Assembly (NCBI GenBank): GCA_049968235.1
Contig: JBMFRC010000002.1
Span: 32,001 to 96,000, forward strand
Length of the DNA: 64,000 nucleotides
Direction: 5' to 3'
Source of the DNA: Candidatus Hydrogenedens sp.
GTDB lineage: Bacteria; Hydrogenedentota; Hydrogenedentia; Hydrogenedentales; Hydrogenedentaceae
Part shown: piece after piece, positions 1-64,000 of the stretch
Position numbering within the stretch: the first letter of the stretch is position 1
Layout: each line of letters opens with the position of its first letter
Translations under genes and position numbers: made by a program
Notes under the pieces: model-generated
Database searches by the model: none
What the model saw: only the letters and a program-made list of their open reading frames with translations
What the model was told of the DNA's origin: nothing

Positions 1-1
1 A

Positions 2-256
2 AAGATTTATCGGGAACAGATACAACTTATTATTCTGGATATAAAAATGCCGGGCTTGAATGGAATAGAAACCCTTCGACAAATCCGTAAAATTTTATCT
101 GATGTACCCGTGATTATTTCTACAGGGTATTCAGAAGATAGCATTAATACTTTCGACCCGAAACTAAAAATAAATGATTTTCTTACCAAACCCTTCGGAA
201 CTAAAGATATTCTTCAAAAAATAAAAATCTGTATTTCTAATCCTCACCGTAAGTAA
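2..256 (+). CDS. Response regulator receiver domain protein, 3' portion only; the gene starts upstream of the window
   Basis: The in-frame translation from position 2 reads KIYREQIQLIILDIKMPGLNGIETLRQIRK...KPF, which is the phospho-Asp region (LIILDIKMPGLNG) and the conserved Lys (TKPF) of a CheY-like receiver. There is no start codon inside the window. Confidence 0.6.
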   Translation, partial: KIYREQIQLIILDIKMPGLNGIETLRQIRKILSDVPVIISTGYSEDSINTFDPKLKINDFLTKPFGTKDILQKIKICISNPHRK

Positions 257-275
257 TAACCTTTACAAAATATAT

Positions 276-1232
276 TCATTCCTGCACTAAATTTACAATC
301 ATCTTTTCTCGGGCTTTAATTAAATTTGTTAATAGCCCATTGATAGGACAGTCTATATGTAATTCTTTACCAATTTTTACAATGGCTCCGTTCAGGGCAT
401 CTATTTCTGTCTTCTTCCCTTGCTTTAAATCTTCCCGCATACTTGCATAATGTTCTGCTGTCGGTGGAATTAATTTATAAAACAGTAACTGGATATATTC
501 CTCCGGAGTAGAAATTATCATTGGGACATTTTTCTTTTGAGCCACCGCATATAGTTCATGAATTACATTCTTCATTATTATTTGCGTTTCTTCTGTTTCC
601 ATCAACCTTCCATAAGGGACATCCAGTAAAGCGGATAACGGATTTAATGCAGAGTTATATGCAACTTTCGCCCAAATTAAACCCTCTATATTTTCGGTAT
701 ATATTGTTGGAATACCTGATTTATTCATCGTTTCTGCAATGTTTCGCACAATTGATTCATCCGGACCCTGTTCCAATCTACCTAATGCAGTCGGCTCTGC
801 AATCACAGTTACCTGAACAAATCCAGGTTTTAATATTCGACTGCCAAAAATAACCCGGGCTGGAATTGTTCTTTTCATCCCTAAAAATTCTGCTATCTTT
901 TCAACATTTCCTAATCCGTTTTGATATGAACATACCAATGTATTGTTCGAGATAATAGGAAGAATATCTCGGATTGCTTGTTCTGTATCGTAAGATTTTA
1001 CAGATAAAAGGACTAAATCTATATTTCCTTTCCATTCTTCTTGAACCTTTGTGAATATCGGCAGATTGGGGATATGATGATTGCCCCAGATACCTGAAAT
1101 ATATAACCCCTCCCTCTGTATAGCCTCTACCATTTCAGGTCTTCCCACAAGAAAAACATCATGCCCCGCTTTTTTCATAAATCCACCAACAACACTACCT
1201 AATGCACCTGCTCCAATTATTAAAATCTTCAT
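276..1232 (-). CDS. panE: 2-dehydropantoate 2-reductase (ketopantoate reductase, ApbA/PanE family)
   Basis: N-terminal Rossmann motif MKILIIGAGALGS. The C-terminal motif ASMREDLKQGKKTEIDALNGAIV matches the PanE SMLQD...TEID..NG signature. The length, 318 aa, is typical. Confidence 0.8.
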   Translation of the reverse strand: MKILIIGAGALGSVVGGFMKKAGHDVFLVGRPEMVEAIQREGLYISGIWGNHHIPNLPIFTKVQEEWKGNIDLVLLSVKSYDTEQAIRDILPIISNNTLVCSYQNGLGNVEKIAEFLGMKRTIPARVIFGSRILKPGFVQVTVIAEPTALGRLEQGPDESIVRNIAETMNKSGIPTIYTENIEGLIWAKVAYNSALNPLSALLDVPYGRLMETEETQIIMKNVIHELYAVAQKKNVPMIISTPEEYIQLLFYKLIPPTAEHYASMREDLKQGKKTEIDALNGAIVKIGKELHIDCPINGLLTNLIKAREKMIVNLVQE

Positions 1233-1271
1233 TTACATTACTCCTTGGAGGAAAAATAACAATCTGTTTAT

Positions 1272-4010
1272 TTATTTCCAATTTTTCTTAACTATATCTA
1301 TTATCTCAGTAGGGAAATAGGGTTTGCGAAGTGAAGCTACTACAATATCCCTATGCTTCTGGATAATATCATCTGATATGGGCGGTCCACTACTAAGAAC
1401 AACAGGGATTTTCAGTTCTTTTTGTCTTATCTCATTAAGTAATTCTTCCCATTCTTGAATGTCTATATTTAAAATTAATAGTTTCACATCATAATCTGGA
1501 TCGTTTATTACTTCTATCGCTCTGACTTTATCACTTACTGGTATAGTATCAAACCCCCTAAAAGATAGGATTCTTCTGACCAATTCACTTACTATAGGTT
1601 CTTTATCATAAACAACAACGACCTCTTTACATGTATCCTGTACACTAAACTCTATATCATCGGAATCAGTCTCTACGGAGGCATCGGAAGAAACCCATGG
1701 GATAACCACATACATTTTTGTCCCCACATCTACTTTACTCTCAACCTTCATCCCCCCCTGGTGACTGCGAACAATCCCTAATACATATGACAGACCAAGT
1801 CCCCTGCCTAAAAATTTACTGCTATAAAATGGTTCAAATATTTTATTTATATCTTTGGACTCAATACCACAACCTGTATCCTCAACTACAATTTCTACAT
1901 ACTTCCCTTCTGGCAAATTCTTTCCGTCTAACACAAAGGAAGAAAACATCTCTCTGTTATAGTCAACAACACGGGTGGAAATATTTATGAGTCCGTCTTT
2001 ATTTCCTATTGCTTCCACAGAGTTTGTTACAAGACCTAAAATGATCTGCCGTATTAGTACCTCATCACATAATACACCTGTATCTTCTTTACAAAGATTG
2101 ATATTCAACTTAATCCTTTTTACAGTCGTTTCCAGGACAGATACCATGCCTCGAATAATAGTATTTATTTTATGCATCTTCTTATGAACAGCAAAACCCT
2201 TACCCGCATATATCATCATTTGTTTACATAGTTCTTTTGCTTGAGATATTGCCTTTTCTATCTCTATATGATGTAAGACTACCCCATAAGGTACAATACT
2301 TGTTTCAAAAGGATACTCTGCCTCTTCTAAATCCAAATGTCCCTGCATAACCATTAATAGGTTATTAAAATCATGGGCAATACCTCCCACAATAGCCCCT
2401 AAACTTTCCCATTTCTGTAACTGTCTTATATGTTCTTCCTGCTTTTTCCGTTCTGTAATATCTCGAAGTATTCCCGCAATGCCCTTTACTTTTCCTCGAT
2501 GGCTATAAAGTGGGAAGAATGAACATTCAACAATCCTCTCTTCTTCCTTCTTATCTAATTTCAATTTCCACTCACATAAACCTATATCTTTCTTTTTCTC
2601 CTTTATCTCATTGAGCCGATTTAGGAATCGGCTTTGTTCTTCTGGTTCTACAAACTCAACAAATTTCCGATTTAATAAAGATTTTAATCGTGCTTTTCGT
2701 AATATTTTCAAGAAAGATGGATTGGCAAATTTAATATTTTCTTCCAAATCCATCTCAAAATATCCTTCCCCTAAATTTTCAATTATTCCCCGATAGAATA
2801 ATTCGCTCTTCTTTAATGAATCTTGTGCTATAACTTCTTCGGTAATATCACGAATTAAACTATCATATCCTACGAAATTACCCTCTCTATCGAAAATAAG
2901 TATGGAGGTATTTCGTATCCACCGTATTTGACCATCTTTCCGGATAATTCGATGGACAATAGGTCCCTGAAATTCACCTCTTGTAATAGCATTTGCATAA
3001 TTCAAAACAATTTCTTTATCCTCATCATAAACCATTGAATACCAGAGATACGGATTCGTATAAAATTCTTCCGGTTTATAGCCGGTCACCGCTTCACAAC
3101 CCGGAGAATGAATGGTTTCAATTACCCTTCCATTTTCTATCTTTACATGATAGAAATAGTCCATAATGGCTTCTACCATGCGACGATATCTCTCTTCGCT
3201 TTCTCGTAATTCCCGTTCTATTTTCATGCGTTCACGCATATCTTCCCCAATAGATACGACCCATATACGATTAAACATAGTTAGTTCTATAGGCACATCA
3301 AGCCAGCGAATAGAAACCTCCTGTCCTTCTTTCGTAAATAAAGGATGTTCCCCTAAATAAGGTTTGGGATTTAATCGCATATTTTTCACATACTTCTTCA
3401 CAGCCGATTTCCATGCATCGGGTATTACGAACTCCAGAAAATCCTTACCTATTACTTCTGAAGAGGAATATCCTAATACTTTTTCTCCTTCTTTATTTAT
3501 ACCTAAAATTTTCGTACAATTGTCTTCTGTAATTTCCCAGAAAAAGAATATAAGAGGAATATCTTTAAATATAAAACTTAACGCATCACCAAACATTTTA
3601 AGATAATCGTTATTTGTCCGCTCACATACAAGAGTTATATCTACCCAACACCATCCTGTAAGAATATCATTATCGTTCTCCTGTAATATCCAACCCTCTA
3701 ACATTGCCCATTTAGAAGAACCTTTTTGTGTAATAAAAGGATACTCATTTATACAAATATGTCCAGTTTTCTTGATTTCTAATAACACCTCTGAAAAAGG
3801 ATTTATTAGTTGAATAACCTCACCAATATATTTACCCTCGATAACATCAATATTTTCTTCAAAAGTAGAAACTTCCCAGATAGATAACATTTTTGTATCT
3901 ATAGATAATATCTTTCCTTCCCCATCCAATATTAGAAAACCAATGTTTGCATTTTCCCTAAGAAGGGATAACCATTCTCCCATTTGATTTTTTGACAAGT
4001 TTAATGACAT
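1272..4010 (-). CDS. Hybrid sensor histidine kinase with multiple PAS domains, HisKA, HATPase_c and a C-terminal receiver-like domain whose phospho-acceptor position appears to be Asn
   Basis: H-box AHDFNNLLMVMQGHLDL. ATPase G-boxes DTGCGI and GRGLGLSYV. The C-terminal domain has a receiver-like layout (VVVVYDKE...KLLILNIDI...VVLSSG...LRKPY) but reads LLILN where LLxLD is expected. Confidence 0.8.
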   Translation of the reverse strand: MSLNLSKNQMGEWLSLLRENANIGFLILDGEGKILSIDTKMLSIWEVSTFEENIDVIEGKYIGEVIQLINPFSEVLLEIKKTGHICINEYPFITQKGSSKWAMLEGWILQENDNDILTGWCWVDITLVCERTNNDYLKMFGDALSFIFKDIPLIFFFWEITEDNCTKILGINKEGEKVLGYSSSEVIGKDFLEFVIPDAWKSAVKKYVKNMRLNPKPYLGEHPLFTKEGQEVSIRWLDVPIELTMFNRIWVVSIGEDMRERMKIERELRESEERYRRMVEAIMDYFYHVKIENGRVIETIHSPGCEAVTGYKPEEFYTNPYLWYSMVYDEDKEIVLNYANAITRGEFQGPIVHRIIRKDGQIRWIRNTSILIFDREGNFVGYDSLIRDITEEVIAQDSLKKSELFYRGIIENLGEGYFEMDLEENIKFANPSFLKILRKARLKSLLNRKFVEFVEPEEQSRFLNRLNEIKEKKKDIGLCEWKLKLDKKEEERIVECSFFPLYSHRGKVKGIAGILRDITERKKQEEHIRQLQKWESLGAIVGGIAHDFNNLLMVMQGHLDLEEAEYPFETSIVPYGVVLHHIEIEKAISQAKELCKQMMIYAGKGFAVHKKMHKINTIIRGMVSVLETTVKRIKLNINLCKEDTGVLCDEVLIRQIILGLVTNSVEAIGNKDGLINISTRVVDYNREMFSSFVLDGKNLPEGKYVEIVVEDTGCGIESKDINKIFEPFYSSKFLGRGLGLSYVLGIVRSHQGGMKVESKVDVGTKMYVVIPWVSSDASVETDSDDIEFSVQDTCKEVVVVYDKEPIVSELVRRILSFRGFDTIPVSDKVRAIEVINDPDYDVKLLILNIDIQEWEELLNEIRQKELKIPVVLSSGPPISDDIIQKHRDIVVASLRKPYFPTEIIDIVKKNWK

Positions 4011-4060
4011 CGCGATTTCCTATTTTACCGTATTTTACTAATTTTATGCATATTAACTAT

Positions 4061-4091
4061 TAATTATATTATACTGCTAATTATATTATAC
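4061..4091. repeat. Tandem 14-bp direct repeat TAATTATATTATAC x2 (3-bp spacer) spanning the stop codon of the upstream hybrid kinase, in the short spacer between the two kinase genes
   Basis: Read directly. A second shorter direct repeat TATTTTAC x2 lies at 4021..4038. Confidence 0.4.
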
Positions 4092-7000
4092 CGTGTCCCC
4101 TATTACACTTTTCAATAGTTTTATCAAATCAAATGGACGGTAAGGTTTTTGAATAAATCCCGAAGGTTTTATCCCTTCGAACCTCTGATGAACATCCTGT
4201 TCCGGGAAACCACTACATAAGATAACCGGTATATTCTTGTTAACTTTTTTTATTTCCTGAAAGACTTCTAAACCATCTAATTCGGGCATTGTTAAATCTA
4301 GAACTACCGCTGTTAATTCACTTTTATATTTATTAAAAAGTTCCAATGCTTCTCTTCCATTCCGGGCTAAAATTGTCTTATAACCAAATTGGGTAAGAGA
4401 TTCATTGGCTACCTCCAGTACACTTTCTTCATCATCCACCACTAAAATGGCACTTGAAATTTTTCCTGTTTCGAACATCTCCTTTTCATATTTTTTTTGC
4501 TCTTCCTCCTGCACCATTTCTTCTTTCTTTATTGTTTCGGATACAGGGAAATAGACCTTAAAGCAAGTCCCTTTACCAGGTTCACTATACACATTAATAG
4601 TCCCTTTATGTCCTCGAACAATTCCAAGAACGGAAGCAAGACCTAAACCCCTTCCGGCAAATTTTGTAGAAAAAAATGGGTCAAAAATTCTAGGTATTAC
4701 TTCCTTACTCATCCCACTGCCTGTATCAGATACTTCAAGACAAATGTATTTACCGGGTTCTACTGGTTCAAAATAATACGATTCCTTTATATGTTCTCTG
4801 GTTAAATCAACAACTTTGATTTGAATAACTATCTTACCGGGGGATTCGCCAAGAGATTCTGAAGCATTCGTAATTAGATTCATTAAAACCTGATGCAATT
4901 GAATGGCATCACCATGAATAGAAGGCAAATTATCAGGACAGTCATATTCGACAATTGCCTTTTTTGATACAATTGCTGATAATAAAGGCTTCATCTCTTC
5001 AACCAATCGAGATAAATTCAACGGTCTTGTTGCAATAACTCCTTTACCGGAATACGCTAACATTTGATTGGTCAACTCTGCTGCCCTTTGAGCGGATTCT
5101 TCAATTCTCTTGAGGTAAGTTCGTATGGGAGAATCGTCAGGTAATCGAGCAAGAGCCAATTCTGCATTGCCCAGAATCCCTACTAAAATGTTGTTATAAT
5201 CATGAGCAATTCCTCCGGCAAGGACTCCCAAACTTTCCAATTTTTGGGCATACAAAATTTGCATTTCTAATCTTTTCCGTTCCTCTTCTGCTCTTCTTCG
5301 GTCGGTAATATCACGGGCAATTCCCTGAATACCGACAGGCTTCTCTTTTTCGTAAATAAGTCTTGTGCTAACTTCCAAAGGAATTCTGTGGCCATCTTTA
5401 GCAATAATTTCTACTTCATATTTCGTAGGAGGAGCACCCACTAATTTTTTACGAATTTGTTCTTTGACTTCATTATGATATTCGGGAGCCAGAATATCAA
5501 AGGCATTCATATTTAGTGCCTCTTCCAAACTATAGCCAGTTATATGTATCCCTGCTTTGTTCAGTGAGGTAAATCTACCTGTTAAATCATGGGTATAAAC
5601 AATATCATTGGCATTTTCAAATAATTCTTTATACCGTTCTTCTGCTTTTTGTATCGTTTCAATGGCTTGTTTACGCCAGCGAACATCCCGTAGAAATACC
5701 ATATAAAAGGAGCGACTGGCAAGCAGAAAGTGCCCTACAATAAATTCCGTCGGGATTCTTTCCCCTTTCAAATTCTCTATTTCAATTTCTTGAATATCCG
5801 ATGTCTTAATTTCTTCATTTTGACCTAATTTATTTACCCATTCATACCAATTCGGAATAAATCGTTGAATTTTATTTTTTAGTAGTTCTTCTTCATAGTC
5901 AGCCCCCAATAATCGGATACCCCCTCGATTTATACCTATGATTTCACCCGTTTCATCCACAGAAAGCAATGCATAGGGAAGCATTTGTTCTAACAATTCG
6001 TATTGACGCCCCTGTCTTCTCTGTAATTCTAAGACTTCATACCAGAGGAATAACCACCCTACTTCACAGGAAATCGAATTCAAAAGAGGAATAATTTCTC
6101 CATCAAGCATATCTTTACGGGTTGTTGCCAAAACGACACAACCTACGGGATTTTCACTGGTTCGTATGGGAATTGCAAATATTTTTGCAAAACCCCGCTC
6201 ACGCAAATTTACTGGAAAACTATCTACCATAGAAGAAATTTCTATTACATCATTACTGGAAAATATTGTCTCAATTACCAGATTATTTTTAGACACATGC
6301 TGTAATAATTTTGTAATTTTATCCTCCAGACCCTCCGCTGAAACTAAAGTAATCTCCCTTGGATTTAATTTAAAAATAGCTCCAGCCTCCATAGATGTAA
6401 TTTCTATTGCACTGTGCAAAATTTTAGAGAACGCTTCTTCTTCAGGGATACCGTGAACAAGGTCCCCGCATAACCAATGGAATTGATTTTTTATAACTCG
6501 AATACCTCGCATAAAGAACTTTTCCCGATGGGGTGTGCTTAACTCCTGACCTAATATAAGCATAGATTGCACCCCCTGCCCCTGTTTCACCGGGAAGCAT
6601 GCCCATAACATTAATAGTTTCTTTTTATCCTTTGTTACAATTTCCCCTTCAAATAAAATGTCATTGGTATTCGTTTTTAATCTATTTGCTTGAAAAAATT
6701 GTATGGTTTCTTCGCATATTTCATCTGGCACAAATGTTTCAAACCAATTCTTGCCCAGAACTTCAGAAGGGAGCCATCCTGTTAAATTTTTAATGTATTC
6801 GTTGACATATAAAACTTCTCCGGAAGAATTAATTTGAATTACTAATATAGAGAAATGTTCTAAAATTTTTAAAATATGTGCATCTTCTTCCAAAAGAGTA
6901 TCTAACAGTTTCTCATCTGTAATAGGATAAATAAAAAATAAAATTTTATGTAGGTTACTTTTTTCATCTTTAATATGTATTCCAAAACTACCCCAATTGT

Positions 7001-7280
7001 CAGTAGAACTGCTCCTGTTTTTTTTCTGTATTCTTTTTTTCCAAATCTGCATCCAGTATTGTGATGAAGATGGAATTATATTTTCTCCTCGTGGGTAACA
7101 TACTTCAACAAATTCGTTCAACAAATGTGTCTCCAATTTAATGCCTCGCACAGAACCTATTAGCCGTCTCTTCGTCTCCTTATCACAATATTCAATAGTC
7201 CCATCCGCCGAGCAAATAAGGAAACTTACTGTGGAATTTTTCAATAACTGGATAACATCTCTTATTTTAAGGGTTGACAT
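4086..7280 (-). CDS. Hybrid sensor histidine kinase with GAF and PAS domains, HisKA, HATPase_c and a C-terminal receiver
   Basis: H-box AHDYNNILVGILGNAELA. G-boxes DTGSGM and GRGLGLASV. Canonical receiver with ILVVDDEE, VVLDLTMPELDG, ILCSG and QKPY. Length 1064 aa. Confidence 0.8.
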   Translation of the reverse strand: MSTLKIRDVIQLLKNSTVSFLICSADGTIEYCDKETKRRLIGSVRGIKLETHLLNEFVEVCYPRGENIIPSSSQYWMQIWKKRIQKKNRSSSTDNWGSFGIHIKDEKSNLHKILFFIYPITDEKLLDTLLEEDAHILKILEHFSILVIQINSSGEVLYVNEYIKNLTGWLPSEVLGKNWFETFVPDEICEETIQFFQANRLKTNTNDILFEGEIVTKDKKKLLMLWACFPVKQGQGVQSMLILGQELSTPHREKFFMRGIRVIKNQFHWLCGDLVHGIPEEEAFSKILHSAIEITSMEAGAIFKLNPREITLVSAEGLEDKITKLLQHVSKNNLVIETIFSSNDVIEISSMVDSFPVNLRERGFAKIFAIPIRTSENPVGCVVLATTRKDMLDGEIIPLLNSISCEVGWLFLWYEVLELQRRQGRQYELLEQMLPYALLSVDETGEIIGINRGGIRLLGADYEEELLKNKIQRFIPNWYEWVNKLGQNEEIKTSDIQEIEIENLKGERIPTEFIVGHFLLASRSFYMVFLRDVRWRKQAIETIQKAEERYKELFENANDIVYTHDLTGRFTSLNKAGIHITGYSLEEALNMNAFDILAPEYHNEVKEQIRKKLVGAPPTKYEVEIIAKDGHRIPLEVSTRLIYEKEKPVGIQGIARDITDRRRAEEERKRLEMQILYAQKLESLGVLAGGIAHDYNNILVGILGNAELALARLPDDSPIRTYLKRIEESAQRAAELTNQMLAYSGKGVIATRPLNLSRLVEEMKPLLSAIVSKKAIVEYDCPDNLPSIHGDAIQLHQVLMNLITNASESLGESPGKIVIQIKVVDLTREHIKESYYFEPVEPGKYICLEVSDTGSGMSKEVIPRIFDPFFSTKFAGRGLGLASVLGIVRGHKGTINVYSEPGKGTCFKVYFPVSETIKKEEMVQEEEQKKYEKEMFETGKISSAILVVDDEESVLEVANESLTQFGYKTILARNGREALELFNKYKSELTAVVLDLTMPELDGLEVFQEIKKVNKNIPVILCSGFPEQDVHQRFEGIKPSGFIQKPYRPFDLIKLLKSVIGDTV

Positions 7281-7403
7281 TATTTATTCCAATATAGTTA
7301 GTTAAAGCAAGCCTTTCTATTATTTATTAATACTACCAAATTATCATTTCGTTTTATTTAATATTATATTTTAATCTTTGCCAGATAACTTTGTAAATAT
7401 TTT

Positions 7404-8438
7404 TTACTCATTATTGGGGAAAAGAGGGGGAATATAGGAACCGGGTGGAGTTAAACCGAAATGTTTGTAGGCTAATGGCGTTGCAACTCGTCCCTGAGGT
7501 GTCCTTTTCATAAAGCCGATTTGAATAAGATATGGCTCATGAACTTCCTCTATGGTTTGCCGTTCCTCTCCAATTGCAACCGCAAGTGAATTAAGCCCGA
7601 CAGGTCCCCCAGAAAATTTTTCAATAATTGTTTTTATTAACATCCGGTCCATATCATCCAGACCGAGATCATCTATGCGAAGGAGTTTTAATGCGGAGTT
7701 TGCTATTGACAGTGTGATTGTACCATCTCCTTTAACTTGAGCGTAATCTCGGACCCGTCGTAGTAATCGATTTGCAATACGCGCTGTTCCTCGTGAACGC
7801 CGTGCAATCTCTAAGGATGCTTCATCATCAATCGGGACATTTAAGATATGGGCGGAGCGGAGGACAATTGTTTGTAACTCCTGAGGAGAATAGAAATCAA
7901 GTCGGCATGAGTCTCCAAATCGTGCACGTAACGGCGGTGTTAATAAACCAGCTCGTGTTGTAGCCCCTATAAGGGTAAATGGCTTCAATCCTAACTTTAT
8001 AGAACGGGCAGTAGGTCCTTTCCCCAACATAATATCAATTTCAAAATCTTCCATCGCAGAGTATAAAGTTTCTTCCACTGCTCTATTCAAACGATGTATT
8101 TCATCTATAAATAAGATATCGAACTCATTTAATCCTGTTAAAATGGCAGAAAGGTCTGCCTGCCGTTCTAACACAGGACCGGAAGTTTGATGAATAGCGA
8201 CACGCATTTCATTAGCCAAAATTCGGGCGAGTGTTGTTTTTCCCAATCCTGGAGGACCATAAAGCAAAATATGGTCTAATGGTTCTTTTCTTTGTTTTGC
8301 TGCATGGATGGAAATTAACAATTTTTCTTTTACCGGTTCCTGTCCAGGAAAGTCTTGTAATCGCTGGGGGCGAATTTGTTCGTCAAATACAGATTCATCC
8401 TCTATTGGTTCCGGTGCAAATATATGTTCTGAACTCAT
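7404..8438 (-). CDS. ruvB: Holliday junction branch migration DNA helicase RuvB
   Basis: Walker [22 protein letters not shown] and FIDEIHRL. Full-length AAA+ RuvB layout. Overlaps the ruvA stop by 4 bp. Confidence 0.93.
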
Positions 8439-9043
8439 GAATGAGGTCCTCCTTTCAAATATTGCAACGATGTCCGTATCAAATCTTCAACACTCGCATT
8501 TTCCCCCAATTGTTGTCTTGCAAATGTAACAGCACTTTTAGCCTCATTTACGGAACAACCCATTGACAACATTGCTTGATAGACTTCATCCCTATCAATA
8601 ACTTTATCTTCCGTAGGACTTAATAAGGCAGATAATTCTGTATCTTCACCCATCTTATTGCGGAATTCTAAAATTAATCGCTGGGCTGTCTTTTTACCTA
8701 TTCCTGGCGCTGTGGCAATTAGATTGTAATCGTTACCCATCACAGCCTGTCGGAATTCATTCACAGAAAGGGTAGATAATACTGCCATTGCCATTTTAGG
8801 TCCTATACCACTTATAGAAATAAGTCTTTGGAAAAGTATCTTCTGCTCATCATTTTCAAAAGCATATATATCAACCGAGTCCTCCCGCCATACCGTATGG
8901 ACAGGAAATATGGCTTCCTCATTCAAATGTACTTTATTCAACAGGTTTACAGGCACATTTAATAAATAACCTACCCCGTGAATATCTAATACCAATGTAT
9001 TTATACGAATCTTTGTTATAACTCCACGAAGGTAATCAAACAT
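8435..9043 (-). CDS. ruvA: Holliday junction branch migration complex subunit RuvA
   Basis: N-terminus [12 protein letters not shown]...[14 protein letters not shown] and [12 protein letters not shown] are RuvA signatures. It is translationally coupled to ruvB. Confidence 0.9.
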
Positions 9044-9244
9044 ATATGCTCCTCGTTATAATGTAAATGTTAAATGTTAAATATTATGTATTACCCATGT
9101 ATTATTATAGAACATTTATTATATACTTATTCTTATGACAAGCATCATATAAGAAAAAACAATATATTTTACGAATTTACATTTTTTTGTTTTCATTTTA
9201 TAAAATCTACTCGTTGACAGATATATAAATTAAGGACTTTCGTT

Positions 9245-10111
9245 ATGGAAATAAAATCTTCCCTAATATCTTTTGTTATATTGTTATTTGTTTTTTCTCT
9301 CTGGTGTTTTTCAGAACCTGACAAAGGTAAACCACAACCAACAAATGTAGATATCCAGAATGCTAAGGATGTCCCTTCTTTTCAACAAGTCTCTCCCATC
9401 GAAGTGCAGATAAAAGATAACAAAACTCAGCAGACATCTACTCTGGTAATTAACCCCAATGAACGATTATACCGGGAAATACAGGAAATGAAAATCTCAC
9501 TACAGCAGATACAACAAACTCTGGATTATTTAGTGAATCACGTTATTACAGATCTGGAAGCAGAAAACCAGCAATTAAAAGCAACTTTACAATCTTATGG
9601 ACTAAATCCAATCCCTCAGGATATGATCCGAACCCCATCTTCGAAGTATATTCCCGGAAGCCCTGCCAACGAAGGTATTACAACACCTGTTCCATCTACG
9701 AGTACCAGAACAAAGATAGAAAATAACGATACACCACCTCAAGAATTTTATTTCCGCGTTCTAGAGGAATGGGGAAGAAATCCGGAAGTTGTGAAACAAA
9801 TGAATTCAAATGCACCTACAATAAAAGGAATTATTGGTGTTGTTCCGTATGGGAGTCCGAAAGAAAAATTACAAGAATTAGCACGGGAACTTCGATTGAA
9901 ATACGATGAATATGACAACATCAATATTGAAGTTTTTGATGATGACGTATCGGCAAAAGAATATATAAAAAAAAATATAAAGAGTAAGGAACATAATGTT
10001 TTAAGTATCTCAAAACATAAGGAAAGTGGACGGGATATAATCTCCATTTACGGTATTAATGAATCCTCATTAGTCCTTCCTGAATCAATACCATCTCCAG
10101 AAAATCAATAA
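9245..10111 (+). CDS. Hypothetical secreted protein (signal peptide, central coiled coil, Pro/Ser/Thr-rich segment)
   Basis: Hydrophobic N-terminus LISFVILLFVFSLWCF. The heptad-like stretch EIQEMKISLQQIQQTLDYLV...LEAENQQLKATLQS. No recognisable catalytic motif. Confidence 0.45.
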   Translation: MEIKSSLISFVILLFVFSLWCFSEPDKGKPQPTNVDIQNAKDVPSFQQVSPIEVQIKDNKTQQTSTLVINPNERLYREIQEMKISLQQIQQTLDYLVNHVITDLEAENQQLKATLQSYGLNPIPQDMIRTPSSKYIPGSPANEGITTPVPSTSTRTKIENNDTPPQEFYFRVLEEWGRNPEVVKQMNSNAPTIKGIIGVVPYGSPKEKLQELARELRLKYDEYDNINIEVFDDDVSAKEYIKKNIKSKEHNVLSISKHKESGRDIISIYGINESSLVLPESIPSPENQ

Positions 10112-10322
10112 CACAGTCCCCAAATACCAATAATCCTTTTATTGGGCAGATGTTTTGTTTGTCTTTTCTGTTTCTTCCTATTTCCCATAAGCGTGATTTT
10201 GACAATAATTCTCAAAAACTGAAAAATACAATTTGACATTATATACACAATTATGGTATTACTTTTATATCGATTAGTAATACTAACAAATTAACAATCA
10301 ACAACCCATAGGAGAATTCATC

Positions 10323-11291
10323 GTGAAGAAAATAGGTTTCACACTAATTGAACTCCTTGTCGTCATCGCAATTATTGGTATTTTAGCTGCAATATTGCTT
10401 CCTGCATTAGCAAGAGCACGAGAAGCGGCACGTAGGTCCAGTTGTCAGAATAATCTAAAGCAATTTGGATTATCATTCAAAATGTATGCTAATGAAGCCA
10501 AAGGGGAACGTTTCCCGCCACTTCAACCTTTTACAAATCCTAATGGAGCACCTCTTTTTGCATCACCGGACCCAGAAGGCTTCTTTCCTGAGTATATGAA
10601 TGATTTAAATACTGCAAAATGTCCATCAGATACAGGTGTGGATGCGCAGGGACAATATGTTGCTGCACGCATTCCCGATGGTTCTATTGAAGACCATATA
10701 AAAGTTGCGGAGGAAAATAATGACCGATTAAGTGCTCGATATTTTCGTGCTGCCGCATTAGGTCGTTCTTATTGGTATCACGGTTTTGCTATTACAAATG
10801 TTGAGGAGTTCTACGGTATGTGGAATGCAACGGGAACACTTGGAGAAATAGAAACAATTACTCCGGGAACTATAATTGGCGTAAACCCCGTTACCGCTCC
10901 TGTAAAAAGAAAGAACTTTGATAACGATATTCCTGTTACTACAAAACTCCCATGGACTGCCATTTTAGGTAAGGGCTATGCAACAACCAATAATTGTGCT
11001 CGTTTGCGGGAGGGCATTGAACGCTTTGCTATCACAGATATAAATAATCCCGCCGCTTCAGCACAGGCACAAAGTGAAATTATTATTATGTTCGACACTT
11101 TTGGTAATCCCAATGATTCTGCAAATACCGCGGGAGGAGTTGTTTTCAATCACATGCCCGGCGGTTGTAATGTCCTCTATATGGATGGACATGTTGAATT
11201 TATCCGTTATCCCTCTAAATTCCCTGTTATAGATGACAAGGATAACAATTATGGGATACCCAGACAGGTAGGGCATTTCGGATTACAATAG
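10323..11291 (+). CDS. Prepilin-type N-terminal cleavage/methylation domain protein of the DUF1559 (H-X9-DG) family, a type II secretion pseudopilin-like protein
   Basis: GTG start with an AGGAGA RBS 7 nt upstream. N-terminus [47 protein letters not shown] is the class III prepilin leader plus the DUF1559 core. The C-terminus [11 protein letters not shown] is the H-X9-DG-like motif. Confidence 0.8.
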
Positions 11292-11310
11292 CAATCAGGA
11301 TTTATAGAAC

Positions 11311-12174
11311 ATGAAACATTTTATAATTTTTACTTCCTATAGGCTCCTAATCGTTTTAGCAGTGCTATGCAATATGTGGGGCGGTATTTCATCGCCCCAC
11401 ATATACGCAGACGAACCTGTCGTCGTTGGAACTTCAGCCATTCATTCCGCAGTTAAGGACCTAACAGGCAAAGATACTGAATTAGCAGTTGTAGTGCCTC
11501 CTGATTTATGTCCAGGACATTTTGACCTTAAACCCGGTGACATAGAAAAATTCATCAATGCTAAGTTAGTTATCTTACATACCTGGCAAAAGGATTTACC
11601 CGCAATTAAAAGCCTTATTCGCGGGACAAATCCTCCCCCGGAGAAAGTAGTATATATTCAGGTGGAAGGGAATTGGTTTGTTCCTAAAAATTATATTCTT
11701 GGATTAGAAAAAGTAGGTGCAGAATTAATTAGAGCAGGTCTGCTCACAGAAGATAATTACAAACAGCGAATAGAAAAAAGAAAAAAAGAAATATTTGAAT
11801 TTGAACAACAGATTTTGAGTAATATCAAAAATGTTCAACCCGGAAATATTCCTATAATTACATCTATTTTTCAGAGCGATTTTATAAACTGGTTAGGATT
11901 TAAAACGGTCTTAACTTTTCCACGAGCAGAAGAAATTAGTCTTTCTTCATGGGGAGAACTTTTAAAGAAAGGAAAGGAAGAAAAAGTTCAAATTGTAGTA
12001 GAAAATCTACAAAGTGGTGAAATAGAACTTGTTAAAAGATTGGCATCCGAATTAAATGCTCAATCCGCTATCCTTTCCAGTTTCCCTTATGCTTGTCCAG
12101 ATTGCAATTCATGGGAAACAAGTTTACAAAATAATGTAGACACTCTATTGAAGTCTATTAGCGAAGTCCATTAG
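11311..12174 (+). CDS. Metal (Zn/Mn-type) ABC transporter substrate-binding protein, ZnuA/TroA family
   Basis: VVVPPDLCPGHFDLKPGDIEKFINAKLVIL aligns with the ZnuA PPGxSPHxYExxPxDxxxLxxADLVV block. Signal peptide present. It is followed directly by the ATPase and permease genes. Confidence 0.65.
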   Translation: MKHFIIFTSYRLLIVLAVLCNMWGGISSPHIYADEPVVVGTSAIHSAVKDLTGKDTELAVVVPPDLCPGHFDLKPGDIEKFINAKLVILHTWQKDLPAIKSLIRGTNPPPEKVVYIQVEGNWFVPKNYILGLEKVGAELIRAGLLTEDNYKQRIEKRKKEIFEFEQQILSNIKNVQPGNIPIITSIFQSDFINWLGFKTVLTFPRAEEISLSSWGELLKKGKEEKVQIVVENLQSGEIELVKRLASELNAQSAILSSFPYACPDCNSWETSLQNNVDTLLKSISEVH

Positions 12175-12206
12175 CATTATACATCAAACAAATTTATTAT
12201 TATGTC

Positions 12207-12998
12207 ATGCCTGCTAAAAGTAATTTTGAAAATATTATTGAATTAAAAAGTGTTAGCGTCTTTTACAATAGCCATACTGCACTTGACGATATAACACTTT
12301 CATTTCGTCAGGGTGAATTTGCTGTTATTTTAGGACCTAATGGTTCCGGAAAAACAACTTTATTAAAAGTTTTATGTGGATTATGCCGATTCCAGACCGG
12401 TTCCGTAAAGATTTTAGGACAAATTCCATCCTCTTATAATTTTCTTTTACGAAGGAAAATTGCTCATGTCGCACAAATTGAGTCCATTGACCCAAAACTT
12501 CCCATAACCGTCCGTGAATCTGTATCTACAGGTAGGGCTGGTGTACGTGGATTGGGGATACCTTTAACAAAAGCAGACTGGGAATTGGTTGATTCCGTCA
12601 TAGAACGAGTTGGAATCTCCCACCTTGCTAATAAACCTATTGGTCATCTTTCTGGAGGAGAACGACAAAAAACATCTATTGCACGGGCGTTAGTACAGCA
12701 GGCTCCTATTTTACTGCTTGATGAACCTACCGCTTCTATTGACCCCAATGCACAAAAAGACATTTTAGATTTGTTAGAACATAAAATGGACTTACATCCA
12801 TTTACAACTTTATATGTTACTCATGAAATAGCAATGATACCCAATTGCTGTGACCGTATTATAATGTTGCAACAAGGAAAAGTTTGGGCAGATGGTAAAC
12901 CTGAAGAACTTTTGCTTGAAGAAAAGTTAAAAGAACTCTATGGTGGAAATGGATTTTGTTGTTCCAGCAAATTCGGGTTCCATCATTCACATTATTAG
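12207..12998 (+). CDS. Metal ABC transporter ATP-binding protein (ZnuC-like)
   Basis: Walker A GPNGSGKTTLLK, signature LSGGERQK, Walker B LLLDEPTASID. Confidence 0.85.
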   Translation: MPAKSNFENIIELKSVSVFYNSHTALDDITLSFRQGEFAVILGPNGSGKTTLLKVLCGLCRFQTGSVKILGQIPSSYNFLLRRKIAHVAQIESIDPKLPITVRESVSTGRAGVRGLGIPLTKADWELVDSVIERVGISHLANKPIGHLSGGERQKTSIARALVQQAPILLLDEPTASIDPNAQKDILDLLEHKMDLHPFTTLYVTHEIAMIPNCCDRIIMLQQGKVWADGKPEELLLEEKLKELYGGNGFCCSSKFGFHHSHY

Positions 12999-13010
12999 CA
13001 GAGAATTTCA

Positions 13011-13841
13011 TTGATGCATGAAATATTAGGTATACCTGAATATTTGTTACGCCCGATACTTGCAGGTCTTTTTTCAGGGATAGCATGCAGTATCGTAGGT
13101 GTTTTTATTGTTACCATGCATTTATCCTTCTTAGGTATCTGTATTGCACATTCCGCATTCACCGGAGCATTATTCGGTTTGTGGTTAGGCTGGAATCCTT
13201 TAACAGGTGCTATCCTTTTTAGTCTCGTTGCATCTGCCATTGTCGGACCCTTAGCAGACCGTGGAGAATTAAGCCCAGACACATCAACAGGAATTGTTTT
13301 TTCTACCATGTTAGGACTGGCTTTTCTCTTCTTAGGACTTATACCCGGCTCCAAAGCAAGTGCCTTAAGCCTTTTTTGGGGAAATATTTTGACTGTAACC
13401 CTGACAGATATTTACATTCTGGCTGGGATTGCTACGTTCTTATTACTTTTATTTACTCTCTTTTATAAGGAAATCCATGCGGTTTTATGCCATCGACAAA
13501 TTGCCATGTATGTTGGAATTCCAACTGCTCTTATTTTTTATCTGCTACTAATAACCACAGGGTTGACTATTGCAGTTTCTTTACAAACCGTTGGAGGTCT
13601 ATTAATTTACAGTCTATTGTTAAATCCTTCCGCATCAGCACATCAACTCACTTATCGATTCAAAACTATGCTCATTTTGTCCATTATTTTCGGTGTAACT
13701 TCGTGCTGGGGAGGAATTGCTCTTTCCTATAAATATAATCTCCCCACAGGTGCCACGATTATATTAATCTCCTCTTTTATATTTATCCTATCTGCTATCT
13801 TTTCACCCAAAAGACAGATACAAGGGACAAAAAATGTCTAA
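13011..13841 (+). CDS. Metal ABC transporter permease (ZnuB-like)
   Basis: Multi-pass hydrophobic protein of 276 aa, immediately downstream of the ATPase, with ZnuB-like topology. Confidence 0.75.
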   Translation: MMHEILGIPEYLLRPILAGLFSGIACSIVGVFIVTMHLSFLGICIAHSAFTGALFGLWLGWNPLTGAILFSLVASAIVGPLADRGELSPDTSTGIVFSTMLGLAFLFLGLIPGSKASALSLFWGNILTVTLTDIYILAGIATFLLLLFTLFYKEIHAVLCHRQIAMYVGIPTALIFYLLLITTGLTIAVSLQTVGGLLIYSLLLNPSASAHQLTYRFKTMLILSIIFGVTSCWGGIALSYKYNLPTGATIILISSFIFILSAIFSPKRQIQGTKNV

Positions 13842-14472
13842 CAAACAATCTCTTTACCCTGACCAACACTATTATCATCAAAAAGAAATTAATGCTTTCT
13901 TTGACCATCATGCACCTCAATGGGATTCTTATGCTTCTGAAGATGTCCTGGAAAAAGTAGATAATTTGTTAAAAAATATTGAAATCAAACCTACCAATAC
14001 AGTATTAGATATTGGTTGCGGAACGGGGGTCTTAGTTCCTTACCTATGGAGTCGTCTCAAACAGAACGGCACTTTAATCGAAGTGGATGTCTCGACAGAG
14101 ATGATTCGACATGGTAAAATGAAATTTATGAATATTCCATGTCATTGGCTCATCACAGATGCACATTTTCTTCCTATAAAATCTGAAAGTGCTGATATAA
14201 TTATTTGCTTCTCGATATTCCCTCATTTAATAAACAAAAAACAGGCTATAAAAGAGCACAGTCGAGTGTTGAAAAAGGGCGGCATCTGGGTTGTTTGCCA
14301 TTCACAGTCCAGCAAAACAATTAATGAATTTCATCAAAACGTTGGGGGTGTTGTTGCCCAACATGTAATACCAGAAATAAATGAAATAAAACATCTTTTA
14401 ATAGAGGCTAAATTGAATATGCAATATTTTCAAGACAACACAGAAGGATACCTTCTCATAGCCTCTCGTTAG
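13834..14472 (+). CDS. Class I SAM-dependent methyltransferase
   Basis: Motif I VLDIGCGTGVL and the post-I acidic residue (LIEVDVS). Overlaps the permease stop by 8 bp. Confidence 0.7.
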   Translation: MSNKQSLYPDQHYYHQKEINAFFDHHAPQWDSYASEDVLEKVDNLLKNIEIKPTNTVLDIGCGTGVLVPYLWSRLKQNGTLIEVDVSTEMIRHGKMKFMNIPCHWLITDAHFLPIKSESADIIICFSIFPHLINKKQAIKEHSRVLKKGGIWVVCHSQSSKTINEFHQNVGGVVAQHVIPEINEIKHLLIEAKLNMQYFQDNTEGYLLIASR

Positions 14473-14559
14473 AACCATACCGTTTAACATCATATCTTTT
14501 ATTTTGATATAATTCATCATAATTAACTTATCTTAATCCGAATGAAAAGAGGTTTTTTT

Positions 14560-15393
14560 ATGCATAGTGATATTTCTATTTTTGATTTGACAGGGAAAAC
14601 TGCTGTCGTTACTGGTGGCGCTGGAGTACTTGGAACTTCAATGGTTGAAGGATTGGTCCGTGCTGGTGCATCTGTTGCCATAGCGGATGTTTTATTAGAC
14701 AAAGCAAACGAACTAAAACAAAAAATTGAAAACCAAGGGGGAAAAGCACTTGCCCTTTATATGGATGCTTTTAACAAAGATACCATTGAAGAATCTGCCT
14801 ATACAATAGTCAAAGAATGGGGAAAAATTGATATTTTAGTCAACGGTGTAGGTGGTAATATGAAACAAGCCACAACTTCTCCTGAATTAAGTTTTTTCGA
14901 CATACCTACGGATGCGTTCCAGAAGGTCGTTAACTTAAATTTACTAGGTGGTGCCATTATTCCTTCTCAAGTATTTGGAAAATATATGGTACAAAATGCA
15001 GAGGGAGGCTCTATTATTAATATCGCATCGATGAATGCTATTCGCCCCCTAACACGCATTCCCGGATATAGTGCAGCAAAATCGGCTGTTGCTAACTTTA
15101 CACAGTGGTTAGCGGTCCATTTTGCTCAGGAATATAATCCGAAATTAAGAGTTAATGCGATAGCCCCGGGTTTTTTCCTTAGTGAACAGAATCGCTATTT
15201 GTTAATTGACGAAAAAACAGGTGAACCTACTCCCCGAGGTAAAACGATACTAACCCATACTCCTATGGGTCGCTATGGAGACCCATCAGACCTTATAGGA
15301 ACCCTTATCTGGCTTGCCAGTGATGCATCAAAATTCGTTACAGGCATCATTGTCCCTGTCGATGGTGGATTTTCAGCATTTTCCGGCGTATAG
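14560..15393 (+). CDS. SDR family NAD(P)-dependent oxidoreductase
   Basis: TGKTAVVTGGAGVLG cofactor motif, NGVGGN, catalytic YSAAKSAV. The ATG at 14560 has an AAGAGG RBS 7 nt upstream. The ORF track's 14542 start would add 6 residues. Confidence 0.8.
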   Translation: MHSDISIFDLTGKTAVVTGGAGVLGTSMVEGLVRAGASVAIADVLLDKANELKQKIENQGGKALALYMDAFNKDTIEESAYTIVKEWGKIDILVNGVGGNMKQATTSPELSFFDIPTDAFQKVVNLNLLGGAIIPSQVFGKYMVQNAEGGSIINIASMNAIRPLTRIPGYSAAKSAVANFTQWLAVHFAQEYNPKLRVNAIAPGFFLSEQNRYLLIDEKTGEPTPRGKTILTHTPMGRYGDPSDLIGTLIWLASDASKFVTGIIVPVDGGFSAFSGV

Positions 15394-15428
15394 CCAATAA
15401 AAATATAAAAGAAATAAGGAATCAAAAA

Positions 15429-16322
15429 ATGAAAGAAGATATTCAAAAATTATTAGACCACAAACCGACATCCTCATTTTTAATTGCCATTGATTCTGAT
15501 GGTTGTGCCTTCGACACAATGGAATTAAAACAAAAGGAATGTTTTACACCAAATACAATTAAATATTGGAATCTTCAGGCAATCTCTAAATATGCTCGTG
15601 AGGCATGTGAGTTTGTAAATCTCTATTCAAAATGGCGTGGTGCCAACCGTTTCCCTGCCCTTATTAAAGTTTTTGACCTTTTAATGGATTGGGATAAAGT
15701 AAAAGCAAGAAAAGTTCAAATCCCTCCCACGCCGAATTTACGAAAATGGATTGAAACAGAAACAAAATTAGGAAACCCTGCATTGGAAGCATATTGCAAA
15801 GAACATCCGGAACAAGAAGATATGCAGATAACACTCCAATGGAGTAAAGCAGTTAATAAAACGGTAGAAGATATTGTCAAAGGGGGTTTACCTCCTTTTC
15901 CATTTGTTGAAGAATGTCTTCAAAAATGTCAGGGAAAATCTGATATTATGGTTTGTTCTCAAACGCCAACCGAAGCATTAATCCGTGAATGGCAAGAACA
16001 AGACCTCGCAAAGTATGTTTTTGTTATATGCGGACAGGAAATAGGAACAAAGGCTGAACATATTAAGTTCGCTTCTGAAAACCGATACGAAAGGAGTCAT
16101 ATCTTGATGATTGGTGATGCCTACGGAGACCTTAAAGCGGCTCGAGCCAATAACGCATTATTCTTCCCCATTAACCCCGGTCATGAAGAAGAGTCATGGC
16201 AACGACTTTTCGAAGAAGGATTAGACCGTTTCTTCAACGGCACTTATGAAGGGGATTATGAAACTACTCTCATTAAAGAATTTGACAAATATCTCCCCGA
16301 AACCCCACCATGGAAAAGATAA
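15429..16322 (+). CDS. HAD-superfamily hydrolase-like protein
   Basis: Motif I-like IAIDSDGCAF, motif II-like MVCSQTP, motif IV-like MIGDAYGDLKAA. AAGGA RBS present. The family assignment is tentative. Confidence 0.5.
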   Translation: MKEDIQKLLDHKPTSSFLIAIDSDGCAFDTMELKQKECFTPNTIKYWNLQAISKYAREACEFVNLYSKWRGANRFPALIKVFDLLMDWDKVKARKVQIPPTPNLRKWIETETKLGNPALEAYCKEHPEQEDMQITLQWSKAVNKTVEDIVKGGLPPFPFVEECLQKCQGKSDIMVCSQTPTEALIREWQEQDLAKYVFVICGQEIGTKAEHIKFASENRYERSHILMIGDAYGDLKAARANNALFFPINPGHEEESWQRLFEEGLDRFFNGTYEGDYETTLIKEFDKYLPETPPWKR

Positions 16323-16352
16323 TCTTTTGCAGATAAAAAATTATTAAAAAAT

Positions 16353-17504
16353 ATGTTAATTGTTGCAGATGAAAATATCCCGTATGTGAAAGAAGGTTTT
16401 AATCAATTTGGAGAAGTAATTACTGTCCATGGTAGAAAAATTACAAAGGACATTATAAAAAATGCAGATGTTCTTCTGGTTCGCTCTATCACCAAAGTAA
16501 ATGCAGACCTTCTTGAAGGCACTTCTATTCGTTTTGTTGGCACTGCCACAATTGGTTATGACCACATTGACCTCGATTATTTAAACTTAAAAAGTATTGC
16601 CTTTTCCAGTGCGCCGGGTTCTAATGCTAACAGTGTAGCGGAGTATGTAGTTTCAGGATTGCTTCATCTGGAACAAAATTATAAATATATATTACAGGGC
16701 AAAAAAATAGGGATTGTAGGCGTAGGAAATGTAGGCTCCCGTGTTGCTAAAAAGGTCCCTGCATTAGGTCTATTTCCTGTACTCTATGACCCGCCTCTTG
16801 CGGAAAAAATGAATAATTACCCATTATTTGAACCCTTTGAAAACATATTGAACTGCGATATTATTACCTTTCATGTCCCATTAGAAAAAACAGGTCCCTA
16901 TCCAACTTACCACATGGCAAATAAAAATTTCTTCCCAAAACTACGTAAAGGTACTGTAATTATTAATACATCACGCGGTTCCGTTGTTGAAACAGAATCG
17001 CTACTAAATGCAATTGAACAGGGGATTATTTCTCACTCTATTATTGATGTGTGGGAGAATGAACCAAATATAGATATTGACCTACTTCAAAAAGTAACTA
17101 TAGGAACTCCGCACATTGCTGGCTATTCCTTTGATGGCAAGGTCAATGGGACATATCAGTTGTATGTATCACTATGCCGTTTTCTAAATCAAACTCCAAC
17201 ATGGGACTACCGAAAGAATCTACCCGACCCACCTATTAAAGAATTAGAATTAGCAAACGATAATCTATGGCTACTCCATAACACAGTCCATAAGATATAT
17301 GACATAACTGTTGATGATAAAGCACTACGAGAAATACAAAGTAAAAATGAAAATGAACGCGGTTCCTTTTTCGACCTTTTACGAAAAAATTATCCCATTC
17401 GGCGGGAATTTCAAAATACAACTATTCGTTTTATTCAAGATAATCCCATATTAGTAAACCAATTGGAAAGATTAGGTTTCAATGTAATAAGGGACAAGAA
17501 ATGA
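16353..17504 (+). CDS. pdxB: 4-phosphoerythronate dehydrogenase
   Basis: Similar to E. coli PdxB along the whole length: the N-terminus MLIVADENIPY matches MKILVDENMPY, VGTATIGYDHIDLDYL matches GTATAGTDHVD, the GxGxxG NAD site is IGIVGVGNVGSRV, and the C-terminal dimerisation domain LRKNYPIRREF...LGFNV matches LRKNYLERREW...LGFNAV. Confidence 0.85.
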   Translation: MLIVADENIPYVKEGFNQFGEVITVHGRKITKDIIKNADVLLVRSITKVNADLLEGTSIRFVGTATIGYDHIDLDYLNLKSIAFSSAPGSNANSVAEYVVSGLLHLEQNYKYILQGKKIGIVGVGNVGSRVAKKVPALGLFPVLYDPPLAEKMNNYPLFEPFENILNCDIITFHVPLEKTGPYPTYHMANKNFFPKLRKGTVIINTSRGSVVETESLLNAIEQGIISHSIIDVWENEPNIDIDLLQKVTIGTPHIAGYSFDGKVNGTYQLYVSLCRFLNQTPTWDYRKNLPDPPIKELELANDNLWLLHNTVHKIYDITVDDKALREIQSKNENERGSFFDLLRKNYPIRREFQNTTIRFIQDNPILVNQLERLGFNVIRDKK

Positions 17505-18754
17505 TTCAACAACGCATCGCAGAAGAAGGTTTTTTAACGCCTGAAGAAATTTCTCAATTTGTTCATCAAGTTTGTTCCGATTTAGAAGTTCAGGGGAAAA
17601 AAGCCCTGGTAATTATTCCTGACCAGACTCGTAGTATGCCCATGCCACTAATGTTTCGTGCTTTAACATCTGTATTATCAGGTAAGGCTCACAAATTAGA
17701 TTTTATCATAGCATTAGGTACACATCCCCCTTTATCAGAAAGTATGATTTATAAACTATTAGGCATCACACCTGAAGAAAAATTGACATTATATAAAAAC
17801 ATTAATATCTTTAATCACGCATGGCAGGACCCAAATGTTTTACACCTTTTAGGAGTTATATCTCGGGAAAAGGTTCATGAATTTTCCAATGGCTTACTGA
17901 ATCAGGAAGTCCCTGTTCAGATTAATCGTATTATTCTTGATTACGATGTTCTCCTTATTGTAGGACCTGTATTTCCTCATGAAGTTGTTGGCTTTAGTGG
18001 TGGAAATAAATATTTCTTCCCCGGTATTTCCGGGCCTGACTTCTTAAATGTATTCCATTGGTTAGGGGCACTCATCACCAATATTGAGATTAATGGCGTT
18101 AAAAATACCCCTGTCCGACAGTTAATTGATTATGCGAGTTCCATGATTCAAAAAGAAAAATATTGCTTTGCTCTGAATGTTGAACATGATAAAACACGAG
18201 CTATTTTCTTTGGTACACCGGAAGAAGCCTGGGATATAGCATCCGATTTATCCGCTCAAACACACATAATTTACAAACCTCGCACTTACCATTCGGTTCT
18301 GGCAGAATCGCCCCTTATGTATGATGAAATATGGACTGCCGGGAAGTGTATGTATAAATTAGAACCTGTTGTCTCGGATGATGGAGAACTTATCATTTAC
18401 GGACCTCATATCAAAGAAATTAGCGTTACACATGGACATTTAATTCGTAAAATCGGTTATCATACCCGTGATTATTTTCTTGCACAGATGGATAAATTCC
18501 GAGACATCCCCGGTGGTGTTTTAGCTCATTCTACACATGTTCGCGGAATAGGAACTTATGTCAATGGTATCGAAAAACCACGAGTAAAAGTAACTTTAGC
18601 TACATCCATTCCTAAAACAATATGTGAAGAAATTAATCTGGGCTATCGAGACCCATGTTCGATAAACATAGAGGACTGGAAAAATCGAGAAGATGATGGG
18701 ATTCTTTTTGTACCACAGGCGGGGGAAGTTCTTTATCGTGTGAGAAAGATATAA
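17501..18754 (+). CDS. LarA-family (nickel-pincer lactate racemase-like, DUF2088) protein
   Basis: N-terminus ALVIIPDQTRSMP matches the DUF2088 D.TR motif. HEVVGFSGGNKYFFPGI matches the LarA Lys-containing cofactor-attachment region. The ATG overlaps the pdxB TGA (ATGA). Confidence 0.65.
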   Translation: MIQQRIAEEGFLTPEEISQFVHQVCSDLEVQGKKALVIIPDQTRSMPMPLMFRALTSVLSGKAHKLDFIIALGTHPPLSESMIYKLLGITPEEKLTLYKNINIFNHAWQDPNVLHLLGVISREKVHEFSNGLLNQEVPVQINRIILDYDVLLIVGPVFPHEVVGFSGGNKYFFPGISGPDFLNVFHWLGALITNIEINGVKNTPVRQLIDYASSMIQKEKYCFALNVEHDKTRAIFFGTPEEAWDIASDLSAQTHIIYKPRTYHSVLAESPLMYDEIWTAGKCMYKLEPVVSDDGELIIYGPHIKEISVTHGHLIRKIGYHTRDYFLAQMDKFRDIPGGVLAHSTHVRGIGTYVNGIEKPRVKVTLATSIPKTICEEINLGYRDPCSINIEDWKNREDDGILFVPQAGEVLYRVRKI

Positions 18755-18820
18755 TAGGTTACTTCCACATAGGAAATTCAATCATTTAAAATATTAATTT
18801 ATCCAATCAAACTTTGGAAA

Positions 18821-18826
18821 GGAGAA
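18821..18826 (+). promoter_or_regulatory. Ribosome-binding site (GGAGAA) for the PFK-family gene
   Basis: GGAAAGGAGAAGAAAATG gives a purine-rich Shine-Dalgarno 5 nt before the ATG. Similar AGGAG-type sites precede gnd (20164..20169), the HAD gene and the DUF1559 GTG start. Confidence 0.6.
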
Positions 18827-18830
18827 GAAA

Positions 18831-20117
18831 ATGCCTAAAAATGTTATCGTTGCTCAGTCCGGTGGACCCAGCCCTGTAATAAATAATTCACTTCGTGGTG
18901 TAATTGAAACTTGCGAAATGTTTCCTGAAACATTCGGTACAGTTTATGCTGGCTGGCATGGAATTGAAGGCGTTATTAAGGAAGAACTTCTAAATTTATC
19001 AGAACAAAGCCCAGAGGAAATTGCTTTGCTACGCCATACACCAGCAGCAGGTTCCATCGGCACATGTCGTTATAAGTTAAAAAAAGGACAGGATGAGGAT
19101 TATCGACGGATTATTGATGTAATGAAAGCCCACGATATTGGTTACTTTTTTTACATCGGTGGAAACGACTCGATGGATACTGCAAACAAAGTAAGCAAAT
19201 TAGCCTTAGAACAAGGTCTTGACTTAGTAGCAGTGGGTATTCCCAAAACAATAGATAATGATGTAGGAGATTCTGAATTCAAACTTATTGACCATACCCC
19301 GGGTTATGGAAGTGTTGCCCGTTACTGGATGTGTATGGTCCAGAATGCAGAAGAGGAAAATCGCGGCTCCTGTCCAGCAGACCCTGTTCTGGTTTTACAA
19401 GCCATGGGCAGAAAAATCGGTTTCATTCCTGCATCTGCACGGTTAGCAGACCCAGAGCGACAGATACCTCTTCAAATATACATGACCGAATCAAAAGTTA
19501 CTCCCGAACAAATGTGCGACCTTGTAAACGACCAACTTAAACGCGACGGGCGTTGCATTATCGTTGTAAGTGAAGGCTTTGAAGTTGGTGAAATCGGTGA
19601 ACTTAAAGACAGTTTCGGGCATACTCAGTTCGGTTCTGCAAAGTTAACTGCAAGTCAGAAAATTGTAAATCTGCTCAATGAAAAAGGATTGGCAGTTCGT
19701 GGTTCTGCCCGTGGACAGGTTATGGGAACTGACCAGCGTTCATCTGCCATTTATGCTTCCACCGTAGACTTGGACGAAGCATATAATGTGGCACAAAAGG
19801 CAGTTCTTATCGCTTTAGAAGGGGAAAATGGCTGGATGGCTACGATATTAAGGACACCCGGGACTATTTACCATGTCTATTATGATAAAGTCCCGTTAGA
19901 AAAGGTAGCAAATTCGGAGCGGACATTTCCAGAAGCATGGATAGCCCCCAATAGAATTGATGTGACAGACGATTTTATTAAATATGCCATGCCCCTGGTT
20001 GGTGAAGAATGGGCAAGTGTTCCATTAGTAAATGGGAGACAACGGTTTACTCAATTTAAACCGATTTTTGCTGAAAAGAAATTATCTGACTATGTTCCTC
20101 AGGGGTATCGAAAATAA
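18831..20117 (+). CDS. Phosphofructokinase family protein with a GGNDS active-site variant, possibly the PPi-dependent type
   Basis: QSGGPSPVINNSLRG, IGGNDSMDTA in the position of GGDGS/GGDDS, MGRKIGF, and a strong GGAGA RBS. Confidence 0.75.
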   Translation: MPKNVIVAQSGGPSPVINNSLRGVIETCEMFPETFGTVYAGWHGIEGVIKEELLNLSEQSPEEIALLRHTPAAGSIGTCRYKLKKGQDEDYRRIIDVMKAHDIGYFFYIGGNDSMDTANKVSKLALEQGLDLVAVGIPKTIDNDVGDSEFKLIDHTPGYGSVARYWMCMVQNAEEENRGSCPADPVLVLQAMGRKIGFIPASARLADPERQIPLQIYMTESKVTPEQMCDLVNDQLKRDGRCIIVVSEGFEVGEIGELKDSFGHTQFGSAKLTASQKIVNLLNEKGLAVRGSARGQVMGTDQRSSAIYASTVDLDEAYNVAQKAVLIALEGENGWMATILRTPGTIYHVYYDKVPLEKVANSERTFPEAWIAPNRIDVTDDFIKYAMPLVGEEWASVPLVNGRQRFTQFKPIFAEKKLSDYVPQGYRK

Positions 20118-20174
20118 CATTTACGATATAATTCTTTTAAAATTAAACGAATATAAATATAAAAGGAGAATCAT

Positions 20175-21629
20175 ATGAACGAACTTAAAGACATTGGATT
20201 AGTGGGTTTAGCGGTAATGGGTGAAAACCTGGTATTAAACATGGAAAGCAAGGGATTTAGTGTCGCTGTGTTTAATCGCACTGTATCCAAAGTAGATGAT
20301 TTTATTAACGGACGTGCAAAAGGGAAGAATATAAAAGGTTGCCATTCTTTACAAGAACTTGTAAATAGTCTAAAAAAACCCCGCAAAATTATGCTCATGG
20401 TAAAAGCAGGCCAGGCGGTAGATGATTTTATTGAACAACTTATCCCATTAGTAGATCCGGGAGATATTATTATTGATGGAGGAAACAGCCATTTCCCTGA
20501 TACAACTCGAAGAACGAAATATTTAGAAAGTAAAGGTCTTCTATATATAGGCACAGGTGTATCCGGTGGAGAAGAAGGGGCTTTGAAAGGTCCGTCCATG
20601 ATGCCCGGTGGCTCTCCTCAAGCATGGGAACATGTTAAAAACATTTTTCAATCCATCTGTGCAAAAACTCCTGAAGGGGAACCTTGTTGTGATTGGGTAG
20701 GTGAAAATGGAGCCGGTCATTTCGTAAAAATGGTGCACAATGGTATTGAATATGGCGATATGCAAATGATTTGCGAGACATATCACCTGATGAAGCATGG
20801 ACTTGAAATGACAAATGAAGAAATGCATCAAGTCTTTTCAGAATGGTATGAAGGTGAGTTAAATTCCTATTTAATTGAAATCACACGAGATATCCTTGCT
20901 TATAAAAATGAAGAAGGACATTATGTTGTAGACCTCATTTTAGATACTGCTGGACAGAAAGGCACAGGGAAATGGACGGTCATTTCTGCTTTGGATGAAG
21001 GACAGCCTTTAACCGCTATTGCAGAAGCAGTATTTGCTCGTTGTTTATCTGCTATCAAAGCAGAGCGTGTAAAAGCCAGTCAAACATTACAGGGTAAAGT
21101 AACTACTTTTACAGGCGATAAAAAGCAATTTATTAACGACCTCCGCAAGGCCCTCTATGCATCTAAAATTGTAAGTTATGCTCAGGGTTACCAATTGATG
21201 CGTTCCGCTGCAAAAACTTATAATTGGAACTTAAATTATGGTGGTATTGCGTTAATGTGGCGGGGAGGTTGTATTATCCGTTCTGTGTTCTTAGGCAAAA
21301 TAAAAGAAGCCTTTGACAGAAATCCCAATCTGGAAAATCTATTGTTAGACCCATTTTTTGCAGGTATAGTTAATGATACACAAGATAGCTGGCGTCGGGT
21401 TGTTTCTACTGCAGTCCAATTAGGAATTCCTGTCCCTGCTATCAGTTCTGCATTATGTTATTTTGATGGTTATCGTAGTGCCTGGCTTCCAGCAAATTTA
21501 CTTCAAGCACAACGCGATTATTTCGGTGCTCATACCTATGAACGAGTAGACAAACCCAGAGGTGAATTTTTCCATACCAACTGGACCGGGCGTGGTGGTT
21601 CAACTTCTGCTTCAACTTATACTGTATAA
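20175..21629 (+). CDS. gnd: 6-phosphogluconate dehydrogenase (decarboxylating)
   Basis: IGLVGLAVMGENLVLNMESKGF, GTGVSGGEEGA and WRGGCIIRS are the classical Gnd motifs. AGGAG RBS. Confidence 0.92.
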   Translation: MNELKDIGLVGLAVMGENLVLNMESKGFSVAVFNRTVSKVDDFINGRAKGKNIKGCHSLQELVNSLKKPRKIMLMVKAGQAVDDFIEQLIPLVDPGDIIIDGGNSHFPDTTRRTKYLESKGLLYIGTGVSGGEEGALKGPSMMPGGSPQAWEHVKNIFQSICAKTPEGEPCCDWVGENGAGHFVKMVHNGIEYGDMQMICETYHLMKHGLEMTNEEMHQVFSEWYEGELNSYLIEITRDILAYKNEEGHYVVDLILDTAGQKGTGKWTVISALDEGQPLTAIAEAVFARCLSAIKAERVKASQTLQGKVTTFTGDKKQFINDLRKALYASKIVSYAQGYQLMRSAAKTYNWNLNYGGIALMWRGGCIIRSVFLGKIKEAFDRNPNLENLLLDPFFAGIVNDTQDSWRRVVSTAVQLGIPVPAISSALCYFDGYRSAWLPANLLQAQRDYFGAHTYERVDKPRGEFFHTNWTGRGGSTSASTYTV

Positions 21630-21634
21630 GAATT

Positions 21635-22435
21635 ATGAGTGGATTACATCCGGCGATACTTGCTTTAATCGCAACACTATTTACATGGTTCATGACATTG
21701 TTAGGGGCTTTGCCTGCTTTGTGGTCAAAGCCCATACCTCAAAGAATCCTTGATGGAACATTAGGAATGGCAGCAGGAGTCATGATTGCAGCATCCTTCT
21801 GGTCATTATTGGAACCTGCAATCGAGATGAGTAAAGAAATGGATATACCTTCATGGTTACCTGCTGTTATTGGCTTTTTATTAGGAGGTATTGCCCTATG
21901 GGCTATGGACAAGATACTCCCCCATTTACATCAAGGATTATCTATTGAAAATGCGGAAGGTATTCATACGAACTGGAAAAGAAGCACCCTTCTGGTAATG
22001 GCTATTACCCTACATAATATCCCCGAGGGATTAGCAGTTGGTGTTGCTTTCGGAGCCACAGCATACGGTATTCCGGGCGCATCCTTAACCGGGGCTATTG
22101 TTCTGGCTATCGGTATCGGTTTGCAAAATCTACCTGAAGGCACTGCCGTAGCATTACCCCTTCGTCGTGAAGGATTTTCCCCATGGAAAAGTTTCTTTGT
22201 GGGACAACTTTCCGGTATTGTTGAACCAATTGCTGGAGTAATAGGTGCTCTTGCTGTTTTAGTGGCAAGACCTATTTTACCATTTGCTTTAGCCTTTGCT
22301 GCAGGGGCTATGATTTTTGTCGTAGCAGAAGAATTAATTCCTGAATCACAAAAAGAAGGCGATACTGATTTGCCCACTGTAGGGGTTATGTTTGGTTTTG
22401 CCCTCATGATGTTTTTGGATGTAGCGTTGGGATAA
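21635..22435 (+). CDS. ZIP family metal cation transporter (ZupT-like)
   Basis: ITLHNIPEGLAVG and GIGLQNLPEG are the ZIP signature HNxPEG motifs. Eight predicted TM segments. Confidence 0.85.
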   Translation: MSGLHPAILALIATLFTWFMTLLGALPALWSKPIPQRILDGTLGMAAGVMIAASFWSLLEPAIEMSKEMDIPSWLPAVIGFLLGGIALWAMDKILPHLHQGLSIENAEGIHTNWKRSTLLVMAITLHNIPEGLAVGVAFGATAYGIPGASLTGAIVLAIGIGLQNLPEGTAVALPLRREGFSPWKSFFVGQLSGIVEPIAGVIGALAVLVARPILPFALAFAAGAMIFVVAEELIPESQKEGDTDLPTVGVMFGFALMMFLDVALG

Positions 22436-22441
22436 CAATAT

Positions 22442-23428
22442 ATGAGCGAGAACACATTTAAAATTTTCGTTACACGCAATCTCCCCGAAAGAGGTTTAAT
22501 TTTACTCTATCAGAACTTCGGTGAAGAAAACATACAAATATATCCTGGTGAAACACCCATTCCTTATGAAGAATTATTGGCAAAGGTTAAAGGAATAGAT
22601 GCCCTTTTGTGTTTGCTCACAGATAAAATAGATGTGAGAATTATGGAACAGGCAGGACCCCAGTTAAAAATAATTGCAAATTATGCAGTTGGATATGATA
22701 ACATAGACATAGGTGAAGCAACGAAAAGGAAAATTGTCGTGACCAACACTCCCGGGGTTTTAACAGAAACAACAGCCGATTTAGCATGGGCACTTTTAAT
22801 GGCATCTGCACGCCGATTGGGAGAAGGGGAGCGATTGGTTCGTGCATCACAATGGGCAGGTTGGAACCCGACATTACTTTTAGGTATGGATATTCACGGG
22901 AAAACATTGGGTATCTTTGGTATGGGGAGAATCGGTCAGGCAGTAGCAAGAAGGGCTACAGGTTTCAATATGCGTGTTATTTATTACGATGTAACCGAAC
23001 CAAAACTACCTGAAGATATTAAAGCGACTCCTGTAGATAAAGAAACTCTATTAAAAGAATCTGATTTTATATCTATCCATTGTCCTCTGACGCGAAGCAC
23101 TTACCATGCTTTCGGAATCGATGAATTTAAGAAAATGAAACGGACCGCATGTATAATAAATACATCCCGGGGTCCTGTTATTGACGAAGAAGCATTGGCT
23201 CAGGCTCTTAAAGAAGGCTTCATATTCTCTGCGGGATTAGATGTCTTTGAAAAAGAACCCGAAATTCATCCCGATTTACTAAATTGTCCCAATGCTATTT
23301 TAATACCTCATTTAGGAAGTGCGTCGGTTGAAACCCGCTCCCGTATGGCGGAGATTGCTGCACAAAATATTATTGCTCGTCTTAACGGGGAAAAACCACC
23401 CAACCCAGTAAATCCTGAAGTTCTTTAA
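22442..23428 (+). CDS. D-isomer-specific 2-hydroxyacid dehydrogenase (glyoxylate/hydroxypyruvate reductase-like)
   Basis: GKTLGIFGMGRIGQAVARRA NAD motif and the catalytic triad region NTSRGPVID...IPHLGSA. Confidence 0.85.
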   Translation: MSENTFKIFVTRNLPERGLILLYQNFGEENIQIYPGETPIPYEELLAKVKGIDALLCLLTDKIDVRIMEQAGPQLKIIANYAVGYDNIDIGEATKRKIVVTNTPGVLTETTADLAWALLMASARRLGEGERLVRASQWAGWNPTLLLGMDIHGKTLGIFGMGRIGQAVARRATGFNMRVIYYDVTEPKLPEDIKATPVDKETLLKESDFISIHCPLTRSTYHAFGIDEFKKMKRTACIINTSRGPVIDEEALAQALKEGFIFSAGLDVFEKEPEIHPDLLNCPNAILIPHLGSASVETRSRMAEIAAQNIIARLNGEKPPNPVNPEVL

Positions 23429-23452
23429 TCACTCTTATGAGCGGGAAATTAA

Positions 23453-24373
23453 TTACATCTCTCGATATCGGAAAAATACCCACAGAACCCCTACCGCAGA
23501 GATAACACACAAAACAACAATTAAGTAGAATATATGAGGATGATGTTGCGCTGGAATGGGGACATTCATTGAAAACAAACTTACAATAAATGTTGGGACC
23601 ATCAATGCTATCGTAATAATGTTCAACAATTTCATCAATACATTTAAATTATTACTTACGATAGAAGCCCGTGCATCCATCAAGTTTGATAATACTGTGG
23701 AATGGATATCTGCCACACGAAAACATTGGTCATTCTCAATAATTAAATCATCCAAAAATTCCTTTCCTTCCTCACTTAAACCTATCTTATCCGCGCCTGC
23801 ACGGAGTTTTGCGAGAATAAGTCCATTTCCGTGAATAGCATTTAAGTAATAAACCAAACTTTTTTCTAACGCAAATAGATTGATGAGGAATTTATTTTCC
23901 AGTGAACGATTTATCCGATATTCAACCTCTTCTGCAACCATATTTATAACTTTAAGGTGTTCAATGAAATGGGAGATACAATTATATACAACACGAAGTA
24001 TTATATCGGGTGCTGACGATAACCCTGCTTGTAGTTTATTAGAAAATAATGGTGTATCCTCACTGGAAATAATAATAACTCTGTCCTTAAATAAAAATAA
24101 ACCTATAGAAATGACTTTAAAATGATATTCATCTTCAGCGGAATAATTTTTAGGTTTTTTCACAATAAATGCTACATGGTCTTGTTCATATTCAACACGG
24201 GCAAGTTCGTCAGGGTCCAATGCGGAGTTTAGGGTGTGCTCGTCAATCTGGAGTTTATCTATAAGTATTTTTTTCTCGTCTATACTCGGCTTAATATATA
24301 CTTCAATTACAGCCCCTTTTTCTTCAGGGACTTCTACAATCTTACCTTGATGAATTTTGTAAAATCTCCGCAT
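23453..24373 (-). CDS. corA: Magnesium/cobalt transporter CorA family
   Basis: Two C-terminal TM helices with LFSMNVPIP in the position of the YGMNF motif. CorA-like length of 306 aa. Confidence 0.7.
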   Translation of the reverse strand: MRRFYKIHQGKIVEVPEEKGAVIEVYIKPSIDEKKILIDKLQIDEHTLNSALDPDELARVEYEQDHVAFIVKKPKNYSAEDEYHFKVISIGLFLFKDRVIIISSEDTPLFSNKLQAGLSSAPDIILRVVYNCISHFIEHLKVINMVAEEVEYRINRSLENKFLINLFALEKSLVYYLNAIHGNGLILAKLRAGADKIGLSEEGKEFLDDLIIENDQCFRVADIHSTVLSNLMDARASIVSNNLNVLMKLLNIITIALMVPTFIVSLFSMNVPIPAQHHPHIFYLIVVLCVISAVGVLWVFFRYREM

Positions 24374-24526
24374 GACTTCTCCCTTCTACTGATATTTCAT
24401 GAACAAACTTAGTCCATGGGTGGAAGTTCCTTCTGTTATTATTTCGTTTTTTTTGAGATTTCCCCTACCCTGCAAGATATTTCTCAGAAATATTATAACT
24501 CTTTTAATTCGTTTTCTTCAAAAAAC

Positions 24527-25483
24527 TTATTTCTTTCCAAATCCTTTTTTGATTTTATCAAATAAATCCCTACAACTATTTACGAATGTTTTCAAGATAT
24601 AAAGCGGATTAAATTTTGATGTTTTTTCTTCAACTGCCAGTTCCTGTCTTTCTTTCCATAATTTATATAGATTCAATAATGCATCTCTAAATTCTTTTGC
24701 AGACTGAAATCTTTCATCAGGATTACTTGCTGTGGCTTTATCTAAAAATTCATCACATTCCCGGGGCAAATCTGGTTTTAATTTAGAAAGTTTATCACCA
24801 GGTTGAGGTCTTCTCCCTACCAGCATTTCAAAGAACATAATTCCCAATGGATAAATGTCTGCCCTTTTATCTACTCCCGCTGCATTCTTTCTTTGTTCAG
24901 GTGCAGAATATTGAATCTTCCCTAAATTAGCTCCGACCATTGTTAAAGGAGTCTGGTCATCATTCAATTTTGCCAGTCCAAAATCCATTAAACGAACAGA
25001 ACCGTCCCTACAAACCATTATGTTATCCGGAGAAATATCCCTGTGAATCGTAATTTTATGAGCATGTTCCAGAGCATCTGCAATTAACGCTAAAATACGA
25101 ACTGTATTACCAAACGATAAAGGTCCTTTCTTCATAATCCAGTCACGAACACTCCGCCCATCCACATATTCCATCGTATAAAATAATTGTTCCCCTTCAA
25201 TCTGTGCATCGAATATCTTCACAATACAGGGATGATTTAATTGGCGAACTGCTTCCACTTCACGAAGAAATCGTGCAATTGCCCTCTGATTATGCTGATA
25301 CTGGGCTCGCATTAATTTCAGAGCTAATTTCTGATGTGTTTGCCTATCCTGAACCAGAAATACCTTACCCATTCCACCTCTTCCTAATGGCTTTAGAACT
25401 TCATACCTATCCGCAATTATATATGTCTCATGTTCATTGTTTGATTCTATATCTTTTGTCTCCAATGAAAGTTTCCTTCTCAT
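24527..25483 (-). CDS. Serine/threonine protein kinase
   Basis: GRGGMGKVFL glycine loop, ALKLM Lys, HRDISPDNIM catalytic loop, DFGLAK and SAPE. Confidence 0.85.
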   Translation of the reverse strand: MRRKLSLETKDIESNNEHETYIIADRYEVLKPLGRGGMGKVFLVQDRQTHQKLALKLMRAQYQHNQRAIARFLREVEAVRQLNHPCIVKIFDAQIEGEQLFYTMEYVDGRSVRDWIMKKGPLSFGNTVRILALIADALEHAHKITIHRDISPDNIMVCRDGSVRLMDFGLAKLNDDQTPLTMVGANLGKIQYSAPEQRKNAAGVDKRADIYPLGIMFFEMLVGRRPQPGDKLSKLKPDLPRECDEFLDKATASNPDERFQSAKEFRDALLNLYKLWKERQELAVEEKTSKFNPLYILKTFVNSCRDLFDKIKKGFGKK

Positions 25484-25557
25484 ATGATTTTTCGGATAAC
25501 CTTCTTGTTATTATAATACTATTACTATCATATAAAATACTCAATTTTTATATATTT

Positions 25558-26211
25558 ATGGATTATTCTTCTGCTCGAAAATCAATGGTTGAATATCAGT
25601 TAAAATCACGAGGTATTCAGTCTCCGGATGTGCTTCGTATTATGGAAAAGGTCCCCCGTCATTTATTTGTCCCTGAAGAACTCCAAGAATACGCATACGA
25701 GGACCACCCTTTAAGCATTGGTTGTGGACAGACAATATCCCAACCTTATATGGTAGCCATTATGACTGAACTATTAAAATTAAAATCATCTGATAAAGTC
25801 TTAGAAGTAGGAACAGGCTCTGGCTATCAAACTGCTGTTATAGCCGAACTTGCTCATTATGTAATAAGTATAGAACGAATACCGGAACTTGCAGAAGGAG
25901 CGGAACAACGATTGACAAATTTAGGGTATACAAATGTAAAAATTATATGTGGAGATGGTTCTATAGGCTACCCTCCAGAATCACCCTATGATGCTATTAT
26001 TGTTACTGCTGGAAGTCCTGAAGTCCCCGAATCATTAAAGAAACAATTAAATGAAGGTGGGAGGCTTATTATTCCCGTAGGGGGAAGTAATTTACAGGTT
26101 TTATTAAAAATTGTTAAACAAGGGAATGATTACTTGATAGAAAAACACACTTCCTGCATTTTTGTTCCTTTGATTGGTAATGAAGGCTGGAAAAGGTCTG
26201 GAGAAAATTAA
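25558..26211 (+). CDS. pcm: Protein-L-isoaspartate O-methyltransferase
   Basis: GCGQTISQPYMVAIMTELL, VLEVGTGSGYQTAV and the C-terminal GGRLIIPVG are Pcm signatures. The ORF track extends it to 25204, but that extension is antisense to the kinase gene and unlikely to be real. Confidence 0.82.
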   Translation: MDYSSARKSMVEYQLKSRGIQSPDVLRIMEKVPRHLFVPEELQEYAYEDHPLSIGCGQTISQPYMVAIMTELLKLKSSDKVLEVGTGSGYQTAVIAELAHYVISIERIPELAEGAEQRLTNLGYTNVKIICGDGSIGYPPESPYDAIIVTAGSPEVPESLKKQLNEGGRLIIPVGGSNLQVLLKIVKQGNDYLIEKHTSCIFVPLIGNEGWKRSGEN

Positions 26212-26323
26212 AGTATGCAGAAATACCTGAATATAAGTTAAAATATATATATTTCTTCTCTTTCCTATAAATAGTGTAAAAGAATAACCCATACGGGGAA
26301 TCTGAAAGAATCAAAAAACACGC

Positions 26324-28132
26324 ATGAATCAGGAATATATAAGAAATTTTTGTATTATTGCTCATGTAGACCACGGTAAATCTACATTAGCAGACCGTCT
26401 TCTTGAGTTTACAAAAACAGTTAGTGAACGGGAACTCCGAGAACAAACACTGGATACACTGGATATTGAACGCGAACGCGGGATTACAATCAAAGCAGTC
26501 TGTGTTCAGATGCAATATATACGAGATAACGGAGAACAATATACCCTTCATTTAATTGATACGCCCGGTCATGCAGATTTTTCCTATGAAGTTTCCCGTG
26601 CACTTGCTGCCTGTGAAGGGGCATTACTCCTCGTAGATGCTACACAGGGAGTTCAGGCTCAAACCCTTGCTCACGCATACAAAGCAGTAGCACAAGGTTT
26701 AGAAATCATACCGGTTATTAATAAAATTGATTTGCCCAGTGCCGATTGCGAAGATACGCGTCGTCAGATTGAAGAAGTATTAGGATTGGATGCTTCTGAC
26801 GCTATCTTAGCCAGTGCAAAAACTGGCACCGGGACAAAAGAAATTTTGGAAAGTATTGTTCAAAAAGTTCCTCATCCTAAGGGAAACCCCGATAGTCCTT
26901 TACGAGCCTTAATTTTTGATGCTAAATACGATACTTACCGTGGGGTTGTCGTCTATTTAAGAATTGTTGATGGCTCTTTACAAAAAGGACAAAAAATTCT
27001 TTTCATGTCCACCGGTGTAAAATATGAGGTAGATGAAGTTGGTATTTTTACCCCCAGCATGCGTCCCCAAAATACTTTATCAACGGGGGAAGTGGGATAC
27101 ATGATTTGCAATATAAAAAACATCAAAGATACAAAAATTGGAGATACTGTTACCGATGCCATTCATCCCGCCGAACAACCATTACCGGGGTATGAACATG
27201 TTAAACCTGTGGTATTCTGTGGTATGTATCCCGCTGTTTCACAGGATTATGATGAATTAAGAGATGCACTCGATAAGTTAGCACTTAACGATGCTTCTTT
27301 TGAATATAAACCTGATAGTTCTGATGCTCTGGGATTAGGTTTTCGTTTAGGCTTTCTGGGGCTTTTGCACATGGAGATTATTCAGGAACGGTTAGAGCGT
27401 GAGTTCGGGTTAAATCTTGTAATGACCATGCCGAATGTTGCCTATAAAGTGTTAAAAACAGATGGAGAGGAAATCATTGTTCAAAAAGCATCACAAATGC
27501 CACAACCCAGTGAAATTGAAGTCATTGAAGAACCCTATATTCAAGCAGATATTATTTGTCCTGTGGAATACCTGAGCGCAGTAATAGATTTATGCAAAAA
27601 GAAACGAGGCATTCATGTTAAAGTGGACTATCTGGACGCTAAACGTTGCCTTGCGGTATACCAATTACCTCTTGCAGAAATTGTAGTGGATTTCTACGAT
27701 AAACTTAAGACCTGTACACGTGGTTACGGCTCATTGGACTATACTATTATAGGGTACCGTCCCGGCGATTTGGTCAAATTAGATATACTTATTAATAACG
27801 ATATAATAGATGCTCTATCTGTAATTGTACACAAAGACCATGCTATATACATGGGAAGAGCATTAGCCAGTAAGTTAAGAAAACTCATACCTCGCCAACA
27901 ATTTGAAGTTGTTATTCAAGCGGCTATTGCAAGAAGAATTATCGTCAGGGAAACAATTAAACCCATTCGTAAAGATGTTCTGGCAAAATGTTACGGTGGA
28001 GATATAACGAGAAAGAGAAAACTTCTTGAAAAACAAAAAGAAGGCAAAAAGCGGATGAAACAAATAGGAGTCGTTGAAGTTCCTCAGGAAGCCTTTATGG
28101 CTCTATTAAAGGTAAATGAAGAAGCCGAATAG
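26324..28132 (+). CDS. lepA: Translation elongation factor 4 (LepA)
   Basis: [23 protein letters not shown]1 box, DTPGHADF and NKIDL. Full-length at 602 aa. Confidence 0.95.
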
Positions 28133-28144
28133 GAATATTGTAAA

Positions 28145-29041
28145 GTGGTAAAAACCAATCAAAGTTTTAATGATAATTCTCCTTTATCTCCAGAAGAAAA
28201 TTACACTCCCCGTATCAAGAAAAATAACTTATTTAAGAATATTGTGCAAGCCATAACAGGACCCTGGACAAAGCGGAATCTTATAGAATGGATTGTTATT
28301 ATCGGAAGTATACTTTTTATAAAAGGCTGTCTTATCGACCAATACATCATCCCCAGTGGTTCTATGGAACCTACATTACACGGTGGAAATTTATTCACAG
28401 GAGACCGTGTCCTTGTAAATAAATTTATTTACGGTTTGCGAATACCCTTTACAACCATCCGTATCCTCACATGGAGCAAGCCCAAACGATGGGATATCGT
28501 TGTTTTTAAGTGTGTCAGTAAAGAATCCGAACATTCAACATTAATCAAACGGGTTGTTGGATTACCCGGAGAAAAAATACGCATTCGGAATGGGAGAATC
28601 TTAGTAAATGGAGAGGTAATTCCTTTTCCTCCTTCAATGCCTCCAAATATTTATTATTTGAATGATGAAGATTTATTGTATCAATACAGAACCAATCCTG
28701 ACCCAAGAGCCAAAAAGATTATTGAAGAAATGTGGAAGAAATATCCTTATCGATATGGATGTCTGGATGAGGAATCCTTTTCAGTAATTCCAGAAGGGCA
28801 TTATTTCTTTCTTGGAGATAATAGTATCAATAGTGTAGATAGTCGAATTTATGGCTGGGTCCCTGAAAATCATATTATAGGTAGGGCATTTGCTATCTGG
28901 TGGCCCCCCAATCGCTGGAGAGATTTCACAGGCTTTTCTTCAACACTGTGGGGGAAAATACTTCTTTATATAATCCCTACTCTTCTAACTTTTTTTCTGA
29001 TTGTATACATATTTACAAACAAAAAGCGTTCAATTACTTAA
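28145..29041 (+). CDS. lepB: Signal peptidase I
   Basis: Box B IPSGSMEPTLHGG with the catalytic Ser. Box D KRVVGLPGEKI with the catalytic Lys. Box E LGDNSINSVDSRIYGWVP. GTG start. The conserved lepA-lepB arrangement. Confidence 0.85.
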   Translation: MVKTNQSFNDNSPLSPEENYTPRIKKNNLFKNIVQAITGPWTKRNLIEWIVIIGSILFIKGCLIDQYIIPSGSMEPTLHGGNLFTGDRVLVNKFIYGLRIPFTTIRILTWSKPKRWDIVVFKCVSKESEHSTLIKRVVGLPGEKIRIRNGRILVNGEVIPFPPSMPPNIYYLNDEDLLYQYRTNPDPRAKKIIEEMWKKYPYRYGCLDEESFSVIPEGHYFFLGDNSINSVDSRIYGWVPENHIIGRAFAIWWPPNRWRDFTGFSSTLWGKILLYIIPTLLTFFLIVYIFTNKKRSIT

Positions 29042-29050
29042 ATTAGCAAT

Positions 29051-30490
29051 TTGATAGGAAATAAAGGAACAATTAAAATGGCAAAACAACAAAACAAACA
29101 GGATAAAGGAACCCTAAGTGTGATAAGTCAGATTGTCCGTTTCACAGGTATTATTACTATCCTTATAGGTATTTATGTTATCTATCGCAGTAATCAAACC
29201 CAACCCGAGCCATCAGAACCTTTATGGTGGTTTGGATTAGGTGTATTTGTTGTGGGTTTACATCTGTTCTTTTTCAGTAATATGCCGAAACAACAAATAT
29301 ATGAATGGCTTAAAAGTGAAAGCATTGCACTCGGATTAGCTTTACTAATTCGCTGGCCTATTGCAGAGCCATATAGAATCCCATCCAGTTCAATGGAACC
29401 TACATTACATGGCGATTTCCGCTTTGGTAAAGGCGACCGTGTATTTGTAAACAAGTGGGTATATGGTGTGCGTTTTCCTTTTTTTAATAAAAGGATATGG
29501 TATGGAAAAAAACCGCAACGTTGGGAAATTGTTGTATTCAAAACGGTAGAGAATGATGCAAAACATAAAACTTTAGTAAAAAGAGTTGTAGGACTACCGG
29601 GTGAGCGTGTTCATATTAAAGATGGGAAGATATTTATTAATGGGAAACCTTTAGAATTACCCCCAGATATGCCAGATATTTATTATACATCCGGACCGGT
29701 GGGGATTGGAGGGATGGAATATGGGATACGAACTGAAGATAAGTATTCACTAATACCCGAAAATTGTTATTTTGTATTAGGAGATAACAGTGCATATAGC
29801 AGGGATGGTCGTTTTTTTGGTTGGGTTCCTAATGAACATATCGTTGGTAGAGTAAGTTGTATCTGGTGGCCTCCGTCTCGATGGAGAGATTTCACAGGAT
29901 TTAGCAAAACATGGTGGTGGAAAACACTTTGCTTACTTACTTCCATTTTTGTAATTGTCCGGTTGCTTTTTGCAAGGTCTGTTGTATGGTATACATGGAA
30001 TACAGACAAGTTATATCATTATATAGTAAACCAATTATCTTACGGTTTGAGATTACCTTTTACGAAGATATGGCTTCACACATGGAAAAAACCTGAGAGA
30101 GGGGATATTGTCGCATATATAACACCCGCGGGGGTTAAAAATATCTCTTCTGAACTTGTCCTTTGTGGAATGGTTGTTGGTATTGAAGGGGATAAAATTT
30201 CAATTCAAAATAACACGCTTTTAATTAATGGCAAAGAATTAACTGATACCCCATTTCCATTGAATAACATAGAATCCTCTTTCTCAAATCAAGAAGCACC
30301 CTATGGATTATTAAAGGACAAAGAGCATAGTATTGTACCTGCGGGTAATGTATTTATTATCTGGAATTTTCCGAAAAAGGATATGGAAATTGCTATCGAT
30401 AGTAGAATAACAGGTTGGATACCTGAAAGTAACATTCTCGGTAAACTTATTTTTATCTGGTGGCCTCCCACACATTGGAAGAAACTTTAA
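29051..30490 (+). CDS. Signal peptidase I paralog with an additional C-terminal degenerate SPase-like domain
   Basis: The first half has IPSSSMEPTLHGD, KRVVGLPGERV and LGDNSAYSRDGRFFGWVP. The second half repeats the box C/E layout (YGLRLPF...GDIVAY...DSRITGWIP...IWWPP) but lacks the SMxPT Ser box and the catalytic Lys. Confidence 0.78.
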   Translation: MIGNKGTIKMAKQQNKQDKGTLSVISQIVRFTGIITILIGIYVIYRSNQTQPEPSEPLWWFGLGVFVVGLHLFFFSNMPKQQIYEWLKSESIALGLALLIRWPIAEPYRIPSSSMEPTLHGDFRFGKGDRVFVNKWVYGVRFPFFNKRIWYGKKPQRWEIVVFKTVENDAKHKTLVKRVVGLPGERVHIKDGKIFINGKPLELPPDMPDIYYTSGPVGIGGMEYGIRTEDKYSLIPENCYFVLGDNSAYSRDGRFFGWVPNEHIVGRVSCIWWPPSRWRDFTGFSKTWWWKTLCLLTSIFVIVRLLFARSVVWYTWNTDKLYHYIVNQLSYGLRLPFTKIWLHTWKKPERGDIVAYITPAGVKNISSELVLCGMVVGIEGDKISIQNNTLLINGKELTDTPFPLNNIESSFSNQEAPYGLLKDKEHSIVPAGNVFIIWNFPKKDMEIAIDSRITGWIPESNILGKLIFIWWPPTHWKKL

Positions 30491-31999
30491 TTACCAATTG
30501 ATTTTATAAATCTCTCCGTATTTATGCTTTAAATAGGTTATGTATGGTTGATGAGAAATATCAGAGCCCGTAATATTTTTAACGATATCCCTCGCACATA
30601 GTCTTCTACCCACTTTATATACATGCTCTTTTAACCAATCACGAATAGGAATAAAATCCCCTTGTTTAATTAACTTCGATATATCTAATTCACTTTTCAT
30701 TTTATCTGTAATTTGTGCGGAAAATAAATTTCCGAGTGCGTAACTTGGGAAATAACCGAAACTACCATGTGACCAGTGAATATCCTGTAAACAGCCCTGA
30801 GCATCATTAGAAGGATAATAACCCAATAAGGATTTGAACCGCTCGTTCCAACATTCAGGAATATCCGATATAGATAATTTTCCCTCTATTAAATCCTTTT
30901 CAATCTTATATCGAAGAACAATATGCAAATTATAGGAACATTCATCTGCCTCAACACGAATACAATTTGGAGAAACACGATTCACTTCCTTATATATAAT
31001 TTCCGGAGTTATATCTTTCAATTCTGAAGGAAAATACTTCTTTAATATAGGAAGAAGAAACATGGAAAAAGGATAACTCCGCCCGATAATATTCTCCCAG
31101 AATCTTGACTGAGACTCATGAATACCTAAGGAAGGTGCTTGTGCCAGCCATGTCCCACGGTCCTCTTTATAAAAACCCTGTTCATAGAGAGCATGCCCTC
31201 CTTCGTGAAGGGAACTAAAAATCCCGGAGAATAAATGCTCCTCATTTAACCTTGTCGTAATTCGAACATCATATACATCAAAGTTGGTCGTAAATGGATG
31301 GACAGAACGGTCCTGTCTTCCTGAATTAAAATCAAAGCCTATCGCAGTCAATAAATGAATCGTTATTTCCCATTGTTTTTCAGTATCCCAATTTTTCCCT
31401 TCAAAAACGGACTTTCCCACATCTTGTTGAAGGATTGTCTGGTATATGTGCGATTGCTCCGATTCTAATTTATGAAAAATTGTATCTAATAGTTTTGTAT
31501 CTATACCTCGTTCAAAATCTTCTAACAAAGCATCATAGGGTGAATCTATATATCCCAATAACTCTGCTCTTTCCCTGCACAGATTTATAATCGCTTCTAA
31601 AGATGATTGGAATAAAGAGAAAACCGATTTGTTTCTCGCTTCTACCCATGCATGGTAGGCTCTACTTCGTGCCTGTGCAAATTTACCTACCCATTGTTCT
31701 GGAATTTTTACAGAACGCTGATAATCATACATTGCTTCCCTGACCATCACTTGCTCATCAATGTCTAAATTATCCTGATTTTCTGTAAAATATGCCAAAT
31801 CATCACCTAATAAAGGATTCGTTTCTAATTTGTGTATCATCTCTGCTATTAATTTTAGTTGTTGCCCCCTACTTTCTGCTCCTCCTTGTGGCATATTTAC
31901 TTCTTCATCCCATTGTAATAAAGCGAAAACAGCACGAAGATTTATGATTTCTGATAATCGCTGTTTTAATTCTAAAAATCGTTCTTCCTGATTTTTCAT
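30491..31999 (-). CDS. M32 family carboxypeptidase (carboxypeptidase Taq-like)
   Basis: HEGGHALYEQG matches the HESGHALYE zinc motif of the M32 family. Length is about 500 aa. Confidence 0.85.
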   Translation of the reverse strand: MKNQEERFLELKQRLSEIINLRAVFALLQWDEEVNMPQGGAESRGQQLKLIAEMIHKLETNPLLGDDLAYFTENQDNLDIDEQVMVREAMYDYQRSVKIPEQWVGKFAQARSRAYHAWVEARNKSVFSLFQSSLEAIINLCRERAELLGYIDSPYDALLEDFERGIDTKLLDTIFHKLESEQSHIYQTILQQDVGKSVFEGKNWDTEKQWEITIHLLTAIGFDFNSGRQDRSVHPFTTNFDVYDVRITTRLNEEHLFSGIFSSLHEGGHALYEQGFYKEDRGTWLAQAPSLGIHESQSRFWENIIGRSYPFSMFLLPILKKYFPSELKDITPEIIYKEVNRVSPNCIRVEADECSYNLHIVLRYKIEKDLIEGKLSISDIPECWNERFKSLLGYYPSNDAQGCLQDIHWSHGSFGYFPSYALGNLFSAQITDKMKSELDISKLIKQGDFIPIRDWLKEHVYKVGRRLCARDIVKNITGSDISHQPYITYLKHKYGEIYKINW

Positions 32000-32029
32000 A
32001 ACGGACCCCTCTTCTTCAATCTCTAAAAT

Positions 32030-33772
32030 TTATCGTGTAGATATGGGCTTGGATGTGTCGTTTATCTGTTTATTGTATTTCTCTATTTTCCGCTTTACTT
32101 CTTCATTCTTAGGGTCAAGAATAATTGCTCGTTCCCATTCTGCAATTGCCCGTTTCAAATTCCCCTTTAATAAATAAGCATCTCCTAAGTGGTCACGAAG
32201 CACTGCATCATCAGTATTCATCTTATAAATTGCCTTCCGTATATATTCAATCGCCTTTTCTGCATCCCCCCGACGGTAATATATCCAGCCTAAACTATCC
32301 AGATAAAAAGGATTTTCCGGGTCAATCTTCAAAGCCCGTCGAATTAAATTTTCCGCTTCGGTTAGATTTACATTTTTATCTGCATATAAATATCCTAAGA
32401 AATTAAGTAATTCTGCGTTTTCTGGGTCCAATTCAATACATACTTTTAAATATTTTTCGGTATTCTCAAATTGTTTTAATTTGTCATAACAAATAGAAAG
32501 ATAGTAGTGAACCCATAAATTCTTATCATGTTCTTTTAATAAGGGAGTTAATATTTCAATGGCTTTTTCTTCCCGTTCTGCAACCATCAAAACTCGAGAC
32601 CATATTAAGCATAACGCTAACGAATTTCCTTCTTTCACCAATGTTTCAATTTGGCTTTCAAACCAGCCCGAAACAATCCCTGTTCCGAAATTACTCCAGA
32701 TTGCATTTATAAAATCATTACATTCGCTATCTATTGTTTCCGAAAAATCGTCTATTGTCTCTAAAATTCTTTGAAAATCATTATTTCCTGAAAGTTTTAA
32801 GGTCAATACATATAGCAACTTACTCATCAAAGGATATTCATTTACAGGAAGCAATGACATTGCACGGGAATAATCAGCATTCCGTAAAAAGAAAAAAGAG
32901 AGCAACATTTTCTGAAGAGGGGTTGTCTCTGTAGAAAGCATCATTTTTTGAGCAATCTCCCCTGCCTTTACCATTTCTCCTATACGGGCGTAGGCTCCTA
33001 ATAAAACTTCCCATGCTTTTATATCCTCAGGCTTTTTTTGCACATATTGTTCCAAAAACTGAATTGCATTTGACAATTGATTTTCATCAATATAGAGCAA
33101 TGCGAGTATATAATGAGCCCGTATCATACGCGGGTCTAATTTCAAAGATTTTTCTAATTCTGTTATGGCTAATGGATTATTTTTTATACGGGCATAGGTT
33201 AAACCTAACTGGTAATGCAATAACGCACTATTCGGTCTCTTTTCTATCATTTTCCGATAAATATCAATTGCTGCAACTAAATCATTGGTATCTTCTTGTA
33301 ATTCAAGCAAAGCACTATAACCAAGGACATCCTCAGGATTTAATTCGATGGCTTTTTGAAAAGATTCTACGGCATCATCAATTCTCCCTAAACGATGACA
33401 CAACTCACCCCGGATTAGATAAAGGGAAGGTAAATTTTTATCTTTTTGAATTACTTTATCCACACTAACCAGTGCCTGTTCATATTTTTCTGCCATAAGA
33501 TAAAGCCGGATAAGACGAACCCAAGGTGTCGTTGCTTCAGGGTCATATTTTAATGTCTCTTCCAATTCCTGTATTGCTCTTTCTGTATCTCCCTGTCGGT
33601 GATAGACCATAGCGGAAAGATAATGAGAAAGAGATTTCCCTTTGAGTTGTGTCGTTGGTTTATTAAACGTAGTTTTTATATCCATACCTAAATAAGAAGG
33701 AGATATCTGGCAATTTGCAATAAGAAATAAAAATGGTAATAAAAAAAATTTTTCTTTCTTAAAAAACTTCAT
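32030..33772 (-). CDS. Tetratricopeptide (TPR) repeat lipoprotein
   Basis: Lipobox LIANC after a signal peptide. More than 12 recognisable 34-residue TPR units (W-LG-Y...A...P patterns) run throughout. Confidence 0.75.
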   Translation of the reverse strand: MKFFKKEKFFLLPFLFLIANCQISPSYLGMDIKTTFNKPTTQLKGKSLSHYLSAMVYHRQGDTERAIQELEETLKYDPEATTPWVRLIRLYLMAEKYEQALVSVDKVIQKDKNLPSLYLIRGELCHRLGRIDDAVESFQKAIELNPEDVLGYSALLELQEDTNDLVAAIDIYRKMIEKRPNSALLHYQLGLTYARIKNNPLAITELEKSLKLDPRMIRAHYILALLYIDENQLSNAIQFLEQYVQKKPEDIKAWEVLLGAYARIGEMVKAGEIAQKMMLSTETTPLQKMLLSFFFLRNADYSRAMSLLPVNEYPLMSKLLYVLTLKLSGNNDFQRILETIDDFSETIDSECNDFINAIWSNFGTGIVSGWFESQIETLVKEGNSLALCLIWSRVLMVAEREEKAIEILTPLLKEHDKNLWVHYYLSICYDKLKQFENTEKYLKVCIELDPENAELLNFLGYLYADKNVNLTEAENLIRRALKIDPENPFYLDSLGWIYYRRGDAEKAIEYIRKAIYKMNTDDAVLRDHLGDAYLLKGNLKRAIAEWERAIILDPKNEEVKRKIEKYNKQINDTSKPISTR

Positions 33773-33793
33773 AATTACTTCATTCCCATGTAT

Positions 33794-34435
33794 CTATTTT
33801 AATTCCGGAAATAAGGACGCTGTCATCGAATTTAAGGGAGCAAAACTTAATCGATGAATGGGAGATGGTCCGAATTTCTCAATAGCCTGAAGATGTTCTT
33901 TCGTTCCATAACCTTTATGCCTTGCAAATCCATATTCCGGATATTCTTTGTCAAATTCTTTCATAATTCTATCGCGTGTTACTTTCGCAACAATACTCGC
34001 TGCACCAATTGATATGGAGCGTTGGTCTCCCTTAATTATTTTCCATGCAGGACATGGAAAACCTTTTATCTCATAACCATCAATTAAAAGTAAATCGGGT
34101 TTGTTTTTTAAACGAGACACCGCTTCTGTCATTGCACAAATATTTGCCGATTGAATTCCTATTTCATCTATTATTTTGTTACTGATTATAGAGATACCAA
34201 TATCGTGTTCTCCGGACATTAGTATATCAAATAATTCTTCTCTTTTTCTTTCTGTCAATCTTTTTGAATCATCAATTCCATAGACAACGGAATATAGAAC
34301 CACTGCCGATGAAACAATAGGACCCGCCAGTGGTCCTCTACCTGCTTCATCCACCCCTGCTATATAAATAAAACCTTGTTCTTTCCCTTTATTTTCGAAA
34401 AACCACTTATCGGTGATACTCATTTCTTTACTCAT
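33794..34435 (-). CDS. rnhB: Ribonuclease HII
   Basis: IAGVDEAGRGPLAGPIV active-site motif. Length 213 aa. Confidence 0.9.
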   Translation of the reverse strand: MSKEMSITDKWFFENKGKEQGFIYIAGVDEAGRGPLAGPIVSSAVVLYSVVYGIDDSKRLTERKREELFDILMSGEHDIGISIISNKIIDEIGIQSANICAMTEAVSRLKNKPDLLLIDGYEIKGFPCPAWKIIKGDQRSISIGAASIVAKVTRDRIMKEFDKEYPEYGFARHKGYGTKEHLQAIEKFGPSPIHRLSFAPLNSMTASLFPELK

Positions 34436-34497
34436 CTATAAATATATCCTTTAGAAATACATTCTAACTCAAACCAATTAACCCTTTAAAACAGTCA

Positions 34498-34528
34498 GGG
34501 CGAGCATGTCCTCCGGACATTCTCGCCC
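34498..34528 (-). terminator. Rho-independent terminator candidate downstream of the 34557..35132 gene
   Basis: GGGCGAGCATGTCC, a TCC loop, then GGACATTCTCGCCC: a 14-bp GC-rich stem with one mismatch. On the - strand it is followed within a few nt by TTTT. It lies between that gene's stop and the rnhB start. Confidence 0.55.
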
Positions 34529-34556
34529 CAAATTAAAACTGATTAAATTTCAAATA

Positions 34557-35132
34557 TTATATTCCTGGTGGCAATAAATGACCATAAGATAATGTCGTTC
34601 TGGAACCATCAGGATTAAATACTGTAATGAAGTTCACATTGGCACCCTGAACATCATTCGGTCCACCAATCCATTCGATAGTGCAGGAACCGTTTTTCTT
34701 GGTGTCAACGATACCGACACCCGGAATCGGTGTGCTGTCGTCAGGACTGATAGGTCTGTCAGGAACCAATACACCCTGTCCACCTTCTTGACCTCTTGGG
34801 GATCCACCTGGAACTGTGGAATCTGGGTCATAAACACATGGACGGAATGCTAATGCAGACTTCGGTGCAATGGTGAAACTGTTATTGGGTGGGAAAGGAC
34901 CCAAGCAAACACCATCTGCATTGTAATAGGTAATGTAGCATGTCAATGTAGTATCTACATTACTCTTCAGATAAATCAGGTTCATAGCGCCTGATTTCCC
35001 GACCGAAGGATTCACAGGTACACCTACATCTGCAGGAAGGTTGTCTGAGAACCATGGTACTGCCAATGAACTGGCGAATGCCACTCCGGTTCCTACTAAC
35101 ACTAACAATGCGGCGAAACTAAGTTTTCTCAT
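34557..35132 (-). CDS. Hypothetical small secreted protein with Gly/Pro-rich segments; locally GC-elevated gene
   Basis: Signal peptide MRKLSFAALLVLVGTGVAFASSLA. No known motif. By eye the GC content is roughly 50% against roughly 38% in the surrounding genes. It is flanked by a 9-bp palindrome upstream and a strong hairpin downstream. Confidence 0.5.
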   Translation of the reverse strand: MRKLSFAALLVLVGTGVAFASSLAVPWFSDNLPADVGVPVNPSVGKSGAMNLIYLKSNVDTTLTCYITYYNADGVCLGPFPPNNSFTIAPKSALAFRPCVYDPDSTVPGGSPRGQEGGQGVLVPDRPISPDDSTPIPGVGIVDTKKNGSCTIEWIGGPNDVQGANVNFITVFNPDGSRTTLSYGHLLPPGI

Positions 35133-35171
35133 CTTTTCACCTCCTCTCGTGGGGGTTTACCTAAACTTTTT

Positions 35172-35193
35172 GTCATGTTCACTGGAACATGAC
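35172..35193. promoter_or_regulatory. Perfect 9-bp inverted repeat GTCATGTTC-ACTG-GAACATGAC in the divergent intergenic region between the GC-rich secreted-protein gene and the sulfatase gene; candidate operator or 5'-UTR hairpin
   Basis: Read directly. It starts 40 bp upstream of the start codon of the minus-strand gene 34557..35132 and is followed on the + strand by a T8 run at 35203..35210. Confidence 0.4.
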
Positions 35194-35417
35194 CTCGTTT
35201 AGTTTTTTTTATTCAATTTTCACTATATAGTTTATACCACAAACCAGTTTGAGATGTCAAGTCAAATTTTCAAAATTTTAAAAAAATTTTATTCCCAAAA
35301 TATAACTGAAATTATTTTCACTATTCCACTACTTTTCATATATTACAAAAATAGAATACTCAACCATAACATTGAAAATAGTATAATAAAATACTACTAA
35401 ACATAGATTGGGATTCA

Positions 35418-36530
35418 TTGATGAAAAAATTATCAAGGAGAAATTTTCTTCTAAGTAGCACATTACCTCTGTTCCCATACATATATAAATCTACAAACAA
35501 GCAAAGCAATATAAATATTCTTCTTATCATTTCTGATGATTTGAACAATTACACTTCTTACTTAAATTGTGAACCTGAACTATTAACCCCGAACATTCAT
35601 TCACTGCAAAAACATTCTATTACCTTTGAAAATGCATATTGTCAGTATCCTCTTTGCCATCCATCAAGAACAAGTATGCTTACAGGACTTCATCCCTTCT
35701 CTACGGGCGTATACATGTCCGAACAGATTAATTCTGCAGAGTTGCCTATATTACCTCAGTATTTAAAGGAAACACATTACCTTACTGCTGGAATTGGAAA
35801 AGTATTTCATCCCAAATACAATATTGAAAATGTATGGGATTTTAACTTCGAAATATACGACAACCTTTACAATTTTATATACAAAAAAGATGACCCTTTA
35901 TCTGCACAAAATTTCTGTTATGGTCCTGTTGATATTTCCCTTGAAGATACTAATGACTACAAAATAGCCCAACAAGCAGTGGATTTTATTAAATCGAATA
36001 AAAATAATCCCTGGTTTCTTGCTATTGGTTTCCACACTCCTCATACCCCTCTTTTTGCACCCCGGGAGTTTTTCAAGAAAATCCCAAAAAATATTGTAAA
36101 AAAGCCTATCGTTCCCGACGATGATTTAAACGATATTCCAGAAGCAGGTATAAAATTAATAACGAAATACGATAAGGCAAACATACACCAACTTGTATTA
36201 GAAAGGAATATATGGGAAGAACTTATTTATGCCTATTTAGTTCGAATTGCATTCTTAGATGAACTTATTGGAAGCATATTAAAAAATCTTGAAGAAAGTA
36301 AGATATTTAACAATACTTGTATTCTTCTTTGCGGTGATAATGGATGGCATTTAGGGGAAAAGAAACGATGGCAGAAATTTACTCTATGGCAAGAAGCCAA
36401 TAAAGTCCCACTTATTCTGCATCTCCCTGATGGATATAAAGGAGGCTTAACCCTAAAAGAACCTGCTGGGCTTGTTGATATTTTCCCCACAATAACAGAC
36501 CTTCTCTCTTTAAATAAACCTGAAAATTAG
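35418..36530 (+). CDS. Cys-type sulfatase with a Tat signal; catalytic N-terminal domain intact, reading frame broken at the 3' end
   Basis: Twin-arginine motif SRRNFLL. FGly signature CHPSRTSMLTGL. TPNIHSLQKHSITFENAY and CGDNGWHLGE are sulfatase blocks. Confidence 0.8.
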   Translation: MMKKLSRRNFLLSSTLPLFPYIYKSTNKQSNINILLIISDDLNNYTSYLNCEPELLTPNIHSLQKHSITFENAYCQYPLCHPSRTSMLTGLHPFSTGVYMSEQINSAELPILPQYLKETHYLTAGIGKVFHPKYNIENVWDFNFEIYDNLYNFIYKKDDPLSAQNFCYGPVDISLEDTNDYKIAQQAVDFIKSNKNNPWFLAIGFHTPHTPLFAPREFFKKIPKNIVKKPIVPDDDLNDIPEAGIKLITKYDKANIHQLVLERNIWEELIYAYLVRIAFLDELIGSILKNLEESKIFNNTCILLCGDNGWHLGEKKRWQKFTLWQEANKVPLILHLPDGYKGGLTLKEPAGLVDIFPTITDLLSLNKPEN

Positions 36531-36823
36531 AAGGTAAAAGTTTATTGCCTTCGATAAAAAAAGAAGTAATAGAAAATCCATATGTGGTAATTTCTCAGAT
36601 ATAAAATAACAATTTTGCCTTCCGTACGACACGATATTCGTATATTATTTATTATGATGGAAGCGAAGAACTATATGATTACCAATCAGACCCAGGAGAA
36701 TATCATAACATTGCTATGTTAGAAGAGAGTCAAGAAATAAAAAGGAATATCATTTCATTAATTCCCGATAATCAGCGGAAAAAGTTAGCCTCTATTATTA
36801 AAAAAGATATTTTCCAACCATAA
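36530..36823 (+). pseudogene. Displaced C-terminal segment of the upstream sulfatase, in the -1 frame and interrupted by an in-frame TAA at 36602
   Basis: The frame starting at 36530 reads EGKSLLPSIKKEVIENPYVVISQI-TAA-NNNFAFRTTRYSYIIYYDGSEELYDYQSDPGEYHNIA...FQP-stop. These are the conserved sulfatase C-terminal GKSLLP and ELYDLxxDPxExxN blocks. Confidence 0.55.
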
Positions 36824-36824
36824 A

Positions 36825-39482
36825 TCAATTCAAATAACCCAGATTTCTCAAAGTCTCCCTTGTTTCATCAGAGATATCCACTACCTTTCTTCCATCCTCT
36901 GTTCCTTTTGAATAGTACTCAACCCAGAAGAAAAATTCTTTTTTATCATTAGAATTGCCTGACTTCTGAACCTTCATATCTTCACTTGAGAAATAGAAAA
37001 ACTTTTCACCTTTTGACTGTAACAGATGATAACTAGAAGGATAACTTATTGCCCAACAATTTTGGATATGAATTTTCAACTCGCTTTTATCTTCTACCGG
37101 CATAATCTGAATTATTGCAGGTATAGAACTTTTTGGAAGAAATACATCTGCCTTCAAATCCATAGGTGTTGTTCTTTCATTTTTTGTCCGTAATACCCCT
37201 CCTTGAATTTTAGAAAATAGAATAGGCACAGAACATTGTATATTTACGGAACCTGTCCAGAAGGATACAGGATTCGAGAAACATAACCACCAACCTTCTT
37301 TTTTTAGTCCAAATTTTTGCATCAATAATATGGACATATCTTTAAATAATTCCGGTTGTTCTAAACTTACATCATAGTATTCTGCCATATTTTTTTGTAA
37401 ATCAAATAAAGATTTAACACCCTTAGGAATATCCTCCAAAAGTTTATACTGCTTTTTTACTAATGCCCTCATATCTCCTCTTAGACTTGATGAGAAAATA
37501 AGTCTTTCAGTCATTTTTTCTTTTGAAATAATATCTAACAAAGATACACCATCTAATGACACATCCTCTTTCTGATTTAATATTTCTAATATAGTAGGCA
37601 TTAAATCTTCCAGTATTACTCTATCTTTCACATGAAGTCCTGCATATTTGTTATTCGGGAATTTGATAATAGTTACATTCCTCATACTCTCCTCATACAC
37701 ATTATCATGTCCGTATAATCCATGTTCCCCTAAAGATTCCCCATGGTCAGAAACAACCGCTATAAAAGCAGAGTCATACAATCCAATGTCTTTTAAAAAA
37801 GCAAAAAAATCTCCTAAAGCATAATCTACTTTATAAACACAGTCATCATAAAGAGCATGAATATATGCAATCTCTTCCTCTGTTGGGTAAACATCCCCGG
37901 TTGCAAGATACTGAAGCAATAGCCCTAACGATGGGATATCTTCACAACCAATATAACCGTTTTCAGGTCTTACCATTCCTCGAGAAAACATTTTAAAATG
38001 TTCCTCACCCGCATCATAAATCAAATTTCCATACGCTTTTGAATGGACATCATAATTATGCATAAAGACAAATATTCGTTGATTTTGTTGATGGGCTATC
38101 CAATCTTTAGTTTCATTACAAACTTCCAATACAGTCCTCCGATTTCCTTCTCTTCCTTCTTCCGGTACAGAAAACAAATCCATTCCTCGTGCAAATCCAC
38201 GAGATGGAATAAACCACCATAAAAACCCCGCAAAACCTGCTGTTGTATATCCATAATCTCTCATCAGTTCAGGCAAGGTTCCCACATAAGGGTAAACATC
38301 TGTATTACGAGTTAAACCATGTCCTTCCGGAAATCGTCCTGTAAGCATGCTCATATGAGCCACAGGGGTAAATGTCTGGGTAGTATATGCATTTTCAAAA
38401 ACAACAGCATCCTTTGCAAAATTATCCAGATTTGGACTTGTAGGCAAATAATATCCATATGGTAGTAAATGGTCGGGTCTTAATGTATCGCAAGAAATAA
38501 TAAAAAAAGGGGGTCCCTTTTGGTTATTTTCAATTGTTGTATTTACAAGCATTGGATTTCCCCATACGCCGAAATCTCCAATGGAATTATTAATTGGGTT
38601 CATCTCAAAAATAAACTCTACCTCCTTACTTTCATATTTATCAAGACTTAATACACCTCTTTTCCATTTCCTATCTTCCTCTGTTACCTGTGGTCGCATT
38701 TCCGCATGATATATCGCATCTGTACTACCATCTGATACTATATGGATTGAAAAGGCTATTCCATCAGTCTGCCAATCTTGGCTTTCAGAAGTTTTCTTAT
38801 AAGCACCCAAAATAGGATTGTATATTCCAATATAAAAAATTAGTTTCATTCCCTGTTCAATTTTCCGAGTAAATATTACCTTTTCGTTCCATAAAACATC
38901 CATACACACACTACCTATTGTTAACTGTCGTGGATGTTTTTTTTCATAAGGCACAAAGTTTACTTTCTCTAAGTTTACTTCCTTCTCATCTGATATTCCT
39001 TGTATTTCTACCCATACCTTATCTACTGTATCAAATATAGGATTCTCTTTATCCGAAAATCTCAAAGCAAAGGAATATGTATGTATCTTCCCATCGTTAA
39101 TCAATCTCATCCCTTCGGAAGGGAAATAAATGTTATCATCCCATTTTTTACTTGACCAACCCCACCTTATTTCAGAACCCTTCTTACTGGATAAATATAT
39201 ATGAACAAATTGATACATTCCCATATCCATAGCGGATGACAGAGAAAATAACAGAATCTTTACATTTGGGTCCAAAGATTTTTTCCATTCTTTTCCCTCT
39301 AATATTAACTCTGGAAACTTTTCTCTTTTTTCCCAATATTCCTTCGAGAAACGGAATATGTCATCACCCCATGAGACACAACATATTGGTATAACAAACA
39401 TAAAAATAAAAACAATAAGAAGGGGAGTTTTCCTGTGAAAAAAAGAAACTATAGGTTTTTCTTTATATATATACTTATTCAT
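36825..39482 (-). CDS. Large secreted sulfatase-fold (alkaline phosphatase superfamily) protein without the C-x-P-x-R FGly motif, carrying an unknown ~300-aa N-terminal domain
   Basis: N-terminal TM/signal. FFIISCDTLRPDHL metal-binding block. SPNLDNFAKDAVVFENAYTTQTFTPVAHMSMLTG has Thr where the Cys/Ser nucleophile normally sits. The N-domain has the conserved RWGWSS motif. Paralog of the next gene. Confidence 0.7.
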   Translation of the reverse strand: MNKYIYKEKPIVSFFHRKTPLLIVFIFMFVIPICCVSWGDDIFRFSKEYWEKREKFPELILEGKEWKKSLDPNVKILLFSLSSAMDMGMYQFVHIYLSSKKGSEIRWGWSSKKWDDNIYFPSEGMRLINDGKIHTYSFALRFSDKENPIFDTVDKVWVEIQGISDEKEVNLEKVNFVPYEKKHPRQLTIGSVCMDVLWNEKVIFTRKIEQGMKLIFYIGIYNPILGAYKKTSESQDWQTDGIAFSIHIVSDGSTDAIYHAEMRPQVTEEDRKWKRGVLSLDKYESKEVEFIFEMNPINNSIGDFGVWGNPMLVNTTIENNQKGPPFFIISCDTLRPDHLLPYGYYLPTSPNLDNFAKDAVVFENAYTTQTFTPVAHMSMLTGRFPEGHGLTRNTDVYPYVGTLPELMRDYGYTTAGFAGFLWWFIPSRGFARGMDLFSVPEEGREGNRRTVLEVCNETKDWIAHQQNQRIFVFMHNYDVHSKAYGNLIYDAGEEHFKMFSRGMVRPENGYIGCEDIPSLGLLLQYLATGDVYPTEEEIAYIHALYDDCVYKVDYALGDFFAFLKDIGLYDSAFIAVVSDHGESLGEHGLYGHDNVYEESMRNVTIIKFPNNKYAGLHVKDRVILEDLMPTILEILNQKEDVSLDGVSLLDIISKEKMTERLIFSSSLRGDMRALVKKQYKLLEDIPKGVKSLFDLQKNMAEYYDVSLEQPELFKDMSILLMQKFGLKKEGWWLCFSNPVSFWTGSVNIQCSVPILFSKIQGGVLRTKNERTTPMDLKADVFLPKSSIPAIIQIMPVEDKSELKIHIQNCWAISYPSSYHLLQSKGEKFFYFSSEDMKVQKSGNSNDKKEFFFWVEYYSKGTEDGRKVVDISDETRETLRNLGYLN

Positions 39483-39488
39483 ATCTGG

Positions 39489-42083
39489 CTATAAATATCC
39501 TGCATTCTTTATATTAGATATAGCATCTTCGGGTAGTTCAATTTCCTTCCGTTCATTTTCATTCGTTAATGGTTTTTGACGAATGAATATATATGTATTA
39601 CCATCGTTGAGAATATCAGGTATATTTTCCCAATACAAATTTTCTCCAGGTAATATAAATTCATACTCACTTACTAGTTCACTAATTCTATCTCGAGAAA
39701 CTACTTTAAATTTCTCCGGACTTCTAAAACCTATTCTTAATTCCTGTTTCATATCTTTCGGATATACATATAGGGAATAAGTATCTGCAATTTGTGGATA
39801 ACTTATGGTTCCATATAAACAATCCATTTTCTCCGCTTTCTTATACCAGAACATTATATTATCGGGTATCACCGAAATCAGATTGGGTCCGGGACATATA
39901 AATACCTCATCAGGAATATTTGTTTTTTTCCCTTTCATCTCGATAACCCAACCTTCTCCACTAAAAAATCTATAGGAACTCATTTCCGCTAAAAATTGTT
40001 TTACAAGGATATTTTCCTTTTCAAAAAGATTGACACATTCTGCCGGGTCCTGTAATAAATCAAAAAAACTCACCTTTGATTCTCTAAAAGAACAAATAAC
40101 CTTATGTTTATCCGATATGAGGGCTTCTTCATTCTGATATTGATTCTGAACGAAAATTTTCCTTGGAGTATTATATTCTCCTTCTATAATCTTAGACAGG
40201 GATACGCCATCCAGATTTTCATAGCTTATATTTAAATTATCCAGTATCGTAGGGACAATATCTTCTAAACAAACCAGATTTTCTATTCGTCTCCCGGCAT
40301 ATATAGCATTGGGGAACTTTATCATCATAGGAACTCGTGCAGTATGTTCATATACATCTACATGCTCATAACGACCATGTTCCCCTAATGCTTCTCCGTA
40401 GTCAGCAATCACTACAATAACAGATTTATCATACAAACCCTGTTCTTCCAAAAAATTAAACAGGTCACCTAACGCGTAATCTACTTTTGCAACGCAATCA
40501 TCATATAACGCATTGATATATAAATTTTCGTAAAAACCTAATTTCCCTAATGTTGCCTGTATGTGGTTAAAAAAACTTCTTGGATTAGGCATACATTCCG
40601 CTGTTAATAATTCAGGAACTTCGAGTATATCGCTGAAGAAAAAAAATCGAGCGTCTTCAGAACTATATATTGTCGCAGGGGGAAACATTCGGGTATGCAC
40701 ATCATAATTGTGTAAAAACACGAAAAGATTGTTATATTTCATCTTTTTTATTTCGTTCTTTAATATTTCTTGTGTAGAAAAAACATCGCGTAGATATTCT
40801 GGTGGATAAAAGAAACTATCCATCCCTCGCATATACCCTCTGGAAGGCAAAAACCATGTCGTTGCTCCTACCAATCCTATGGAATAGTACCCTAATTCTT
40901 TTAAATATTCTCCCAATAACTTAACATTATCATAAGCAGGAAGTTCTGCATTAACTCCATGGTTCTTCGGGAATAGCCCCGTTAAAAGACTCATATGAGC
41001 CACTGGAGTAAAGGTGCGTGTTGTATATGCTCGTTCAAATAATACTGCCTCCTTTGCAAATCTATCCAGATTTGGACTTGTTGGCAATGAATAACCATAT
41101 GGTAACAAATGGTCTGCTCGCATTGTATCGCAAGAAATAATAAATACGGGCGGATATTGCTTTGTTGTATCATCGTCATTTCGAATAATGATAGGATTAC
41201 CCCATAACCCATATTCTTCAGGAATATTTATCGCTGTTTTTTTGGTAAAAACAATTTGTACTTCTTTCCCTGCAAATTTTGATAGGTCTAATTCTGTAAA
41301 TCGCCATCCCTGGTCATCCTCTTTTTCCATCGGATTCATCTGATGTTCATATATATGTTCTTTTCTCTCATCACACGATACATCAATGGAAAAAGTATAT
41401 TTTTGTTTACTCCATTCTTGAACATACTTCTTCTGAGATAATGCTCCTACCTTTAGGTTATATATACCTGTATACAGTAGTAATCTATCCCCTGTTTGTA
41501 TTTTTGTAGTAAATGTCCAGATATCCTCAGGAATACAATTCATACATAATCCATTAAGCATAAATTGTCCCAATTCTGAAGGCAAATATCTAACTAATTC
41601 AACATTTTTCAATTGCAACCCATTATTAATCTTTTCTAAATTTGCAACTTCAATAATAAATTTATTGGCACTATCAACTATAGGGTTGATTTTATCAGGA
41701 TATTTAATTTCAAAAGTATATTGATGTAATTTGCCATCTGCAATCAGAGGAAGCTTATCTTCAGAAAAAGAATTCGGTCCTTCTTTATTTGCAGAACTCC
41801 ATCCCCATCGGATAAAAGCATTTTTGTCTGAAACCATCTCTATTTTTATTAGTTTGTATAAACTTAAATCTAAATGTATTTCATATTCAAAAAGAATCTT
41901 TCCTACCTCGCTTTGCTTCATCTGCCATTGTTCTCCGGAAATAGTTAAGTCAGTTCTCGGAAACTTATCATTCCAATATTTATCCGTTAGTCGAATGACC
42001 AATCCATAAGATTCCGACCACAAAAATACACTTATAAAGAGAACTTTTATTCCTATCTTGATATTTACATATCTGTTAAACAT
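39489..42083 (-). CDS. Paralogous large secreted sulfatase-fold protein lacking the FGly motif, with the same unknown N-terminal domain
   Basis: VFIISCDTMRADHL, SPNLDRFAKEAVLFERAYTTRTFTPVAHMSLLTG, RWGWSS in the N-domain. Same architecture and collinear similarity to the 36825..39482 product. Confidence 0.7.
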   Translation of the reverse strand: MFNRYVNIKIGIKVLFISVFLWSESYGLVIRLTDKYWNDKFPRTDLTISGEQWQMKQSEVGKILFEYEIHLDLSLYKLIKIEMVSDKNAFIRWGWSSANKEGPNSFSEDKLPLIADGKLHQYTFEIKYPDKINPIVDSANKFIIEVANLEKINNGLQLKNVELVRYLPSELGQFMLNGLCMNCIPEDIWTFTTKIQTGDRLLLYTGIYNLKVGALSQKKYVQEWSKQKYTFSIDVSCDERKEHIYEHQMNPMEKEDDQGWRFTELDLSKFAGKEVQIVFTKKTAINIPEEYGLWGNPIIIRNDDDTTKQYPPVFIISCDTMRADHLLPYGYSLPTSPNLDRFAKEAVLFERAYTTRTFTPVAHMSLLTGLFPKNHGVNAELPAYDNVKLLGEYLKELGYYSIGLVGATTWFLPSRGYMRGMDSFFYPPEYLRDVFSTQEILKNEIKKMKYNNLFVFLHNYDVHTRMFPPATIYSSEDARFFFFSDILEVPELLTAECMPNPRSFFNHIQATLGKLGFYENLYINALYDDCVAKVDYALGDLFNFLEEQGLYDKSVIVVIADYGEALGEHGRYEHVDVYEHTARVPMMIKFPNAIYAGRRIENLVCLEDIVPTILDNLNISYENLDGVSLSKIIEGEYNTPRKIFVQNQYQNEEALISDKHKVICSFRESKVSFFDLLQDPAECVNLFEKENILVKQFLAEMSSYRFFSGEGWVIEMKGKKTNIPDEVFICPGPNLISVIPDNIMFWYKKAEKMDCLYGTISYPQIADTYSLYVYPKDMKQELRIGFRSPEKFKVVSRDRISELVSEYEFILPGENLYWENIPDILNDGNTYIFIRQKPLTNENERKEIELPEDAISNIKNAGYL

Positions 42084-42211
42084 TGTATAACTTCTATTTT
42101 TACTTCATGTATATTTCGTTATTTACATATATTATGATATAAAATTATATCCCAACATAGAAAAAACCGTTTTATACCCTGAAAGATATTCGTATAATAA
42201 TACTTCTTCTT

Positions 42212-43339
42212 TTGGTTGACGATGAAAAAGTAGATTATCCAATGTCCCCAATAAATAAAAAAACTATCATAAAAACAATTATTATAAACATCTCCGTTTT
42301 ATTGATTATATGTCTTTTTATTTGTTTCTTATTTTTACCTTTTGAAATATTCCTTCGCTTTAAGTATAAAGGAAATGAAAGAGTCATGTTAACCTCTCCC
42401 CCCATTATCGTCTGCTCTGAACAGGGGAGGGAAATCGCTAAGGGAGTTAAAGGAGAAGGCACAATAACTGTTAGAGACAATCCTCATATTTTTTATTTTG
42501 AAACCGACACAAAAGGAAGAAGAGTTACTCCTCAACCGAGCATTGATAATAAAGAATTTAATTGTTTATTTTTTGGCTGTTCTTTTACCTTCGGAACAGG
42601 TGTGAATAATGACCAGACCTTGCCTTATTATTTTGGGCAACTACATCCCGAAATAGAAGTATACAATTATGGAATTCCTGGAGGTTCTCCACAAGAAATA
42701 TATCTTCAATCTACTCATTCTGAAATTTTTGCAGATATCCCCACCAAACCCACAATTGTGATATATACTTTCATCTCTGACCATTTACGAAGATTGAAAG
42801 GCACAATAAATTTAATATTCAGAGCCCCTAAATGGGTTGGCTGTTTACCAGAATTGGAGATTGTTAATACCAAAGTGATTAATAAAGGCAAATTCGAGAA
42901 AACACATCCTTATTTGTTTTCTTTTGCCAATATAATAAGCAACTCTCTTGTAATAAAACAGATGATAAATTACACTCAGATGGATTATCCATCACCTTTT
43001 ACAAACGAAAATTATGACTTTTTATGTAACTTGCTAAATGAAACGAGAAATCAATTATCTATTCAGTTTCCTAATTTATATTTTGTGATATTTATCTATC
43101 CCGAACATTGTTTTACCCCTAACACCTGCCCTAATTTAGATTATTTCATAAATATCCTTAATATGAGAAAAGAGTTAATGTTAATTTCCTGCGAAGAAAA
43201 GAAAATGATAGAAAATTATTCCCAACTCAAATCCTCCGGAAAACATATAATTTTAGATGGACATCCCAGTCCGGAATGTTACAAATTATTTGCGGAATGG
43301 ATAAGTAATGGACTGAAAAATAAGGGAATTATTCCATAA
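42212..43339 (+). CDS. Hypothetical membrane-anchored protein; possibly an SGNH/GDSL-like hydrolase fold
   Basis: N-terminal TM helix. The FFGCSFTFGTGVNND block resembles SGNH block I. No firm family assignment. Confidence 0.4.
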   Translation: MVDDEKVDYPMSPINKKTIIKTIIINISVLLIICLFICFLFLPFEIFLRFKYKGNERVMLTSPPIIVCSEQGREIAKGVKGEGTITVRDNPHIFYFETDTKGRRVTPQPSIDNKEFNCLFFGCSFTFGTGVNNDQTLPYYFGQLHPEIEVYNYGIPGGSPQEIYLQSTHSEIFADIPTKPTIVIYTFISDHLRRLKGTINLIFRAPKWVGCLPELEIVNTKVINKGKFEKTHPYLFSFANIISNSLVIKQMINYTQMDYPSPFTNENYDFLCNLLNETRNQLSIQFPNLYFVIFIYPEHCFTPNTCPNLDYFINILNMRKELMLISCEEKKMIENYSQLKSSGKHIILDGHPSPECYKLFAEWISNGLKNKGIIP

Positions 43340-45760
43340 CTATTTTGATAAAACCTGCTGAATAATTTCCTTCAGATTTTCAAAACGATAGGGTTTTTGA
43401 ATATACCCTGAGAATAAATCTATTTTTACTTTATTGATAATTTGTTCGTGAGGGTAGCCACTGGTCAAAATAACCGGGATTTCTTCTCTCATTTTCTTCA
43501 TTTCCATACATGCTTCAACACCATCTGCATGAGGCATTGTTAAATCTAAAAAGACACACTTAATATCCTCTTTATGCTTTTTAAATAATTGAATTGCTTC
43601 TTTCCCATCAATAGCAGATAATACTTCAAAGCCTAAGTATTCCAACATCCGCTGAGTAATGGCTCGAACAGTATCTTCATCTTCAGCCAACAGGAGTTTC
43701 CCTTCATACCGAAACTCTTTTGCTTCTTCTGTAAAGATGGTCTCTTTCTCTTCCATCCATTCAATAGCTGGTAAAAATATCTTAAAAGCGGTTCCTCTCC
43801 CTTTCTCTGAATAAACCTTTATCCCGCCATGATGACTTTTTATTGTACCTAAAACAGAAACCAATCCAAGTCCACGACCTGTGAATTTCGTTGAATAAAA
43901 AGGTTCAAAAATACGTTTCCGAGTTTCTTCATCCATTCCACATCCGGTATCTACAACTTCCACAACCACATACAGACCTTCTTTCAATTCTCCGGGCAAA
44001 AAGAGGGTATCTAAATACTTACTATCACAAAAGGAAGCCGATGTCCGAACAATTATCATACCGCTTCTATTTCCAATCGCTTCATTGGAATTAATAACAA
44101 GATTCATGATAACCTGTGATAGTTGTGTAGCATCCCCTTCTACCATAGGTATCTGTTCCGCTAAATCCAATTTCAATACTACCTTTTTAGAAATAGAAGA
44201 TTTGATAATTTGTAGCATCTCTTCTATCATCTTATTTAAATTCACACGTTTCGTTAATAGTTTTCTTCTGCCCGCATAAGAAAGCATCTGTTGAGCAAGT
44301 TCAGACCCTTTTTTCCCTGCAATAATAATGCTATTCAAATATTCTCTTGCAGTAGAAATTTCTGGAAGTTCGTGAAGAGCAAGTTCTGCGCTACCTATCA
44401 TTGCCATTAATATATTATTAAAATCATGAGCCACTCCCCCTGCCAATGTCTCTAAACTCTGAATTTTCTGCACCTGGTGCATTCGTTCTTGCATTTGTTT
44501 TCGCTGTTGTTCTAATTTTTTCTGTTCACGAATATCAATAATTCCCCCAATAATCCCATCTTCCGGGCATTGTGGGTTTCTCAACGCTGCATTAATACGA
44601 ATGTCGATAAATTCCCCATTCTTATCTTTCCATCGAGTATCAACCCAATTCATATTATTATCCGTTAATCCTTCATATAACTCTTTCTCCACACGATTAA
44701 ATTCTTCGTCCGTCTCATAATATTTCCTTGTTGAACTACCTATCATCTCTTCCTTTGAATATCCTAGAATTTGACACATCCGGTCATTACACCACTCTAT
44801 TACCCGATTCCTGACAAAAACTACACCAAAAGGTGTTGTTTGCATCATACTATTTAATAATTGTTCATCCCTTTCTATTATCTCCTGGGCTCTTTTTATT
44901 TCCGTTATATCACCATAAGTCCCCAATATACCAATAATATTATTATCCCTATCTCGTAAAGGTACCTTACTTACATATAACCATCTCACTTCTCCAGAAG
45001 CACGTGTATGTTTTTCCTCAAAATTTAATAGGGGTTCCCCACTTTCCATAATTCTACGGTCTATTTCACGGAAGCCATCTGATTCTTCCTTTGTCCATGG
45101 CAGGTCATAATCCGTTTTACCGATTACCTCCTCGGGTGAGGAACAATTTGCATCCTTAGCAAATTGTAGATTACAACCTAAAAACACTCCATTTTTATCC
45201 TTCCAGAAAACTGCTTGAGGAATATTTTCAATAATTGTTTTTGTCAGCGAGACCTGAGTATCTCTATCTTTTTGAATATTGACAAGTCGGTCTATATTAA
45301 TGGCAATCTCAATTCTTGCCATCTTTCCATTTTCCCACGGAATTGCAAAATCAACACATTGGAAAAAAGAACCCGTTCGTGTATTCTGGAATAACCAAAC
45401 ATAGGGAGCATTCGGTTCTCCTTTCTCATTAAGTAACCGGTCGTTCGTACAAAAACTACACGGTGCTATTTGCCCCTTTTGTAATATTTCGTAACATTTT
45501 TTCCCTACGATTCCTTCTCCAAACGTTTTTTCTAAATACTCATTTACAGCCAATATTTCATAAGTATCCATATCCGATACATATACTGCTGTATCTATAG
45601 CACTCATACTTTGAAATAATGGCTTTAAATCTGACCGGGTATAAAAATTTTTTTCTTGACCCATTAAGATATTTTTTATCTCTTCCGCCTGTGATTTCCA
45701 ATGAAGTATTTCTTTTATCAGTTCTTCTTTTGTTTTTTTAAAAAACTCTTCTATTTCCAT
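43340..45760 (-). CDS. Hybrid sensor histidine kinase with multiple PAS domains and a C-terminal receiver
   Basis: H-box AHDFNNILMAMIGSAELA. DTGCGM and GRGLGLVSV. Receiver with LLLAEDED, VFLDLTMPHADG, ILTSG and QKPY. Confidence 0.8.
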   Translation of the reverse strand: MEIEEFFKKTKEELIKEILHWKSQAEEIKNILMGQEKNFYTRSDLKPLFQSMSAIDTAVYVSDMDTYEILAVNEYLEKTFGEGIVGKKCYEILQKGQIAPCSFCTNDRLLNEKGEPNAPYVWLFQNTRTGSFFQCVDFAIPWENGKMARIEIAINIDRLVNIQKDRDTQVSLTKTIIENIPQAVFWKDKNGVFLGCNLQFAKDANCSSPEEVIGKTDYDLPWTKEESDGFREIDRRIMESGEPLLNFEEKHTRASGEVRWLYVSKVPLRDRDNNIIGILGTYGDITEIKRAQEIIERDEQLLNSMMQTTPFGVVFVRNRVIEWCNDRMCQILGYSKEEMIGSSTRKYYETDEEFNRVEKELYEGLTDNNMNWVDTRWKDKNGEFIDIRINAALRNPQCPEDGIIGGIIDIREQKKLEQQRKQMQERMHQVQKIQSLETLAGGVAHDFNNILMAMIGSAELALHELPEISTAREYLNSIIIAGKKGSELAQQMLSYAGRRKLLTKRVNLNKMIEEMLQIIKSSISKKVVLKLDLAEQIPMVEGDATQLSQVIMNLVINSNEAIGNRSGMIIVRTSASFCDSKYLDTLFLPGELKEGLYVVVEVVDTGCGMDEETRKRIFEPFYSTKFTGRGLGLVSVLGTIKSHHGGIKVYSEKGRGTAFKIFLPAIEWMEEKETIFTEEAKEFRYEGKLLLAEDEDTVRAITQRMLEYLGFEVLSAIDGKEAIQLFKKHKEDIKCVFLDLTMPHADGVEACMEMKKMREEIPVILTSGYPHEQIINKVKIDLFSGYIQKPYRFENLKEIIQQVLSK

Positions 45761-45852
45761 TCACATCCCTTTACTTTTTGTTTACCAAATCTCTACTAAT
45801 TATAGTTATTATATATGTAATCTATCGAAATAACAACCCGACATAAATACAA

Positions 45853-47985
45853 ATGCTTGTAAATATTTTATTACTATTAAACACACTTATTCATGGTACT
45901 AATATCTGGATAGAACCGTCGTGGGTATCTACCAACCTTCCCCAACCATCTCCCAATTCTCATTATGAAGCACAAATTTTTTCTGCAAAAGGCGAAGCAG
46001 AATCTATTCATGTCCATATCGTTGCCGATAAAGACGACCTGAATAATTTATCCTGTGTTTTTGATAAAATGCCTGAAAATTTCCCCAATCCATTGTTATA
46101 CCAGGTATTACCTATACAGGGAGTTCCTCTTCCACAGGGGGGTATGGACCGAAGTCTTATATTTTTAGATATTCTAAAACCTTTCCAACCATTTAATCTC
46201 CTAAAAGGGCAAAAAGCAGTCTTCTGGATAACATTTCAAACCCCACGAACCATAAAAACAGGAATATATAAGACAGAATTGCAAATTAATGTGGAAGAAA
46301 AGAAACTGAAACGTATTCCTATTACCATTGAGGTTTTTGATTTTGAAATTCCGCGAACACCTTCTCTACCTGCTATTAGTTTTTTGGATTGGCAAATATT
46401 ACTACGAACAAATCCTCAATCTAAGTTATCCGATGATTTCTGGAAAAATCTTTTTAATTTTGTATATGACAAACGGCTTCAACTTTCATTAGGATCCTAT
46501 CTACAAAATCTCAACACGGATACTTTCACTATTCCTGAAAATTTGTGGAGAAACTATGTTAATTATATAAAAGAATACCATTCGCAGAATATCATAGACA
46601 TAACACCTCTACTATTACCTCCGGGTCCTCTGGAAACCGTTCGCACACTTTCAAAAAATGAAGAAAATATGATAAATGACATAAGGGGTATAAATAATGT
46701 CGCTATGGGAGCCCTTTTTTTTATGCCAAAAGATACCGGAGAAAATGACGCTTTACGACGATATTTAAGTTCCCTTTCCGAACAACTTCCTCTTGTCACA
46801 AGGATTTTTTGTGGTATTCCCTTACCCCAGTTTAATTTTTTTACAGACATCTGGGCTTTGCCTTTTTCTTCATTTGCCCCGGGATTAATGGAACGATTCG
46901 CAAAAGGTCTATCTATTGCAGATGAAATTACGTTTCCTATTAAGTCTATTTCTTCTTCCACTACCGGATTCATTCCCGGTTCTTATCCTCCTATTTTAAG
47001 TTCTCCATGGCAAGCCATAGATGCATGTATCTATACGGGATGGCTATCCTACCCGGCAGAAAAAGAGGGCAAAAAGGAATGGATAGAGATACAATTGAAA
47101 GAAAAAGTAATTGGTAATAAAATAGCCATTATTTGGGGTCCTGCCCAAATTCCCCAATCTATCGATATTCTAACTTCAAGAGATGGTATTCACTTTCTAA
47201 CATCCTCCGTAAATTGGAAACATATATCAGGGACTCTTTTTGACCCTGCTATATCATACGGAACTTTTAAATACAATCCCGACTTTTCTGCTATCCGTTT
47301 TGAATTTTCCCGAATTAAGAAAGGTGAATTTGTATATATTAAAGAGATACGGCTAAACCCAGATGAACAGAGTAAAGAACCTCGCACGGCTCCTGTAATT
47401 ACCCCGTGGTTATGGATTAATCCAGAGCAATATCCCTCACTTCGCTATGATTCCGCATCCATAGAACCCCGTATTATTCCATGGATATGCTGGAATTATG
47501 GCTTTAGAGGTATTATTCTCACTCCTCTGATTTCATGGGGCAATATTGTTACAAGACCCCAAAACATGGAAACTTTCCTATTTCAACCTCAAGACACATT
47601 ACAAATGTCTACTTTGCTTTATCCTGCAAAAGATACCTATCTACACTCTATTCGTTTAGAACGGCTCCGTGATGGATTGGAAGATTTTGAATATCTATTA
47701 CTTCTCGCTCAAAAAGCACAATCCCAAAAAATAATTAATAAAGAATGCTACAATTATCTAACTATGCAACTTGAAAAATTTGTTCCATGGAATGTTGTTC
47801 AGGAGGATTTTGCAAAAGAATTGATGATGAAAAGACTTTCTATTGGATATGAATTAAGCAACAGAGAATCCCCTTATAAACACGAAAAAAAAGAATTCTC
47901 ACCTAAAAAAGACAACGGAGAAATGGTTCGCATTTCCCCAAAAGTACAAAAAAACTTTTCTATCCGTCAAAAAACCACAGAATAA
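45853..47985 (+). CDS. Hypothetical secreted protein with an F5/8 type C (discoidin)-like domain; possibly DUF4091 glycoside-hydrolase-like
   Basis: Signal peptide. The segment WQAIDACIYTGWLSYPAEKEGKKEWIEIQLKEKVIGNKIAIIWG...SRDGIHF fits a discoidin beta-sandwich. N-terminal YEAQIFSAKGEAESIHVHIV resembles DUF4091 starts. Function unknown. Confidence 0.45.
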   Translation: MLVNILLLLNTLIHGTNIWIEPSWVSTNLPQPSPNSHYEAQIFSAKGEAESIHVHIVADKDDLNNLSCVFDKMPENFPNPLLYQVLPIQGVPLPQGGMDRSLIFLDILKPFQPFNLLKGQKAVFWITFQTPRTIKTGIYKTELQINVEEKKLKRIPITIEVFDFEIPRTPSLPAISFLDWQILLRTNPQSKLSDDFWKNLFNFVYDKRLQLSLGSYLQNLNTDTFTIPENLWRNYVNYIKEYHSQNIIDITPLLLPPGPLETVRTLSKNEENMINDIRGINNVAMGALFFMPKDTGENDALRRYLSSLSEQLPLVTRIFCGIPLPQFNFFTDIWALPFSSFAPGLMERFAKGLSIADEITFPIKSISSSTTGFIPGSYPPILSSPWQAIDACIYTGWLSYPAEKEGKKEWIEIQLKEKVIGNKIAIIWGPAQIPQSIDILTSRDGIHFLTSSVNWKHISGTLFDPAISYGTFKYNPDFSAIRFEFSRIKKGEFVYIKEIRLNPDEQSKEPRTAPVITPWLWINPEQYPSLRYDSASIEPRIIPWICWNYGFRGIILTPLISWGNIVTRPQNMETFLFQPQDTLQMSTLLYPAKDTYLHSIRLERLRDGLEDFEYLLLLAQKAQSQKIINKECYNYLTMQLEKFVPWNVVQEDFAKELMMKRLSIGYELSNRESPYKHEKKEFSPKKDNGEMVRISPKVQKNFSIRQKTTE

Positions 47986-47999
47986 CGAACACGGTAAAA

Positions 48000-49112
48000 T
48001 TATTCCAAATTCATTTCCAACTGTAAATTTGTCCCTGTCTTTACCCAGGCATTTGTTACGATGACTTTTGTATTTCCCTCTCCTCTTGTCCGAACCAGCA
48101 ACGAAGAACGAGGTTCCAATCGGTATGTTCCTCCTGCCACAGGACCTATTAGTTTCAATGACCATGGGATATCCGATACATTTTCTATTTGCATTTGTCC
48201 TTCTTTCTTTTTGGGATTGGTTATCCGTATTTTTCCGAAATGGACACAGGAAAGAAATAACTTTGAAACCCATTCTTCCCTGCCATTAATCAAATCCGCT
48301 ATCCATACAACAGTCCGTTTATTGTCTAAGGCTTCACGAATTCCCTGCTCTGTTTTTTCCTTAGCAAACACTAAAGTCATGGGTCTTTGAAATTTATCCA
48401 ATTGAAATTCTCCCATAATTAACCCATGCAAGTCACTGTTACCCATCATTGTAAGGTTATTTTCCAAAGCCCAATCTATTACATGCGGATACCAATCCGA
48501 ACCATTGGATATTTCCACTCCGTGCAGGTACCCTTTTTCTAACAATTTCTTCTGAAATTTAAATTGATTCCTGGTTGCAGAATTCCAATCCGGATGATTC
48601 CATTGAATAAAAGCGCCCTGTTTAACTGCATTCTCAATTGCTGTAAATGGGTCTTCATTATCAACAAGGTTTACATCTTTCAGAAATAAAGCATTATAAT
48701 GTCCATAAGGTTCGTCGCGTGTGATTTCCCCACCTTTGATTAAAATAATTCCATACCATTCTCCCGCACTTTGTGCTACTTCATACGATGAATTATCATC
48801 TCCCGTTAAAAATGGTCTGGACCTACCGTTTTCTATATGGTCTGTAATAGCAATCGCATCTAAACCTGTTGCCCACGCTTCTATAACCCGTAAATCGGGC
48901 CAAACACGACCATCAGAAAAAACGGTATGCATATGGAAATCACATTTTAATGTTATAAATTCCTCTACATTAGGAACCATCACCTCGTGTCGAATTATAG
49001 GTCGTTCCAACTGTGTAATAGTGATAGGAGAGATATTGGCCGCAAAAATCATTAACGACATCGTTACAAGAAAAATTACCAAAATAGCTATTTGCTTTAC
49101 CTGTTTAATCAT
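48000..49112 (-). CDS. PHP domain-containing metal-dependent phosphoesterase with an N-terminal TM/signal
   Basis: CDFHMHTVFSDGRVWPDLRVIEAWATGLDAIAITDHIE is the PHP His-cluster motif. Confidence 0.65.
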   Translation of the reverse strand: MIKQVKQIAILVIFLVTMSLMIFAANISPITITQLERPIIRHEVMVPNVEEFITLKCDFHMHTVFSDGRVWPDLRVIEAWATGLDAIAITDHIENGRSRPFLTGDDNSSYEVAQSAGEWYGIILIKGGEITRDEPYGHYNALFLKDVNLVDNEDPFTAIENAVKQGAFIQWNHPDWNSATRNQFKFQKKLLEKGYLHGVEISNGSDWYPHVIDWALENNLTMMGNSDLHGLIMGEFQLDKFQRPMTLVFAKEKTEQGIREALDNKRTVVWIADLINGREEWVSKLFLSCVHFGKIRITNPKKKEGQMQIENVSDIPWSLKLIGPVAGGTYRLEPRSSLLVRTRGEGNTKVIVTNAWVKTGTNLQLEMNLE

Positions 49113-49321
49113 TCGTTGTCTCCTTATGGTAAAGAATTTAAAAATACTCCTGTGATTAGACTGTAAAAAAATTTTTATGTTTCAAATAAGAAATAATAGC
49201 ACATACAAAAATAAAAAAAAATTTACTTATTTATCCCAGCTATCTTATCCGCTTTACCACCCGTCAGATGGGCATCCATCTATTCTATTCCTTTATCAGA
49301 AACAACTCTAATTTCGATTTT

Positions 49322-51058
49322 TCAATTCTTCGTATACCTTAAAAGACTACCTGCACTTAATCCTTTCTGAAAAACTCCTTCTCTGACAACCCGTTTTCCA
49401 TTAATAATTACCTCATCCACCCCGGATGGCGATTCTTTCGGCGACTTAAAACATGCTTTTGAATCTATCTTATCCATATCAATTACAAGCACATCTGCGT
49501 AATATCCCTCTTTAAGCAGTCCACGCTGCTTTAAGTTAAAATGTTCTGCCGACAATGATGTGCATTTACGAACAGCCGTTTCTATGTCCACCAGTTTTAA
49601 TTCTTTACAATACCGGCGCAAATATCGTGGATAGCAACCGTAAAACAAAGGCGACGGCATACCGAAGCCCATCAATATTGCATCTGTGGAAATCATTACC
49701 TTTGGATGTGCCATTGAAGGGAAAGTTGTGCGTTCTGTAAATAAATCATCTGGTTCCGTAATACTTTCAAACACGAGCACATGCCCTTCCTCTTCAAGCA
49801 GTAAATCGCAGGCAGTATCAAATGGATGCTGTTTCCGTTCTCTTGCAATTTCTATAAGATTCATACCTTCATATCGTTTGTTCTTTTTAGATTGAACTGC
49901 CATTATGTGTGCACATTCCCAACCCATAAGACAGAATAAGTTCAATGTCCACGAATCGGGACCTGTATGTGGCCACTCCATTTTACCGTGTTCGATACTA
50001 TTTAACATTTTCTTTCTCAAATCATGGTCTTTTAACCGATTCAGAACCTGTGTCCTATCTCCTTCTAAAGCCCATGGCGGGAAAAACGCTAAAAGATGGG
50101 TAAAACCAGTTGTCGTTGGCATAACATCCACACTTATATCAATTCCTTTCTCTTGATTCCCCACAATCCTTTCGATGGCTTGTTCAATAGGTTTCCCTAA
50201 TGGAACAGGAATAGGCATCCATTGGGCTAAACTTGCCATCATACGAATTAATGACCGAACAAAGGGACCCATAAACCCCATATCCGGCACCCAGAATAAA
50301 TGAGAAACCTGAGCCCTTATCTGATTTTCACACGCAACAGTTGCTACCTCATCTATCGCTTTATCCAAAGTATTACTATAACTCCGCAAATGACTTGTGA
50401 AAATCCCTTCATACTTCTTCAGAACTTTTCCAAGTTCCACCAATTCTCGCGTATCACTTTGACTACCCGGATAATATTGCAGTCCTGTGGACATACCTAT
50501 GCCACCTGCATCCATAGATGCTTCTAAGGCTCCTGCCATTTTCTGTATCTCTTCATCTGTAGCATATCGGTTTTCGGTACCAACCCCATGTAGTCTTAGT
50601 AACCCATGAGGTATTAAAATAGCTGTATTCAGTGGAATACCTTTATGCTCTAAAAAATCAAAATACTCACTCGTGGTTCGCCATTGGAATTCCTTTTCCG
50701 GGTCAAAACTGGAAAAAACCTCAATATATGTAAATATAGCTTCCTTCCCAGACTCCAATACAGGAGAAAGACCCATTCCACAATTTCCACCGACAAAAGT
50801 AGTAATCCCTTGTTTAATTAATGGCATTAGCAATTCTTCTGCGTTCTCTTTGTGCAAACTTATATCTGCATGAGAATGAGGGTCTATAAAGCCAGGACAG
50901 ACCATCCTTCCCTTAGCATCAATTTCCTCCTTCGCCTCTGCTTCTTTCAAGTTACCGATAGCAACGATTTTACCTTGTTCAATTGCAAGGTCGCCGGCAT
51001 ATGCCTTTTCTCCACTACCATCTACAATTTTCCCATTCCGAATAAGAACATCAAACAT
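49322..51058 (-). CDS. N-acyl-D-amino-acid deacylase (D-aminoacylase), amidohydrolase family
   Basis: MFDVLIRNGKIVDGSG...GFIDPHSHAD metal-binding start and the amidohydrolase_3 layout. Length 578 aa. Confidence 0.78.
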   Translation of the reverse strand: MFDVLIRNGKIVDGSGEKAYAGDLAIEQGKIVAIGNLKEAEAKEEIDAKGRMVCPGFIDPHSHADISLHKENAEELLMPLIKQGITTFVGGNCGMGLSPVLESGKEAIFTYIEVFSSFDPEKEFQWRTTSEYFDFLEHKGIPLNTAILIPHGLLRLHGVGTENRYATDEEIQKMAGALEASMDAGGIGMSTGLQYYPGSQSDTRELVELGKVLKKYEGIFTSHLRSYSNTLDKAIDEVATVACENQIRAQVSHLFWVPDMGFMGPFVRSLIRMMASLAQWMPIPVPLGKPIEQAIERIVGNQEKGIDISVDVMPTTTGFTHLLAFFPPWALEGDRTQVLNRLKDHDLRKKMLNSIEHGKMEWPHTGPDSWTLNLFCLMGWECAHIMAVQSKKNKRYEGMNLIEIARERKQHPFDTACDLLLEEEGHVLVFESITEPDDLFTERTTFPSMAHPKVMISTDAILMGFGMPSPLFYGCYPRYLRRYCKELKLVDIETAVRKCTSLSAEHFNLKQRGLLKEGYYADVLVIDMDKIDSKACFKSPKESPSGVDEVIINGKRVVREGVFQKGLSAGSLLRYTKN

Positions 51059-51139
51059 AACTTCTTCCTTCTCTCTTCACTAAAATAAACGGGGAAAGAT
51101 TCCTTTCCCCGCACTGTGTTGAATATTGTCTTGATATTT

Positions 51140-54100
51140 TTAATTTGCCGGACCTACACCAAAGCCATCTTCTCCAACAGAATCGATATGATAACCGCCA
51201 GCATTAAAGAATTGAATTAATCGCAATAATTCAGTAAAGTCTATTTTCCAATTCTTAGGATTATAATCGGATGTGTGATAATTACAACTATGATTTACCC
51301 CATCACCAACATCATATCCATCTTCTGTAGATGTCGATACATCCGCACAGTGATATCCGAATGAATTAAAGAACTGAATTACACGCAATAACTCACGGAG
51401 TTCTATCTTCCAATTCCCGTTTACATCCGCACTATGTCGGGAAGGAGGTTCTCCTTCAGATACACCTTCTACAGTTCCTTCTCCCTCAGGCACACCTTCA
51501 GGACTTCCTTCTTCATTCGAAATCACAGTTGCAACCACAGGATAGACGAGCATATTGGGTCCACCTGTAAACGATACAATAGCAAGGTATTCCCCTGAAG
51601 AAAGGTCATTTGCACAGAATCTCACAACTATGGACTGGCTTTCTCCCGGAGCAAGATTATAATTATAATCAGAGGTAATTTGGAACACATCTGCTGATAA
51701 CTCTGGAGCACTTATTATCGCATTTCCTATCAAAGCAGATGTACTCAATTCAGAATTCATTATAGCAAATGTCCCTTCCACGCACTCACCCGCATTTACC
51801 TCACCTAGATCCAATACATAAGGATTAATAACTGGAACAACAATACTTTGTTCCCCCTCAGTTACTCCTTCGGGTTCGATAGGAAGAAACATTGCTTTTA
51901 GAACTGTATTTTGACTAATACTGAATGTTACAGGATTAGCTGTCCCAGCAAACTGCCCATTAATCGTCCAGCCCTGCCAGATATCTTTCGACGAATTATA
52001 AGTAGCCTGTGCGGTTACTGTGGTTCCAAAATAATAATACCCGGGCTGTAAACCTTCACTACTTTCAGGTGATACCTGAACTGAAACAGGAGCGGTATTC
52101 CCCTCTGTTACCACAGATAATTGATACATCGGTAAAATCTCACCTTCATTTGTCTCACTAAAGCATGGAGCACCACAGCCACCTCCATTACTCTTTGCCG
52201 TTGGGTCAACTGCAGAAACTACAAAGGTGATAATACTTTCTCCACTTTCATTGAAGGTAGCATTATATTCCGCTAAATTACAAACCCTATCTCCATCCGC
52301 ATCACCAAACGCACCTAAATACTGACTTGCAGAAGTATCCACCTGGTTTACTATGAAAGATATCCCTACCTGTCCTGCTATTTGAGAAAGCATTGATAAT
52401 GAAATACCTTCTCCCAATGTGGCTATTCCTGTAAATAATGCCTTCAACTGATTTACATCCACTTTTGATAAAATATTTTGAGGGATTACTCCCTGTGATA
52501 CCGCAGTATCAATTATATTCGTAAACAAGGCATAATTGCTTTGCCATGCAGACAATACACAACAACGGTTCTGAACACCCGGGTTCGCCAATATAATATC
52601 CAGAAGTTGCAATTGAGCAGACTCCACCATTTGATTACCATCGAAATCTGTTGTAATCGAATTAATACTCATCATTGAACAATATGCTTCCCACGCATTC
52701 CGGGCATTCCCTTGAACTCCAATATTACCACATGAGGTAATAGCACACGGTACTGGACAACCTTCAGGAATTTCTCCTTCACCCTCTACAATACCTTCAG
52801 TAGATCCTTCAGCGGAACCTTCTCCTTCAAAATTACCTTCGGGGAGCCCTTCAACAGTTCCCTCAGGTTCAATACACGGAGCATAACGGGACAGGTCACT
52901 TTCCTTATATTCAGAAGGAACTCCCTTTCCTGCTGAAATACCTGCTAATCCATCATACGCTTCTATATTTAACCACGTTATCGCAATCCGACCATCAAAG
53001 AACATCTCTATCTGGAAACTGGCTGTATCATTTGTAAAGTTACCATCAACCTTAACCTCATGATAGGTCACAACGAAACGGTCATCCAACTGCTTCCACC
53101 AGATTTGTCCGCCATCATTCGGTTTCAGATTATCAAACAGACCTGAAACACGCGGTATACGGAAATGATTTTCCGGTGATTCCTTATTCTCGGTATCCCC
53201 TTCTGTAAACGTTAAATAACCATTACTACCTATAAATACACGGTCATAAGCCACTCCATAAAGAATAACCTGTTTCCCGTCTGCCAGAGGTACCTCGACA
53301 TAGGCATCATCACCTAAACTGACCGGTGTTGAAAGTATCGAATCTACCGGGTAATCTGTAATCCCCGTAATAGTGCATGCAAAATAACCGTTAGCATTAT
53401 TCGCCGGAGTTAAAAGTAACCGTTTATTATCCAAGTCATTGTCAACAACAAAGTCTTCTGTAAACCAATCCGTTGCAGGTTGAGAGGGTGGACCGGAGGT
53501 AAAATTCACCTCACAAGGACGGAATTCTAAATCTAAGGGTCCGTTAAACGGGGACCAGGGTATCGTCATAATGGGTAAATCCCACCGACCTCCAAAAATA
53601 CTAATAAATACATTCGGATAAAACTTAACCGTTAAAATAAGGTTACAAATTTCATTATAGTTCATCACAGAGCGATAGCCATCTTCACCTACTTGTACGG
53701 GTACGGATTGTCCCTCCTCCCAGAATAATAAACCTTCCTGTAAACTTATAGTATCACATTCCAGGGAACCATTTGCATCCGCTGAAACATCAATACCTGC
53801 CCCTGATGAAAAAGGAATCCACTTTAACCAGTCCGGTAAAGTAACACCTACTAAGTTCAATATTACTTTTACAAGGTCCACATCAAACAAATGCGTTTTA
53901 GGTGTATTATCTTGAATCGTAGAGGCAGTATCTAACAAAAAACTATTAAAATAATCATATGCAGTTGTACGAAATTCCACATCAGGAATGTAAGGAACAT
54001 CTACTGTAAACGGAGGAATAATTCCTATATCAAACCCCGCTTTCATGAGCAATTCCGCTCCGAAATCATACCCCCAGAAGCCACTGGCATTACCTGCTGT

Positions 54101-54943
54101 TAACCATGGCGGATTTAAATGGAAAAAGCCCTGCACATCCGCCTGGTAATTAGCAACTGCTGCAGCGCGAATACGCACCTGAACTGGAAATCCTCCCGGA
54201 TTTTCCTCAAATCCACCCTCTCCTTTACCATTAGGCCACCAGCCTGAATCAAAACTTAGGTTTAACCCTTTCATTGGTGCGGTAAACTGGACAGGTTGCG
54301 TTTCTACTGCTTTACCTAAGTCTCCCTTTACATCAACCTTAACTATCTCTTCAACACCACCTGTAACAGTATATTCTGTATTAATTGATTTCATACCCGA
54401 ACAGGGTTCTAACACTTGTACAATAACTCCAGACTTCCCATCCTGTTGATAATCCCAGCGAATTAAAACGGGACGAACCCCATTTTCCGAATAAATCTCT
54501 TTCCTCTGCTCTACATATAAAAGTTTATCTTTCAAAAAACATTTCGTCTCACTTACACCTTCATTCCCTTTCGTTTGAACAATAGACCATTCTAAAGAAA
54601 TGTTTTCTAATTGCAATCGAAAATTCTTGCTACCATCGTTTGACATTATCTTTTCCGTCTTATCAAAATATTTCTCTAATAATGCACGATTCATTGAAGT
54701 AAAGCCAGGAAAGCCAACTCCTTGTTTACCGAATTGCATTATACTTCGACGAACAACGCCATCTTCGCTGAATTCCACATATTCCAGAGAACCCTCTTCT
54801 CTTGCTAACAACTGAAGTTTTGCATCAGGAGGAATATTATCTCCTTCCCAGCGTGCTGAATATACCCAGTATGATTCTGTAAAACCAACAGCAGAAATAC
54901 ATACAATAAGAATTAATGCAAACATTAACTTCTTGTATTCCAT
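51140..54943 (-). CDS. Giant secreted multidomain protein (1267 aa) with Glu/Gly-rich linkers and two C-terminal dockerin-like repeats
   Basis: Signal peptide. EG-rich linkers EGTVEGLPEGNFEGEGSAEGSTEGIVEGEGEIPEG and EGSPEGVPEGEGTVEGVSEGEP. C-terminal repeats DVNGNWKIELRELLRVIQFFNSFGYH and NPKNWKIDFTELLRLIQFFNAGGYH. An internal D-x-D-G-D site, GDADGDRVCNLAEY. Confidence 0.6.
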   Translation of the reverse strand: MEYKKLMFALILIVCISAVGFTESYWVYSARWEGDNIPPDAKLQLLAREEGSLEYVEFSEDGVVRRSIMQFGKQGVGFPGFTSMNRALLEKYFDKTEKIMSNDGSKNFRLQLENISLEWSIVQTKGNEGVSETKCFLKDKLLYVEQRKEIYSENGVRPVLIRWDYQQDGKSGVIVQVLEPCSGMKSINTEYTVTGGVEEIVKVDVKGDLGKAVETQPVQFTAPMKGLNLSFDSGWWPNGKGEGGFEENPGGFPVQVRIRAAAVANYQADVQGFFHLNPPWLTAGNASGFWGYDFGAELLMKAGFDIGIIPPFTVDVPYIPDVEFRTTAYDYFNSFLLDTASTIQDNTPKTHLFDVDLVKVILNLVGVTLPDWLKWIPFSSGAGIDVSADANGSLECDTISLQEGLLFWEEGQSVPVQVGEDGYRSVMNYNEICNLILTVKFYPNVFISIFGGRWDLPIMTIPWSPFNGPLDLEFRPCEVNFTSGPPSQPATDWFTEDFVVDNDLDNKRLLLTPANNANGYFACTITGITDYPVDSILSTPVSLGDDAYVEVPLADGKQVILYGVAYDRVFIGSNGYLTFTEGDTENKESPENHFRIPRVSGLFDNLKPNDGGQIWWKQLDDRFVVTYHEVKVDGNFTNDTASFQIEMFFDGRIAITWLNIEAYDGLAGISAGKGVPSEYKESDLSRYAPCIEPEGTVEGLPEGNFEGEGSAEGSTEGIVEGEGEIPEGCPVPCAITSCGNIGVQGNARNAWEAYCSMMSINSITTDFDGNQMVESAQLQLLDIILANPGVQNRCCVLSAWQSNYALFTNIIDTAVSQGVIPQNILSKVDVNQLKALFTGIATLGEGISLSMLSQIAGQVGISFIVNQVDTSASQYLGAFGDADGDRVCNLAEYNATFNESGESIITFVVSAVDPTAKSNGGGCGAPCFSETNEGEILPMYQLSVVTEGNTAPVSVQVSPESSEGLQPGYYYFGTTVTAQATYNSSKDIWQGWTINGQFAGTANPVTFSISQNTVLKAMFLPIEPEGVTEGEQSIVVPVINPYVLDLGEVNAGECVEGTFAIMNSELSTSALIGNAIISAPELSADVFQITSDYNYNLAPGESQSIVVRFCANDLSSGEYLAIVSFTGGPNMLVYPVVATVISNEEGSPEGVPEGEGTVEGVSEGEPPSRHSADVNGNWKIELRELLRVIQFFNSFGYHCADVSTSTEDGYDVGDGVNHSCNYHTSDYNPKNWKIDFTELLRLIQFFNAGGYHIDSVGEDGFGVGPAN

Positions 54944-55165
54944 TGCAACTCTCCTTTATATTTTTTATTGATTTGTATTAAATTTCTTAATCCCTCAAAC
55001 ATAATTCTAAAACCACAAAACCATAAATACCATAAAAATTGACCTTTTATATAATCTTACCATTATTTTATACAAATTTCAATTTTTTTATGACAAATTT
55101 TTATTTTGATAAAAGAATAAAATAAGGTGTATGATAAATTAAACAGAAAAAGAAGGAGTACTGCA

Positions 55166-55498
55166 ATGATTAAAGATAGAATTGTTCGTATAAAGATGAA
55201 AAAGAATTTCAAGGAACAAAAGCCCTTTTCTTTCGTTGGGAAAATAACCCTCTGGTCTGAAAATTGGATAGCCTTAGAAGGAAAAGGAATTATGTTAACC
55301 CGTCAGCAGTCCAGTGGGGTACAAATAGATGAAGGAATTAAAGTTCTTTTAATCCCTCGTGAAAGCATTGACCATATACAGGTATTGCCAGATAATTTTG
55401 ATATAACCCAATTAAAAGTTACCACTGAAGGACAACAATTAGTTTTAGTAATTGATGGGAAACGCGATTCTATCCTTGGAGAAATGGGAGAAGGATAA
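55166..55498 (+). CDS. Hypothetical small protein (111 aa from the ATG with an AAGGAG RBS; the ORF track starts at a GTG at 55127)
   Basis: AAGGAG lies 7 nt upstream of the ATG at 55166. No recognisable motif. Divergent from the large secreted gene. Confidence 0.4.
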   Translation: MIKDRIVRIKMKKNFKEQKPFSFVGKITLWSENWIALEGKGIMLTRQQSSGVQIDEGIKVLLIPRESIDHIQVLPDNFDITQLKVTTEGQQLVLVIDGKRDSILGEMGEG

Positions 55499-55518
55499 CG
55501 CACTTTTCTGTAATAATA

Positions 55519-56085
55519 TTAACCAGTAGACACACGCTCGATATACTTACCTGTTCGAGTATCTATTTTTATAACATCACCTTCTTTAATAAAGAGGGGA
55601 ACCTGTATTTTTGCACCACTTTCCAGAGTACAGAATTTTAATACATTTGTAGCGGTATCTCCACGCACAGCAGGTTCCGCAGAAACAACTTTTAATTCAA
55701 CAAACGGTGCCATTTCCGCAATAATAGGTTTATCTTCCAGAAAGTAAATAGAGCATAAATCGGACTCTTTCAAAAATTTCTTCTGCTCACCTAACATTTC
55801 TTCAGGAATAAAGGTCTGTTCATAAGTTTCTAAGTCCATAAAATAAAGGAGACCTTCCGACTCATAAAGATATTGCATCTTCCGCTCCAGCAACATTACT
55901 TCCTCCACTTCATCGGACATGCGAAAAGTTACATCCATTGTCCTTCCTGTTTTTACATTCTTTAATTTCGTTTTTAACATGGCTCGCCAATTACCGGGAG
56001 TAATATGTTGGAACTCCACAACTACCCAGATATCTCCTTCATAACGAATTGCCATTCCTCTGCGAAAACCAGAAACAGAAATCAT
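55519..56085 (-). CDS. efp: Elongation factor P family protein (EF-P/EfpL-like) with an atypical beta3-beta4 loop
   Basis: Fits EF-P over its 188 aa, for example the GDTATN...LESGAKIQVPLFIKEGDVIKIDTRTGKYIERV C-terminal block. The loop reads FQHITPGNWRAMLKTKLKN in place of KPGKG or SGRN. Confidence 0.78.
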   Translation of the reverse strand: MISVSGFRRGMAIRYEGDIWVVVEFQHITPGNWRAMLKTKLKNVKTGRTMDVTFRMSDEVEEVMLLERKMQYLYESEGLLYFMDLETYEQTFIPEEMLGEQKKFLKESDLCSIYFLEDKPIIAEMAPFVELKVVSAEPAVRGDTATNVLKFCTLESGAKIQVPLFIKEGDVIKIDTRTGKYIERVSTG

Positions 56086-56209
56086 CCTTTCATTCCTTTC
56101 TTTGGGTTTCAGTTGAATCTTTTTTGCCTCTATTCATACTATATTATAAATTATTATAAATAGTTTATAATCCCTTTGTAAAAAAAACTTTTTAATATAA
56201 GGTAGACTT

Positions 56210-59047
56210 ATGAATTTTATAGTCTTCATTCCGTTGCTACTTCATCTCCTTCATTTCCCACAAATAAACAATCCTTTTGAAAATGCACATTTAATCATAG
56301 ACCCACGTATGAAAGATGTTATCCCTAATAACAATTTCATGACGAACACAAAAAATGACTGGATAAAAGACAGTCCCCACCAGATACATACACTATTCAG
56401 AAAAATTTTTGTTGTTGAAAAATTTCCTAAATTGGCAGAGATATATATTACTGCAGATGACTATTTTAAACTCTATATAAATGGTGAACATATTTTAGAA
56501 GGTCCAACAAACGGTTATCCTTTTGCCTACCCTTATTTTAAGTTTAACCTGACCCCATTCATTAGGACAGGGACAAATATACTGGCTATTCACACATATT
56601 ACAGAGGGTTAATAAATCGTGTTTGTGTCAGTGGTGATAATCGTTCCGGGCTTATCTTGAAACTTATACTTACCGATATGGAGGGACGAAAAACAGAGAT
56701 TGTATCTGATACAACATGGAAATGCTTCCCTCTGGATGCATTTATTACGACTGACACTATAGGTTATAAAACACAATTCATTGAGAATATAGATATGCTA
56801 AAATACCCAAAAGACTGGCAATCCCTTGATTTCGATGATAGCCACTGGATAAACCCCGAATTAGGAAAAAGTGACTACACTTTTGTTGACTTACCTGCAA
56901 AACCATTAGAAATAAAAAATGTTTTCCCCAAAGAAAAGAAAAAAATTAATTCAGGACATTTCATTTTTGATTTCGGTCGCGAAGTCGTTGGATACACGAG
57001 AATAAAAACTAGGGGTGAAAGAGGACAAAAAATGATAGTTTATCATGGGGAAGAACTGGATGAAAACGGATATGTCCGCTGGCAAATGCGAGCATACTGT
57101 GATTACAAAGAAGAAATCATTTTATCCGGTGAAGAAGATATTTCTCCTTTCTATGAATACCGTGCCTTTCGATATATTGAATTGGATAATGCTCCCGAAG
57201 AAACCTCCGTATGGGTTGAAGAACGCCATTACCCATTTGACACCACAAAAGTTCTCTTTTATTCTTCAGATAAGGATTTAACAAATATATGGGATATTTG
57301 TCAATTGGGAGTTCGACTTTGCTCGCAAGAAGGCTTTTTGGATTGTCCTTCCCGTGAAAAAGGACAATATTTAGGAGATGCAGTTATTACATCTCGTTCC
57401 TTTATGTGGCTTACAGGAGATACTTCATTAACAAAAAAATCATTAATAGATTTTTCTCTTTCAACAAAAATAGATCCTGGTCTAACAGCGGTTGCACCTT
57501 CCGGGTTTATTCAAGAACTTGCCGAATACTCCCTTCAATATCCATTAATGCTATGGGAATACTATCGTCATTCCGGTGACAAAGATTTTCTAAAAGCAAT
57601 GGCAACAGAATGTTTACCATCACTCCTATACTATTTTGCACAGTTTGAAAATGAATCCGGCTTATTAAACTCTACCGGGAAAAAACCTATTTTGATTGAT
57701 TGGCCCAAAAACCTTCGTGATAATTTCGATTATGATTATGCCCAGAACAAACCTAATGCGGTCGTTAATGCTTTTTATTACGGAGCCGTTACAACAACAC
57801 TGGAAATACAAAAGACGCTCGGCATAGAAGACACTGCACTCAAAGAAAAAGCAGAAAAAATATGGAATGGCTATCAAAAAATCTTTCTGGACTCTGAAAA
57901 GAAACTTTATAAAGATGCTCCAAACTCGAAACATTATGCTCTGCATAGCAATGCTCTACCTCTCTACTTTGGATTGGTAAAAGATGAAAAAGTAAAAGAA
58001 AATATTTTCTCTTTAATTGAACAAAAAGGACTTTACTGTGGTGTTTATATCGCATCTTACATCATTGAAGCATGCTTCAAAGAAGGAAATCCCGAATTAG
58101 GATGGAAACTATTAACAAACAACACAGAATATTCATGGAAGGAAATGCTTCGCAATGGGGCTACTTCCTGCCTTGAAGTGTGGAAACCCGAAATGAAATC
58201 AAATATGAGTTGGTGTCATGCATGGAGTAGTTGCCCTATTTATCTCTTATCGGAATATGTATTAGGTCTAAAAATCGGCAAACCCGGCTGGGAAGAAATC
58301 CACTTCTCCCCAGCAAAAATAAACGATTTACCCGATATGTTTCTCATTAAACCCTTACCTGATGGAGGTTATTGCTCTGTGAATATAAAAAACAATAACT
58401 ATAACCTGACCGTTCCTGAGAATATTCATGTAATAACAGATGGTGTGCAGTGTGGAAATATTTCTGTTCATACTGTTTTATCTCACCAAAGTCCGACAGA
58501 ACTATCCGAAGAAGAAAAGACACTACTGAAAAATTATCAGTGGGACATAAAGACAGAAAACACTCGAGGAATTTGGGTTTCTATCAAAAAACAAAAATTA
58601 TATGTAATTGAAAAAAACAAAGTAGTATGGCAAACTCTTTGTTCCACTGGGATAAAAGGAATAGGTGAAAAATTAGGTTCCGAACAAACCCCCAGAGGGT
58701 GGCATCAAATTGTTGAAAAAATTGGTGACAATGCCCCATGGGGACAAATCTTTCGCAATCGTCAACCCGTAGGGATATGGGATAAAAGTCAGATTACAGA
58801 TGAATCCCTTGTCCTAACTCGAATACTGCGTCTTGATGGCTTGGAAGAAACAAAGAATAAAGGTATTAATAACGAAGGAGAAATTGTAGATTCGTATCAA
58901 CGATTCATTTACATTCATGGCACCAATAAAGAAGAACTTATAGGCACTCCTTTTACACGTGGTTGTATCGGTCTAACTAATAATGATGTGATTATGCTCT
59001 ACAACATTGTTCCCCTCAACACGAAAGTTCTTATTACAGAAGAATAA
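56210..59047 (+). CDS. Fusion protein: GH78-like alpha-L-rhamnosidase (six-hairpin glycosidase) region plus a C-terminal L,D-transpeptidase (YkuD) domain
   Basis: N-domain AEIYITADDYFKLYINGEHI matches the rhamnosidase N-terminal beta-sandwich. DCPSREKGQYLGDA matches the GH78 DCPxRE...GD block. The C-terminus from about 58550 carries the YkuD motif TPRGWH...IYIHGTNKEELIGTPFTRGCIGLTNNDVIMLYNIVPLNTKVLI. Confidence 0.65.
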   Translation: MNFIVFIPLLLHLLHFPQINNPFENAHLIIDPRMKDVIPNNNFMTNTKNDWIKDSPHQIHTLFRKIFVVEKFPKLAEIYITADDYFKLYINGEHILEGPTNGYPFAYPYFKFNLTPFIRTGTNILAIHTYYRGLINRVCVSGDNRSGLILKLILTDMEGRKTEIVSDTTWKCFPLDAFITTDTIGYKTQFIENIDMLKYPKDWQSLDFDDSHWINPELGKSDYTFVDLPAKPLEIKNVFPKEKKKINSGHFIFDFGREVVGYTRIKTRGERGQKMIVYHGEELDENGYVRWQMRAYCDYKEEIILSGEEDISPFYEYRAFRYIELDNAPEETSVWVEERHYPFDTTKVLFYSSDKDLTNIWDICQLGVRLCSQEGFLDCPSREKGQYLGDAVITSRSFMWLTGDTSLTKKSLIDFSLSTKIDPGLTAVAPSGFIQELAEYSLQYPLMLWEYYRHSGDKDFLKAMATECLPSLLYYFAQFENESGLLNSTGKKPILIDWPKNLRDNFDYDYAQNKPNAVVNAFYYGAVTTTLEIQKTLGIEDTALKEKAEKIWNGYQKIFLDSEKKLYKDAPNSKHYALHSNALPLYFGLVKDEKVKENIFSLIEQKGLYCGVYIASYIIEACFKEGNPELGWKLLTNNTEYSWKEMLRNGATSCLEVWKPEMKSNMSWCHAWSSCPIYLLSEYVLGLKIGKPGWEEIHFSPAKINDLPDMFLIKPLPDGGYCSVNIKNNNYNLTVPENIHVITDGVQCGNISVHTVLSHQSPTELSEEEKTLLKNYQWDIKTENTRGIWVSIKKQKLYVIEKNKVVWQTLCSTGIKGIGEKLGSEQTPRGWHQIVEKIGDNAPWGQIFRNRQPVGIWDKSQITDESLVLTRILRLDGLEETKNKGINNEGEIVDSYQRFIYIHGTNKEELIGTPFTRGCIGLTNNDVIMLYNIVPLNTKVLITEE

Positions 59048-59276
59048 AAATAGAATAGGTAGCCATTTTACGAAAATAATTCATCAAATTTAATCACTAC
59101 TCATTGTTAAATACCCTTTTATACTTATCAGGATGCTTTGCTAAAGTTTTTTAGTTAATTGACGATAATAAGAACAGACAGTTGAATATAGTGATGTAAA
59201 TCCTCCATGAGTTATGAGTGTTCGTCCCAACTCTCATAAATTTATTTGAGTTCCATAGTTATATACTTCCTTGAGT

Positions 59277-59316
59277 GACGCCATAAAAGACCCAATATTA
59301 TGGCGTCCTTCTTTTT
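59277..59316 (+). terminator. Rho-independent terminator candidate in the long intergenic region after the GH78-LDT gene
   Basis: GACGCCATAA, an 11-nt loop, then TTATGGCGTC: a perfect 10-bp stem. It is followed by CTTCTTTTTAT. Confidence 0.55.
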
Positions 59317-59379
59317 ATGCCTTTCAATTCATATATCCTTTATAATTTCAATATTATCTAAATACAGACCATTTAAACT

Positions 59380-59892
59380 ATGATAAGAACAAAATATTTC
59401 CTTTATTTCTTGATATTAATACTCCTGTTCAGTTCGTGTGCTCGACAAAGGCACAGAGTTACCTTTCAGTCTCCTTTTCAAGGTAGAGAACAGGAAACCT
59501 GGGGTTATCCCCTACCCGAAACATCTTTACAGATTACCTCTCCTTTTGGAGAAATTCGTAAAAAAAGAAACTTATCTTACTGGCATCAAGGAATTGACAT
59601 AAAAGCCAGGAAAGGAACTCCTGTGCTGGCAGTACAAAAAGGTATTGTAACTTTTGCCGGAAAGTCAAAAAACTATGGGTTATTGGTTTGTATAGAACAT
59701 TCAGGACTATGGGAATCCAGATATGCGCATCTCAACACTATTGAAGTGAAAAAAAATAAAAAAGTGAAGAAAGGAGAGGTCATCGGAAGAGTTGGAGAGA
59801 CCGGAAATGCAACGGGTCCCCACCTTCATTTTGAACTAAGGAAAAATGGAGTACCTGTTAATCCTGCTTCCTTGCTTCCAATAAAATACTGA
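59380..59892 (+). CDS. M23 family metallopeptidase (LytM domain) lipoprotein
   Basis: Lipobox LFSSC. HQGIDIKARKGTPV, YAHLNTIEV and GETGNATGPHLHFELR are the M23 His/Asp zinc motifs. Confidence 0.85.
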   Translation: MIRTKYFLYFLILILLFSSCARQRHRVTFQSPFQGREQETWGYPLPETSLQITSPFGEIRKKRNLSYWHQGIDIKARKGTPVLAVQKGIVTFAGKSKNYGLLVCIEHSGLWESRYAHLNTIEVKKNKKVKKGEVIGRVGETGNATGPHLHFELRKNGVPVNPASLLPIKY

Positions 59893-59893
59893 A

Positions 59894-62380
59894 TTATAAA
59901 AAGTCTCCATATAGTTCTTTTGCACATTGCGGACAAATTCCATGGCTAAATTCTGCTTCTGTATGCTGGCGAATATATACCTCCACCTCATGCCAGTAAC
60001 CTGTATCATCACGAATTCTCTTACAGCGTGCACATATCGGTAACAAACCATGAAGTTTTTTGACAGTATTCAATGCCTCCTGTAATTTTTCTACAGTCTC
60101 TTCTAACTCTTTTGTCTTTTGTAAGTTCTTTTTTTCCAATCGGATGCGTTCCAGAGCCTGAGCATACACAGAAGTTATCCACTCAATAGATTCCCAATGC
60201 GACGGGGTATAATTATCCTCTGAATTTACTGCTATGACGAAAACTAATTCATGAGAAGGGGTATAAGAAGGATAACATAATAATCTATTTACAGGAACTT
60301 TCCCAAAAAGTAAATGTTCTTTATCCTGAACATCATTTATAAGCAAAGGTATACCTGCCTCAATAAAACGGCGCAAAATTTTTTCTTTTTTAACCAATTC
60401 CTTCATATTGAAAGAGATTTCAAATTTATTTATTTTCTTTTTGTCTATACCATAAAAGAAATACATAGCCCTGTCAGAGTCAAAATATCCAGTAAAGCAA
60501 AATGCACTATTGAGTATATCTACACCTGTTTGACATACCATTTGCGTTAGTTCTCCTTCGTCTCGCAAATTCAAAAGCGAACGAGCAAACCCTGCATATA
60601 AAGAACTGATAACAACCTCATTTGCTAATTGTTTCTCTAATCTCTTTTTATCTGTAATGTCTATATGTGTTCCGGAAAAACGGATAGGATTCCCTTTTGA
60701 ATCTCTTGCCGAAACTCTTCCATAAGTATGTATCCATTGTTTATACATACCTCTATAGTAAATCTGATATTGGACATTAAAGACGCCGTCTTCTTTTGCA
60801 AGTGCTTCTCCCAATTCTTTTCGAATTAATTCTCTATGCACAGGAACAATACAATTGAACCAATCTTCTAATGTATAAAACTTCTTTGGGCTTATTCGAA
60901 ACATATCTAAAGCAGACTGATTCATTGTATATTCATTCTTCAAAATATCCCATGACCATAAACCGATACTTCCCAATTCTGAAGCAACACGGAGGTTTTC
61001 TTTTACATTTTTTAATTTCTCTTCCGATTCCATAAAAGCGGTTATATCCATTCCAATACCTACAAGTTTTTGGGCATATTTCCCCTGTCGCGAGATACAT
61101 TCCCCAATAGTGCGCACCCAAACCAATCTATCTCCGGGTAAAAGCAACCGATGGTCAACAGCAAAACTATTTGTTGCCCCATGAATACAAGGCTTGACTG
61201 CATGCCAAAAATTTACACGGTCTAAGGGATGTATATATTTCCACCACTCTGTTAATTCATCCGGAACCCTTAAATACGGGAATAAGGTTTGTAAACCAGA
61301 TGATATTATCTTTCGCGTATCTACTTCATATTCCCAAACACCAATATGCCCCGTCTTTAAGGAAATTTGATGAAGATTTAATAATGCCTTTTCTTGCCAG
61401 TATTGTTCCAAATAAGAAATGGTCCCTGTTAAAAAAGGTATTTTCTCTTCCAGATAACGGCAAATCTCTTCTGTATCTTTATTATCATTCCTATCTGCAA
61501 AAAGAAATAGCCATTTCCGCTGTCCCGCAGTATTTAATGGAAGGAAAATTAACGAACGATACCCCAATAAATGACACAGTCCACAATATTCTGTATCTTT
61601 AAAACAATGAACAAGTATCCGTGCTTTTTCCGGTGTTGCATTAAACCGCAAAAAGTCTTTATACCTAAGTTCGGATGGAATATAAATAGCACGACCTTCA
61701 AGAAAATCTTCACATACCCTTGTAATATTTTTATCGGAACAAAGTAATGAACAAAAATCTACTTCTTTATCATTCTTGAACACCTGTATATGATTTTTAC
61801 CTTCCTTCATCAATGCACATACTACTTTAAAATCAAATAGATTACTTAAACCAGATAACAACCGTGACATGCCTTCTTCCAACCGATATACACTATTATT
61901 AATCGTTAAACCTATTATAAATTCATCAAACAACTTATCAAATAAGTTTCGTAAATATCGACGATTTCTTAAAATATGATTCCGAATAATTCTCAAAGAA
62001 CAATTTAAGTGGCGGGTATTTTTTGACCCTAATGGCACACAATACACATTGTCTCTTGCTAATTGAGGCTCTATAATCTCCGGAATTTTAGAACTGACTG
62101 TAAAAAGAATAATGTTGTCATAATTATCTAAAATCCTCTTATAAGAACCCCACTTTGGTATATTTTCTATATAATCAAAAACCATCAATTCATAATTAAT
62201 TTCACCGTTTAATAAACGAGTTAAACTTTGAGTAGTAGCACAGTAATGCATCTTTACTTTCTGATCCCAAAATCTTTCATTTAAAAGAATCTTATCTCTC
62301 TCTTCTTGGGGTTGTCCTACCACTAATATATTCAGACAGGAAAAGGAAGGAAACTTATTTATTTTCTTTTCAGATAACAT
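59894..62380 (-). CDS. Multi-sensor signalling protein: Asp-less receiver-like N-domain, GAF and two PAS domains, coiled coil, and a C-terminal Cys/His-rich putative zinc-binding module
   Basis: The PAS-like segments are GVWEYEVDTRKIISS... and GLWSWDILKNEYTMNQ.... The C-terminus reads LPICARCKRIRDDTGYWHEVEVYIRQHTEAEFSHGICPQCAKELYGD, with the spacing CxxC...H...HGxCPxC. There are no HisKA, GGDEF or EAL motifs. Confidence 0.6.
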   Translation of the reverse strand: MLSEKKINKFPSFSCLNILVVGQPQEERDKILLNERFWDQKVKMHYCATTQSLTRLLNGEINYELMVFDYIENIPKWGSYKRILDNYDNIILFTVSSKIPEIIEPQLARDNVYCVPLGSKNTRHLNCSLRIIRNHILRNRRYLRNLFDKLFDEFIIGLTINNSVYRLEEGMSRLLSGLSNLFDFKVVCALMKEGKNHIQVFKNDKEVDFCSLLCSDKNITRVCEDFLEGRAIYIPSELRYKDFLRFNATPEKARILVHCFKDTEYCGLCHLLGYRSLIFLPLNTAGQRKWLFLFADRNDNKDTEEICRYLEEKIPFLTGTISYLEQYWQEKALLNLHQISLKTGHIGVWEYEVDTRKIISSGLQTLFPYLRVPDELTEWWKYIHPLDRVNFWHAVKPCIHGATNSFAVDHRLLLPGDRLVWVRTIGECISRQGKYAQKLVGIGMDITAFMESEEKLKNVKENLRVASELGSIGLWSWDILKNEYTMNQSALDMFRISPKKFYTLEDWFNCIVPVHRELIRKELGEALAKEDGVFNVQYQIYYRGMYKQWIHTYGRVSARDSKGNPIRFSGTHIDITDKKRLEKQLANEVVISSLYAGFARSLLNLRDEGELTQMVCQTGVDILNSAFCFTGYFDSDRAMYFFYGIDKKKINKFEISFNMKELVKKEKILRRFIEAGIPLLINDVQDKEHLLFGKVPVNRLLCYPSYTPSHELVFVIAVNSEDNYTPSHWESIEWITSVYAQALERIRLEKKNLQKTKELEETVEKLQEALNTVKKLHGLLPICARCKRIRDDTGYWHEVEVYIRQHTEAEFSHGICPQCAKELYGDFL

Positions 62381-62580
62381 TATTTTTTACCCATGTCCGA
62401 ACATACCTGATAATTCCCGAAAATTTCAATTATATATATTATCTACACTTATAGTACAATACAAAATAAAATAAAATCAAAAAAAAATAATAATTATATC
62501 TCGTATTATTATAATAAAAATTAATACAAAACAACCCCTTTAATTATTTTTAAATATTATATTTTTTATTATATCGAAAA

Positions 62581-63660
62581 CTAACTGTATTTTACACCTA
62601 ATAGGTTGCAAAGTATATATCGGTCTAACTCTTCATAATCCCGTTCTGCAATAAATTTTGAAACTAATTTTGCATCCATGGCTCTTACTTTTTCAACTAA
62701 TAACTTAAAAGTAGCTAGACTGTTTCTTAAGTGTTTTGTATTCACTGCTTGTTTTTGAGTTCTCATCGTTTTTACATCAAGACCTATCCATTCCCCATTC
62801 CTACCATAGCCATATTCTTCAAGGACCCGGACCTGATTAAACGCTCTTCGGATATTATAAGAGCCAAAGGATTTATCCTGGTCAAACTTTAACCCCCCCT
62901 GGTCATTTAGATGGACACTTTTCAGTTTATTATGAGCCAGTGCATATGCCATATCATCAGCAGGGTCTAAACCCGCGAGAACAGAATGTGCCGTTTCCAC
63001 GAGACAACAAACACGAGCAGGGTCATCTGTGATATAGGACAAGCCAATGGCATGCCCTATCGTAGGTATAATGGCACTATCTACAGGCTCATTGGGTTTC
63101 GGTTCGATAAGAACGATAACTTCTTTATCATAGGCTAACATTTCATTTATAGCATCACGAATCTGAAGTACCGCCAACCGGACATTCTTGCTCTCGCGAA
63201 TGTAAGTCCCTTCTCTTGCTAACCATAAAACCATATTGTGCGTGCCTAAAATATTCATAATATCTATCGCCTTTTTTGTCCTTTCAATAGCATATTTACG
63301 GCACGCTGGGTCATTACTGGTGTATGCACCATCTATCGTTTTTGGGGAAAACCACAAACGCGGGGCAACAAATTCAGCCACCAGTCCTTCATTATCTAAC
63401 ATTTTCTTTACTTTTTTGGCTTCTTTCTCTATCTCTGCACTTGATTTTTCATCCAAATCAGGGACCGCATCATCATCATGAAATTGCATTCCATCAAATC
63501 CCAATTGTTTTGCTACTTTCATTTTCTTCGCTAACGGTTCCGGTTTACGAACCGTAGGTCCAAAAGGGTCTGCTCCTTCATCAATATTCCACGGACCGAA
63601 AGAAAAACGATACACTGCTTTAGGTTTGTTGCTGTCTGAACTATTTTTCTTTGTAGCCAT
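62581..63660 (-). CDS. xylA: Xylose isomerase, class I (actinobacterial short type)
   Basis: FSFGPWNIDEGADPFG, FHDDDAVP, NDPACRKYAIERT, WLAREG, IEPKPNEP, PTIGHA and HLNDQGGLKFDQDKSFG each align with the Streptomyces XylA blocks FTFGLWTVGWQGRDPFG, FHDDDLIPF, IEPKPNEP, PTVGHA and HIDLNGQNGIKYDQDLRFG. Confidence 0.82.
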   Translation of the reverse strand: MATKKNSSDSNKPKAVYRFSFGPWNIDEGADPFGPTVRKPEPLAKKMKVAKQLGFDGMQFHDDDAVPDLDEKSSAEIEKEAKKVKKMLDNEGLVAEFVAPRLWFSPKTIDGAYTSNDPACRKYAIERTKKAIDIMNILGTHNMVLWLAREGTYIRESKNVRLAVLQIRDAINEMLAYDKEVIVLIEPKPNEPVDSAIIPTIGHAIGLSYITDDPARVCCLVETAHSVLAGLDPADDMAYALAHNKLKSVHLNDQGGLKFDQDKSFGSYNIRRAFNQVRVLEEYGYGRNGEWIGLDVKTMRTQKQAVNTKHLRNSLATFKLLVEKVRAMDAKLVSKFIAERDYEELDRYILCNLLGVKYS

Positions 63661-63744
63661 ATCCTTATCTCCTTATTATATTTTTGTATAATTAAAAGGC
63701 TTATTTTTTGTAGAATATATCTTTTAAATAACAAAAGACAAACG

Positions 63745-64000
63745 ATGATGACACAAGAAGAACCTGATTACAAATCATTATTATCTTCCTTTTCTTTTTT
63801 CCAGTCAGCCTATATACTGGCTCCACATACCTATTACAAAATAGGAGGCCCTGCCGATTTTGCCCTTATCCCCCAAAATGAAACGGAATTAAAACAATCC
63901 TACCAAATACTCCAACAAATCTCACTCCCTTATTTCATTTTAGGTGGAGGAACTAATGTTTTAATTTCAGATAAAGGCTTTCGGGGAGTCGTTCTTATTA
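63745..64000 (+). CDS. murB: UDP-N-acetylenolpyruvoylglucosamine reductase, 5' portion only; continues beyond the window
   Basis: YYKIGGPADFALIPQNETELKQ...ILGGGTNVLISDKGFRGVVLI is the MurB FAD-binding N-terminus (GGPA...LG.GSN.L..D.G..G.VI). Confidence 0.8.
   Translation, partial: MMTQEEPDYKSLLSSFSFFQSAYILAPHTYYKIGGPADFALIPQNETELKQSYQILQQISLPYFILGGGTNVLISDKGFRGVVLI

What the first reader, a model, noticed from the sequence alone, without database searches (positions are those of the whole stretch)
55519..56085. EF-P family protein with a non-canonical modification loop
The protein is clearly EF-P-like end to end, but the beta3-beta4 loop tip reads HITPGNWRAM. In beta-lysylated EF-P it would be KPGKG, and in rhamnosylated EF-P it would be SGRN. 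The loop is about two residues longer than in E. coli or Pseudomonas EF-P, which recalls the extended-loop EfpL/YeiP subfamily. An Asn/Trp/Arg tip implies either an unmodified factor or a different modification system; no epmA/epmB/earP is present in this window. The N-terminus RRGMAIRYEG resembles YeiP KKGMVLNYNG.
Basis: partly seen in the sequence, partly recalled or inferred. Interest (0 to 1): 0.5.

Follow-up and report, generated by a model that had tools for sequence, protein, structure and literature searches.

The report
Asparagine-tipped elongation factor P gene
This is a genuine elongation factor P gene from a Hydrogenedentota bacterium whose ribosome-reaching loop has normal length but ends in Asn-Trp-Arg instead of the usual modified lysine; the class was already noted in the literature, but how it is activated is still unknown.

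Summary
The ORF is real (window 55519-56085, minus strand, 188 aa). It is a full three-domain EF-P that passes the NCBIfam efp equivalog cut-off (230 vs 185.8 bits).

Alignments to E. coli and C. thermocellum EF-P are ungapped, and the AlphaFold model gives the canonical seven-residue loop (T29-A35). It is not EfpL/YeiP: it scores 101 and 85 bits against cut-offs of 216 and 264.

The differences are substitutions. The tip Lys becomes Asn32, the following Gly becomes Trp33 and the next residue becomes Arg34.

PGNWRA is invariant in all 120 closest database homologs (57-97 % identity), with synonymous codon turnover, so it is under selection. In an exhaustive search, 28 of the 150 nearest cluster representatives have an Asn tip, with signature (T)PGN[W/L/K]R[A/G].

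Volkwein et al. 2019 already recorded Asn-tip EF-Ps, including PGNWRA in Chloroflexus and Roseiflexus. In the five complete genomes I could inspect it is the only EF-P listed, no known modifier is present, and a DHS-like protein always is.

No modifier gene is in the window or linked to efp in related loci.

Verdict: a new member of a known, uncharacterised EF-P class, of moderate interest.

The parts
55519..56085 (-). efp coding sequence, 188 aa plus stop; three-domain EF-P of the Asn-tip (PGNWRA) class
   Evidence: ORF list and translation; Pfam three domains; TIGR00038 at 230 bits, above the 185.8 cut-off; best solved relative 1yby, 5.9e-48; AF2 pLDDT 82 and Foldseek top hits all EF-P
55906..56076 (-). 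Domain I (KOW-like EFP_N), residues 4-60
   Evidence: Pfam PF08207, 8.2e-21, profile positions 2-58 of 58
55981..56001 (-). beta3-omega-beta4 loop, residues T29-P30-G31-N32-W33-R34-A35 (ACT CCC GGT AAT TGG CGA GCC); seven residues, with Asn32 at the position of the modified Lys/Arg
   Evidence: Ungapped alignments to solved EF-Ps and to E. coli EF-P; DSSP of the model; invariant in 120/120 homologs and in 127 PGNWR sequences; synonymous codon variation; sequence read
55723..55884 (-). Domain II (EFP OB domain), residues 68-121
   Evidence: Pfam PF01132, 2.2e-20, profile positions 1-54 of 54
55534..55701 (-). Domain III (Elong-fact-P_C), residues 129-184; holds G142-D143-T144 (= E. coli G144-D145-T146, d3 loop I) and Y181/R184 (= E. 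coli Y183/R186)
   Evidence: Pfam PF09285, 4.8e-26; alignment to E. coli EF-P; G142, K150, Y181 and R184 are at least 90 % conserved in both Asn-type and Lys-type groups; role of d3 loop I in E-site codon contact as described in PMC11611912
56153..56182 (-). Promoter-like site TTTACA-18 nt-TATAAT (11 of 12 matches), about 68 nt upstream of the start codon, in the 124-bp divergent intergenic region
   Evidence: Consensus scan; a pattern match only, function inferred
56094..56099 (-). Shine-Dalgarno-like AAAGGA, 8 nt upstream of the ATG
   Evidence: Read directly from the sequence; inferred

Best explanation
This is the housekeeping translation elongation factor P of a Hydrogenedentota bacterium closely related (roughly genus level) to Candidatus Hydrogenedens terephthalaticus.

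Like other EF-Ps, it should bind between the P and E sites of ribosomes stalled on Pro-Pro motifs. It would contact the E-site codon and the P-tRNA through domain III and reach the CCA end of the peptidyl-tRNA with the domain I loop.

It belongs to the Asn-tip class of EF-P, with loop signature (T)PGN[W/L/K]R[A/G]. In this class a loop of canonical length carries Asn32-Trp33-Arg34 where Lys-type EF-Ps carry Lys-Gly-x.

My preferred mechanism is inferred, not shown. The loop works without any of the known modifications. Replacing the flexible Gly33 with Trp stiffens the loop. Trp33 (stacking) and Arg34 (phosphate contact), rather than a long modified side chain, then position the CCA end.

Sub-probabilities:
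- functional EF-P of the Asn-tip class: about 0.9
- the only EF-P of this genome: about 0.75
- acts unmodified: about 0.45-0.5
For: Shown:
- Full three-domain EF-P that passes the efp equivalog cut-off. EF-P fold, TM 0.79 to 1yby.
- Canonical 7-residue loop.
- Residues equivalent to E. coli P32, G33, A37, G144, K152, Y183 and R186 are at least 90 % conserved in both Asn-type (n=127) and Lys-type (n=64) groups.
- PGNWRA is invariant in 120/120 homologs of 57-97 % identity. Across 13 loci there are 3 Pro, 4 Gly, 2 Asn, 4 Arg and 4 Ala codons, which indicates purifying selection.
- The Asn tip is widespread: 28 of the 150 nearest 50 %-cluster representatives.
- An Asn-type EF-P (L009, NPGNWRAF) is 72 % identical and ungapped to a Lys-type EF-P (L010, KPGKGAAF). 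In the loop they differ only at K29N, K32N, G33W and A34R. This looks like a loop switch within one orthologous lineage, not an old paralog.
- In five complete genomes with an Asn tip (Chlorobaculum, Pelodictyon, Chlorobium, Chloroflexus, Roseiflexus) the published table lists one EF-P each and no EpmA, EpmC, EarP or YmfI. The same table gives two rows where two EF-Ps exist.
- The gene has its own promoter-like site and SD.
- PP motifs in the window's 42 proteins occur at about the expected rate: 40 observed against 47.3 +/- 6.3. EF-P function is therefore still needed.
- No modifier is in the window. No gene family other than efp is shared across Asn-type loci of different lineages.

Inferred:
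- No Lys in the loop and no N-x-S/T sequon (N32-W33-R34), so lysine-directed chemistry and sequon-dependent N-glycosylation have no substrate.
- Precedents for unmodified EF-Ps that rely on loop rigidity (PGKGP) or an altered loop (EfpL) are reviewed in PMC12856214.
Against: - No experiment exists for any Asn-tip EF-P in the papers I could search.
- Asn is much shorter than modified Lys or Arg and cannot itself reach the CCA backbone, so an unmodified mechanism needs Trp33/Arg34 to take over. I could not examine model coordinates to test that geometry.
- Loop invariance is equally expected if the loop is a recognition site for a modifying enzyme.
- All five inspected Asn-tip genomes carry a DHS-like protein, although the dataset holds only 128 DHS proteins among 1137 genomes. 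That hints at a partner enzyme.
- The polyproline count rests on only 19.6 k residues.
Confidence: 0.6

Rival explanations
1. The Asn-tip loop carries a so-far undescribed post-translational modification on Asn32, Trp33 or Arg34, installed by an enzyme encoded elsewhere in the genome. The only published candidate is the deoxyhypusine-synthase-like (DS-domain) protein that co-occurs with Asn-tip EF-Ps.
For: - Five of five inspected Asn-tip complete genomes, from two unrelated phyla, are DHS+ and negative for EpmA, EpmC, EarP and YmfI. The dataset holds only 128 DHS proteins among 1137 genomes.
- Volkwein et al. explicitly raise the DHS link for Lys- and Asn-tip EF-Ps and call it experimentally unresolved.
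- Most characterised EF-P types need a modification.
- The absolute invariance of N-W-R would fit an enzyme recognition motif.
Against: - DHS chemistry transfers an aminobutyl group to a lysine epsilon-amine (PMC2821294). The loop T29-A35 contains no lysine, and an Asn amide is a poor acceptor (inference).
- DHS-like proteins also occur in EpmA+ Lys-type genomes such as Caulobacter and Coxiella, so they have a role independent of the Asn tip.
- No DS-domain gene lies in the window or in any of the 86 fetched loci, 1.2 Mb including 13 Asn-type loci.
- No conserved neighbour of any kind was found, whereas earP and epmB are often next to efp (own knowledge).
- No N-x-S/T sequon.
- The five genomes represent only two independent lineages.
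Confidence: 0.28
2. The gene is an accessory EF-P paralog with a specialised or reduced role, and a canonical Lys-type efp lies elsewhere in the genome.
For: - 29 of 1137 genomes in the published set have two EF-P paralogs.
- Only 64 kb of this genome could be examined.
- The gene is not in a classic ribosomal or acc operon context.
Against: - It passes the efp equivalog cut-off.
- Complete genomes with Asn-tip EF-P list only one EF-P.
- An Asn-type and a Lys-type EF-P are 72 % identical, as expected for orthologs.
- All non-loop functional positions are retained.
- No second efp is in the window.
- No assembly appears twice among the 80 genome loci. This is weak, because the scan patterns came from the query.
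Confidence: 0.1
3. One reading: it is an EfpL/YeiP-like extended-loop factor.
For: - The overall three-domain fold is shared; Foldseek gives TM 0.73 to 8s8u.
- There is an Arg near the tip and a Pro upstream.
Against: - EfpL models score 101 and 85 bits against cut-offs of 216 and 264.
- The loop is 7 residues, not 9.
- The alignment to EfpL needs gaps and reaches only 26 % identity, against 35 % ungapped to E. coli EF-P.
- 8s8u is the weakest sequence hit among solved EF-P-family chains.
Confidence: 0.01

Closest known systems
Asn-tip EF-P class recorded by Volkwein et al. 2019 (Front Microbiol, PMC6544042): Chlorobi PGNLRAF; Chloroflexus and Roseiflexus PGNWRA[F/M]
   Same: - Asn at the loop tip with Pro two residues upstream.
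- Seven-residue loop with Arg two residues after the Asn.
- The identical PGNWRA string occurs in Chloroflexus aurantiacus YP_001636477.1 and Roseiflexus WP_012120039.1.
- No EpmA, EpmC, EarP or YmfI.
   Different: - Different phyla (Hydrogenedentota, KSB1 and relatives, known mostly from MAGs).
- About 45 % identity to the Chloroflexus KOW domain by my hand count, which is not a tool result.
- Co-occurrence with a DHS-like gene could not be checked for this genome.
- The class has never been characterised experimentally.
Lys-type EF-P of Firmicutes/Clostridia (e.g. C. thermocellum 1yby; B. subtilis or S. aureus 5-aminopentanol type)
   Same: - Best solved sequence and structure match: 5.9e-48, ungapped, TM 0.79.
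- Same length and same flanks (EFQH...A.[FM].[KR]TKLKN).
- Same P30-G31.
   Different: - Tip Lys32 becomes Asn, Gly33 becomes Trp, Ala34 becomes Arg.
- No YmfI-type modifier was seen.
Unmodified PGKGP subfamily (Actinobacteria; C. glutamicum 6s8z)
   Same: - A possible functional analogy: activity without modification through a stiffer loop (PMC12856214).
- Position 34 is non-Gly and functionally important in both.
   Different: - The PGKGP motif is absent: no Lys32 and no Pro34.
- The rigidifying element here would be Trp33 rather than Pro34, which is an inference.
EfpL / YeiP (E. coli 8s8u)
   Same: - Three-domain EF-P fold.
- An unmodified Arg near the tip is used in EfpL.
   Different: - EfpL has a nine-residue loop, and its Pro lies three residues before the apical Arg.
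- It forms a separate family (TIGR02178).
- The query fails both EfpL models.
EarP-type EF-P (Pseudomonas 3oyy, Neisseria, Shewanella)
   Same: - Non-Lys tip.
- Seven-residue loop.
   Different: - The EarP type has Arg at the tip and lacks Pro two residues upstream (S/G-G-R-N).
- Here the Pro is kept and the tip is Asn.
- Asn-tip genomes are EarP-negative in the published table.

Membership tests
Bacterial EF-P (TIGR00038 / Pfam EFP_N + EFP + Elong-fact-P_C) | Three-domain architecture over the full length | tested here: met
   All three Pfam domains match end to end at 1e-20 to 1e-26. The AF2 model matches solved EF-Ps.
Bacterial EF-P (TIGR00038 / Pfam EFP_N + EFP + Elong-fact-P_C) | Score above the curated equivalog cut-off | tested here: met
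   TIGR00038 scores 230 bits against 185.8; NF001810 scores 231 against 161.
Bacterial EF-P (TIGR00038 / Pfam EFP_N + EFP + Elong-fact-P_C) | Seven-residue beta3-omega-beta4 loop | tested here: met
   Ungapped alignments. DSSP of the model places the loop at 29-35. The canonical length is stated in PMC6544042 and PMC11611912.
Bacterial EF-P (TIGR00038 / Pfam EFP_N + EFP + Elong-fact-P_C) | Basic residue (Lys or Arg) at the loop tip | tested here: not met
   The tip is Asn32. The literature accepts non-basic tips (N, Q, M, S, G) as natural EF-P variants, so this defines subtypes rather than the family.
Bacterial EF-P (TIGR00038 / Pfam EFP_N + EFP + Elong-fact-P_C) | Domain III contact motifs (d3 loop I G-D-T; C-terminal Y..R) | tested here: met
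   G142-D143-T144 and Y181/R184 align with E. coli G144-D145-T146 and Y183/R186. G142, Y181 and R184 are at least 90 % conserved in both the Asn-type and Lys-type groups.
Bacterial EF-P (TIGR00038 / Pfam EFP_N + EFP + Elong-fact-P_C) | Rescue of polyproline-stalled ribosomes | not testable with these tools
   This needs a biochemical or genetic assay.
Asn-tip EF-P class (Volkwein et al. 2019) | Asn at the protruding position with Pro two residues upstream | tested here: met
   P30-G31-N32. The paper reports 100 % co-occurrence of Asn with that Pro.
Asn-tip EF-P class (Volkwein et al. 2019) | Shared loop signature PGN-x-R-A | tested here: met
   PGNWRA here. PGNWRA and PGNLRA occur in the published alignment. 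PGN[W/L/K]R[A/G] occurs in 28 cluster representatives.
Asn-tip EF-P class (Volkwein et al. 2019) | Genome lacks EpmA, EpmC, EarP and YmfI and holds a DS-domain (DHS-like) protein | not testable with these tools
   Only 64 kb of the genome is available. None of these genes is in the window.
EfpL / YeiP | Score above the EfpL/YeiP equivalog cut-offs | tested here: not met
   NF003392 scores 101 against 216; TIGR02178 scores 85 against 264.
EfpL / YeiP | Loop extended by two residues with an apical Arg and a Pro three residues upstream | tested here: not met
   The loop has seven residues. Arg34 lies four residues after Pro30. The EfpL features are taken from PMC11611912.
Unmodified PGKGP subfamily | P30-G-K-G-P34 motif | tested here: not met
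   The loop reads P-G-N-W-R. The motif definition is in PMC11388002.
EarP-type (rhamnosylated) EF-P | Arg at the tip, no Pro two residues upstream, EarP in the genome | tested here: not met
   The tip is Asn and the Pro is present. No EarP is in the window. Asn-tip genomes are EarP-negative.
a/eIF5A | Two-domain protein with a hypusinated Lys | tested here: not met
   The protein has three domains. IF5A structures match only domains I-II at E of about 1e-7 or weaker. There is no Lys in the loop.

The most novel reading that the evidence does not exclude
Asn-tip EF-Ps, signature (T)PGN[W/L/K]R[A/G], would represent a further and still undescribed way of activating EF-P. It could be a new modification on the N-W-R tip made by an unlinked enzyme, possibly the DS-domain protein that accompanies the Asn tip in all five complete genomes inspected. 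Alternatively it could be a modification-free mechanism in which an aromatic residue plus an arginine replace the long cationic side chain. The class is the sole EF-P in several phyla, including cultivable Chloroflexus and Chlorobaculum, so either outcome can be tested directly.
Probability: 0.3. Interest if true: 0.7.

Novelty: new member of a known kind. Interest (0 to 1): 0.35.

Why it matters
EF-P and its eukaryotic and archaeal homolog IF5A are universal. [quoted passage not shown]

An EF-P that is apparently the only copy in its genome, has a loop of normal length and carries an uncharged Asn at the tip does not fit any characterised activation strategy. Reviews from 2026 still do not list it.

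This window adds three things:
- The class is abundant in uncultivated phyla (Hydrogenedentota, KSB1).
- Its N-W-R tip is under very strong constraint.
- The Lys-type and Asn-type loops can swap as a four-residue block between orthologs that are 72 % identical.

The gene itself is an ordinary housekeeping factor. The open question belongs to the whole class and is best addressed in cultivable Chloroflexus or Chlorobaculum.

Tried and rejected
- EfpL/YeiP membership: rejected on HMM scores, loop length and gapped low-identity alignment.
- A linked modification gene: I looked for one in the window (Pfam on 46 ORFs). I also looked in Asn-type loci from other lineages, using precomputed Pfam annotation, all-against-all ORF clustering of 13 loci and Pfam on the L005 neighbours. 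Nothing is shared beyond efp.
- The alpha-L-rhamnosidase + YkuD gene divergent from efp looked tempting, given EF-P rhamnosylation. It is conserved only in the window and its three closest relatives (L001-L003), and it is a glycoside hydrolase, not a transferase. I treat it as coincidental.
- DS-domain gene linkage: tblastn with a human DHPS probe (sequence recalled from memory, used only as a probe) found nothing in 1.2 Mb of window plus loci.
- Classic efp-accB-accC context: not present.
- Monophyly of all Asn-tip EF-Ps: a loop-masked NJ tree of 125 sequences did not resolve one clade. 17 of 25 Asn-tip sequences have an Asn-tip nearest neighbour, against about 5 expected. I leave single versus multiple origin open.
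- Synteny between Lys-type L010 and the Asn-type loci: no shared neighbours; L009 is only 2.7 kb.
- Polyproline depletion as a sign of weak EF-P: not seen, but the sample is small.
- Literature searches for experimental work on Asn-tip EF-P, Hydrogenedentes EF-P or bacterial DHS-like function in Chlorobi and Chloroflexi: nothing beyond the bioinformatic mentions.
- I could not obtain model coordinates, so the orientation of Trp33 and Arg34 was not assessed.
Full report
**1. Observation**

The coordinates 55519-56085 delimit an ATG-to-stop ORF of 188 aa on the minus strand; the plus strand is full of stops.

The protein is EF-P over its whole length:
- Pfam finds EFP_N (residues 4-60), the EFP OB domain (68-121) and Elong-fact-P_C (129-184). 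Each covers its entire profile, with E-values of 1e-20 to 1e-26.
- NCBIfam's efp equivalog TIGR00038 scores 230 bits against a cut-off of 185.8.
- The best solved relative is C. thermocellum EF-P (1yby, 5.9e-48), followed by S. aureus, Coxiella, Thermus, Corynebacterium, Acinetobacter, E. coli and Pseudomonas EF-Ps. E. coli EfpL (8s8u) comes last at 1.6e-16.
- An AlphaFold2 model built from a 31-sequence family alignment has mean pLDDT 82. By Foldseek it matches solved EF-Ps best, with TM 0.79 to 1yby_B.

The string HITPGNWRAM is residues 27-36.

**2. The loop is not longer**

- HMMER aligns the query to solved EF-Ps with no gap: efqhITPGNWRAMlktkl against EFQHVKPGKGAAFVRTKL.
- BLASTP to E. 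coli EF-P gives 179 aligned residues with no gaps...EFQHITPGNWRAM... against ...ASEFVKPGKGQAF....
- DSSP on the model gives beta3 at 18-28, a loop at 29-35 and beta4 at 36-43. That is the canonical seven-residue beta3-omega-beta4 loop described in PMC6544042 and PMC11611912.

The real differences are substitutions. In query numbering, Lys29 becomes Thr, tip Lys32 becomes Asn, Gly33 becomes Trp, and Ala/Gln34 becomes Arg.

EfpL is excluded:
- Its two models score 101 and 85 bits against cut-offs of 216 and 264.
- The pairwise alignment to EfpL needs gaps and reaches only 26 % identity.
- EfpL's defining nine-residue loop is absent.
- The N-terminal similarity to YeiP is the general KOW-strand pattern found in all EF-Ps.

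**3. The motif is a conserved family signature, not an oddity of this gene**

- All 120 best hits in the 5.8-billion-protein collection (57-97 % identity) carry PGNWRA followed by M or, rarely, F.
- In a 31-sequence alignment, P30, G31, N32, W33, R34 and A35 are invariant although mean column identity is 76 %.
- At DNA level, 13 independent loci use 3 Pro, 4 Gly, 2 Asn, 4 Arg and 4 Ala codons in the loop with no amino-acid change. The constancy therefore reflects purifying selection, not recent ancestry.
- Source names and genome titles place the group in Hydrogenedentota, candidate division KSB1 and several loosely labelled MAGs.
- The window itself is about 83 % identical in DNA to a Candidatus Hydrogenedens terephthalaticus contig and syntenic with it over 13 kb. 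The EF-Ps are 98 % identical. This suggests a close relative, roughly genus level.

**4. Wider distribution**

An exhaustive phmmer search of 1.84 billion cluster representatives found 9262 EF-P relatives.
- The tip-residue table covers the 150 nearest representatives plus the query (151 rows): Lys in 88, Asn in 29 (28 representatives plus the query), Arg in 25 and Gln in 7.
- The Asn-tip loops read TPGNWRA, TPGNLRA, TPGNKR[A/G] and rare variants. The common signature is (T)PGN-x-R-(A/G).
- Comparing 127 PGNWR sequences with 64 PGKG sequences, the class-specific positions are N32, W33, R34 and M36, plus A12, M56 and L80.
- Positions equivalent to E. coli P32, G33, A37, G144, K152, Y183 and R186 are at least 90 % conserved in both groups.
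- The d3 loop I motif G-D-T, which contacts the E-site codon (PMC11611912), is intact as G142-D143-T144.

Everything except the tip says this is a working EF-P.

**5. Ortholog or extra paralog?**

- No second efp-like sequence exists in the window. The rest of the genome was not available.
- An Asn-type EF-P (L009, NPGNWRAF) and a Lys-type EF-P (L010, KPGKGAAF) are 72 % identical without gaps. In the loop region they differ only at K29N, K32N, G33W and A34R, between identical flanks. This looks like a block switch of the loop within one orthologous lineage.
- Dataset S1 of Volkwein et al. 2019 covers 1166 EF-Ps from 1137 complete genomes. YeiP was excluded, and two rows are given where two EF-Ps exist. 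It lists a single EF-P for each Asn-tip genome I could inspect: Chlorobaculum tepidum, Pelodictyon, Chlorobium, Chloroflexus aurantiacus and Roseiflexus.

I therefore consider this the housekeeping EF-P, with a probability of about 0.75.

The gene has its own promoter-like site (TTTACA-18-TATAAT, 11/12 matches) and an AAAGGA Shine-Dalgarno sequence. PP and PPP motifs in the 42 window proteins are not depleted: 40 PP observed against 47.3 +/- 6.3 expected, and 1 PPP against 2.6 +/- 1.7. The sample is small.

**6. Modification enzymes**

- Pfam scans of 46 window ORFs found no EpmA-like tRNA-synt_2, EpmB, EpmC, EarP or DS domain.
- Neighbourhoods of Asn-type efp genes in other lineages are unrelated to each other. 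All-against-all clustering of ORFs from 13 loci finds only efp shared by all of them.
- The divergent neighbour here is an alpha-L-rhamnosidase fused to a YkuD L,D-transpeptidase domain. It is conserved only in the window and its three closest relatives (L001-L003), and I treat the adjacency as coincidental.
- tblastn with a DHPS probe finds no DS-domain gene in 1.2 Mb of fetched sequence.

**7. What is already known**

- Volkwein et al. 2019 report that Asn at the protruding position always co-occurs with Pro two residues upstream.
- Their alignment contains PGNWRA in four sequences and PGNLRA in 22. Further 'PGN' strings are N-terminal RPGN[VI].
- Sieber et al. 2024 list Asn, Gln, Met, Ser and Gly tips.
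- Brewer and Wagner 2024 note that about half of genomes have EF-Ps of unknown type.
- A 2026 review enumerates the activation strategies without an Asn-type entry.
- Brewer et al. 2026 stress that an unmodified EF-P and one modified by an unknown pathway cannot be separated from genomic data alone.
- I found no experimental work on any Asn-tip EF-P.

**8. Mechanism**

Shown: a full EF-P with intact ribosome-, mRNA- and tRNA-contact motifs, a normal-length loop, and a strongly constrained N-W-R tip.

Inferred: it rescues Pro-Pro stalls as other EF-Ps do.

For the tip there are two live options.

(a) No modification, which I put at about 0.45-0.5.
- The loop has no Lys and no N-x-S/T sequon, and no known modifier co-occurs.
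- Losing the second Gly (Gly33 to Trp, Leu or Lys across the class) should stiffen the loop. This is conceptually like the Pro-stiffened PGKGP loop or the re-engineered EfpL loop, both of which work unmodified.
- Trp33 and Arg34 could then contact C75/A76.

(b) An unknown modification, which I put at about 0.28.
- Five of five Asn-tip genomes from two unrelated phyla are DHS+, although the dataset holds only 128 DHS proteins among 1137 genomes.
- Against this, DHS chemistry needs a lysine amine.
- DHS-like proteins also occur in EpmA+ Lys-type genomes such as Caulobacter and Coxiella.
- There is no gene linkage, and the five genomes are only two independent lineages.

**9. Verdict**

The gene is real and correctly recognised as an unusual EF-P. 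The extended-loop/EfpL reading is wrong, and the Asn-tip class is already on record.

It is a new member of a known but uncharacterised EF-P class, found here in a candidate phylum. The gene itself is ordinary. The unresolved question is how an EF-P works with an uncharged tip, and whether a new modification exists. That question belongs to the whole class and can be tested in cultivable Chloroflexus or Chlorobaculum.

Interest 0.35.

Noticed in passing
window 56210-59047 (+): A 945-aa protein fuses a complete bacterial alpha-L-rhamnosidase (N-terminal, concanavalin-like and six-hairpin domains) to a C-terminal YkuD L,D-transpeptidase domain. It is transcribed divergently from efp. It is conserved next to efp in the three closest relatives (L001-L003) but not in other lineages. 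The domain combination is unusual and its function is unknown.
   Followed up: partly
window 51140-54943 (-): A 1267-aa protein with a signal-peptide-like N-terminus has no Pfam match. It carries several Glu/Gly/Pro-rich linkers (EGxxEGE...) and two C-terminal repeats (NWKIE/D..ELLR.IQFFN.GGYH). Homologs occur in L001 and L081.
   Followed up: partly
window 55127-55498 (+): A 123-aa ORF without a Pfam match converges on the 3' end of efp, leaving a gap of only 20 bp. It is conserved at 89 % amino-acid identity at the same position in L001, so it is probably a real gene restricted to this group of close relatives.
   Followed up: partly
L009:379-939 and L010:124-684: Two EF-Ps are 72 % identical and align without gaps, but one carries NPGNWRAF and the other KPGKGAAF. 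This is a natural four-residue loop swap between close orthologs, and a ready-made pair for cassette-swap experiments.
   Followed up: yes
proteins P0130, P0171, P0240, P0140, P0231, P0245: The nearest cluster representatives hold further uncommon EF-P loops: TPGRYKA, TPGRRQA and TPGRYSA (Arg tip with the Pro kept), RTAQRRA, and KMQQR.P (Gln tip). These variants also fall outside the characterised types.
   Followed up: no
window 35418-42083: Three sulfatase-family genes are clustered. Two of them (864 and 885 aa) have N-terminal extensions of about 300 residues without a Pfam match. A GH123-like gene and an amidohydrolase gene lie nearby (45853-51058), which suggests a locus for degrading sulfated glycans.
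   Followed up: no
window 26324-30490 (+): lepA (EF4) is followed by two consecutive signal peptidase I (S26) paralogs of 298 and 479 aa.
   Followed up: no
window 25204-26211 (+): This is a protein-L-isoaspartate O-methyltransferase (PCMT, 6e-71). The listed GTG start overlaps the Ser/Thr kinase gene on the opposite strand (24527-25483), so the true start is probably further downstream. There is no evident link to the Asn-tip EF-P.
   Followed up: no
window 1272-7280 (-), 43340-45760 (-), 59894-62380 (-): Four large PAS/GAF sensor proteins lie in 64 kb. Three are hybrid histidine kinases with receiver domains.
   Followed up: no
window 10323-11291 (+): A protein carries a prepilin-type N-terminal methylation motif plus DUF1559. 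From my own knowledge, this family is greatly expanded in Planctomycetes-like genomes. The window overall has 36.4 % G+C.
   Followed up: no

What the first reader, a model, noticed from the sequence alone, without database searches (positions are those of the whole stretch)
56210..59047. Glycoside hydrolase (GH78-like rhamnosidase) fused to an L,D-transpeptidase domain
The first ~780 residues carry the alpha-L-rhamnosidase N-terminal beta-sandwich and the six-hairpin block DCPSREKGQYLGDA. The last ~160 residues are a clear YkuD L,D-transpeptidase domain (HGT...TRGCIGL with catalytic His and Cys). I know of no standard architecture that joins a glycan-cleaving module to a peptidoglycan cross-linking or anchoring enzyme in one polypeptide. 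The likeliest roles are coupling envelope glycan remodelling to peptidoglycan attachment, or tethering the hydrolase covalently to peptidoglycan. An M23 peptidase gene follows after a terminator.
Basis: partly seen in the sequence, partly recalled or inferred. Interest (0 to 1): 0.6.

Follow-up and report, generated by a model that had tools for sequence, protein, structure and literature searches.

The report
Rhamnosidase fused to cell-wall peptidase
This is a real single gene, shared across the uncultured bacterial phylum Hydrogenedentota, that joins an exported sugar-cleaving enzyme (a GH78 rhamnosidase) to a small enzyme that acts on cell-wall peptides; the two parts seem to work separately, so it is an undescribed but moderately interesting variant of known enzymes.

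Summary
Window 56210-59047 (+) is one uninterrupted 945-aa ORF. It carries three GH78 Pfam domains, all four RhaB-type acidic catalytic residues, and a C-terminal YkuD domain with its catalytic His and Cys. It is not a frameshift artefact: 106 of the best 120 homologue clusters have the same architecture, and every full-length genome match is a Hydrogenedentota MAG. AlphaFold models it as one rigid body (pLDDT 93.3, pTM 0.93).

The YkuD module belongs to the ElsL-like branch (ElsL is a cytoplasmic L,D-carboxypeptidase), but here it sits behind an added export leader. The two modules are separable. Close relatives split the gene twice into a GH78 gene plus a leaderless YkuD gene, both still under purifying selection. 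YkuD-less GH78 paralogues exist. Many leader-bearing relatives keep a perfect YkuD site on a GH78 body that has lost its catalytic motifs.

Best reading: an exported bifunctional protein. The GH78 body is an active rhamnosidase that also carries an ElsL-type L,D-peptidase, most likely a carboxypeptidase. The M23 neighbour is not conserved. This is a new variant of known kinds.

The parts
56210..59047 (+). Whole fusion gene, 945 codons plus stop
   Evidence: Uninterrupted ORF. 100% identical protein in an NCBI Candidatus Hydrogenedens MAG, and 106 of the best 120 homologue clusters share the architecture.
56210..56272 (+). Hydrophobic N-terminal leader (residues 1 to about 21), a probable Sec signal peptide; atypical because its n-region has no Lys or Arg
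   Evidence: pLDDT 56-63 with a short helix at residues 6-13. 87% of 101 homologues have a strongly hydrophobic stretch just before the conserved D-x-F-x-x-A-x-W motif. Firmicutes and Spirochaetes homologues lack this segment, while other diderm-lineage homologues have canonical K/R + hydrophobic + AxA leaders at the same place.
56429..56860 (+). GH78 N-terminal beta-sandwich domain (residues 74-217)
   Evidence: PF08531, 6.1e-13, 49.4 bits against a cut-off of 25.
56939..57205 (+). GH78 concanavalin-like domain (residues 244-332)
   Evidence: PF05592, 6.2e-18.
57254..58261 (+). GH78 (alpha/alpha)6 catalytic domain (residues 349-684)
   Evidence: PF17389, 3.7e-40. Foldseek top hits are all GH78 rhamnosidases: 2OKX 3.8e-49, then 6I60, 3W5N, 6GSZ.
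57341..57382 (+). Acid motif DCPSREKGQYLGDA (D378, E383, D390)
   Evidence: Aligns residue for residue with RhaB D567, E572 and D579. Conserved in 99, 100 and 99 of 101 fused homologues.
58175..58225 (+). E656 (aligns with RhaB E841) through the SWCHAW segment (H670, W672)
   Evidence: E656 and H670 are invariant in 101 of 101, W672 in 99 of 101. Alignment to RhaB.
58268..58474 (+). GH78 C-terminal beta-sandwich (residues about 687-755)
   Evidence: Beta strands at 687-755 in the model. PF17390 is detected in homologues. This element is retained in all the reduced-scaffold relatives.
58496..58555 (+). Helical lead-in LSEEEKTLLKNYQWDIKTEN (residues 763-782); it belongs to the exported YkuD subfamily and is not a mere linker
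   Evidence: Helices at 767-775 and 778-782. The same L[ST]...L...GW..[RK].G...WVS[VI] element precedes the YkuD core in split, stand-alone, reduced and membrane-fused relatives.
58568..59035 (+). ElsL-like YkuD catalytic domain (residues 787-942)
58916..58975 (+). Catalytic motif H903-G-T ... T916-R-G-C919-I-G921-L
   Evidence: H903, G904, T905, G918 and C919 are invariant in 101 of 101. Position 921 is Arg in 93, Cys in 7 and Gly only in the window. The window's differences are clean point substitutions.
59277..59320 (+). Terminator-like hairpin and T-tract downstream of the gene
   Evidence: Perfect 10-bp inverted repeat GACGCCATAA/TTATGGCGTC with an 11-nt loop, then CTTCTTTTTAT.

Best explanation
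The gene encodes an exported, most likely periplasmic, two-enzyme protein typical of the phylum Hydrogenedentota.

Residues about 22-755 form a complete RhaB-type GH78 exo-alpha-L-rhamnosidase. It probably trims rhamnose from imported or envelope glycans.

Residues about 763-945 form an ElsL-like YkuD cysteine L,D-peptidase, packed rigidly onto the C-terminal end of the GH78 body. It attacks the mDAP-D-Ala bond of peptidoglycan tetrapeptide stems through Cys919 and His903. The most likely activity is L,D-carboxypeptidase (tetrapeptide to tripeptide). Transpeptidation is not excluded.

The two sites most likely act on different substrates. The fusion looks like a historical capture early in the phylum. 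A normally leaderless, cytoplasmic ElsL-type domain became attached behind a secreted GH78, which gave it a signal peptide and a structural platform. Since then the YkuD module has been the constant part. The GH78 body has stayed active in most lineages, including this window. In others it has decayed to a scaffold or been lost, and in a few the YkuD gene has been split off again.

Shown: the architecture, conservation of catalytic residues, the leader as an add-on, separability of the modules, and the rigid model. Inferred: the compartment, both substrates, and carboxypeptidase rather than transpeptidase.
For: Architecture and reality.

GH78 module is intact. D378, E383, D390 and E656 align with RhaB D567, E572, D579 and E841 and are 98-100% conserved. 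The fold matches only GH78 rhamnosidases at the top. dN/dS is about 0.05-0.08.

YkuD module. His, Gly, Thr, Gly and Cys are invariant in 101 of 101. ElsL model scores: 118 bits for the window, 124 for split forms, 105-137 for exported stand-alone forms, 179-185 for leaderless gammaproteobacterial proteins, 92-96 for Verrucomicrobia-labelled leaderless proteins, and 25 or less on E. coli Ldt models. ElsL is a demonstrated tetrapeptide-specific L,D-carboxypeptidase that depends on its Cys (PMC8649774).

Export. The hydrophobic leader is absent from Paenibacillus, Clostridia and Spirochaetes homologues and canonical in Kiritimatiellia, Rhodopirellula, Omnitrophota, Lentisphaeria and unfused Hydrogenedentota homologues. 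The phylum is predicted to be Gram-negative with mDAP-type peptidoglycan (PMC11406978).

Rigid unit: pLDDT 93.3, pTM 0.93, and the YkuD region at 90 or above.

Separability. There are two independent gene splits: an overlap type in L001-L003, and a stop + GAGG spacer + ATG type in L005 and L085. Their YkuD products are leaderless, and YkuD dN/dS is about 0.085-0.11. Unfused paralogues. Exported stand-alone YkuD relatives are not next to GH78 genes.

YkuD is the constant part. Complete leader-bearing proteins have a truncated or degenerate GH78 body with no DCPSRE or WCH[PA]W motif but a perfect HGT..SHGCIRL. They align collinearly with the window protein: P0254 to residues 399-945 at 2e-70, and P0252 to residues 61-944 at 1e-139.

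Other points. In the YkuD tree the leaderless ElsL-like proteins fall outside one clade holding all exported forms. Catabolic setting: tandem sulfatases in the window, GH42 next to the gene in relatives, and Hydrogenedentes reported as enriched in CAZymes for sulfated and acidic polysaccharides (PMC12555021).
Against: No biochemical data exist for any member.

The window's leader has no Lys or Arg in its n-region, unlike other leaders in the same window, and no signal-peptide predictor was available. Compartment is therefore inferred.

The window's YkuD motif has Gly where 93 of 101 relatives have Arg, so this particular copy may be weakened.

Long-term retention of both active sites in 99 of 101 fused sequences, together with a rigid interface, could equally mean the sites cooperate.

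Both trees are neighbour-joining without support values, so the single origin and the order of losses are tentative.

The organisms behind the reduced-scaffold forms were not identified.

Confidence: 0.5

Rival explanations
1. The two active sites cooperate on one composite substrate. An example would be a rhamnose-containing glycopolymer or decoration attached to Hydrogenedentota peptidoglycan, with glycan trimming and stem-peptide processing coupled.
For: Both catalytic sites are conserved in 99 of 101 fused sequences. The modules are modelled as one rigid body with pTM 0.93. The fusion has persisted across the deep branches of a phylum.
Against: The gene was split twice, giving a leaderless YkuD that remains under selection. 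YkuD-less GH78 paralogues exist. YkuD is retained on GH78 bodies that have lost their catalytic motifs, on a membrane protein, or alone. No neighbours are conserved, and none are for rhamnose or wall-polymer synthesis. The closest GH78 relatives outside the phylum are in typical glycan degraders, many of them leaderless.
Confidence: 0.12
2. The YkuD module is an anchor. It binds peptidoglycan stem peptides or forms a covalent thioester or transpeptidation link with them, which holds the rhamnosidase at the sacculus.
For: The protein is exported. YkuD chemistry proceeds through a covalent acyl-enzyme on the stem peptide (established knowledge of the family). The attachment to the GH78 body is rigid.
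Against: An anchor has no purpose once its cargo is dead or gone, yet the YkuD site is perfectly conserved on degenerate scaffolds and in leader-bearing stand-alone forms. Split YkuD genes are leaderless and still constrained, so they cannot anchor a periplasmic partner. Unfused GH78 paralogues with leaders work without an anchor.
Confidence: 0.1
3. The YkuD module is a true L,D-transpeptidase, making 3-3 cross-links or attaching envelope proteins to mDAP, rather than a carboxypeptidase.
Confidence: 0.2
4. In this particular genome the YkuD module is catalytically impaired or a pseudo-enzyme, because the conserved Arg two residues after the catalytic Cys is Gly.
For: Position 921 is Gly only in the window. 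It is Cys in the 7 closest relatives and Arg in 93 of 101. Three substitutions cluster in the motif relative to the nearest relative.
Against: His903, Gly904, Thr905, Gly918 and Cys919 are intact. YkuD dN/dS between the window and L001 is about 0.11. The published family motif allows this position to vary (motif as quoted in bioRxiv 10.1101/2020.02.18.954545). From my own recollection, not checked here, LdtMt2 has Asn at this position.
Confidence: 0.15
5. The fusion is an assembly or frameshift artefact that merged two adjacent genes.
For: Close relatives do carry the two parts as separate adjacent genes.
Against: The window ORF is continuous. 106 of the best 120 clusters from many independent assemblies and sources have the same fusion. 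The junction region is conserved and confidently modelled. The split forms are the derived state in the tree.
Confidence: 0.01

Closest known systems
RhaB, the GH78 alpha-L-rhamnosidase of Bacillus sp. GL1 (PDB 2OKX), and other solved GH78 enzymes (6I60, 3W5N, 6GSZ, 3CIH)
   Same: The beta-sandwich, (alpha/alpha)6 and C-terminal beta-sandwich domains match. The four acidic residues align exactly. It is the best sequence hit (1.1e-36) and the best fold hit (3.8e-49).
   Different: Only about 18-23% identity. The solved GH78 enzymes listed carry no YkuD domain. The window protein has an export leader and a rigidly attached C-terminal peptidase module.
ElsL (LdtK) of Acinetobacter baumannii, the cytoplasmic cell-wall-recycling L,D-carboxypeptidase (PMC8649774)
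   Same: It is the best-matching curated model for the C-terminal module: 118 bits over profile positions 7-160 of 164. That exceeds the 92-96 bits of Verrucomicrobia-labelled leaderless proteins, a group the ElsL paper counts among ElsL orthologues. The catalytic Cys and His are present.
   Different: ElsL is a leaderless, single-domain, cytoplasmic protein of about 164 aa. Here the domain is fused behind a leader-bearing 755-aa GH78 body and has an extra N-terminal helical lead-in. The score is far below the model's 270-bit cut-off. In the tree, exported forms make their own clade apart from the leaderless ones.
Csd6 (H. pylori), Pgp2 (C. jejuni) and Bd1075 (Bdellovibrio): periplasmic YkuD-fold L,D-carboxypeptidases
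   Different: From my own knowledge, their accessory domain is NTF2-like and not a glycosidase. Sequence similarity is marginal: the Pgp2 profile E-value is about 3e-4.
Classical L,D-transpeptidases (E. coli LdtA-E and YcbB, Ldtfm, LdtMt2, B. subtilis YkuD)
   Different: E. coli Ldt models score 25 bits or less against cut-offs of 480-583, and only over the last 45 residues. None is fused to a glycoside hydrolase.
Bifunctional cell-wall enzymes that join a glycosidase or amidase to a peptide-active module, such as endolysins and autolysins, and PDB 4XXT, a Zn-amidase/YkuD fusion
   Same: One polypeptide carries two hydrolytic modules, at least one acting on peptidoglycan peptides. 4XXT shows that YkuD can occur in fusions.
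   Different: In those proteins both modules act on peptidoglycan. GH78 enzymes are rhamnosidases with no known peptidoglycan substrate.

Membership tests
Glycoside hydrolase family 78 (alpha-L-rhamnosidase) | Significant match to the GH78 catalytic (alpha/alpha)6 domain and its flanking beta-sandwich domains | tested here: met
   PF17389 138.7 bits (cut-off 24.5), PF05592 65 bits, PF08531 49.4 bits.
Glycoside hydrolase family 78 (alpha-L-rhamnosidase) | Acidic active-site residues equivalent to RhaB D567, E572, D579 and E841 | tested here: met
   D378, E383, D390 and E656 align exactly and are 98-100% conserved in 101 homologues. The role of the RhaB residues is from my knowledge of the RhaB mutagenesis literature, not from a paper read here.
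Glycoside hydrolase family 78 (alpha-L-rhamnosidase) | GH78 three-dimensional fold | tested here: met
   Foldseek top 11 hits are all rhamnosidases: 2OKX 3.8e-49 with TM 0.67, then 6I60, 3W5N, 6GSZ, 3CIH and others.
Glycoside hydrolase family 78 (alpha-L-rhamnosidase) | Hydrolysis of terminal alpha-L-rhamnose | not testable with these tools
   Needs an enzyme assay.
YkuD / L,D-transpeptidase catalytic domain (PF03734) | HMM match above the gathering score, and the YkuD fold | tested here: met
YkuD / L,D-transpeptidase catalytic domain (PF03734) | Catalytic His and Cys in the motif H-x(14-17)-[ST]-x-G-C-h | tested here: met
   H903 ... T916-R-G-C919-I. His, Gly and Cys are invariant in 101 of 101. 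Motif as quoted in bioRxiv 10.1101/2020.02.18.954545.
YkuD / L,D-transpeptidase catalytic domain (PF03734) | Conserved Arg (sometimes Asn) two residues after the catalytic Cys | tested here: not met
   Gly921 in the window, Cys in the 7 closest relatives, Arg in 93 of 101, reached by point substitutions. The importance of this residue is from my own knowledge; a search for Arg141 plus YkuD found no held paper.
ElsL class of cytoplasmic L,D-carboxypeptidases | Score at or above the curated NF040925 cut-off | tested here: not met
   117.9 bits against a cut-off of 270. It is nevertheless the best model by far, and the score is higher than that of Verrucomicrobia-labelled leaderless proteins at 92-96 bits.
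ElsL class of cytoplasmic L,D-carboxypeptidases | Leaderless single-domain protein of 105-200 aa, cytoplasmic (criteria of PMC8649774) | tested here: not met
   The window protein is 945 aa with a hydrophobic leader and GH78 domains. The split relatives P0121-P0123 do meet this criterion.
ElsL class of cytoplasmic L,D-carboxypeptidases | Cys-dependent cleavage of tetrapeptide to tripeptide, with no activity on pentapeptide | not testable with these tools
   Needs muropeptide assays. The catalytic Cys is present.
Classical E. coli-type L,D-transpeptidases (LdtA-E) | Match to curated equivalog models | tested here: not met
   24.7 bits or less against cut-offs of 480-583, over residues 898-944 only.
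Csd6/Pgp2-type periplasmic L,D-carboxypeptidases | YkuD domain combined with an NTF2-like accessory domain | tested here: not met
   Pfam finds only the GH78 domains and YkuD. The fold resemblance is limited to the YkuD core.

The most novel reading that the evidence does not exclude
The rigid pairing of an active rhamnosidase with an active L,D-peptidase reflects a real joint substrate or a self-anchoring mechanism. In the first case, Hydrogenedentota peptidoglycan, or a polymer attached to it, carries rhamnose that must be removed together with stem-peptide processing. In the second, the YkuD module covalently fixes the glycosidase to the sacculus. The first would point to an unknown wall modification; the second would be a new way of retaining periplasmic enzymes.
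Probability: 0.1. Interest if true: 0.8.

Novelty: new variant of a known kind. Interest (0 to 1): 0.42.

Why it matters
Both modules belong to well-known families, but I found no paper describing their union. It is the standard state of this gene in an uncultured phylum.

It shows that the ElsL branch of YkuD enzymes, so far known only as a leaderless cytoplasmic recycling carboxypeptidase, also has an exported clade. In that clade the domain rides on another enzyme.

The family also gives a clear natural series: an active glycosidase carrier, then a catalytically dead scaffold, then loss or replacement. There are also two reversions to a separate leaderless gene. This is useful material for studying how enzymes become scaffolds and how compartment switches are tolerated.

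For annotation, the current public names ("family 78 glycoside hydrolase catalytic domain", or only "L,D-transpeptidase") each hide half of the protein.

Tried and rejected
- **Conserved neighbourhood.** tblastn of the window's neighbours against 24+ related loci, plus all-vs-all ORF clustering of 14 distant fused loci, found no conserved partner. The efp synteny holds only in the close Hydrogenedens clade, and M23 appears nowhere else.
- **EF-P rhamnosylation link.** I considered a link between the "rhamnosidase" and the adjacent efp gene and dropped it. The synteny is local only, and the protein carries an export leader.
- **Programmed frameshifting in the L001-type split.** The overlap has no slippery or shift-prone sequence on inspection. 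The second split type has a stop, a spacer with GAGG, and an ATG. I therefore treat both as true gene splits.
- **Compensated frameshift at the catalytic motif.** Rejected; the changes are three point substitutions.
- **afdb50 fold search** for other fusions: the library was unavailable.
- **Taxonomy of the reduced-scaffold forms.** The cluster look-up gave no organism names, and a scaffold-only homology search returned just one further protein.
- **Literature.** Searches for YkuD + rhamnosidase, transpeptidase + GH78, and YkuD + glycoside hydrolase + domain architecture found nothing relevant.
- **Window-wide annotation.** No rhamnose catabolism or peptidoglycan-recycling genes turned up.


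Full report

Yes. Window 56210-59047 (+) is one ATG-initiated ORF of 945 codons with no internal stop. Pfam places Bac_rhamnosid_N at residues 74-217, Bac_rhamnosid at 244-332, Bac_rhamnosid6H at 349-684 (3.7e-40) and YkuD at 787-942 (9.3e-21). All score far above their gathering cut-offs.

The downstream gene (59380-59892) is an M23 peptidase (2.3e-36). A terminator-like hairpin separates the two genes: a perfect 10-bp inverted repeat at 59277-59307 followed by a T-tract. The consensus scanner missed it because the loop is 11 nt.

The protein is 100% identical to one from an NCBI MAG of Candidatus Hydrogenedens sp..

**2. Not an artefact, and not rare.**

Of the best 120 homologue clusters, 106 carry both GH78 and YkuD domains. 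They run down to 40% identity, come from NCBI, JGI, ENA and Logan assemblies, and nearly all named ones are Hydrogenedentes/Hydrogenedentota.

In a scan of one genome per GTDB species, every match covering residues about 1-945 is a Hydrogenedentota MAG. Two carry "Nitrospir-" bin labels, but one of those (L005) has the window's efp synteny and an EF-P 89% identical to the window's. Outside the phylum, matches stop at residue about 740-758. These GH78-only hits come from Paenibacillus, Clostridia, Kiritimatiellia, Lentisphaeria, Rhodopirellula, Omnitrophota and Cytophagia at 37-42% identity.

AlphaFold2 with a 101-sequence alignment gives mean pLDDT 93.3 and pTM 0.93. The YkuD region scores 90 or above, and only residues 1-20 and a short stretch around 741-750 score lower. 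So the two modules are predicted to form one rigid body.

**3. The GH78 module.**

The best sequence and fold matches are all GH78 alpha-L-rhamnosidases: RhaB 2OKX (1.1e-36; Foldseek 3.8e-49), then 6I60, 3W5N, 6GSZ and 3CIH. D378, E383, D390 and E656 align with RhaB D567, E572, D579 and E841, the acidic residues I recall from the RhaB mutagenesis work. Across 101 fused homologues these are D 99, E 100, D 99 and E 101 of 101. H670 is invariant. By every sequence and fold criterion available, the window's GH78 part is an intact member of the family.

**4. The YkuD module.**

By sequence it belongs to the ElsL-like branch. NCBI's ElsL model gives 117.9 bits over almost its full length, whereas E. 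coli Ldt models give 25 bits or less over the last 45 residues. On the same model:
- leaderless gammaproteobacterial proteins score 179-185 bits;
- Verrucomicrobia-labelled leaderless proteins score 92-96 bits;
- split forms score 124 bits;
- exported stand-alone relatives score 105-137 bits.

The ElsL paper counts leaderless proteins from Gamma/Betaproteobacteria and Verrucomicrobia as ElsL orthologues. ElsL itself is a leaderless cytoplasmic enzyme that converts tetrapeptide to tripeptide and needs its Cys (PMC8649774).

One caveat applies to this window. The residue two positions after the catalytic Cys is Gly here, Cys in the seven closest relatives and Arg in 93 of 101. The change arose by clean point substitutions.

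**5. Compartment.**

M1 is the only possible start. Residues 1-16 are hydrophobic and poorly modelled. Across the family, 87% of sequences have a strongly hydrophobic stretch just before the conserved D-x-F-x-x-A-x-W-L-R-D-P motif. Ten of the 13 exceptions have fewer than 20 residues before the motif, which is consistent with truncated start calls.

Comparison with homologues outside the phylum is informative. Paenibacillus, Clostridia and Spirochaetes proteins start directly at that motif with no leader. Kiritimatiellia, Rhodopirellula, Omnitrophota and Lentisphaeria proteins, and the unfused Hydrogenedentota paralogues, carry canonical K/R + hydrophobic + AxA leaders there. The leader is therefore an added export signal.

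The phylum is predicted to be Gram-negative with LPS and mDAP-type peptidoglycan (PMC11406978), so the protein should be periplasmic. The window's clade is atypical in having no Lys or Arg in the leader, and no signal-peptide predictor was available.

**6. The modules are separable.**

(a) Split genes. In L001-L003 (75% identical, same hypothetical-efp-GH78 synteny, three independent assemblies), the gene is a 761-aa GH78 plus an overlapping 191-aa YkuD gene. In L005 and L085 it is a 757-aa GH78, a stop codon, a 35-43 nt spacer with GAGG, and the ATG of a 176-aa YkuD gene. These split YkuD proteins have no leader. Even so, both halves remain under purifying selection. For L005 against L085, dN/dS is about 0.05 for GH78 and 0.085 for YkuD. 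For the window against L001 it is 0.078 and 0.112. dS is near saturation, so these values are approximate.

(b) YkuD-less GH78 paralogues with leaders exist. P0111 at L004 has no adjacent YkuD gene, and L007 has one in tandem with a fused copy.

(c) Leader-bearing stand-alone YkuD relatives (P0124-P0129) are not next to GH78 genes.

(d) An exhaustive search of 1.84 billion representative proteins with the YkuD module found complete, leader-bearing proteins whose GH78 body is truncated or degenerate:
- 866 aa (P0252), 796 aa (P0272) and 699 aa (P0256);
- about 560-600 aa (P0254, P0263, P0270, P0273, P0282);
- 419 aa (P0245);
- P0260, in which the YkuD follows a hydrophobic N-terminal region that reads as a multi-pass membrane protein, with no Pfam match outside YkuD.

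None of these keeps DCPSRE or WCH[PA]W, and all keep HGT...SHGCIRL. Direct alignment proves the scaffolds are GH78-derived. P0254 is collinear with window residues 399-945 (2e-70), with a gap exactly over the E656/WCHAW region. P0252 is collinear with residues 61-944 (1e-139), with the acid motif replaced. Two otherwise full-length fused proteins (P0113, P0119) are intermediates with a decayed acid motif.

**7. History (tentative; neighbour-joining trees without support values).**

In the GH78 tree the fusion is on both deep branches. The split forms and the YkuD-less paralogues nest inside fused clades. In the YkuD tree the leaderless ElsL-like proteins fall outside a single clade that contains every exported form: fused, split, reduced, membrane-fused and stand-alone.

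The helical segment that looks like a linker (residues 763-782) is conserved in all exported forms and so belongs to this YkuD subfamily.

The simplest scenario has two steps. An ElsL-type domain was captured once behind a secreted GH78. After that the YkuD module stayed constant while the carrier stayed active, decayed, or was lost or replaced.

**8. Mechanism.**

I commit to the following, at confidence about 0.5. The protein is exported and has two independent activities. The GH78 body removes terminal alpha-L-rhamnose from glycans. This fits the catabolic setting: tandem sulfatases in the window, GH42 next to the gene in relatives, and Hydrogenedentes being enriched in CAZymes for sulfated and acidic polysaccharides (PMC12555021). 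The YkuD module uses Cys919 and His903 on the mDAP-D-Ala bond of tetrapeptide stems.

I favour L,D-carboxypeptidase over transpeptidase for two reasons. The module's nearest characterised relative is ElsL. The leaderless split versions are still under selection, and in the cytoplasm only hydrolysis makes sense. The same product (tripeptide) is useful whether it is made in the periplasm or the cytoplasm, which would explain why the change of compartment is tolerated.

The rigid interface and the long co-retention of both active sites remain in their favour.

**9. Neighbours.**

The efp adjacency holds only in the close clade. The M23 gene occurs next to the fusion in no other locus. No other neighbour is conserved. 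The window's M23 is a small lipoprotein-type peptidoglycan endopeptidase whose best model is Pgp3 at 96.6 bits against a cut-off of 300. It sits behind its own promoter-like site. Its presence next to a YkuD-fold enzyme recalls the Helicobacter and Campylobacter stem-trimming set, but without conservation this is most likely coincidence.

**10. Novelty and score.**

Both families are known, and the combination is already machine-annotated in public databases under names that hide one half. I found no paper that describes it. I rate it a new variant of a known kind with interest 0.42. It is solid and phylum-wide, and it offers an instructive enzyme-to-scaffold series and an exported clade of the ElsL branch. 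It does not overturn anything or open a long-standing question. The most novel reading still allowed is a joint substrate or self-anchoring, at about 0.1 probability.

Noticed in passing
L001:6001-8842; L005:1979-4824; L085:2684-5531: The fusion gene has been split into two genes at least twice in close relatives. One split has a 20-nt overlap with the YkuD gene in the +1 frame. The other has a stop, a 35-43 nt spacer with a GAGG site, and an ATG. The YkuD products are leaderless but still under purifying selection, so after the split the two products should end up in different compartments.
   Followed up: yes
Proteins P0252, P0272, P0256, P0254, P0263, P0270, P0273, P0282, P0245 (found with window 58472-59044 as query): These are complete leader-bearing proteins in which the GH78 body is truncated or has lost its catalytic motifs, while the YkuD site is perfectly conserved. 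Together they form a natural series from active enzyme to scaffold. The source organisms were not identified.
   Followed up: partly
Protein P0260 (725 aa): The same exported YkuD module, with its helical lead-in, follows a long hydrophobic N-terminal region that reads as a multi-pass membrane protein, then a Pro/Ala-rich linker. This is a different carrier for the same module. Pfam detects only the YkuD domain.
   Followed up: no
window 55519-56085 (-): Elongation factor P gene divergent from the fusion gene (TIGR00038, 230 bits). Its loop reads ITPGNWRA, which by eye seems to put Asn where the modified Lys or Arg sits in well-studied EF-Ps. I did not verify this by alignment. The adjacency to a rhamnosidase gene holds only in the close clade and is probably coincidental.
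   Followed up: partly
window 51140-54943 (-): A 1267-aa leader-bearing protein with no Pfam family. It has acidic EG-rich repeats (EGxxEGE) and two C-terminal copies of a motif, NWKI(E/D)..ELLR.IQFFN. It is conserved at 71-78% in close relatives, and the C-terminal motif also matches in the distant locus L009 (13262-13600).
   Followed up: partly
window 55127-55498 (+): A small ORF (123 aa from GTG, 110 aa from ATG) between the 1267-aa gene and efp. It has no family match but is 78% identical in L001 and L002, and a 110-aa gene is called at the same position in L091, so it is probably a real gene of unknown function.
   Followed up: partly
window 59380-59892 (+): A small M23 peptidoglycan endopeptidase with a lipoprotein-like leader (…LLFSSC). 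Its best NCBIfam model is Pgp3, well below the cut-off. Close relatives have a GH42 gene on the opposite strand at this position instead, so the region downstream of the fusion has been rearranged in this genome.
   Followed up: partly
window 36825-39482 and 39489-42083 (-): Two tandem large sulfatases (885 and 864 aa), each with an N-terminal extension of about 310-325 residues that has no family match. This is consistent with a lifestyle of degrading sulfated glycans.
   Followed up: no
L005 (CAZZMK010000203.1) and L014 (CAZLBS010000002.1): These MAG contigs are labelled "uncultured Nitrospirales" and "Nitrospiraceae" but carry the Hydrogenedentota-type gene. L005 also has the window's efp synteny, with an EF-P 89% identical. 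The bin labels are probably wrong.
   Followed up: partly
L007:3469-5745 and 6007-8874: An unfused GH78 paralogue lies in tandem directly upstream of the fused gene. In the NJ tree it groups beside a clade of fused copies, which suggests duplication followed by loss of the YkuD part.
   Followed up: partly
L021-L023, L028 (Omnitrophota, Rhodopirellula, Kiritimatiellia): In the neighbour-joining tree, leader-bearing GH78-only genes from these other diderm-type phyla nest inside the Hydrogenedentota fused clade. This could mean horizontal transfer with loss of the YkuD part, or it could be a tree artefact.
   Followed up: no

What the first reader, a model, noticed from the sequence alone, without database searches (positions are those of the whole stretch)
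59894..62380. Multi-sensor protein with a Cys/His-rich C-terminal module in place of a conventional output domain
The 828-aa protein has an N-terminal receiver-like fold with no obvious phospho-Asp, a GAF-like region, two PAS domains, a second GAF-like region, a coiled coil, and the C-terminal sequence LPICARCKRIRDDTGYWHEVEVYIRQHTEAEFSHGICPQCAKELYGD. The CxxC...H...H-G-x-C-P-x-C spacing suggests a zinc-ribbon-like output, either DNA or RNA binding or a protein-interaction module. I could not identify HisKA, HATPase, GGDEF, EAL or HD-GYP motifs. A very AT-rich 200-bp region lies upstream.
Basis: partly seen in the sequence, partly recalled or inferred. Interest (0 to 1): 0.55.

Follow-up and report, generated by a model that had tools for sequence, protein, structure and literature searches.

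The report
Unnamed Cys4 output module on sensor
A bacterial multi-sensor protein ends not in a kinase or cyclase but in a 50-residue, four-cysteine module that thousands of other bacterial sensor proteins and response regulators share, and that the domain libraries, solved structures and papers I could search do not describe.

Summary
Window 59894-62380 (-) encodes an 828-aa cytoplasmic protein of Candidatus Hydrogenedens. It has a degenerate receiver-like domain, a Cys-rich GAF-like domain, two PAS domains, a GAF domain, a heptad coiled coil and the quoted Cys/His tail. No kinase, cyclase or phosphodiesterase domain is detectable.

The tail is not a curiosity of this protein. A 50-column profile finds 23,739 protein clusters (19,286 at E<=1e-10) across at least 15 bacterial phyla. 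The module almost always lies within 25 residues of the C-terminus. It always follows a fixed-register coiled-coil neck and always sits behind input domains (PAS, GAF, REC, MASE6, Cache/HAMP).

REC-neck-module proteins sit directly downstream of histidine kinases, so the module occupies the output position. All four Cys are invariant and the two His are replaceable. Net charge is about -0.8. About a fifth of the carriers are membrane proteins. No neighbouring partner gene is conserved.

Best reading: a Cys4 metal (probably Zn) knuckle domain that works as a coiled-coil-coupled pair and binds an unlinked, conserved partner. The fold, the metal and the partner are inferred, not shown. DNA binding is disfavoured.

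The parts
59894..62380 (-). Whole ORF, 828 aa plus stop codon: cytoplasmic multi-sensor signalling protein of Candidatus Hydrogenedens
   Evidence: ORF list. P0036, 100% identical, is annotated 'PAS domain-containing protein, Candidatus Hydrogenedens sp.', and there are 12 full-length orthologues at 43-81% identity.
62021..62338 (-). Residues 15-120: degenerate receiver-like (pseudo-REC) domain. D69 is at the end of beta3, but there is no acidic pair after beta1 and no conserved Lys after beta5
   Evidence: AF2 model with pLDDT around 90 here. Foldseek match to the REC+GAF of 6OAP/6OAQ. No Pfam Response_reg hit. Column conservation.
61481..61888 (-). Residues 165-300: GAF-like domain with four invariant Cys (C210, C223, C266, C269) and H270
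   Evidence: AF2 and Foldseek GAF matches to 3P01, 3K2N, 3O5Y and PDE GAFs. Invariant columns. No Pfam or PDB sequence hit.
61571..61585 (-). C266-G-L-C269-H270 motif (CxxCH) in the GAF-like domain: candidate cofactor or metal site
   Evidence: Invariant or near-invariant in 13 orthologues. The preceding loop 262-266 has pLDDT below 50.
61001..61348 (-). Residues about 345-460: PAS domain A
   Evidence: Second stretch of Pfam PAS_3. PDB 3MR0 aligns to 338-464.
60617..60988 (-). Residues about 465-588: PAS domain B, ending in HIDITDKK (the usual DIT motif)
   Evidence: Pfam PAS_3 at 485-572 and PAS_4. FixL 8JS5 aligns to 461-586.
60149..60562 (-). Residues 607-744: GAF domain
   Evidence: Pfam GAF_2, E 1.6e-7, 32.0 bits against a cutoff of 28.6.
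60053..60148 (-). Residues 745-776: heptad coiled-coil 'neck' of fixed length that joins the last sensor domain to the module
   Evidence: Conserved hydrophobic positions at -15/-14, -11, -8/-7, -4 and -1, gapless across 210 family members. Invariant L748, L759, L766, V773 and L776 in the orthologues.
59897..60052 (-). Residues 777-828: Cys4 module HGLLPIC783ARC786KRIRDDTGYW796...H806...H813GIC816PQC819AKELYGDFL, the unnamed output module
   Evidence: Profile hit of 108 bits. 23,739 clusters in the exhaustive search. The four Cys and the Trp are invariant in 209/209. AF2 gives a knuckle hairpin, helix, strand, helix (pLDDT 72).
62381..62580 (-). AT-rich intergenic region upstream of the ORF: probable promoter region, with a TATAAT-like element shared with the 72%-identical orthologous locus
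   Evidence: GC 16.5-25%. Sequence. Partial conservation with L081. No Rfam match. Promoter-like sites are no more frequent than in shuffled sequence.

Best explanation
The gene encodes a soluble, probably dimeric, multi-input signalling protein: pseudo-receiver, Cys-rich GAF-like domain, two PAS domains and a GAF domain. Its only candidate output is a roughly 80-residue C-terminal unit made of a parallel coiled-coil neck and a 45-50-residue Cys4 metal-binding knuckle domain, most likely binding Zn.

This unit belongs to a very large, cross-phylum domain family that has no name. In that family it takes the place that DHp/kinase, GGDEF or HTH domains take in other one- and two-component proteins.

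Proposed mechanism. Ligand or phosphorylation-driven changes in the sensor domains are passed as a register or rotation change down the fixed-length coiled coil. This changes the mutual arrangement of the two metal-knuckle domains. The change makes or breaks a binding surface for a conserved cellular partner that is encoded elsewhere in the genome. Many different sensors in one cell would then converge on the same target, much as chemoreceptor tips converge on CheA/CheW.

Shown here: the domain anatomy, family size, C-terminal position, exclusive association with input domains, the kinase-to-REC-module operons, the invariant Cys4, the fixed heptad neck and the lack of a linked partner gene.

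Inferred: metal binding and its identity, dimeric action, protein rather than nucleic-acid partner, and convergence on a hub.
For: 1. The exhaustive profile search found 23,739 50%-identity clusters at E<=1e-3 and 19,286 at E<=1e-10.
2. At least 595 loci were found in species-representative genomes. They come from Desulfobacterota, Chloroflexota, Nitrospirota, Nitrospinota, Acidobacteriota, Spirochaetota, Calditrichota, Bacteroidota, Planctomycetota, Verrucomicrobiota, Gemmatimonadota, Elusimicrobiota, Zixibacteria, Hydrogenedentota, Poribacteria and Chromatiaceae.
3. The module ends within about 1-25 residues of the C-terminus in nearly all members.
4. Among 106 diverse members the co-resident Pfam domains are PAS (53), MASE6 (19), REC (13), GAF, Cache, HAMP, PocR, MASE1 and 7TM. 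No HisKA/HATPase, GGDEF, EAL or HTH family is among the 25 most frequent.
5. REC-neck-module proteins of about 210 aa lie immediately downstream of HWE/HisKA_2 or HisKA histidine kinases (L022, L024, L040, L035). In two-component operons the module is therefore the response regulator's effector part.
6. The neck is gapless and heptad-patterned, and the PAS 'DITERK' end sits at a fixed distance from the module.
7. Single-chain tandem duplications of the whole unit occur with three different inputs: [MASE6-neck-module]x2, [REC-neck-module]x2 and [TM-neck-module]x2. This fits a unit that functions as a pair.
8. The four Cys and W796 are 209/209 invariant. The His are 89-92% conserved and are replaced by non-ligand residues.
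9. AF2 places C783/C786 on a beta-hairpin knuckle and C816/C819 at the N-terminus of the last helix. That is the layout of treble-clef zinc sites (established structural knowledge).
10. About 28 of 50 positions carry more than 3 bits of information across phyla, which suggests a constrained surface.
11. No recurrent neighbour other than kinases appears in 70 loci.
Against: No experiment or solved structure exists for any member. The metal, the oligomeric state and the partner are all unproven.

The conservation figures come from the best-scoring 150 clusters and 80 loci, so they overstate the conservation of the whole family.

The very high conservation could reflect the demands of a tiny metal-held fold, or recent horizontal spread, rather than a partner surface.

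One member carries a winged-helix-like tail after the module and one carries a REC after it. In some proteins the module may therefore act as a transmitter or dimeriser rather than the final effector.

Profile-profile (HHpred-type) comparison with Pfam and PDB profiles could not be run.
Confidence: 0.5

Rival explanations
1. The module is a dimeric Cys4 zinc-finger DNA- (or RNA-) binding domain. These proteins would then be one-component transcription factors or response regulators of a new DNA-binding class, analogous to PAS-GATA proteins such as fungal White Collar-1.
For: The Cys4 knuckle-plus-helix layout is that of treble-clef DNA-binding fingers (general knowledge). A conserved basic triplet K787-(K/R)788-x-R790 and a K/K pair after the last Cys are present. 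A coiled-coil dimer upstream would suit palindromic sites. Most response-regulator outputs are DNA-binding (general knowledge). Galperin et al. predicted DNA/RNA binding for HalOD2, a haloarchaeal REC output with two CXXC motifs (PMC5847659).
Against: Mean net charge of the module is -0.8, most commonly 0 or -1, with invariant D791/D792/E800 next to the basic residues. About 20-25% of the sampled carriers are integral membrane proteins (MASE6, MASE1, 7TM, Cache/HAMP, small TM). One member adds a separate winged-helix-like tail after the module, which would be redundant if the module bound DNA. No Pfam DNA-binding zinc-finger model matches even at E<=10.
Confidence: 0.2
2. The module is an additional input rather than an output. 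It would be a thiol/zinc redox switch or a rubredoxin-like Fe(Cys)4 centre that senses oxidants or metal availability. Output would occur through some other, unrecognised surface of the proteins.
For: Two CxxC pairs, one of them CPxC, with the same 29-residue spacing as rubredoxin (sequence; general knowledge). Zinc-thiolate switches such as RsrA and Hsp33 are established redox sensors. Many carriers come from anaerobes or microaerophiles (Desulfobacterota, Nitrospirota, Anaerolineae).
Against: REC-neck-module proteins would then have no effector at all, yet they sit in kinase-regulator operons. The module is the only element common to all carriers and is always C-terminal after a transmitter helix. 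hhalign against rubredoxin gives probability 2%, aligning only the CPxC knuckle. Pfam Rubredoxin does not match. AF2 predicts a helix between the knuckles, which rubredoxin lacks.
Confidence: 0.12
3. The module has no signalling target of its own. It would be a metal-stapled cap that stabilises or clamps the C-terminal end of the coiled-coil dimer, or a localisation or degradation tag. The proteins would then act as sensor-only scaffolds or as phosphate sinks.
For: The domain is very small. It always follows a coiled coil. Tandem single-chain duplications fit a dimerisation role. In rare proteins further domains follow it (REC, winged-helix-like). No partner gene is linked.
Against: A mere cap would not be expected to keep about 28 of 50 positions, including many charged surface-type residues, nearly invariant across more than 15 phyla. 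It would also not be expected to be the sole non-sensor element in tens of thousands of protein clusters.
Confidence: 0.12

Closest known systems
HalOD2, a predicted Zn-finger output domain of haloarchaeal response regulators (Galperin et al. 2018, PMC5847659)
   Same: A short C-terminal output region of REC proteins with a helical N-terminal part followed by two highly conserved CXXC motifs. It is predicted to be a zinc finger and its function is unknown.
   Different: HalOD2 is reported only from a few halobacteria, with 20-25 residues between the CXXC motifs. Here the spacing is 29, the family is bacterial, spans more than 15 phyla, and is mostly attached to PAS, GAF or membrane sensors. 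Homology between the two was not tested because no HalOD2 sequences were available to the tools.
PAS-GATA zinc-finger photoreceptors/transcription factors (fungal White Collar-1/2)
   Same: PAS sensor domains followed by a C-terminal Cys4 treble-clef-type zinc finger as the only output (own knowledge).
   Different: These are eukaryotic, with CX2CX17-18CX2C spacing and a basic tail that binds DNA. The present module has 29-residue spacing with an inserted helix and is neutral to acidic. No GATA family appeared in the Pfam scan at E<=10.
Treble-clef and zinc-ribbon Cys4 modules joined to coiled coils or dimers (DksA/TraR C4 finger, ClpX N-terminal zinc-binding domain)
   Same: A small Cys4 site formed by a knuckle hairpin plus the N-terminus of a helix. 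They act as protein-protein interaction modules, and the ClpX domain is dimeric (own knowledge; layout).
   Different: No sequence or fold match was found. DksA's coiled coil is an antiparallel hairpin, not a parallel dimer neck. None of these is an output of PAS/GAF/REC sensors.
Chemoreceptor (MCP) signalling tip, and RsbR-type STAS outputs
   Same: As proposed here by analogy only: many sensors carry variable inputs and one highly conserved output element, reached through a coiled coil, that docks onto a shared partner encoded elsewhere. Direct evidence for several carriers in one genome is limited to three assemblies that each appear twice among the 80 loci.
   Different: The folds are unrelated, and there is no evidence yet that a hub exists for this module.
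Dual-sensor histidine kinase REC + cyanobacteriochrome GAF (PDB 6OAP/6OAQ/6OB8)
   Same: Best structural match for the N-terminal 345 residues: a receiver domain joined by a long helix to a GAF domain.
   Different: Sequence identity is 12-14%. The receiver here is degenerate, there is no kinase core, and the cofactor (if any) of the Cys-rich GAF-like domain is unknown.

Membership tests
Unnamed C-terminal Cys4 module family (LPICxxCKxIRDDxGxW...HGxCPxC) | Profile match over all 50 columns, including the four Cys and the Trp | tested here: met
   108 bits, E 7e-33, hmm positions 1-50. 60-86% identity to members from other phyla.
Unnamed C-terminal Cys4 module family (LPICxxCKxIRDDxGxW...HGxCPxC) | Position at the extreme C-terminus behind a gapless heptad neck | tested here: met
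   The module ends 2 residues before the stop codon. L776, V773, A769/L770, L766 and L759 follow the family pattern.
Unnamed C-terminal Cys4 module family (LPICxxCKxIRDDxGxW...HGxCPxC) | Carrier contains only input or transmitter domains | tested here: met
   Only PAS_3 and GAF_2 plus a pseudo-REC and a GAF-like fold.
Unnamed C-terminal Cys4 module family (LPICxxCKxIRDDxGxW...HGxCPxC) | Binds one metal ion through four Cys | not testable with these tools
   Inferred from invariant Cys and knuckle/helix placement. Needs metal analysis.
Response regulator receiver domain (REC, PF00072) | (beta-alpha)5 fold | tested here: met
   AF2 strands at 15-21, 41-47, 65-69, 90-95 and 112-116 with alternating helices. 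Foldseek match to the REC of 6OAQ.
Response regulator receiver domain (REC, PF00072) | Profile HMM match | tested here: not met
   No Pfam hit for residues 1-343 at E<=10. No PDB sequence hit with the orthologue profile.
Response regulator receiver domain (REC, PF00072) | Phospho-acceptor Asp at the end of beta3 | tested here: met
   D69 is present in 12 of 13 orthologues, Glu in one, and lies at the end of strand 65-69.
Response regulator receiver domain (REC, PF00072) | Mg-binding acidic pair after beta1, and conserved Thr/Ser (beta4) and Lys (beta5) | tested here: not met
   G22-Q23 replace the acidic pair. The residue after beta4 varies (S/P/V/N/K/R). P116-L117 follow beta5, and K120 is not conserved.
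GAF domain | Pfam GAF-family match above the gathering score | tested here: met
   Residues 607-744: GAF_2 at 32.0 bits against 28.6. The N-terminal GAF-like region 165-300 is met by fold only, not by HMM.
PAS domain | Pfam PAS-family match above the gathering score | tested here: met
   PAS_3 at 57.6 bits against 25.6, two stretches.
Histidine kinase | HisKA/DHp with H-box plus HATPase_c | tested here: not met
   No such Pfam or NCBIfam stretch at E<=1. NCBIfam kinase and cyclase hits cover only the PAS region 378-597.
c-di-GMP enzymes (GGDEF, EAL, HD-GYP) | Catalytic domain match | tested here: not met
   None in Pfam. The NCBIfam 'diguanylate cyclase PRK09776' hit (88 bits against a cutoff of 1135) covers only PAS residues 452-588.
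Rubredoxin | Profile or sequence similarity beyond the CxxC/CPxC knuckles | tested here: not met
   hhalign probability 2%, 6 aligned columns. No Pfam Rubredoxin hit.
Characterised zinc-finger or zinc-ribbon families (Pfam zf-*/Zn_ribbon*, DksA/TraR, GATA, ZAS) | HMM or structural match | tested here: not met

The most novel reading that the evidence does not exclude
The neck-plus-Cys4 module defines a previously unrecognised, widespread bacterial signalling output. Different PAS, GAF, membrane and REC sensors of one cell would use it to converge on a single conserved, unlinked hub protein or machine. That would make it a new signalling pathway class alongside phosphorelay, c-di-GMP and chemotaxis-type arrays.
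Probability: 0.3. Interest if true: 0.85.

Novelty: new variant of a known kind. Interest (0 to 1): 0.62.

Why it matters
Bacterial signal-transduction censuses classify proteins by their output domains. Proteins that carry only this module are currently annotated just as 'PAS domain-containing protein', 'response regulator', 'sensor with HAMP domain protein' or 'hypothetical', so their outputs go uncounted.

A family of more than 19,000 50%-identity clusters in at least 15 phyla is involved. It includes environmentally important Desulfobacterota, Nitrospirota, Anaerolineae and Spirochaetota. Much sensory wiring in these organisms therefore ends in an unknown step.

Defining the module makes the question testable: which metal it holds, what it binds, and whether many sensors share one target. 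It also gives a ready profile for annotation.

For this particular protein it also flags a second unexplained feature, the four-Cys/CxxCH site in the N-terminal GAF-like domain.

Tried and rejected
- Pfam and NCBIfam scans of the whole protein, of the tail alone and of 106 + 9 family members found no model covering the module.
- PDB sequence searches with the protein, the module profile and the N-terminal profile gave only PAS hits. Module hits were noise (E>=0.28), and the N-terminal profile gave none.
- The rubredoxin relationship suggested by the identical 29-residue spacing was rejected by hhalign.
- Eight literature searches found no paper describing the module. They used motif strings (CKKIRD, FSHGICP, LPICAS and others), 'MASE6', and phrases about zinc or cysteine-rich output domains. 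The only related text is HalOD2/TackOD1 in PMC5847659. The first search was wasted on the term 'GYW'.
- The search for a conserved neighbouring partner gene in 70 loci found only histidine kinases upstream of REC-module genes.
- 'Stand-alone' 55-90-aa module proteins were examined as possible mini-effectors. They lie directly behind PAS or 7TM ORFs on the same strand, so they are split genes.
- Source names of cluster members were uninformative.
- The only plasmid hit (Dongshaea marina) is an IS-disrupted remnant.
- The upstream AT-rich region has no Rfam family, and promoter-like sites are no more frequent than in shuffled sequence.
- There is only one copy of the module in the 64-kb window.
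Full report
**What is there.**
The ORF at window 59894..62380 on the minus strand is real. It has 828 codons from an ATG and ends in the quoted sequence. A 100%-identical partial protein is annotated 'PAS domain-containing protein, Candidatus Hydrogenedens sp.'. Twelve full-length orthologues (43-81% identity), two of them annotated as Hydrogenedens/Hydrogenedentes, were recovered and aligned.

**Domain anatomy.**
- Pfam finds two PAS_3 stretches and a GAF_2 domain at 607-744. It finds nothing for residues 1-343 or for the last 80 residues.
- NCBIfam hits to kinases, cyclases and phosphodiesterases cover only the PAS region and lie far below their cutoffs.
- An AF2 model of residues 1-345, built on the orthologue alignment, is confident (pLDDT 83.5, pTM 0.80). 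It shows a (beta-alpha)5 receiver-like domain, a long helix and a GAF-like domain.
- The best PDB neighbour of that model is the REC+GAF part of a dual-sensor histidine kinase, 6OAP/6OAQ/6OB8 (E about 1e-7, TM about 0.6). Other GAF domains follow.
- The receiver is degenerate. D69 sits at the phospho-acceptor position in 12 of 13 orthologues, but the acidic pair after beta1 and the conserved Lys after beta5 are missing.
- The GAF-like domain has four invariant Cys (C210, C223, C266, C269) and a CGLCH motif in a low-confidence loop.

The gene lies behind a 200-bp AT-rich intergenic region (GC down to 16.5%). That region has no Rfam match and only ordinary promoter-like features.

**The tail is a member of a very large family.**
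- A first search with the last 59 residues returned 35 close relatives, 54-83% identical, from unrelated metagenomes.
- A trimmed 50-column alignment (A2) was used for an exhaustive HMMER search of 1.84 billion representative proteins. It found 23,739 clusters at E<=1e-3 and 19,286 at E<=1e-10.
595 loci were confirmed, from at least 15 phyla.
- In 70 loci with called ORFs, and in 210 sampled modules, the module ends within about 25 residues of the C-terminus. The exceptions are tandem-duplicated proteins.
- The window holds a single copy.

**What the module is attached to.**
- A Pfam scan of 106 diverse carriers found PAS families in about half, MASE6 in 19 and REC in 13. GAF, Cache, HAMP, PocR, MASE1 and 7TM regions also occur.
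- No kinase, cyclase, phosphodiesterase or HTH family is among the 25 most frequent.
- The only recurrent neighbour in 70 loci is a histidine kinase lying directly upstream, on the same strand, of REC-neck-module genes of about 210 aa.
- The module therefore stands where a response regulator's effector domain stands, and where a one-component sensor's output stands.
- Rare variants add a REC domain or a winged-helix-like tail after the module.
- Whole [input-neck-module] units are found duplicated in a single chain with three different inputs. This fits a unit that acts as a pair.
- Apparent stand-alone mini-proteins are split genes.

**Anatomy of the module.**
- The 25-30 residues before it are gapless across the family. 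Hydrophobic positions at -15/-14, -11, -8/-7, -4 and -1 follow a 4-3-4-3 heptad pattern.
- In PAS-linked members the DITERK end of PAS sits at a fixed distance from the module.
- The four Cys and the Trp are invariant in 209 of 209 sampled members. K787, R790, D792, G794, E800 and Y802 are more than 95% conserved.
- The two His are 89-92% conserved and are replaced by N, R, Q, S or E. The metal site is therefore Cys4, with the His in some other role.
- AF2 (pLDDT 72) places the first CxxC on a beta-hairpin knuckle and the CPxC at the start of the final helix, with an extra helix between them. This is the layout of treble-clef Cys4 zinc sites (established structural knowledge).
- Mean net charge is -0.8.
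- The conservation figures come from the best-scoring members, so they overstate the conservation of the whole family.

**Comparison with what is known.**
- No Pfam-A or NCBIfam model covers the module.
- No PDB sequence matches, and no solved fold matches.
- Rubredoxin, which shares the 29-residue spacing, is unrelated by hhalign.
- Eight text searches of 8 million papers found no description.
- The nearest published concept is HalOD2, a haloarchaeal REC output with two CXXC motifs 20-25 residues apart, predicted to be a Zn finger of unknown function (PMC5847659). Homology to it could not be tested.
- Public annotations name carriers only after their sensor domains.

**Mechanism.**
The best-supported reading is a Cys4 metal-stapled domain, probably holding Zn, that acts as a pair at the end of a parallel coiled coil. 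Its arrangement would be set by the sensor domains through the fixed-register neck, and it would bind a conserved partner encoded elsewhere.

A protein partner is favoured over nucleic acid for three reasons:
- The module is neutral to acidic.
- About a fifth of the carriers are membrane proteins.
- One member carries its own winged-helix-like domain.

These arguments are indirect. Three rivals remain open: DNA/RNA binding (0.2), a redox or metal input (0.12), and a mere dimer cap or tag (0.12).

**Verdict.**
The protein itself is one more member of an existing, though unnamed, family. The family is an undescribed type of output domain for one- and two-component signalling, so I rate it a new variant of a known kind. 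Interest is moderately high because of its size and spread. It is tempered by the lack of any functional evidence and by the possibility that a description exists outside the libraries I could search.

Noticed in passing
window 61571-61585 (-), with C210 (about 61751-61753) and C223 (about 61712-61714): The N-terminal GAF-like domain has four invariant Cys and a CGLCH (CxxCH) motif, preceded by a low-confidence loop. This may be a metal, Fe-S, haem or bilin-type cofactor site. The best fold match of this region is a REC+cyanobacteriochrome-GAF kinase.
   Followed up: partly
window 56210-59047 (+): A 945-aa protein fuses a complete alpha-L-rhamnosidase (N, concanavalin-like and six-hairpin domains) to a C-terminal YkuD L,D-transpeptidase domain. 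This is an unusual combination of a glycosidase and a cell-wall cross-linking enzyme.
   Followed up: no
window 59380-59892 (+), and L081:10486-10998, L082:2971-3495, L088:6490-6996: A 170-aa M23 peptidase gene converges on the sensor gene with a gap of 1 nt, and overlaps it by 4 nt in L082. The convergent pair, together with an upstream AP_endonuc_2 (xylose-isomerase-like) gene, is kept in orthologous loci down to 45% protein identity. It is not evident in L087.
   Followed up: partly
P0101, P0093, P0091/P0092, P0100: Single-chain tandem duplications occur: [MASE6-neck-module]x2, [REC-neck-module]x2 and [small TM-neck-module]x2. One REC protein has two modules back to back.
   Followed up: partly
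L083:3375-5258, L084:3407-5189, L085:3967-5222: Database 'proteins' of 55-90 aa that consist only of the module lie behind PAS or 7TM-PAS ORFs on the same strand: a 12-nt gap in L083, a 4-nt overlap in L085, and about 530 nt with a small opposite-strand ORF between them in L084. They are probably frameshift-split genes in long-read assemblies.
   Followed up: yes
L023:5539-6345 and P0178: Rare architectures exist in which the module is not terminal: REC-neck-module followed by a 65-aa winged-helix-like tail (sub-threshold HTH_IclR/HTH_24/TrmB hits), and REC-neck-module-REC.
   Followed up: partly
L086 (Dongshaea marina plasmid NZ_CP028898.1, 36172-36303): A divergent module remnant (54% identity) lies between IS21 and IS91 transposase genes, downstream of a GAF-domain gene. 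It appears to be a sensor gene disrupted by insertion sequences.
   Followed up: no
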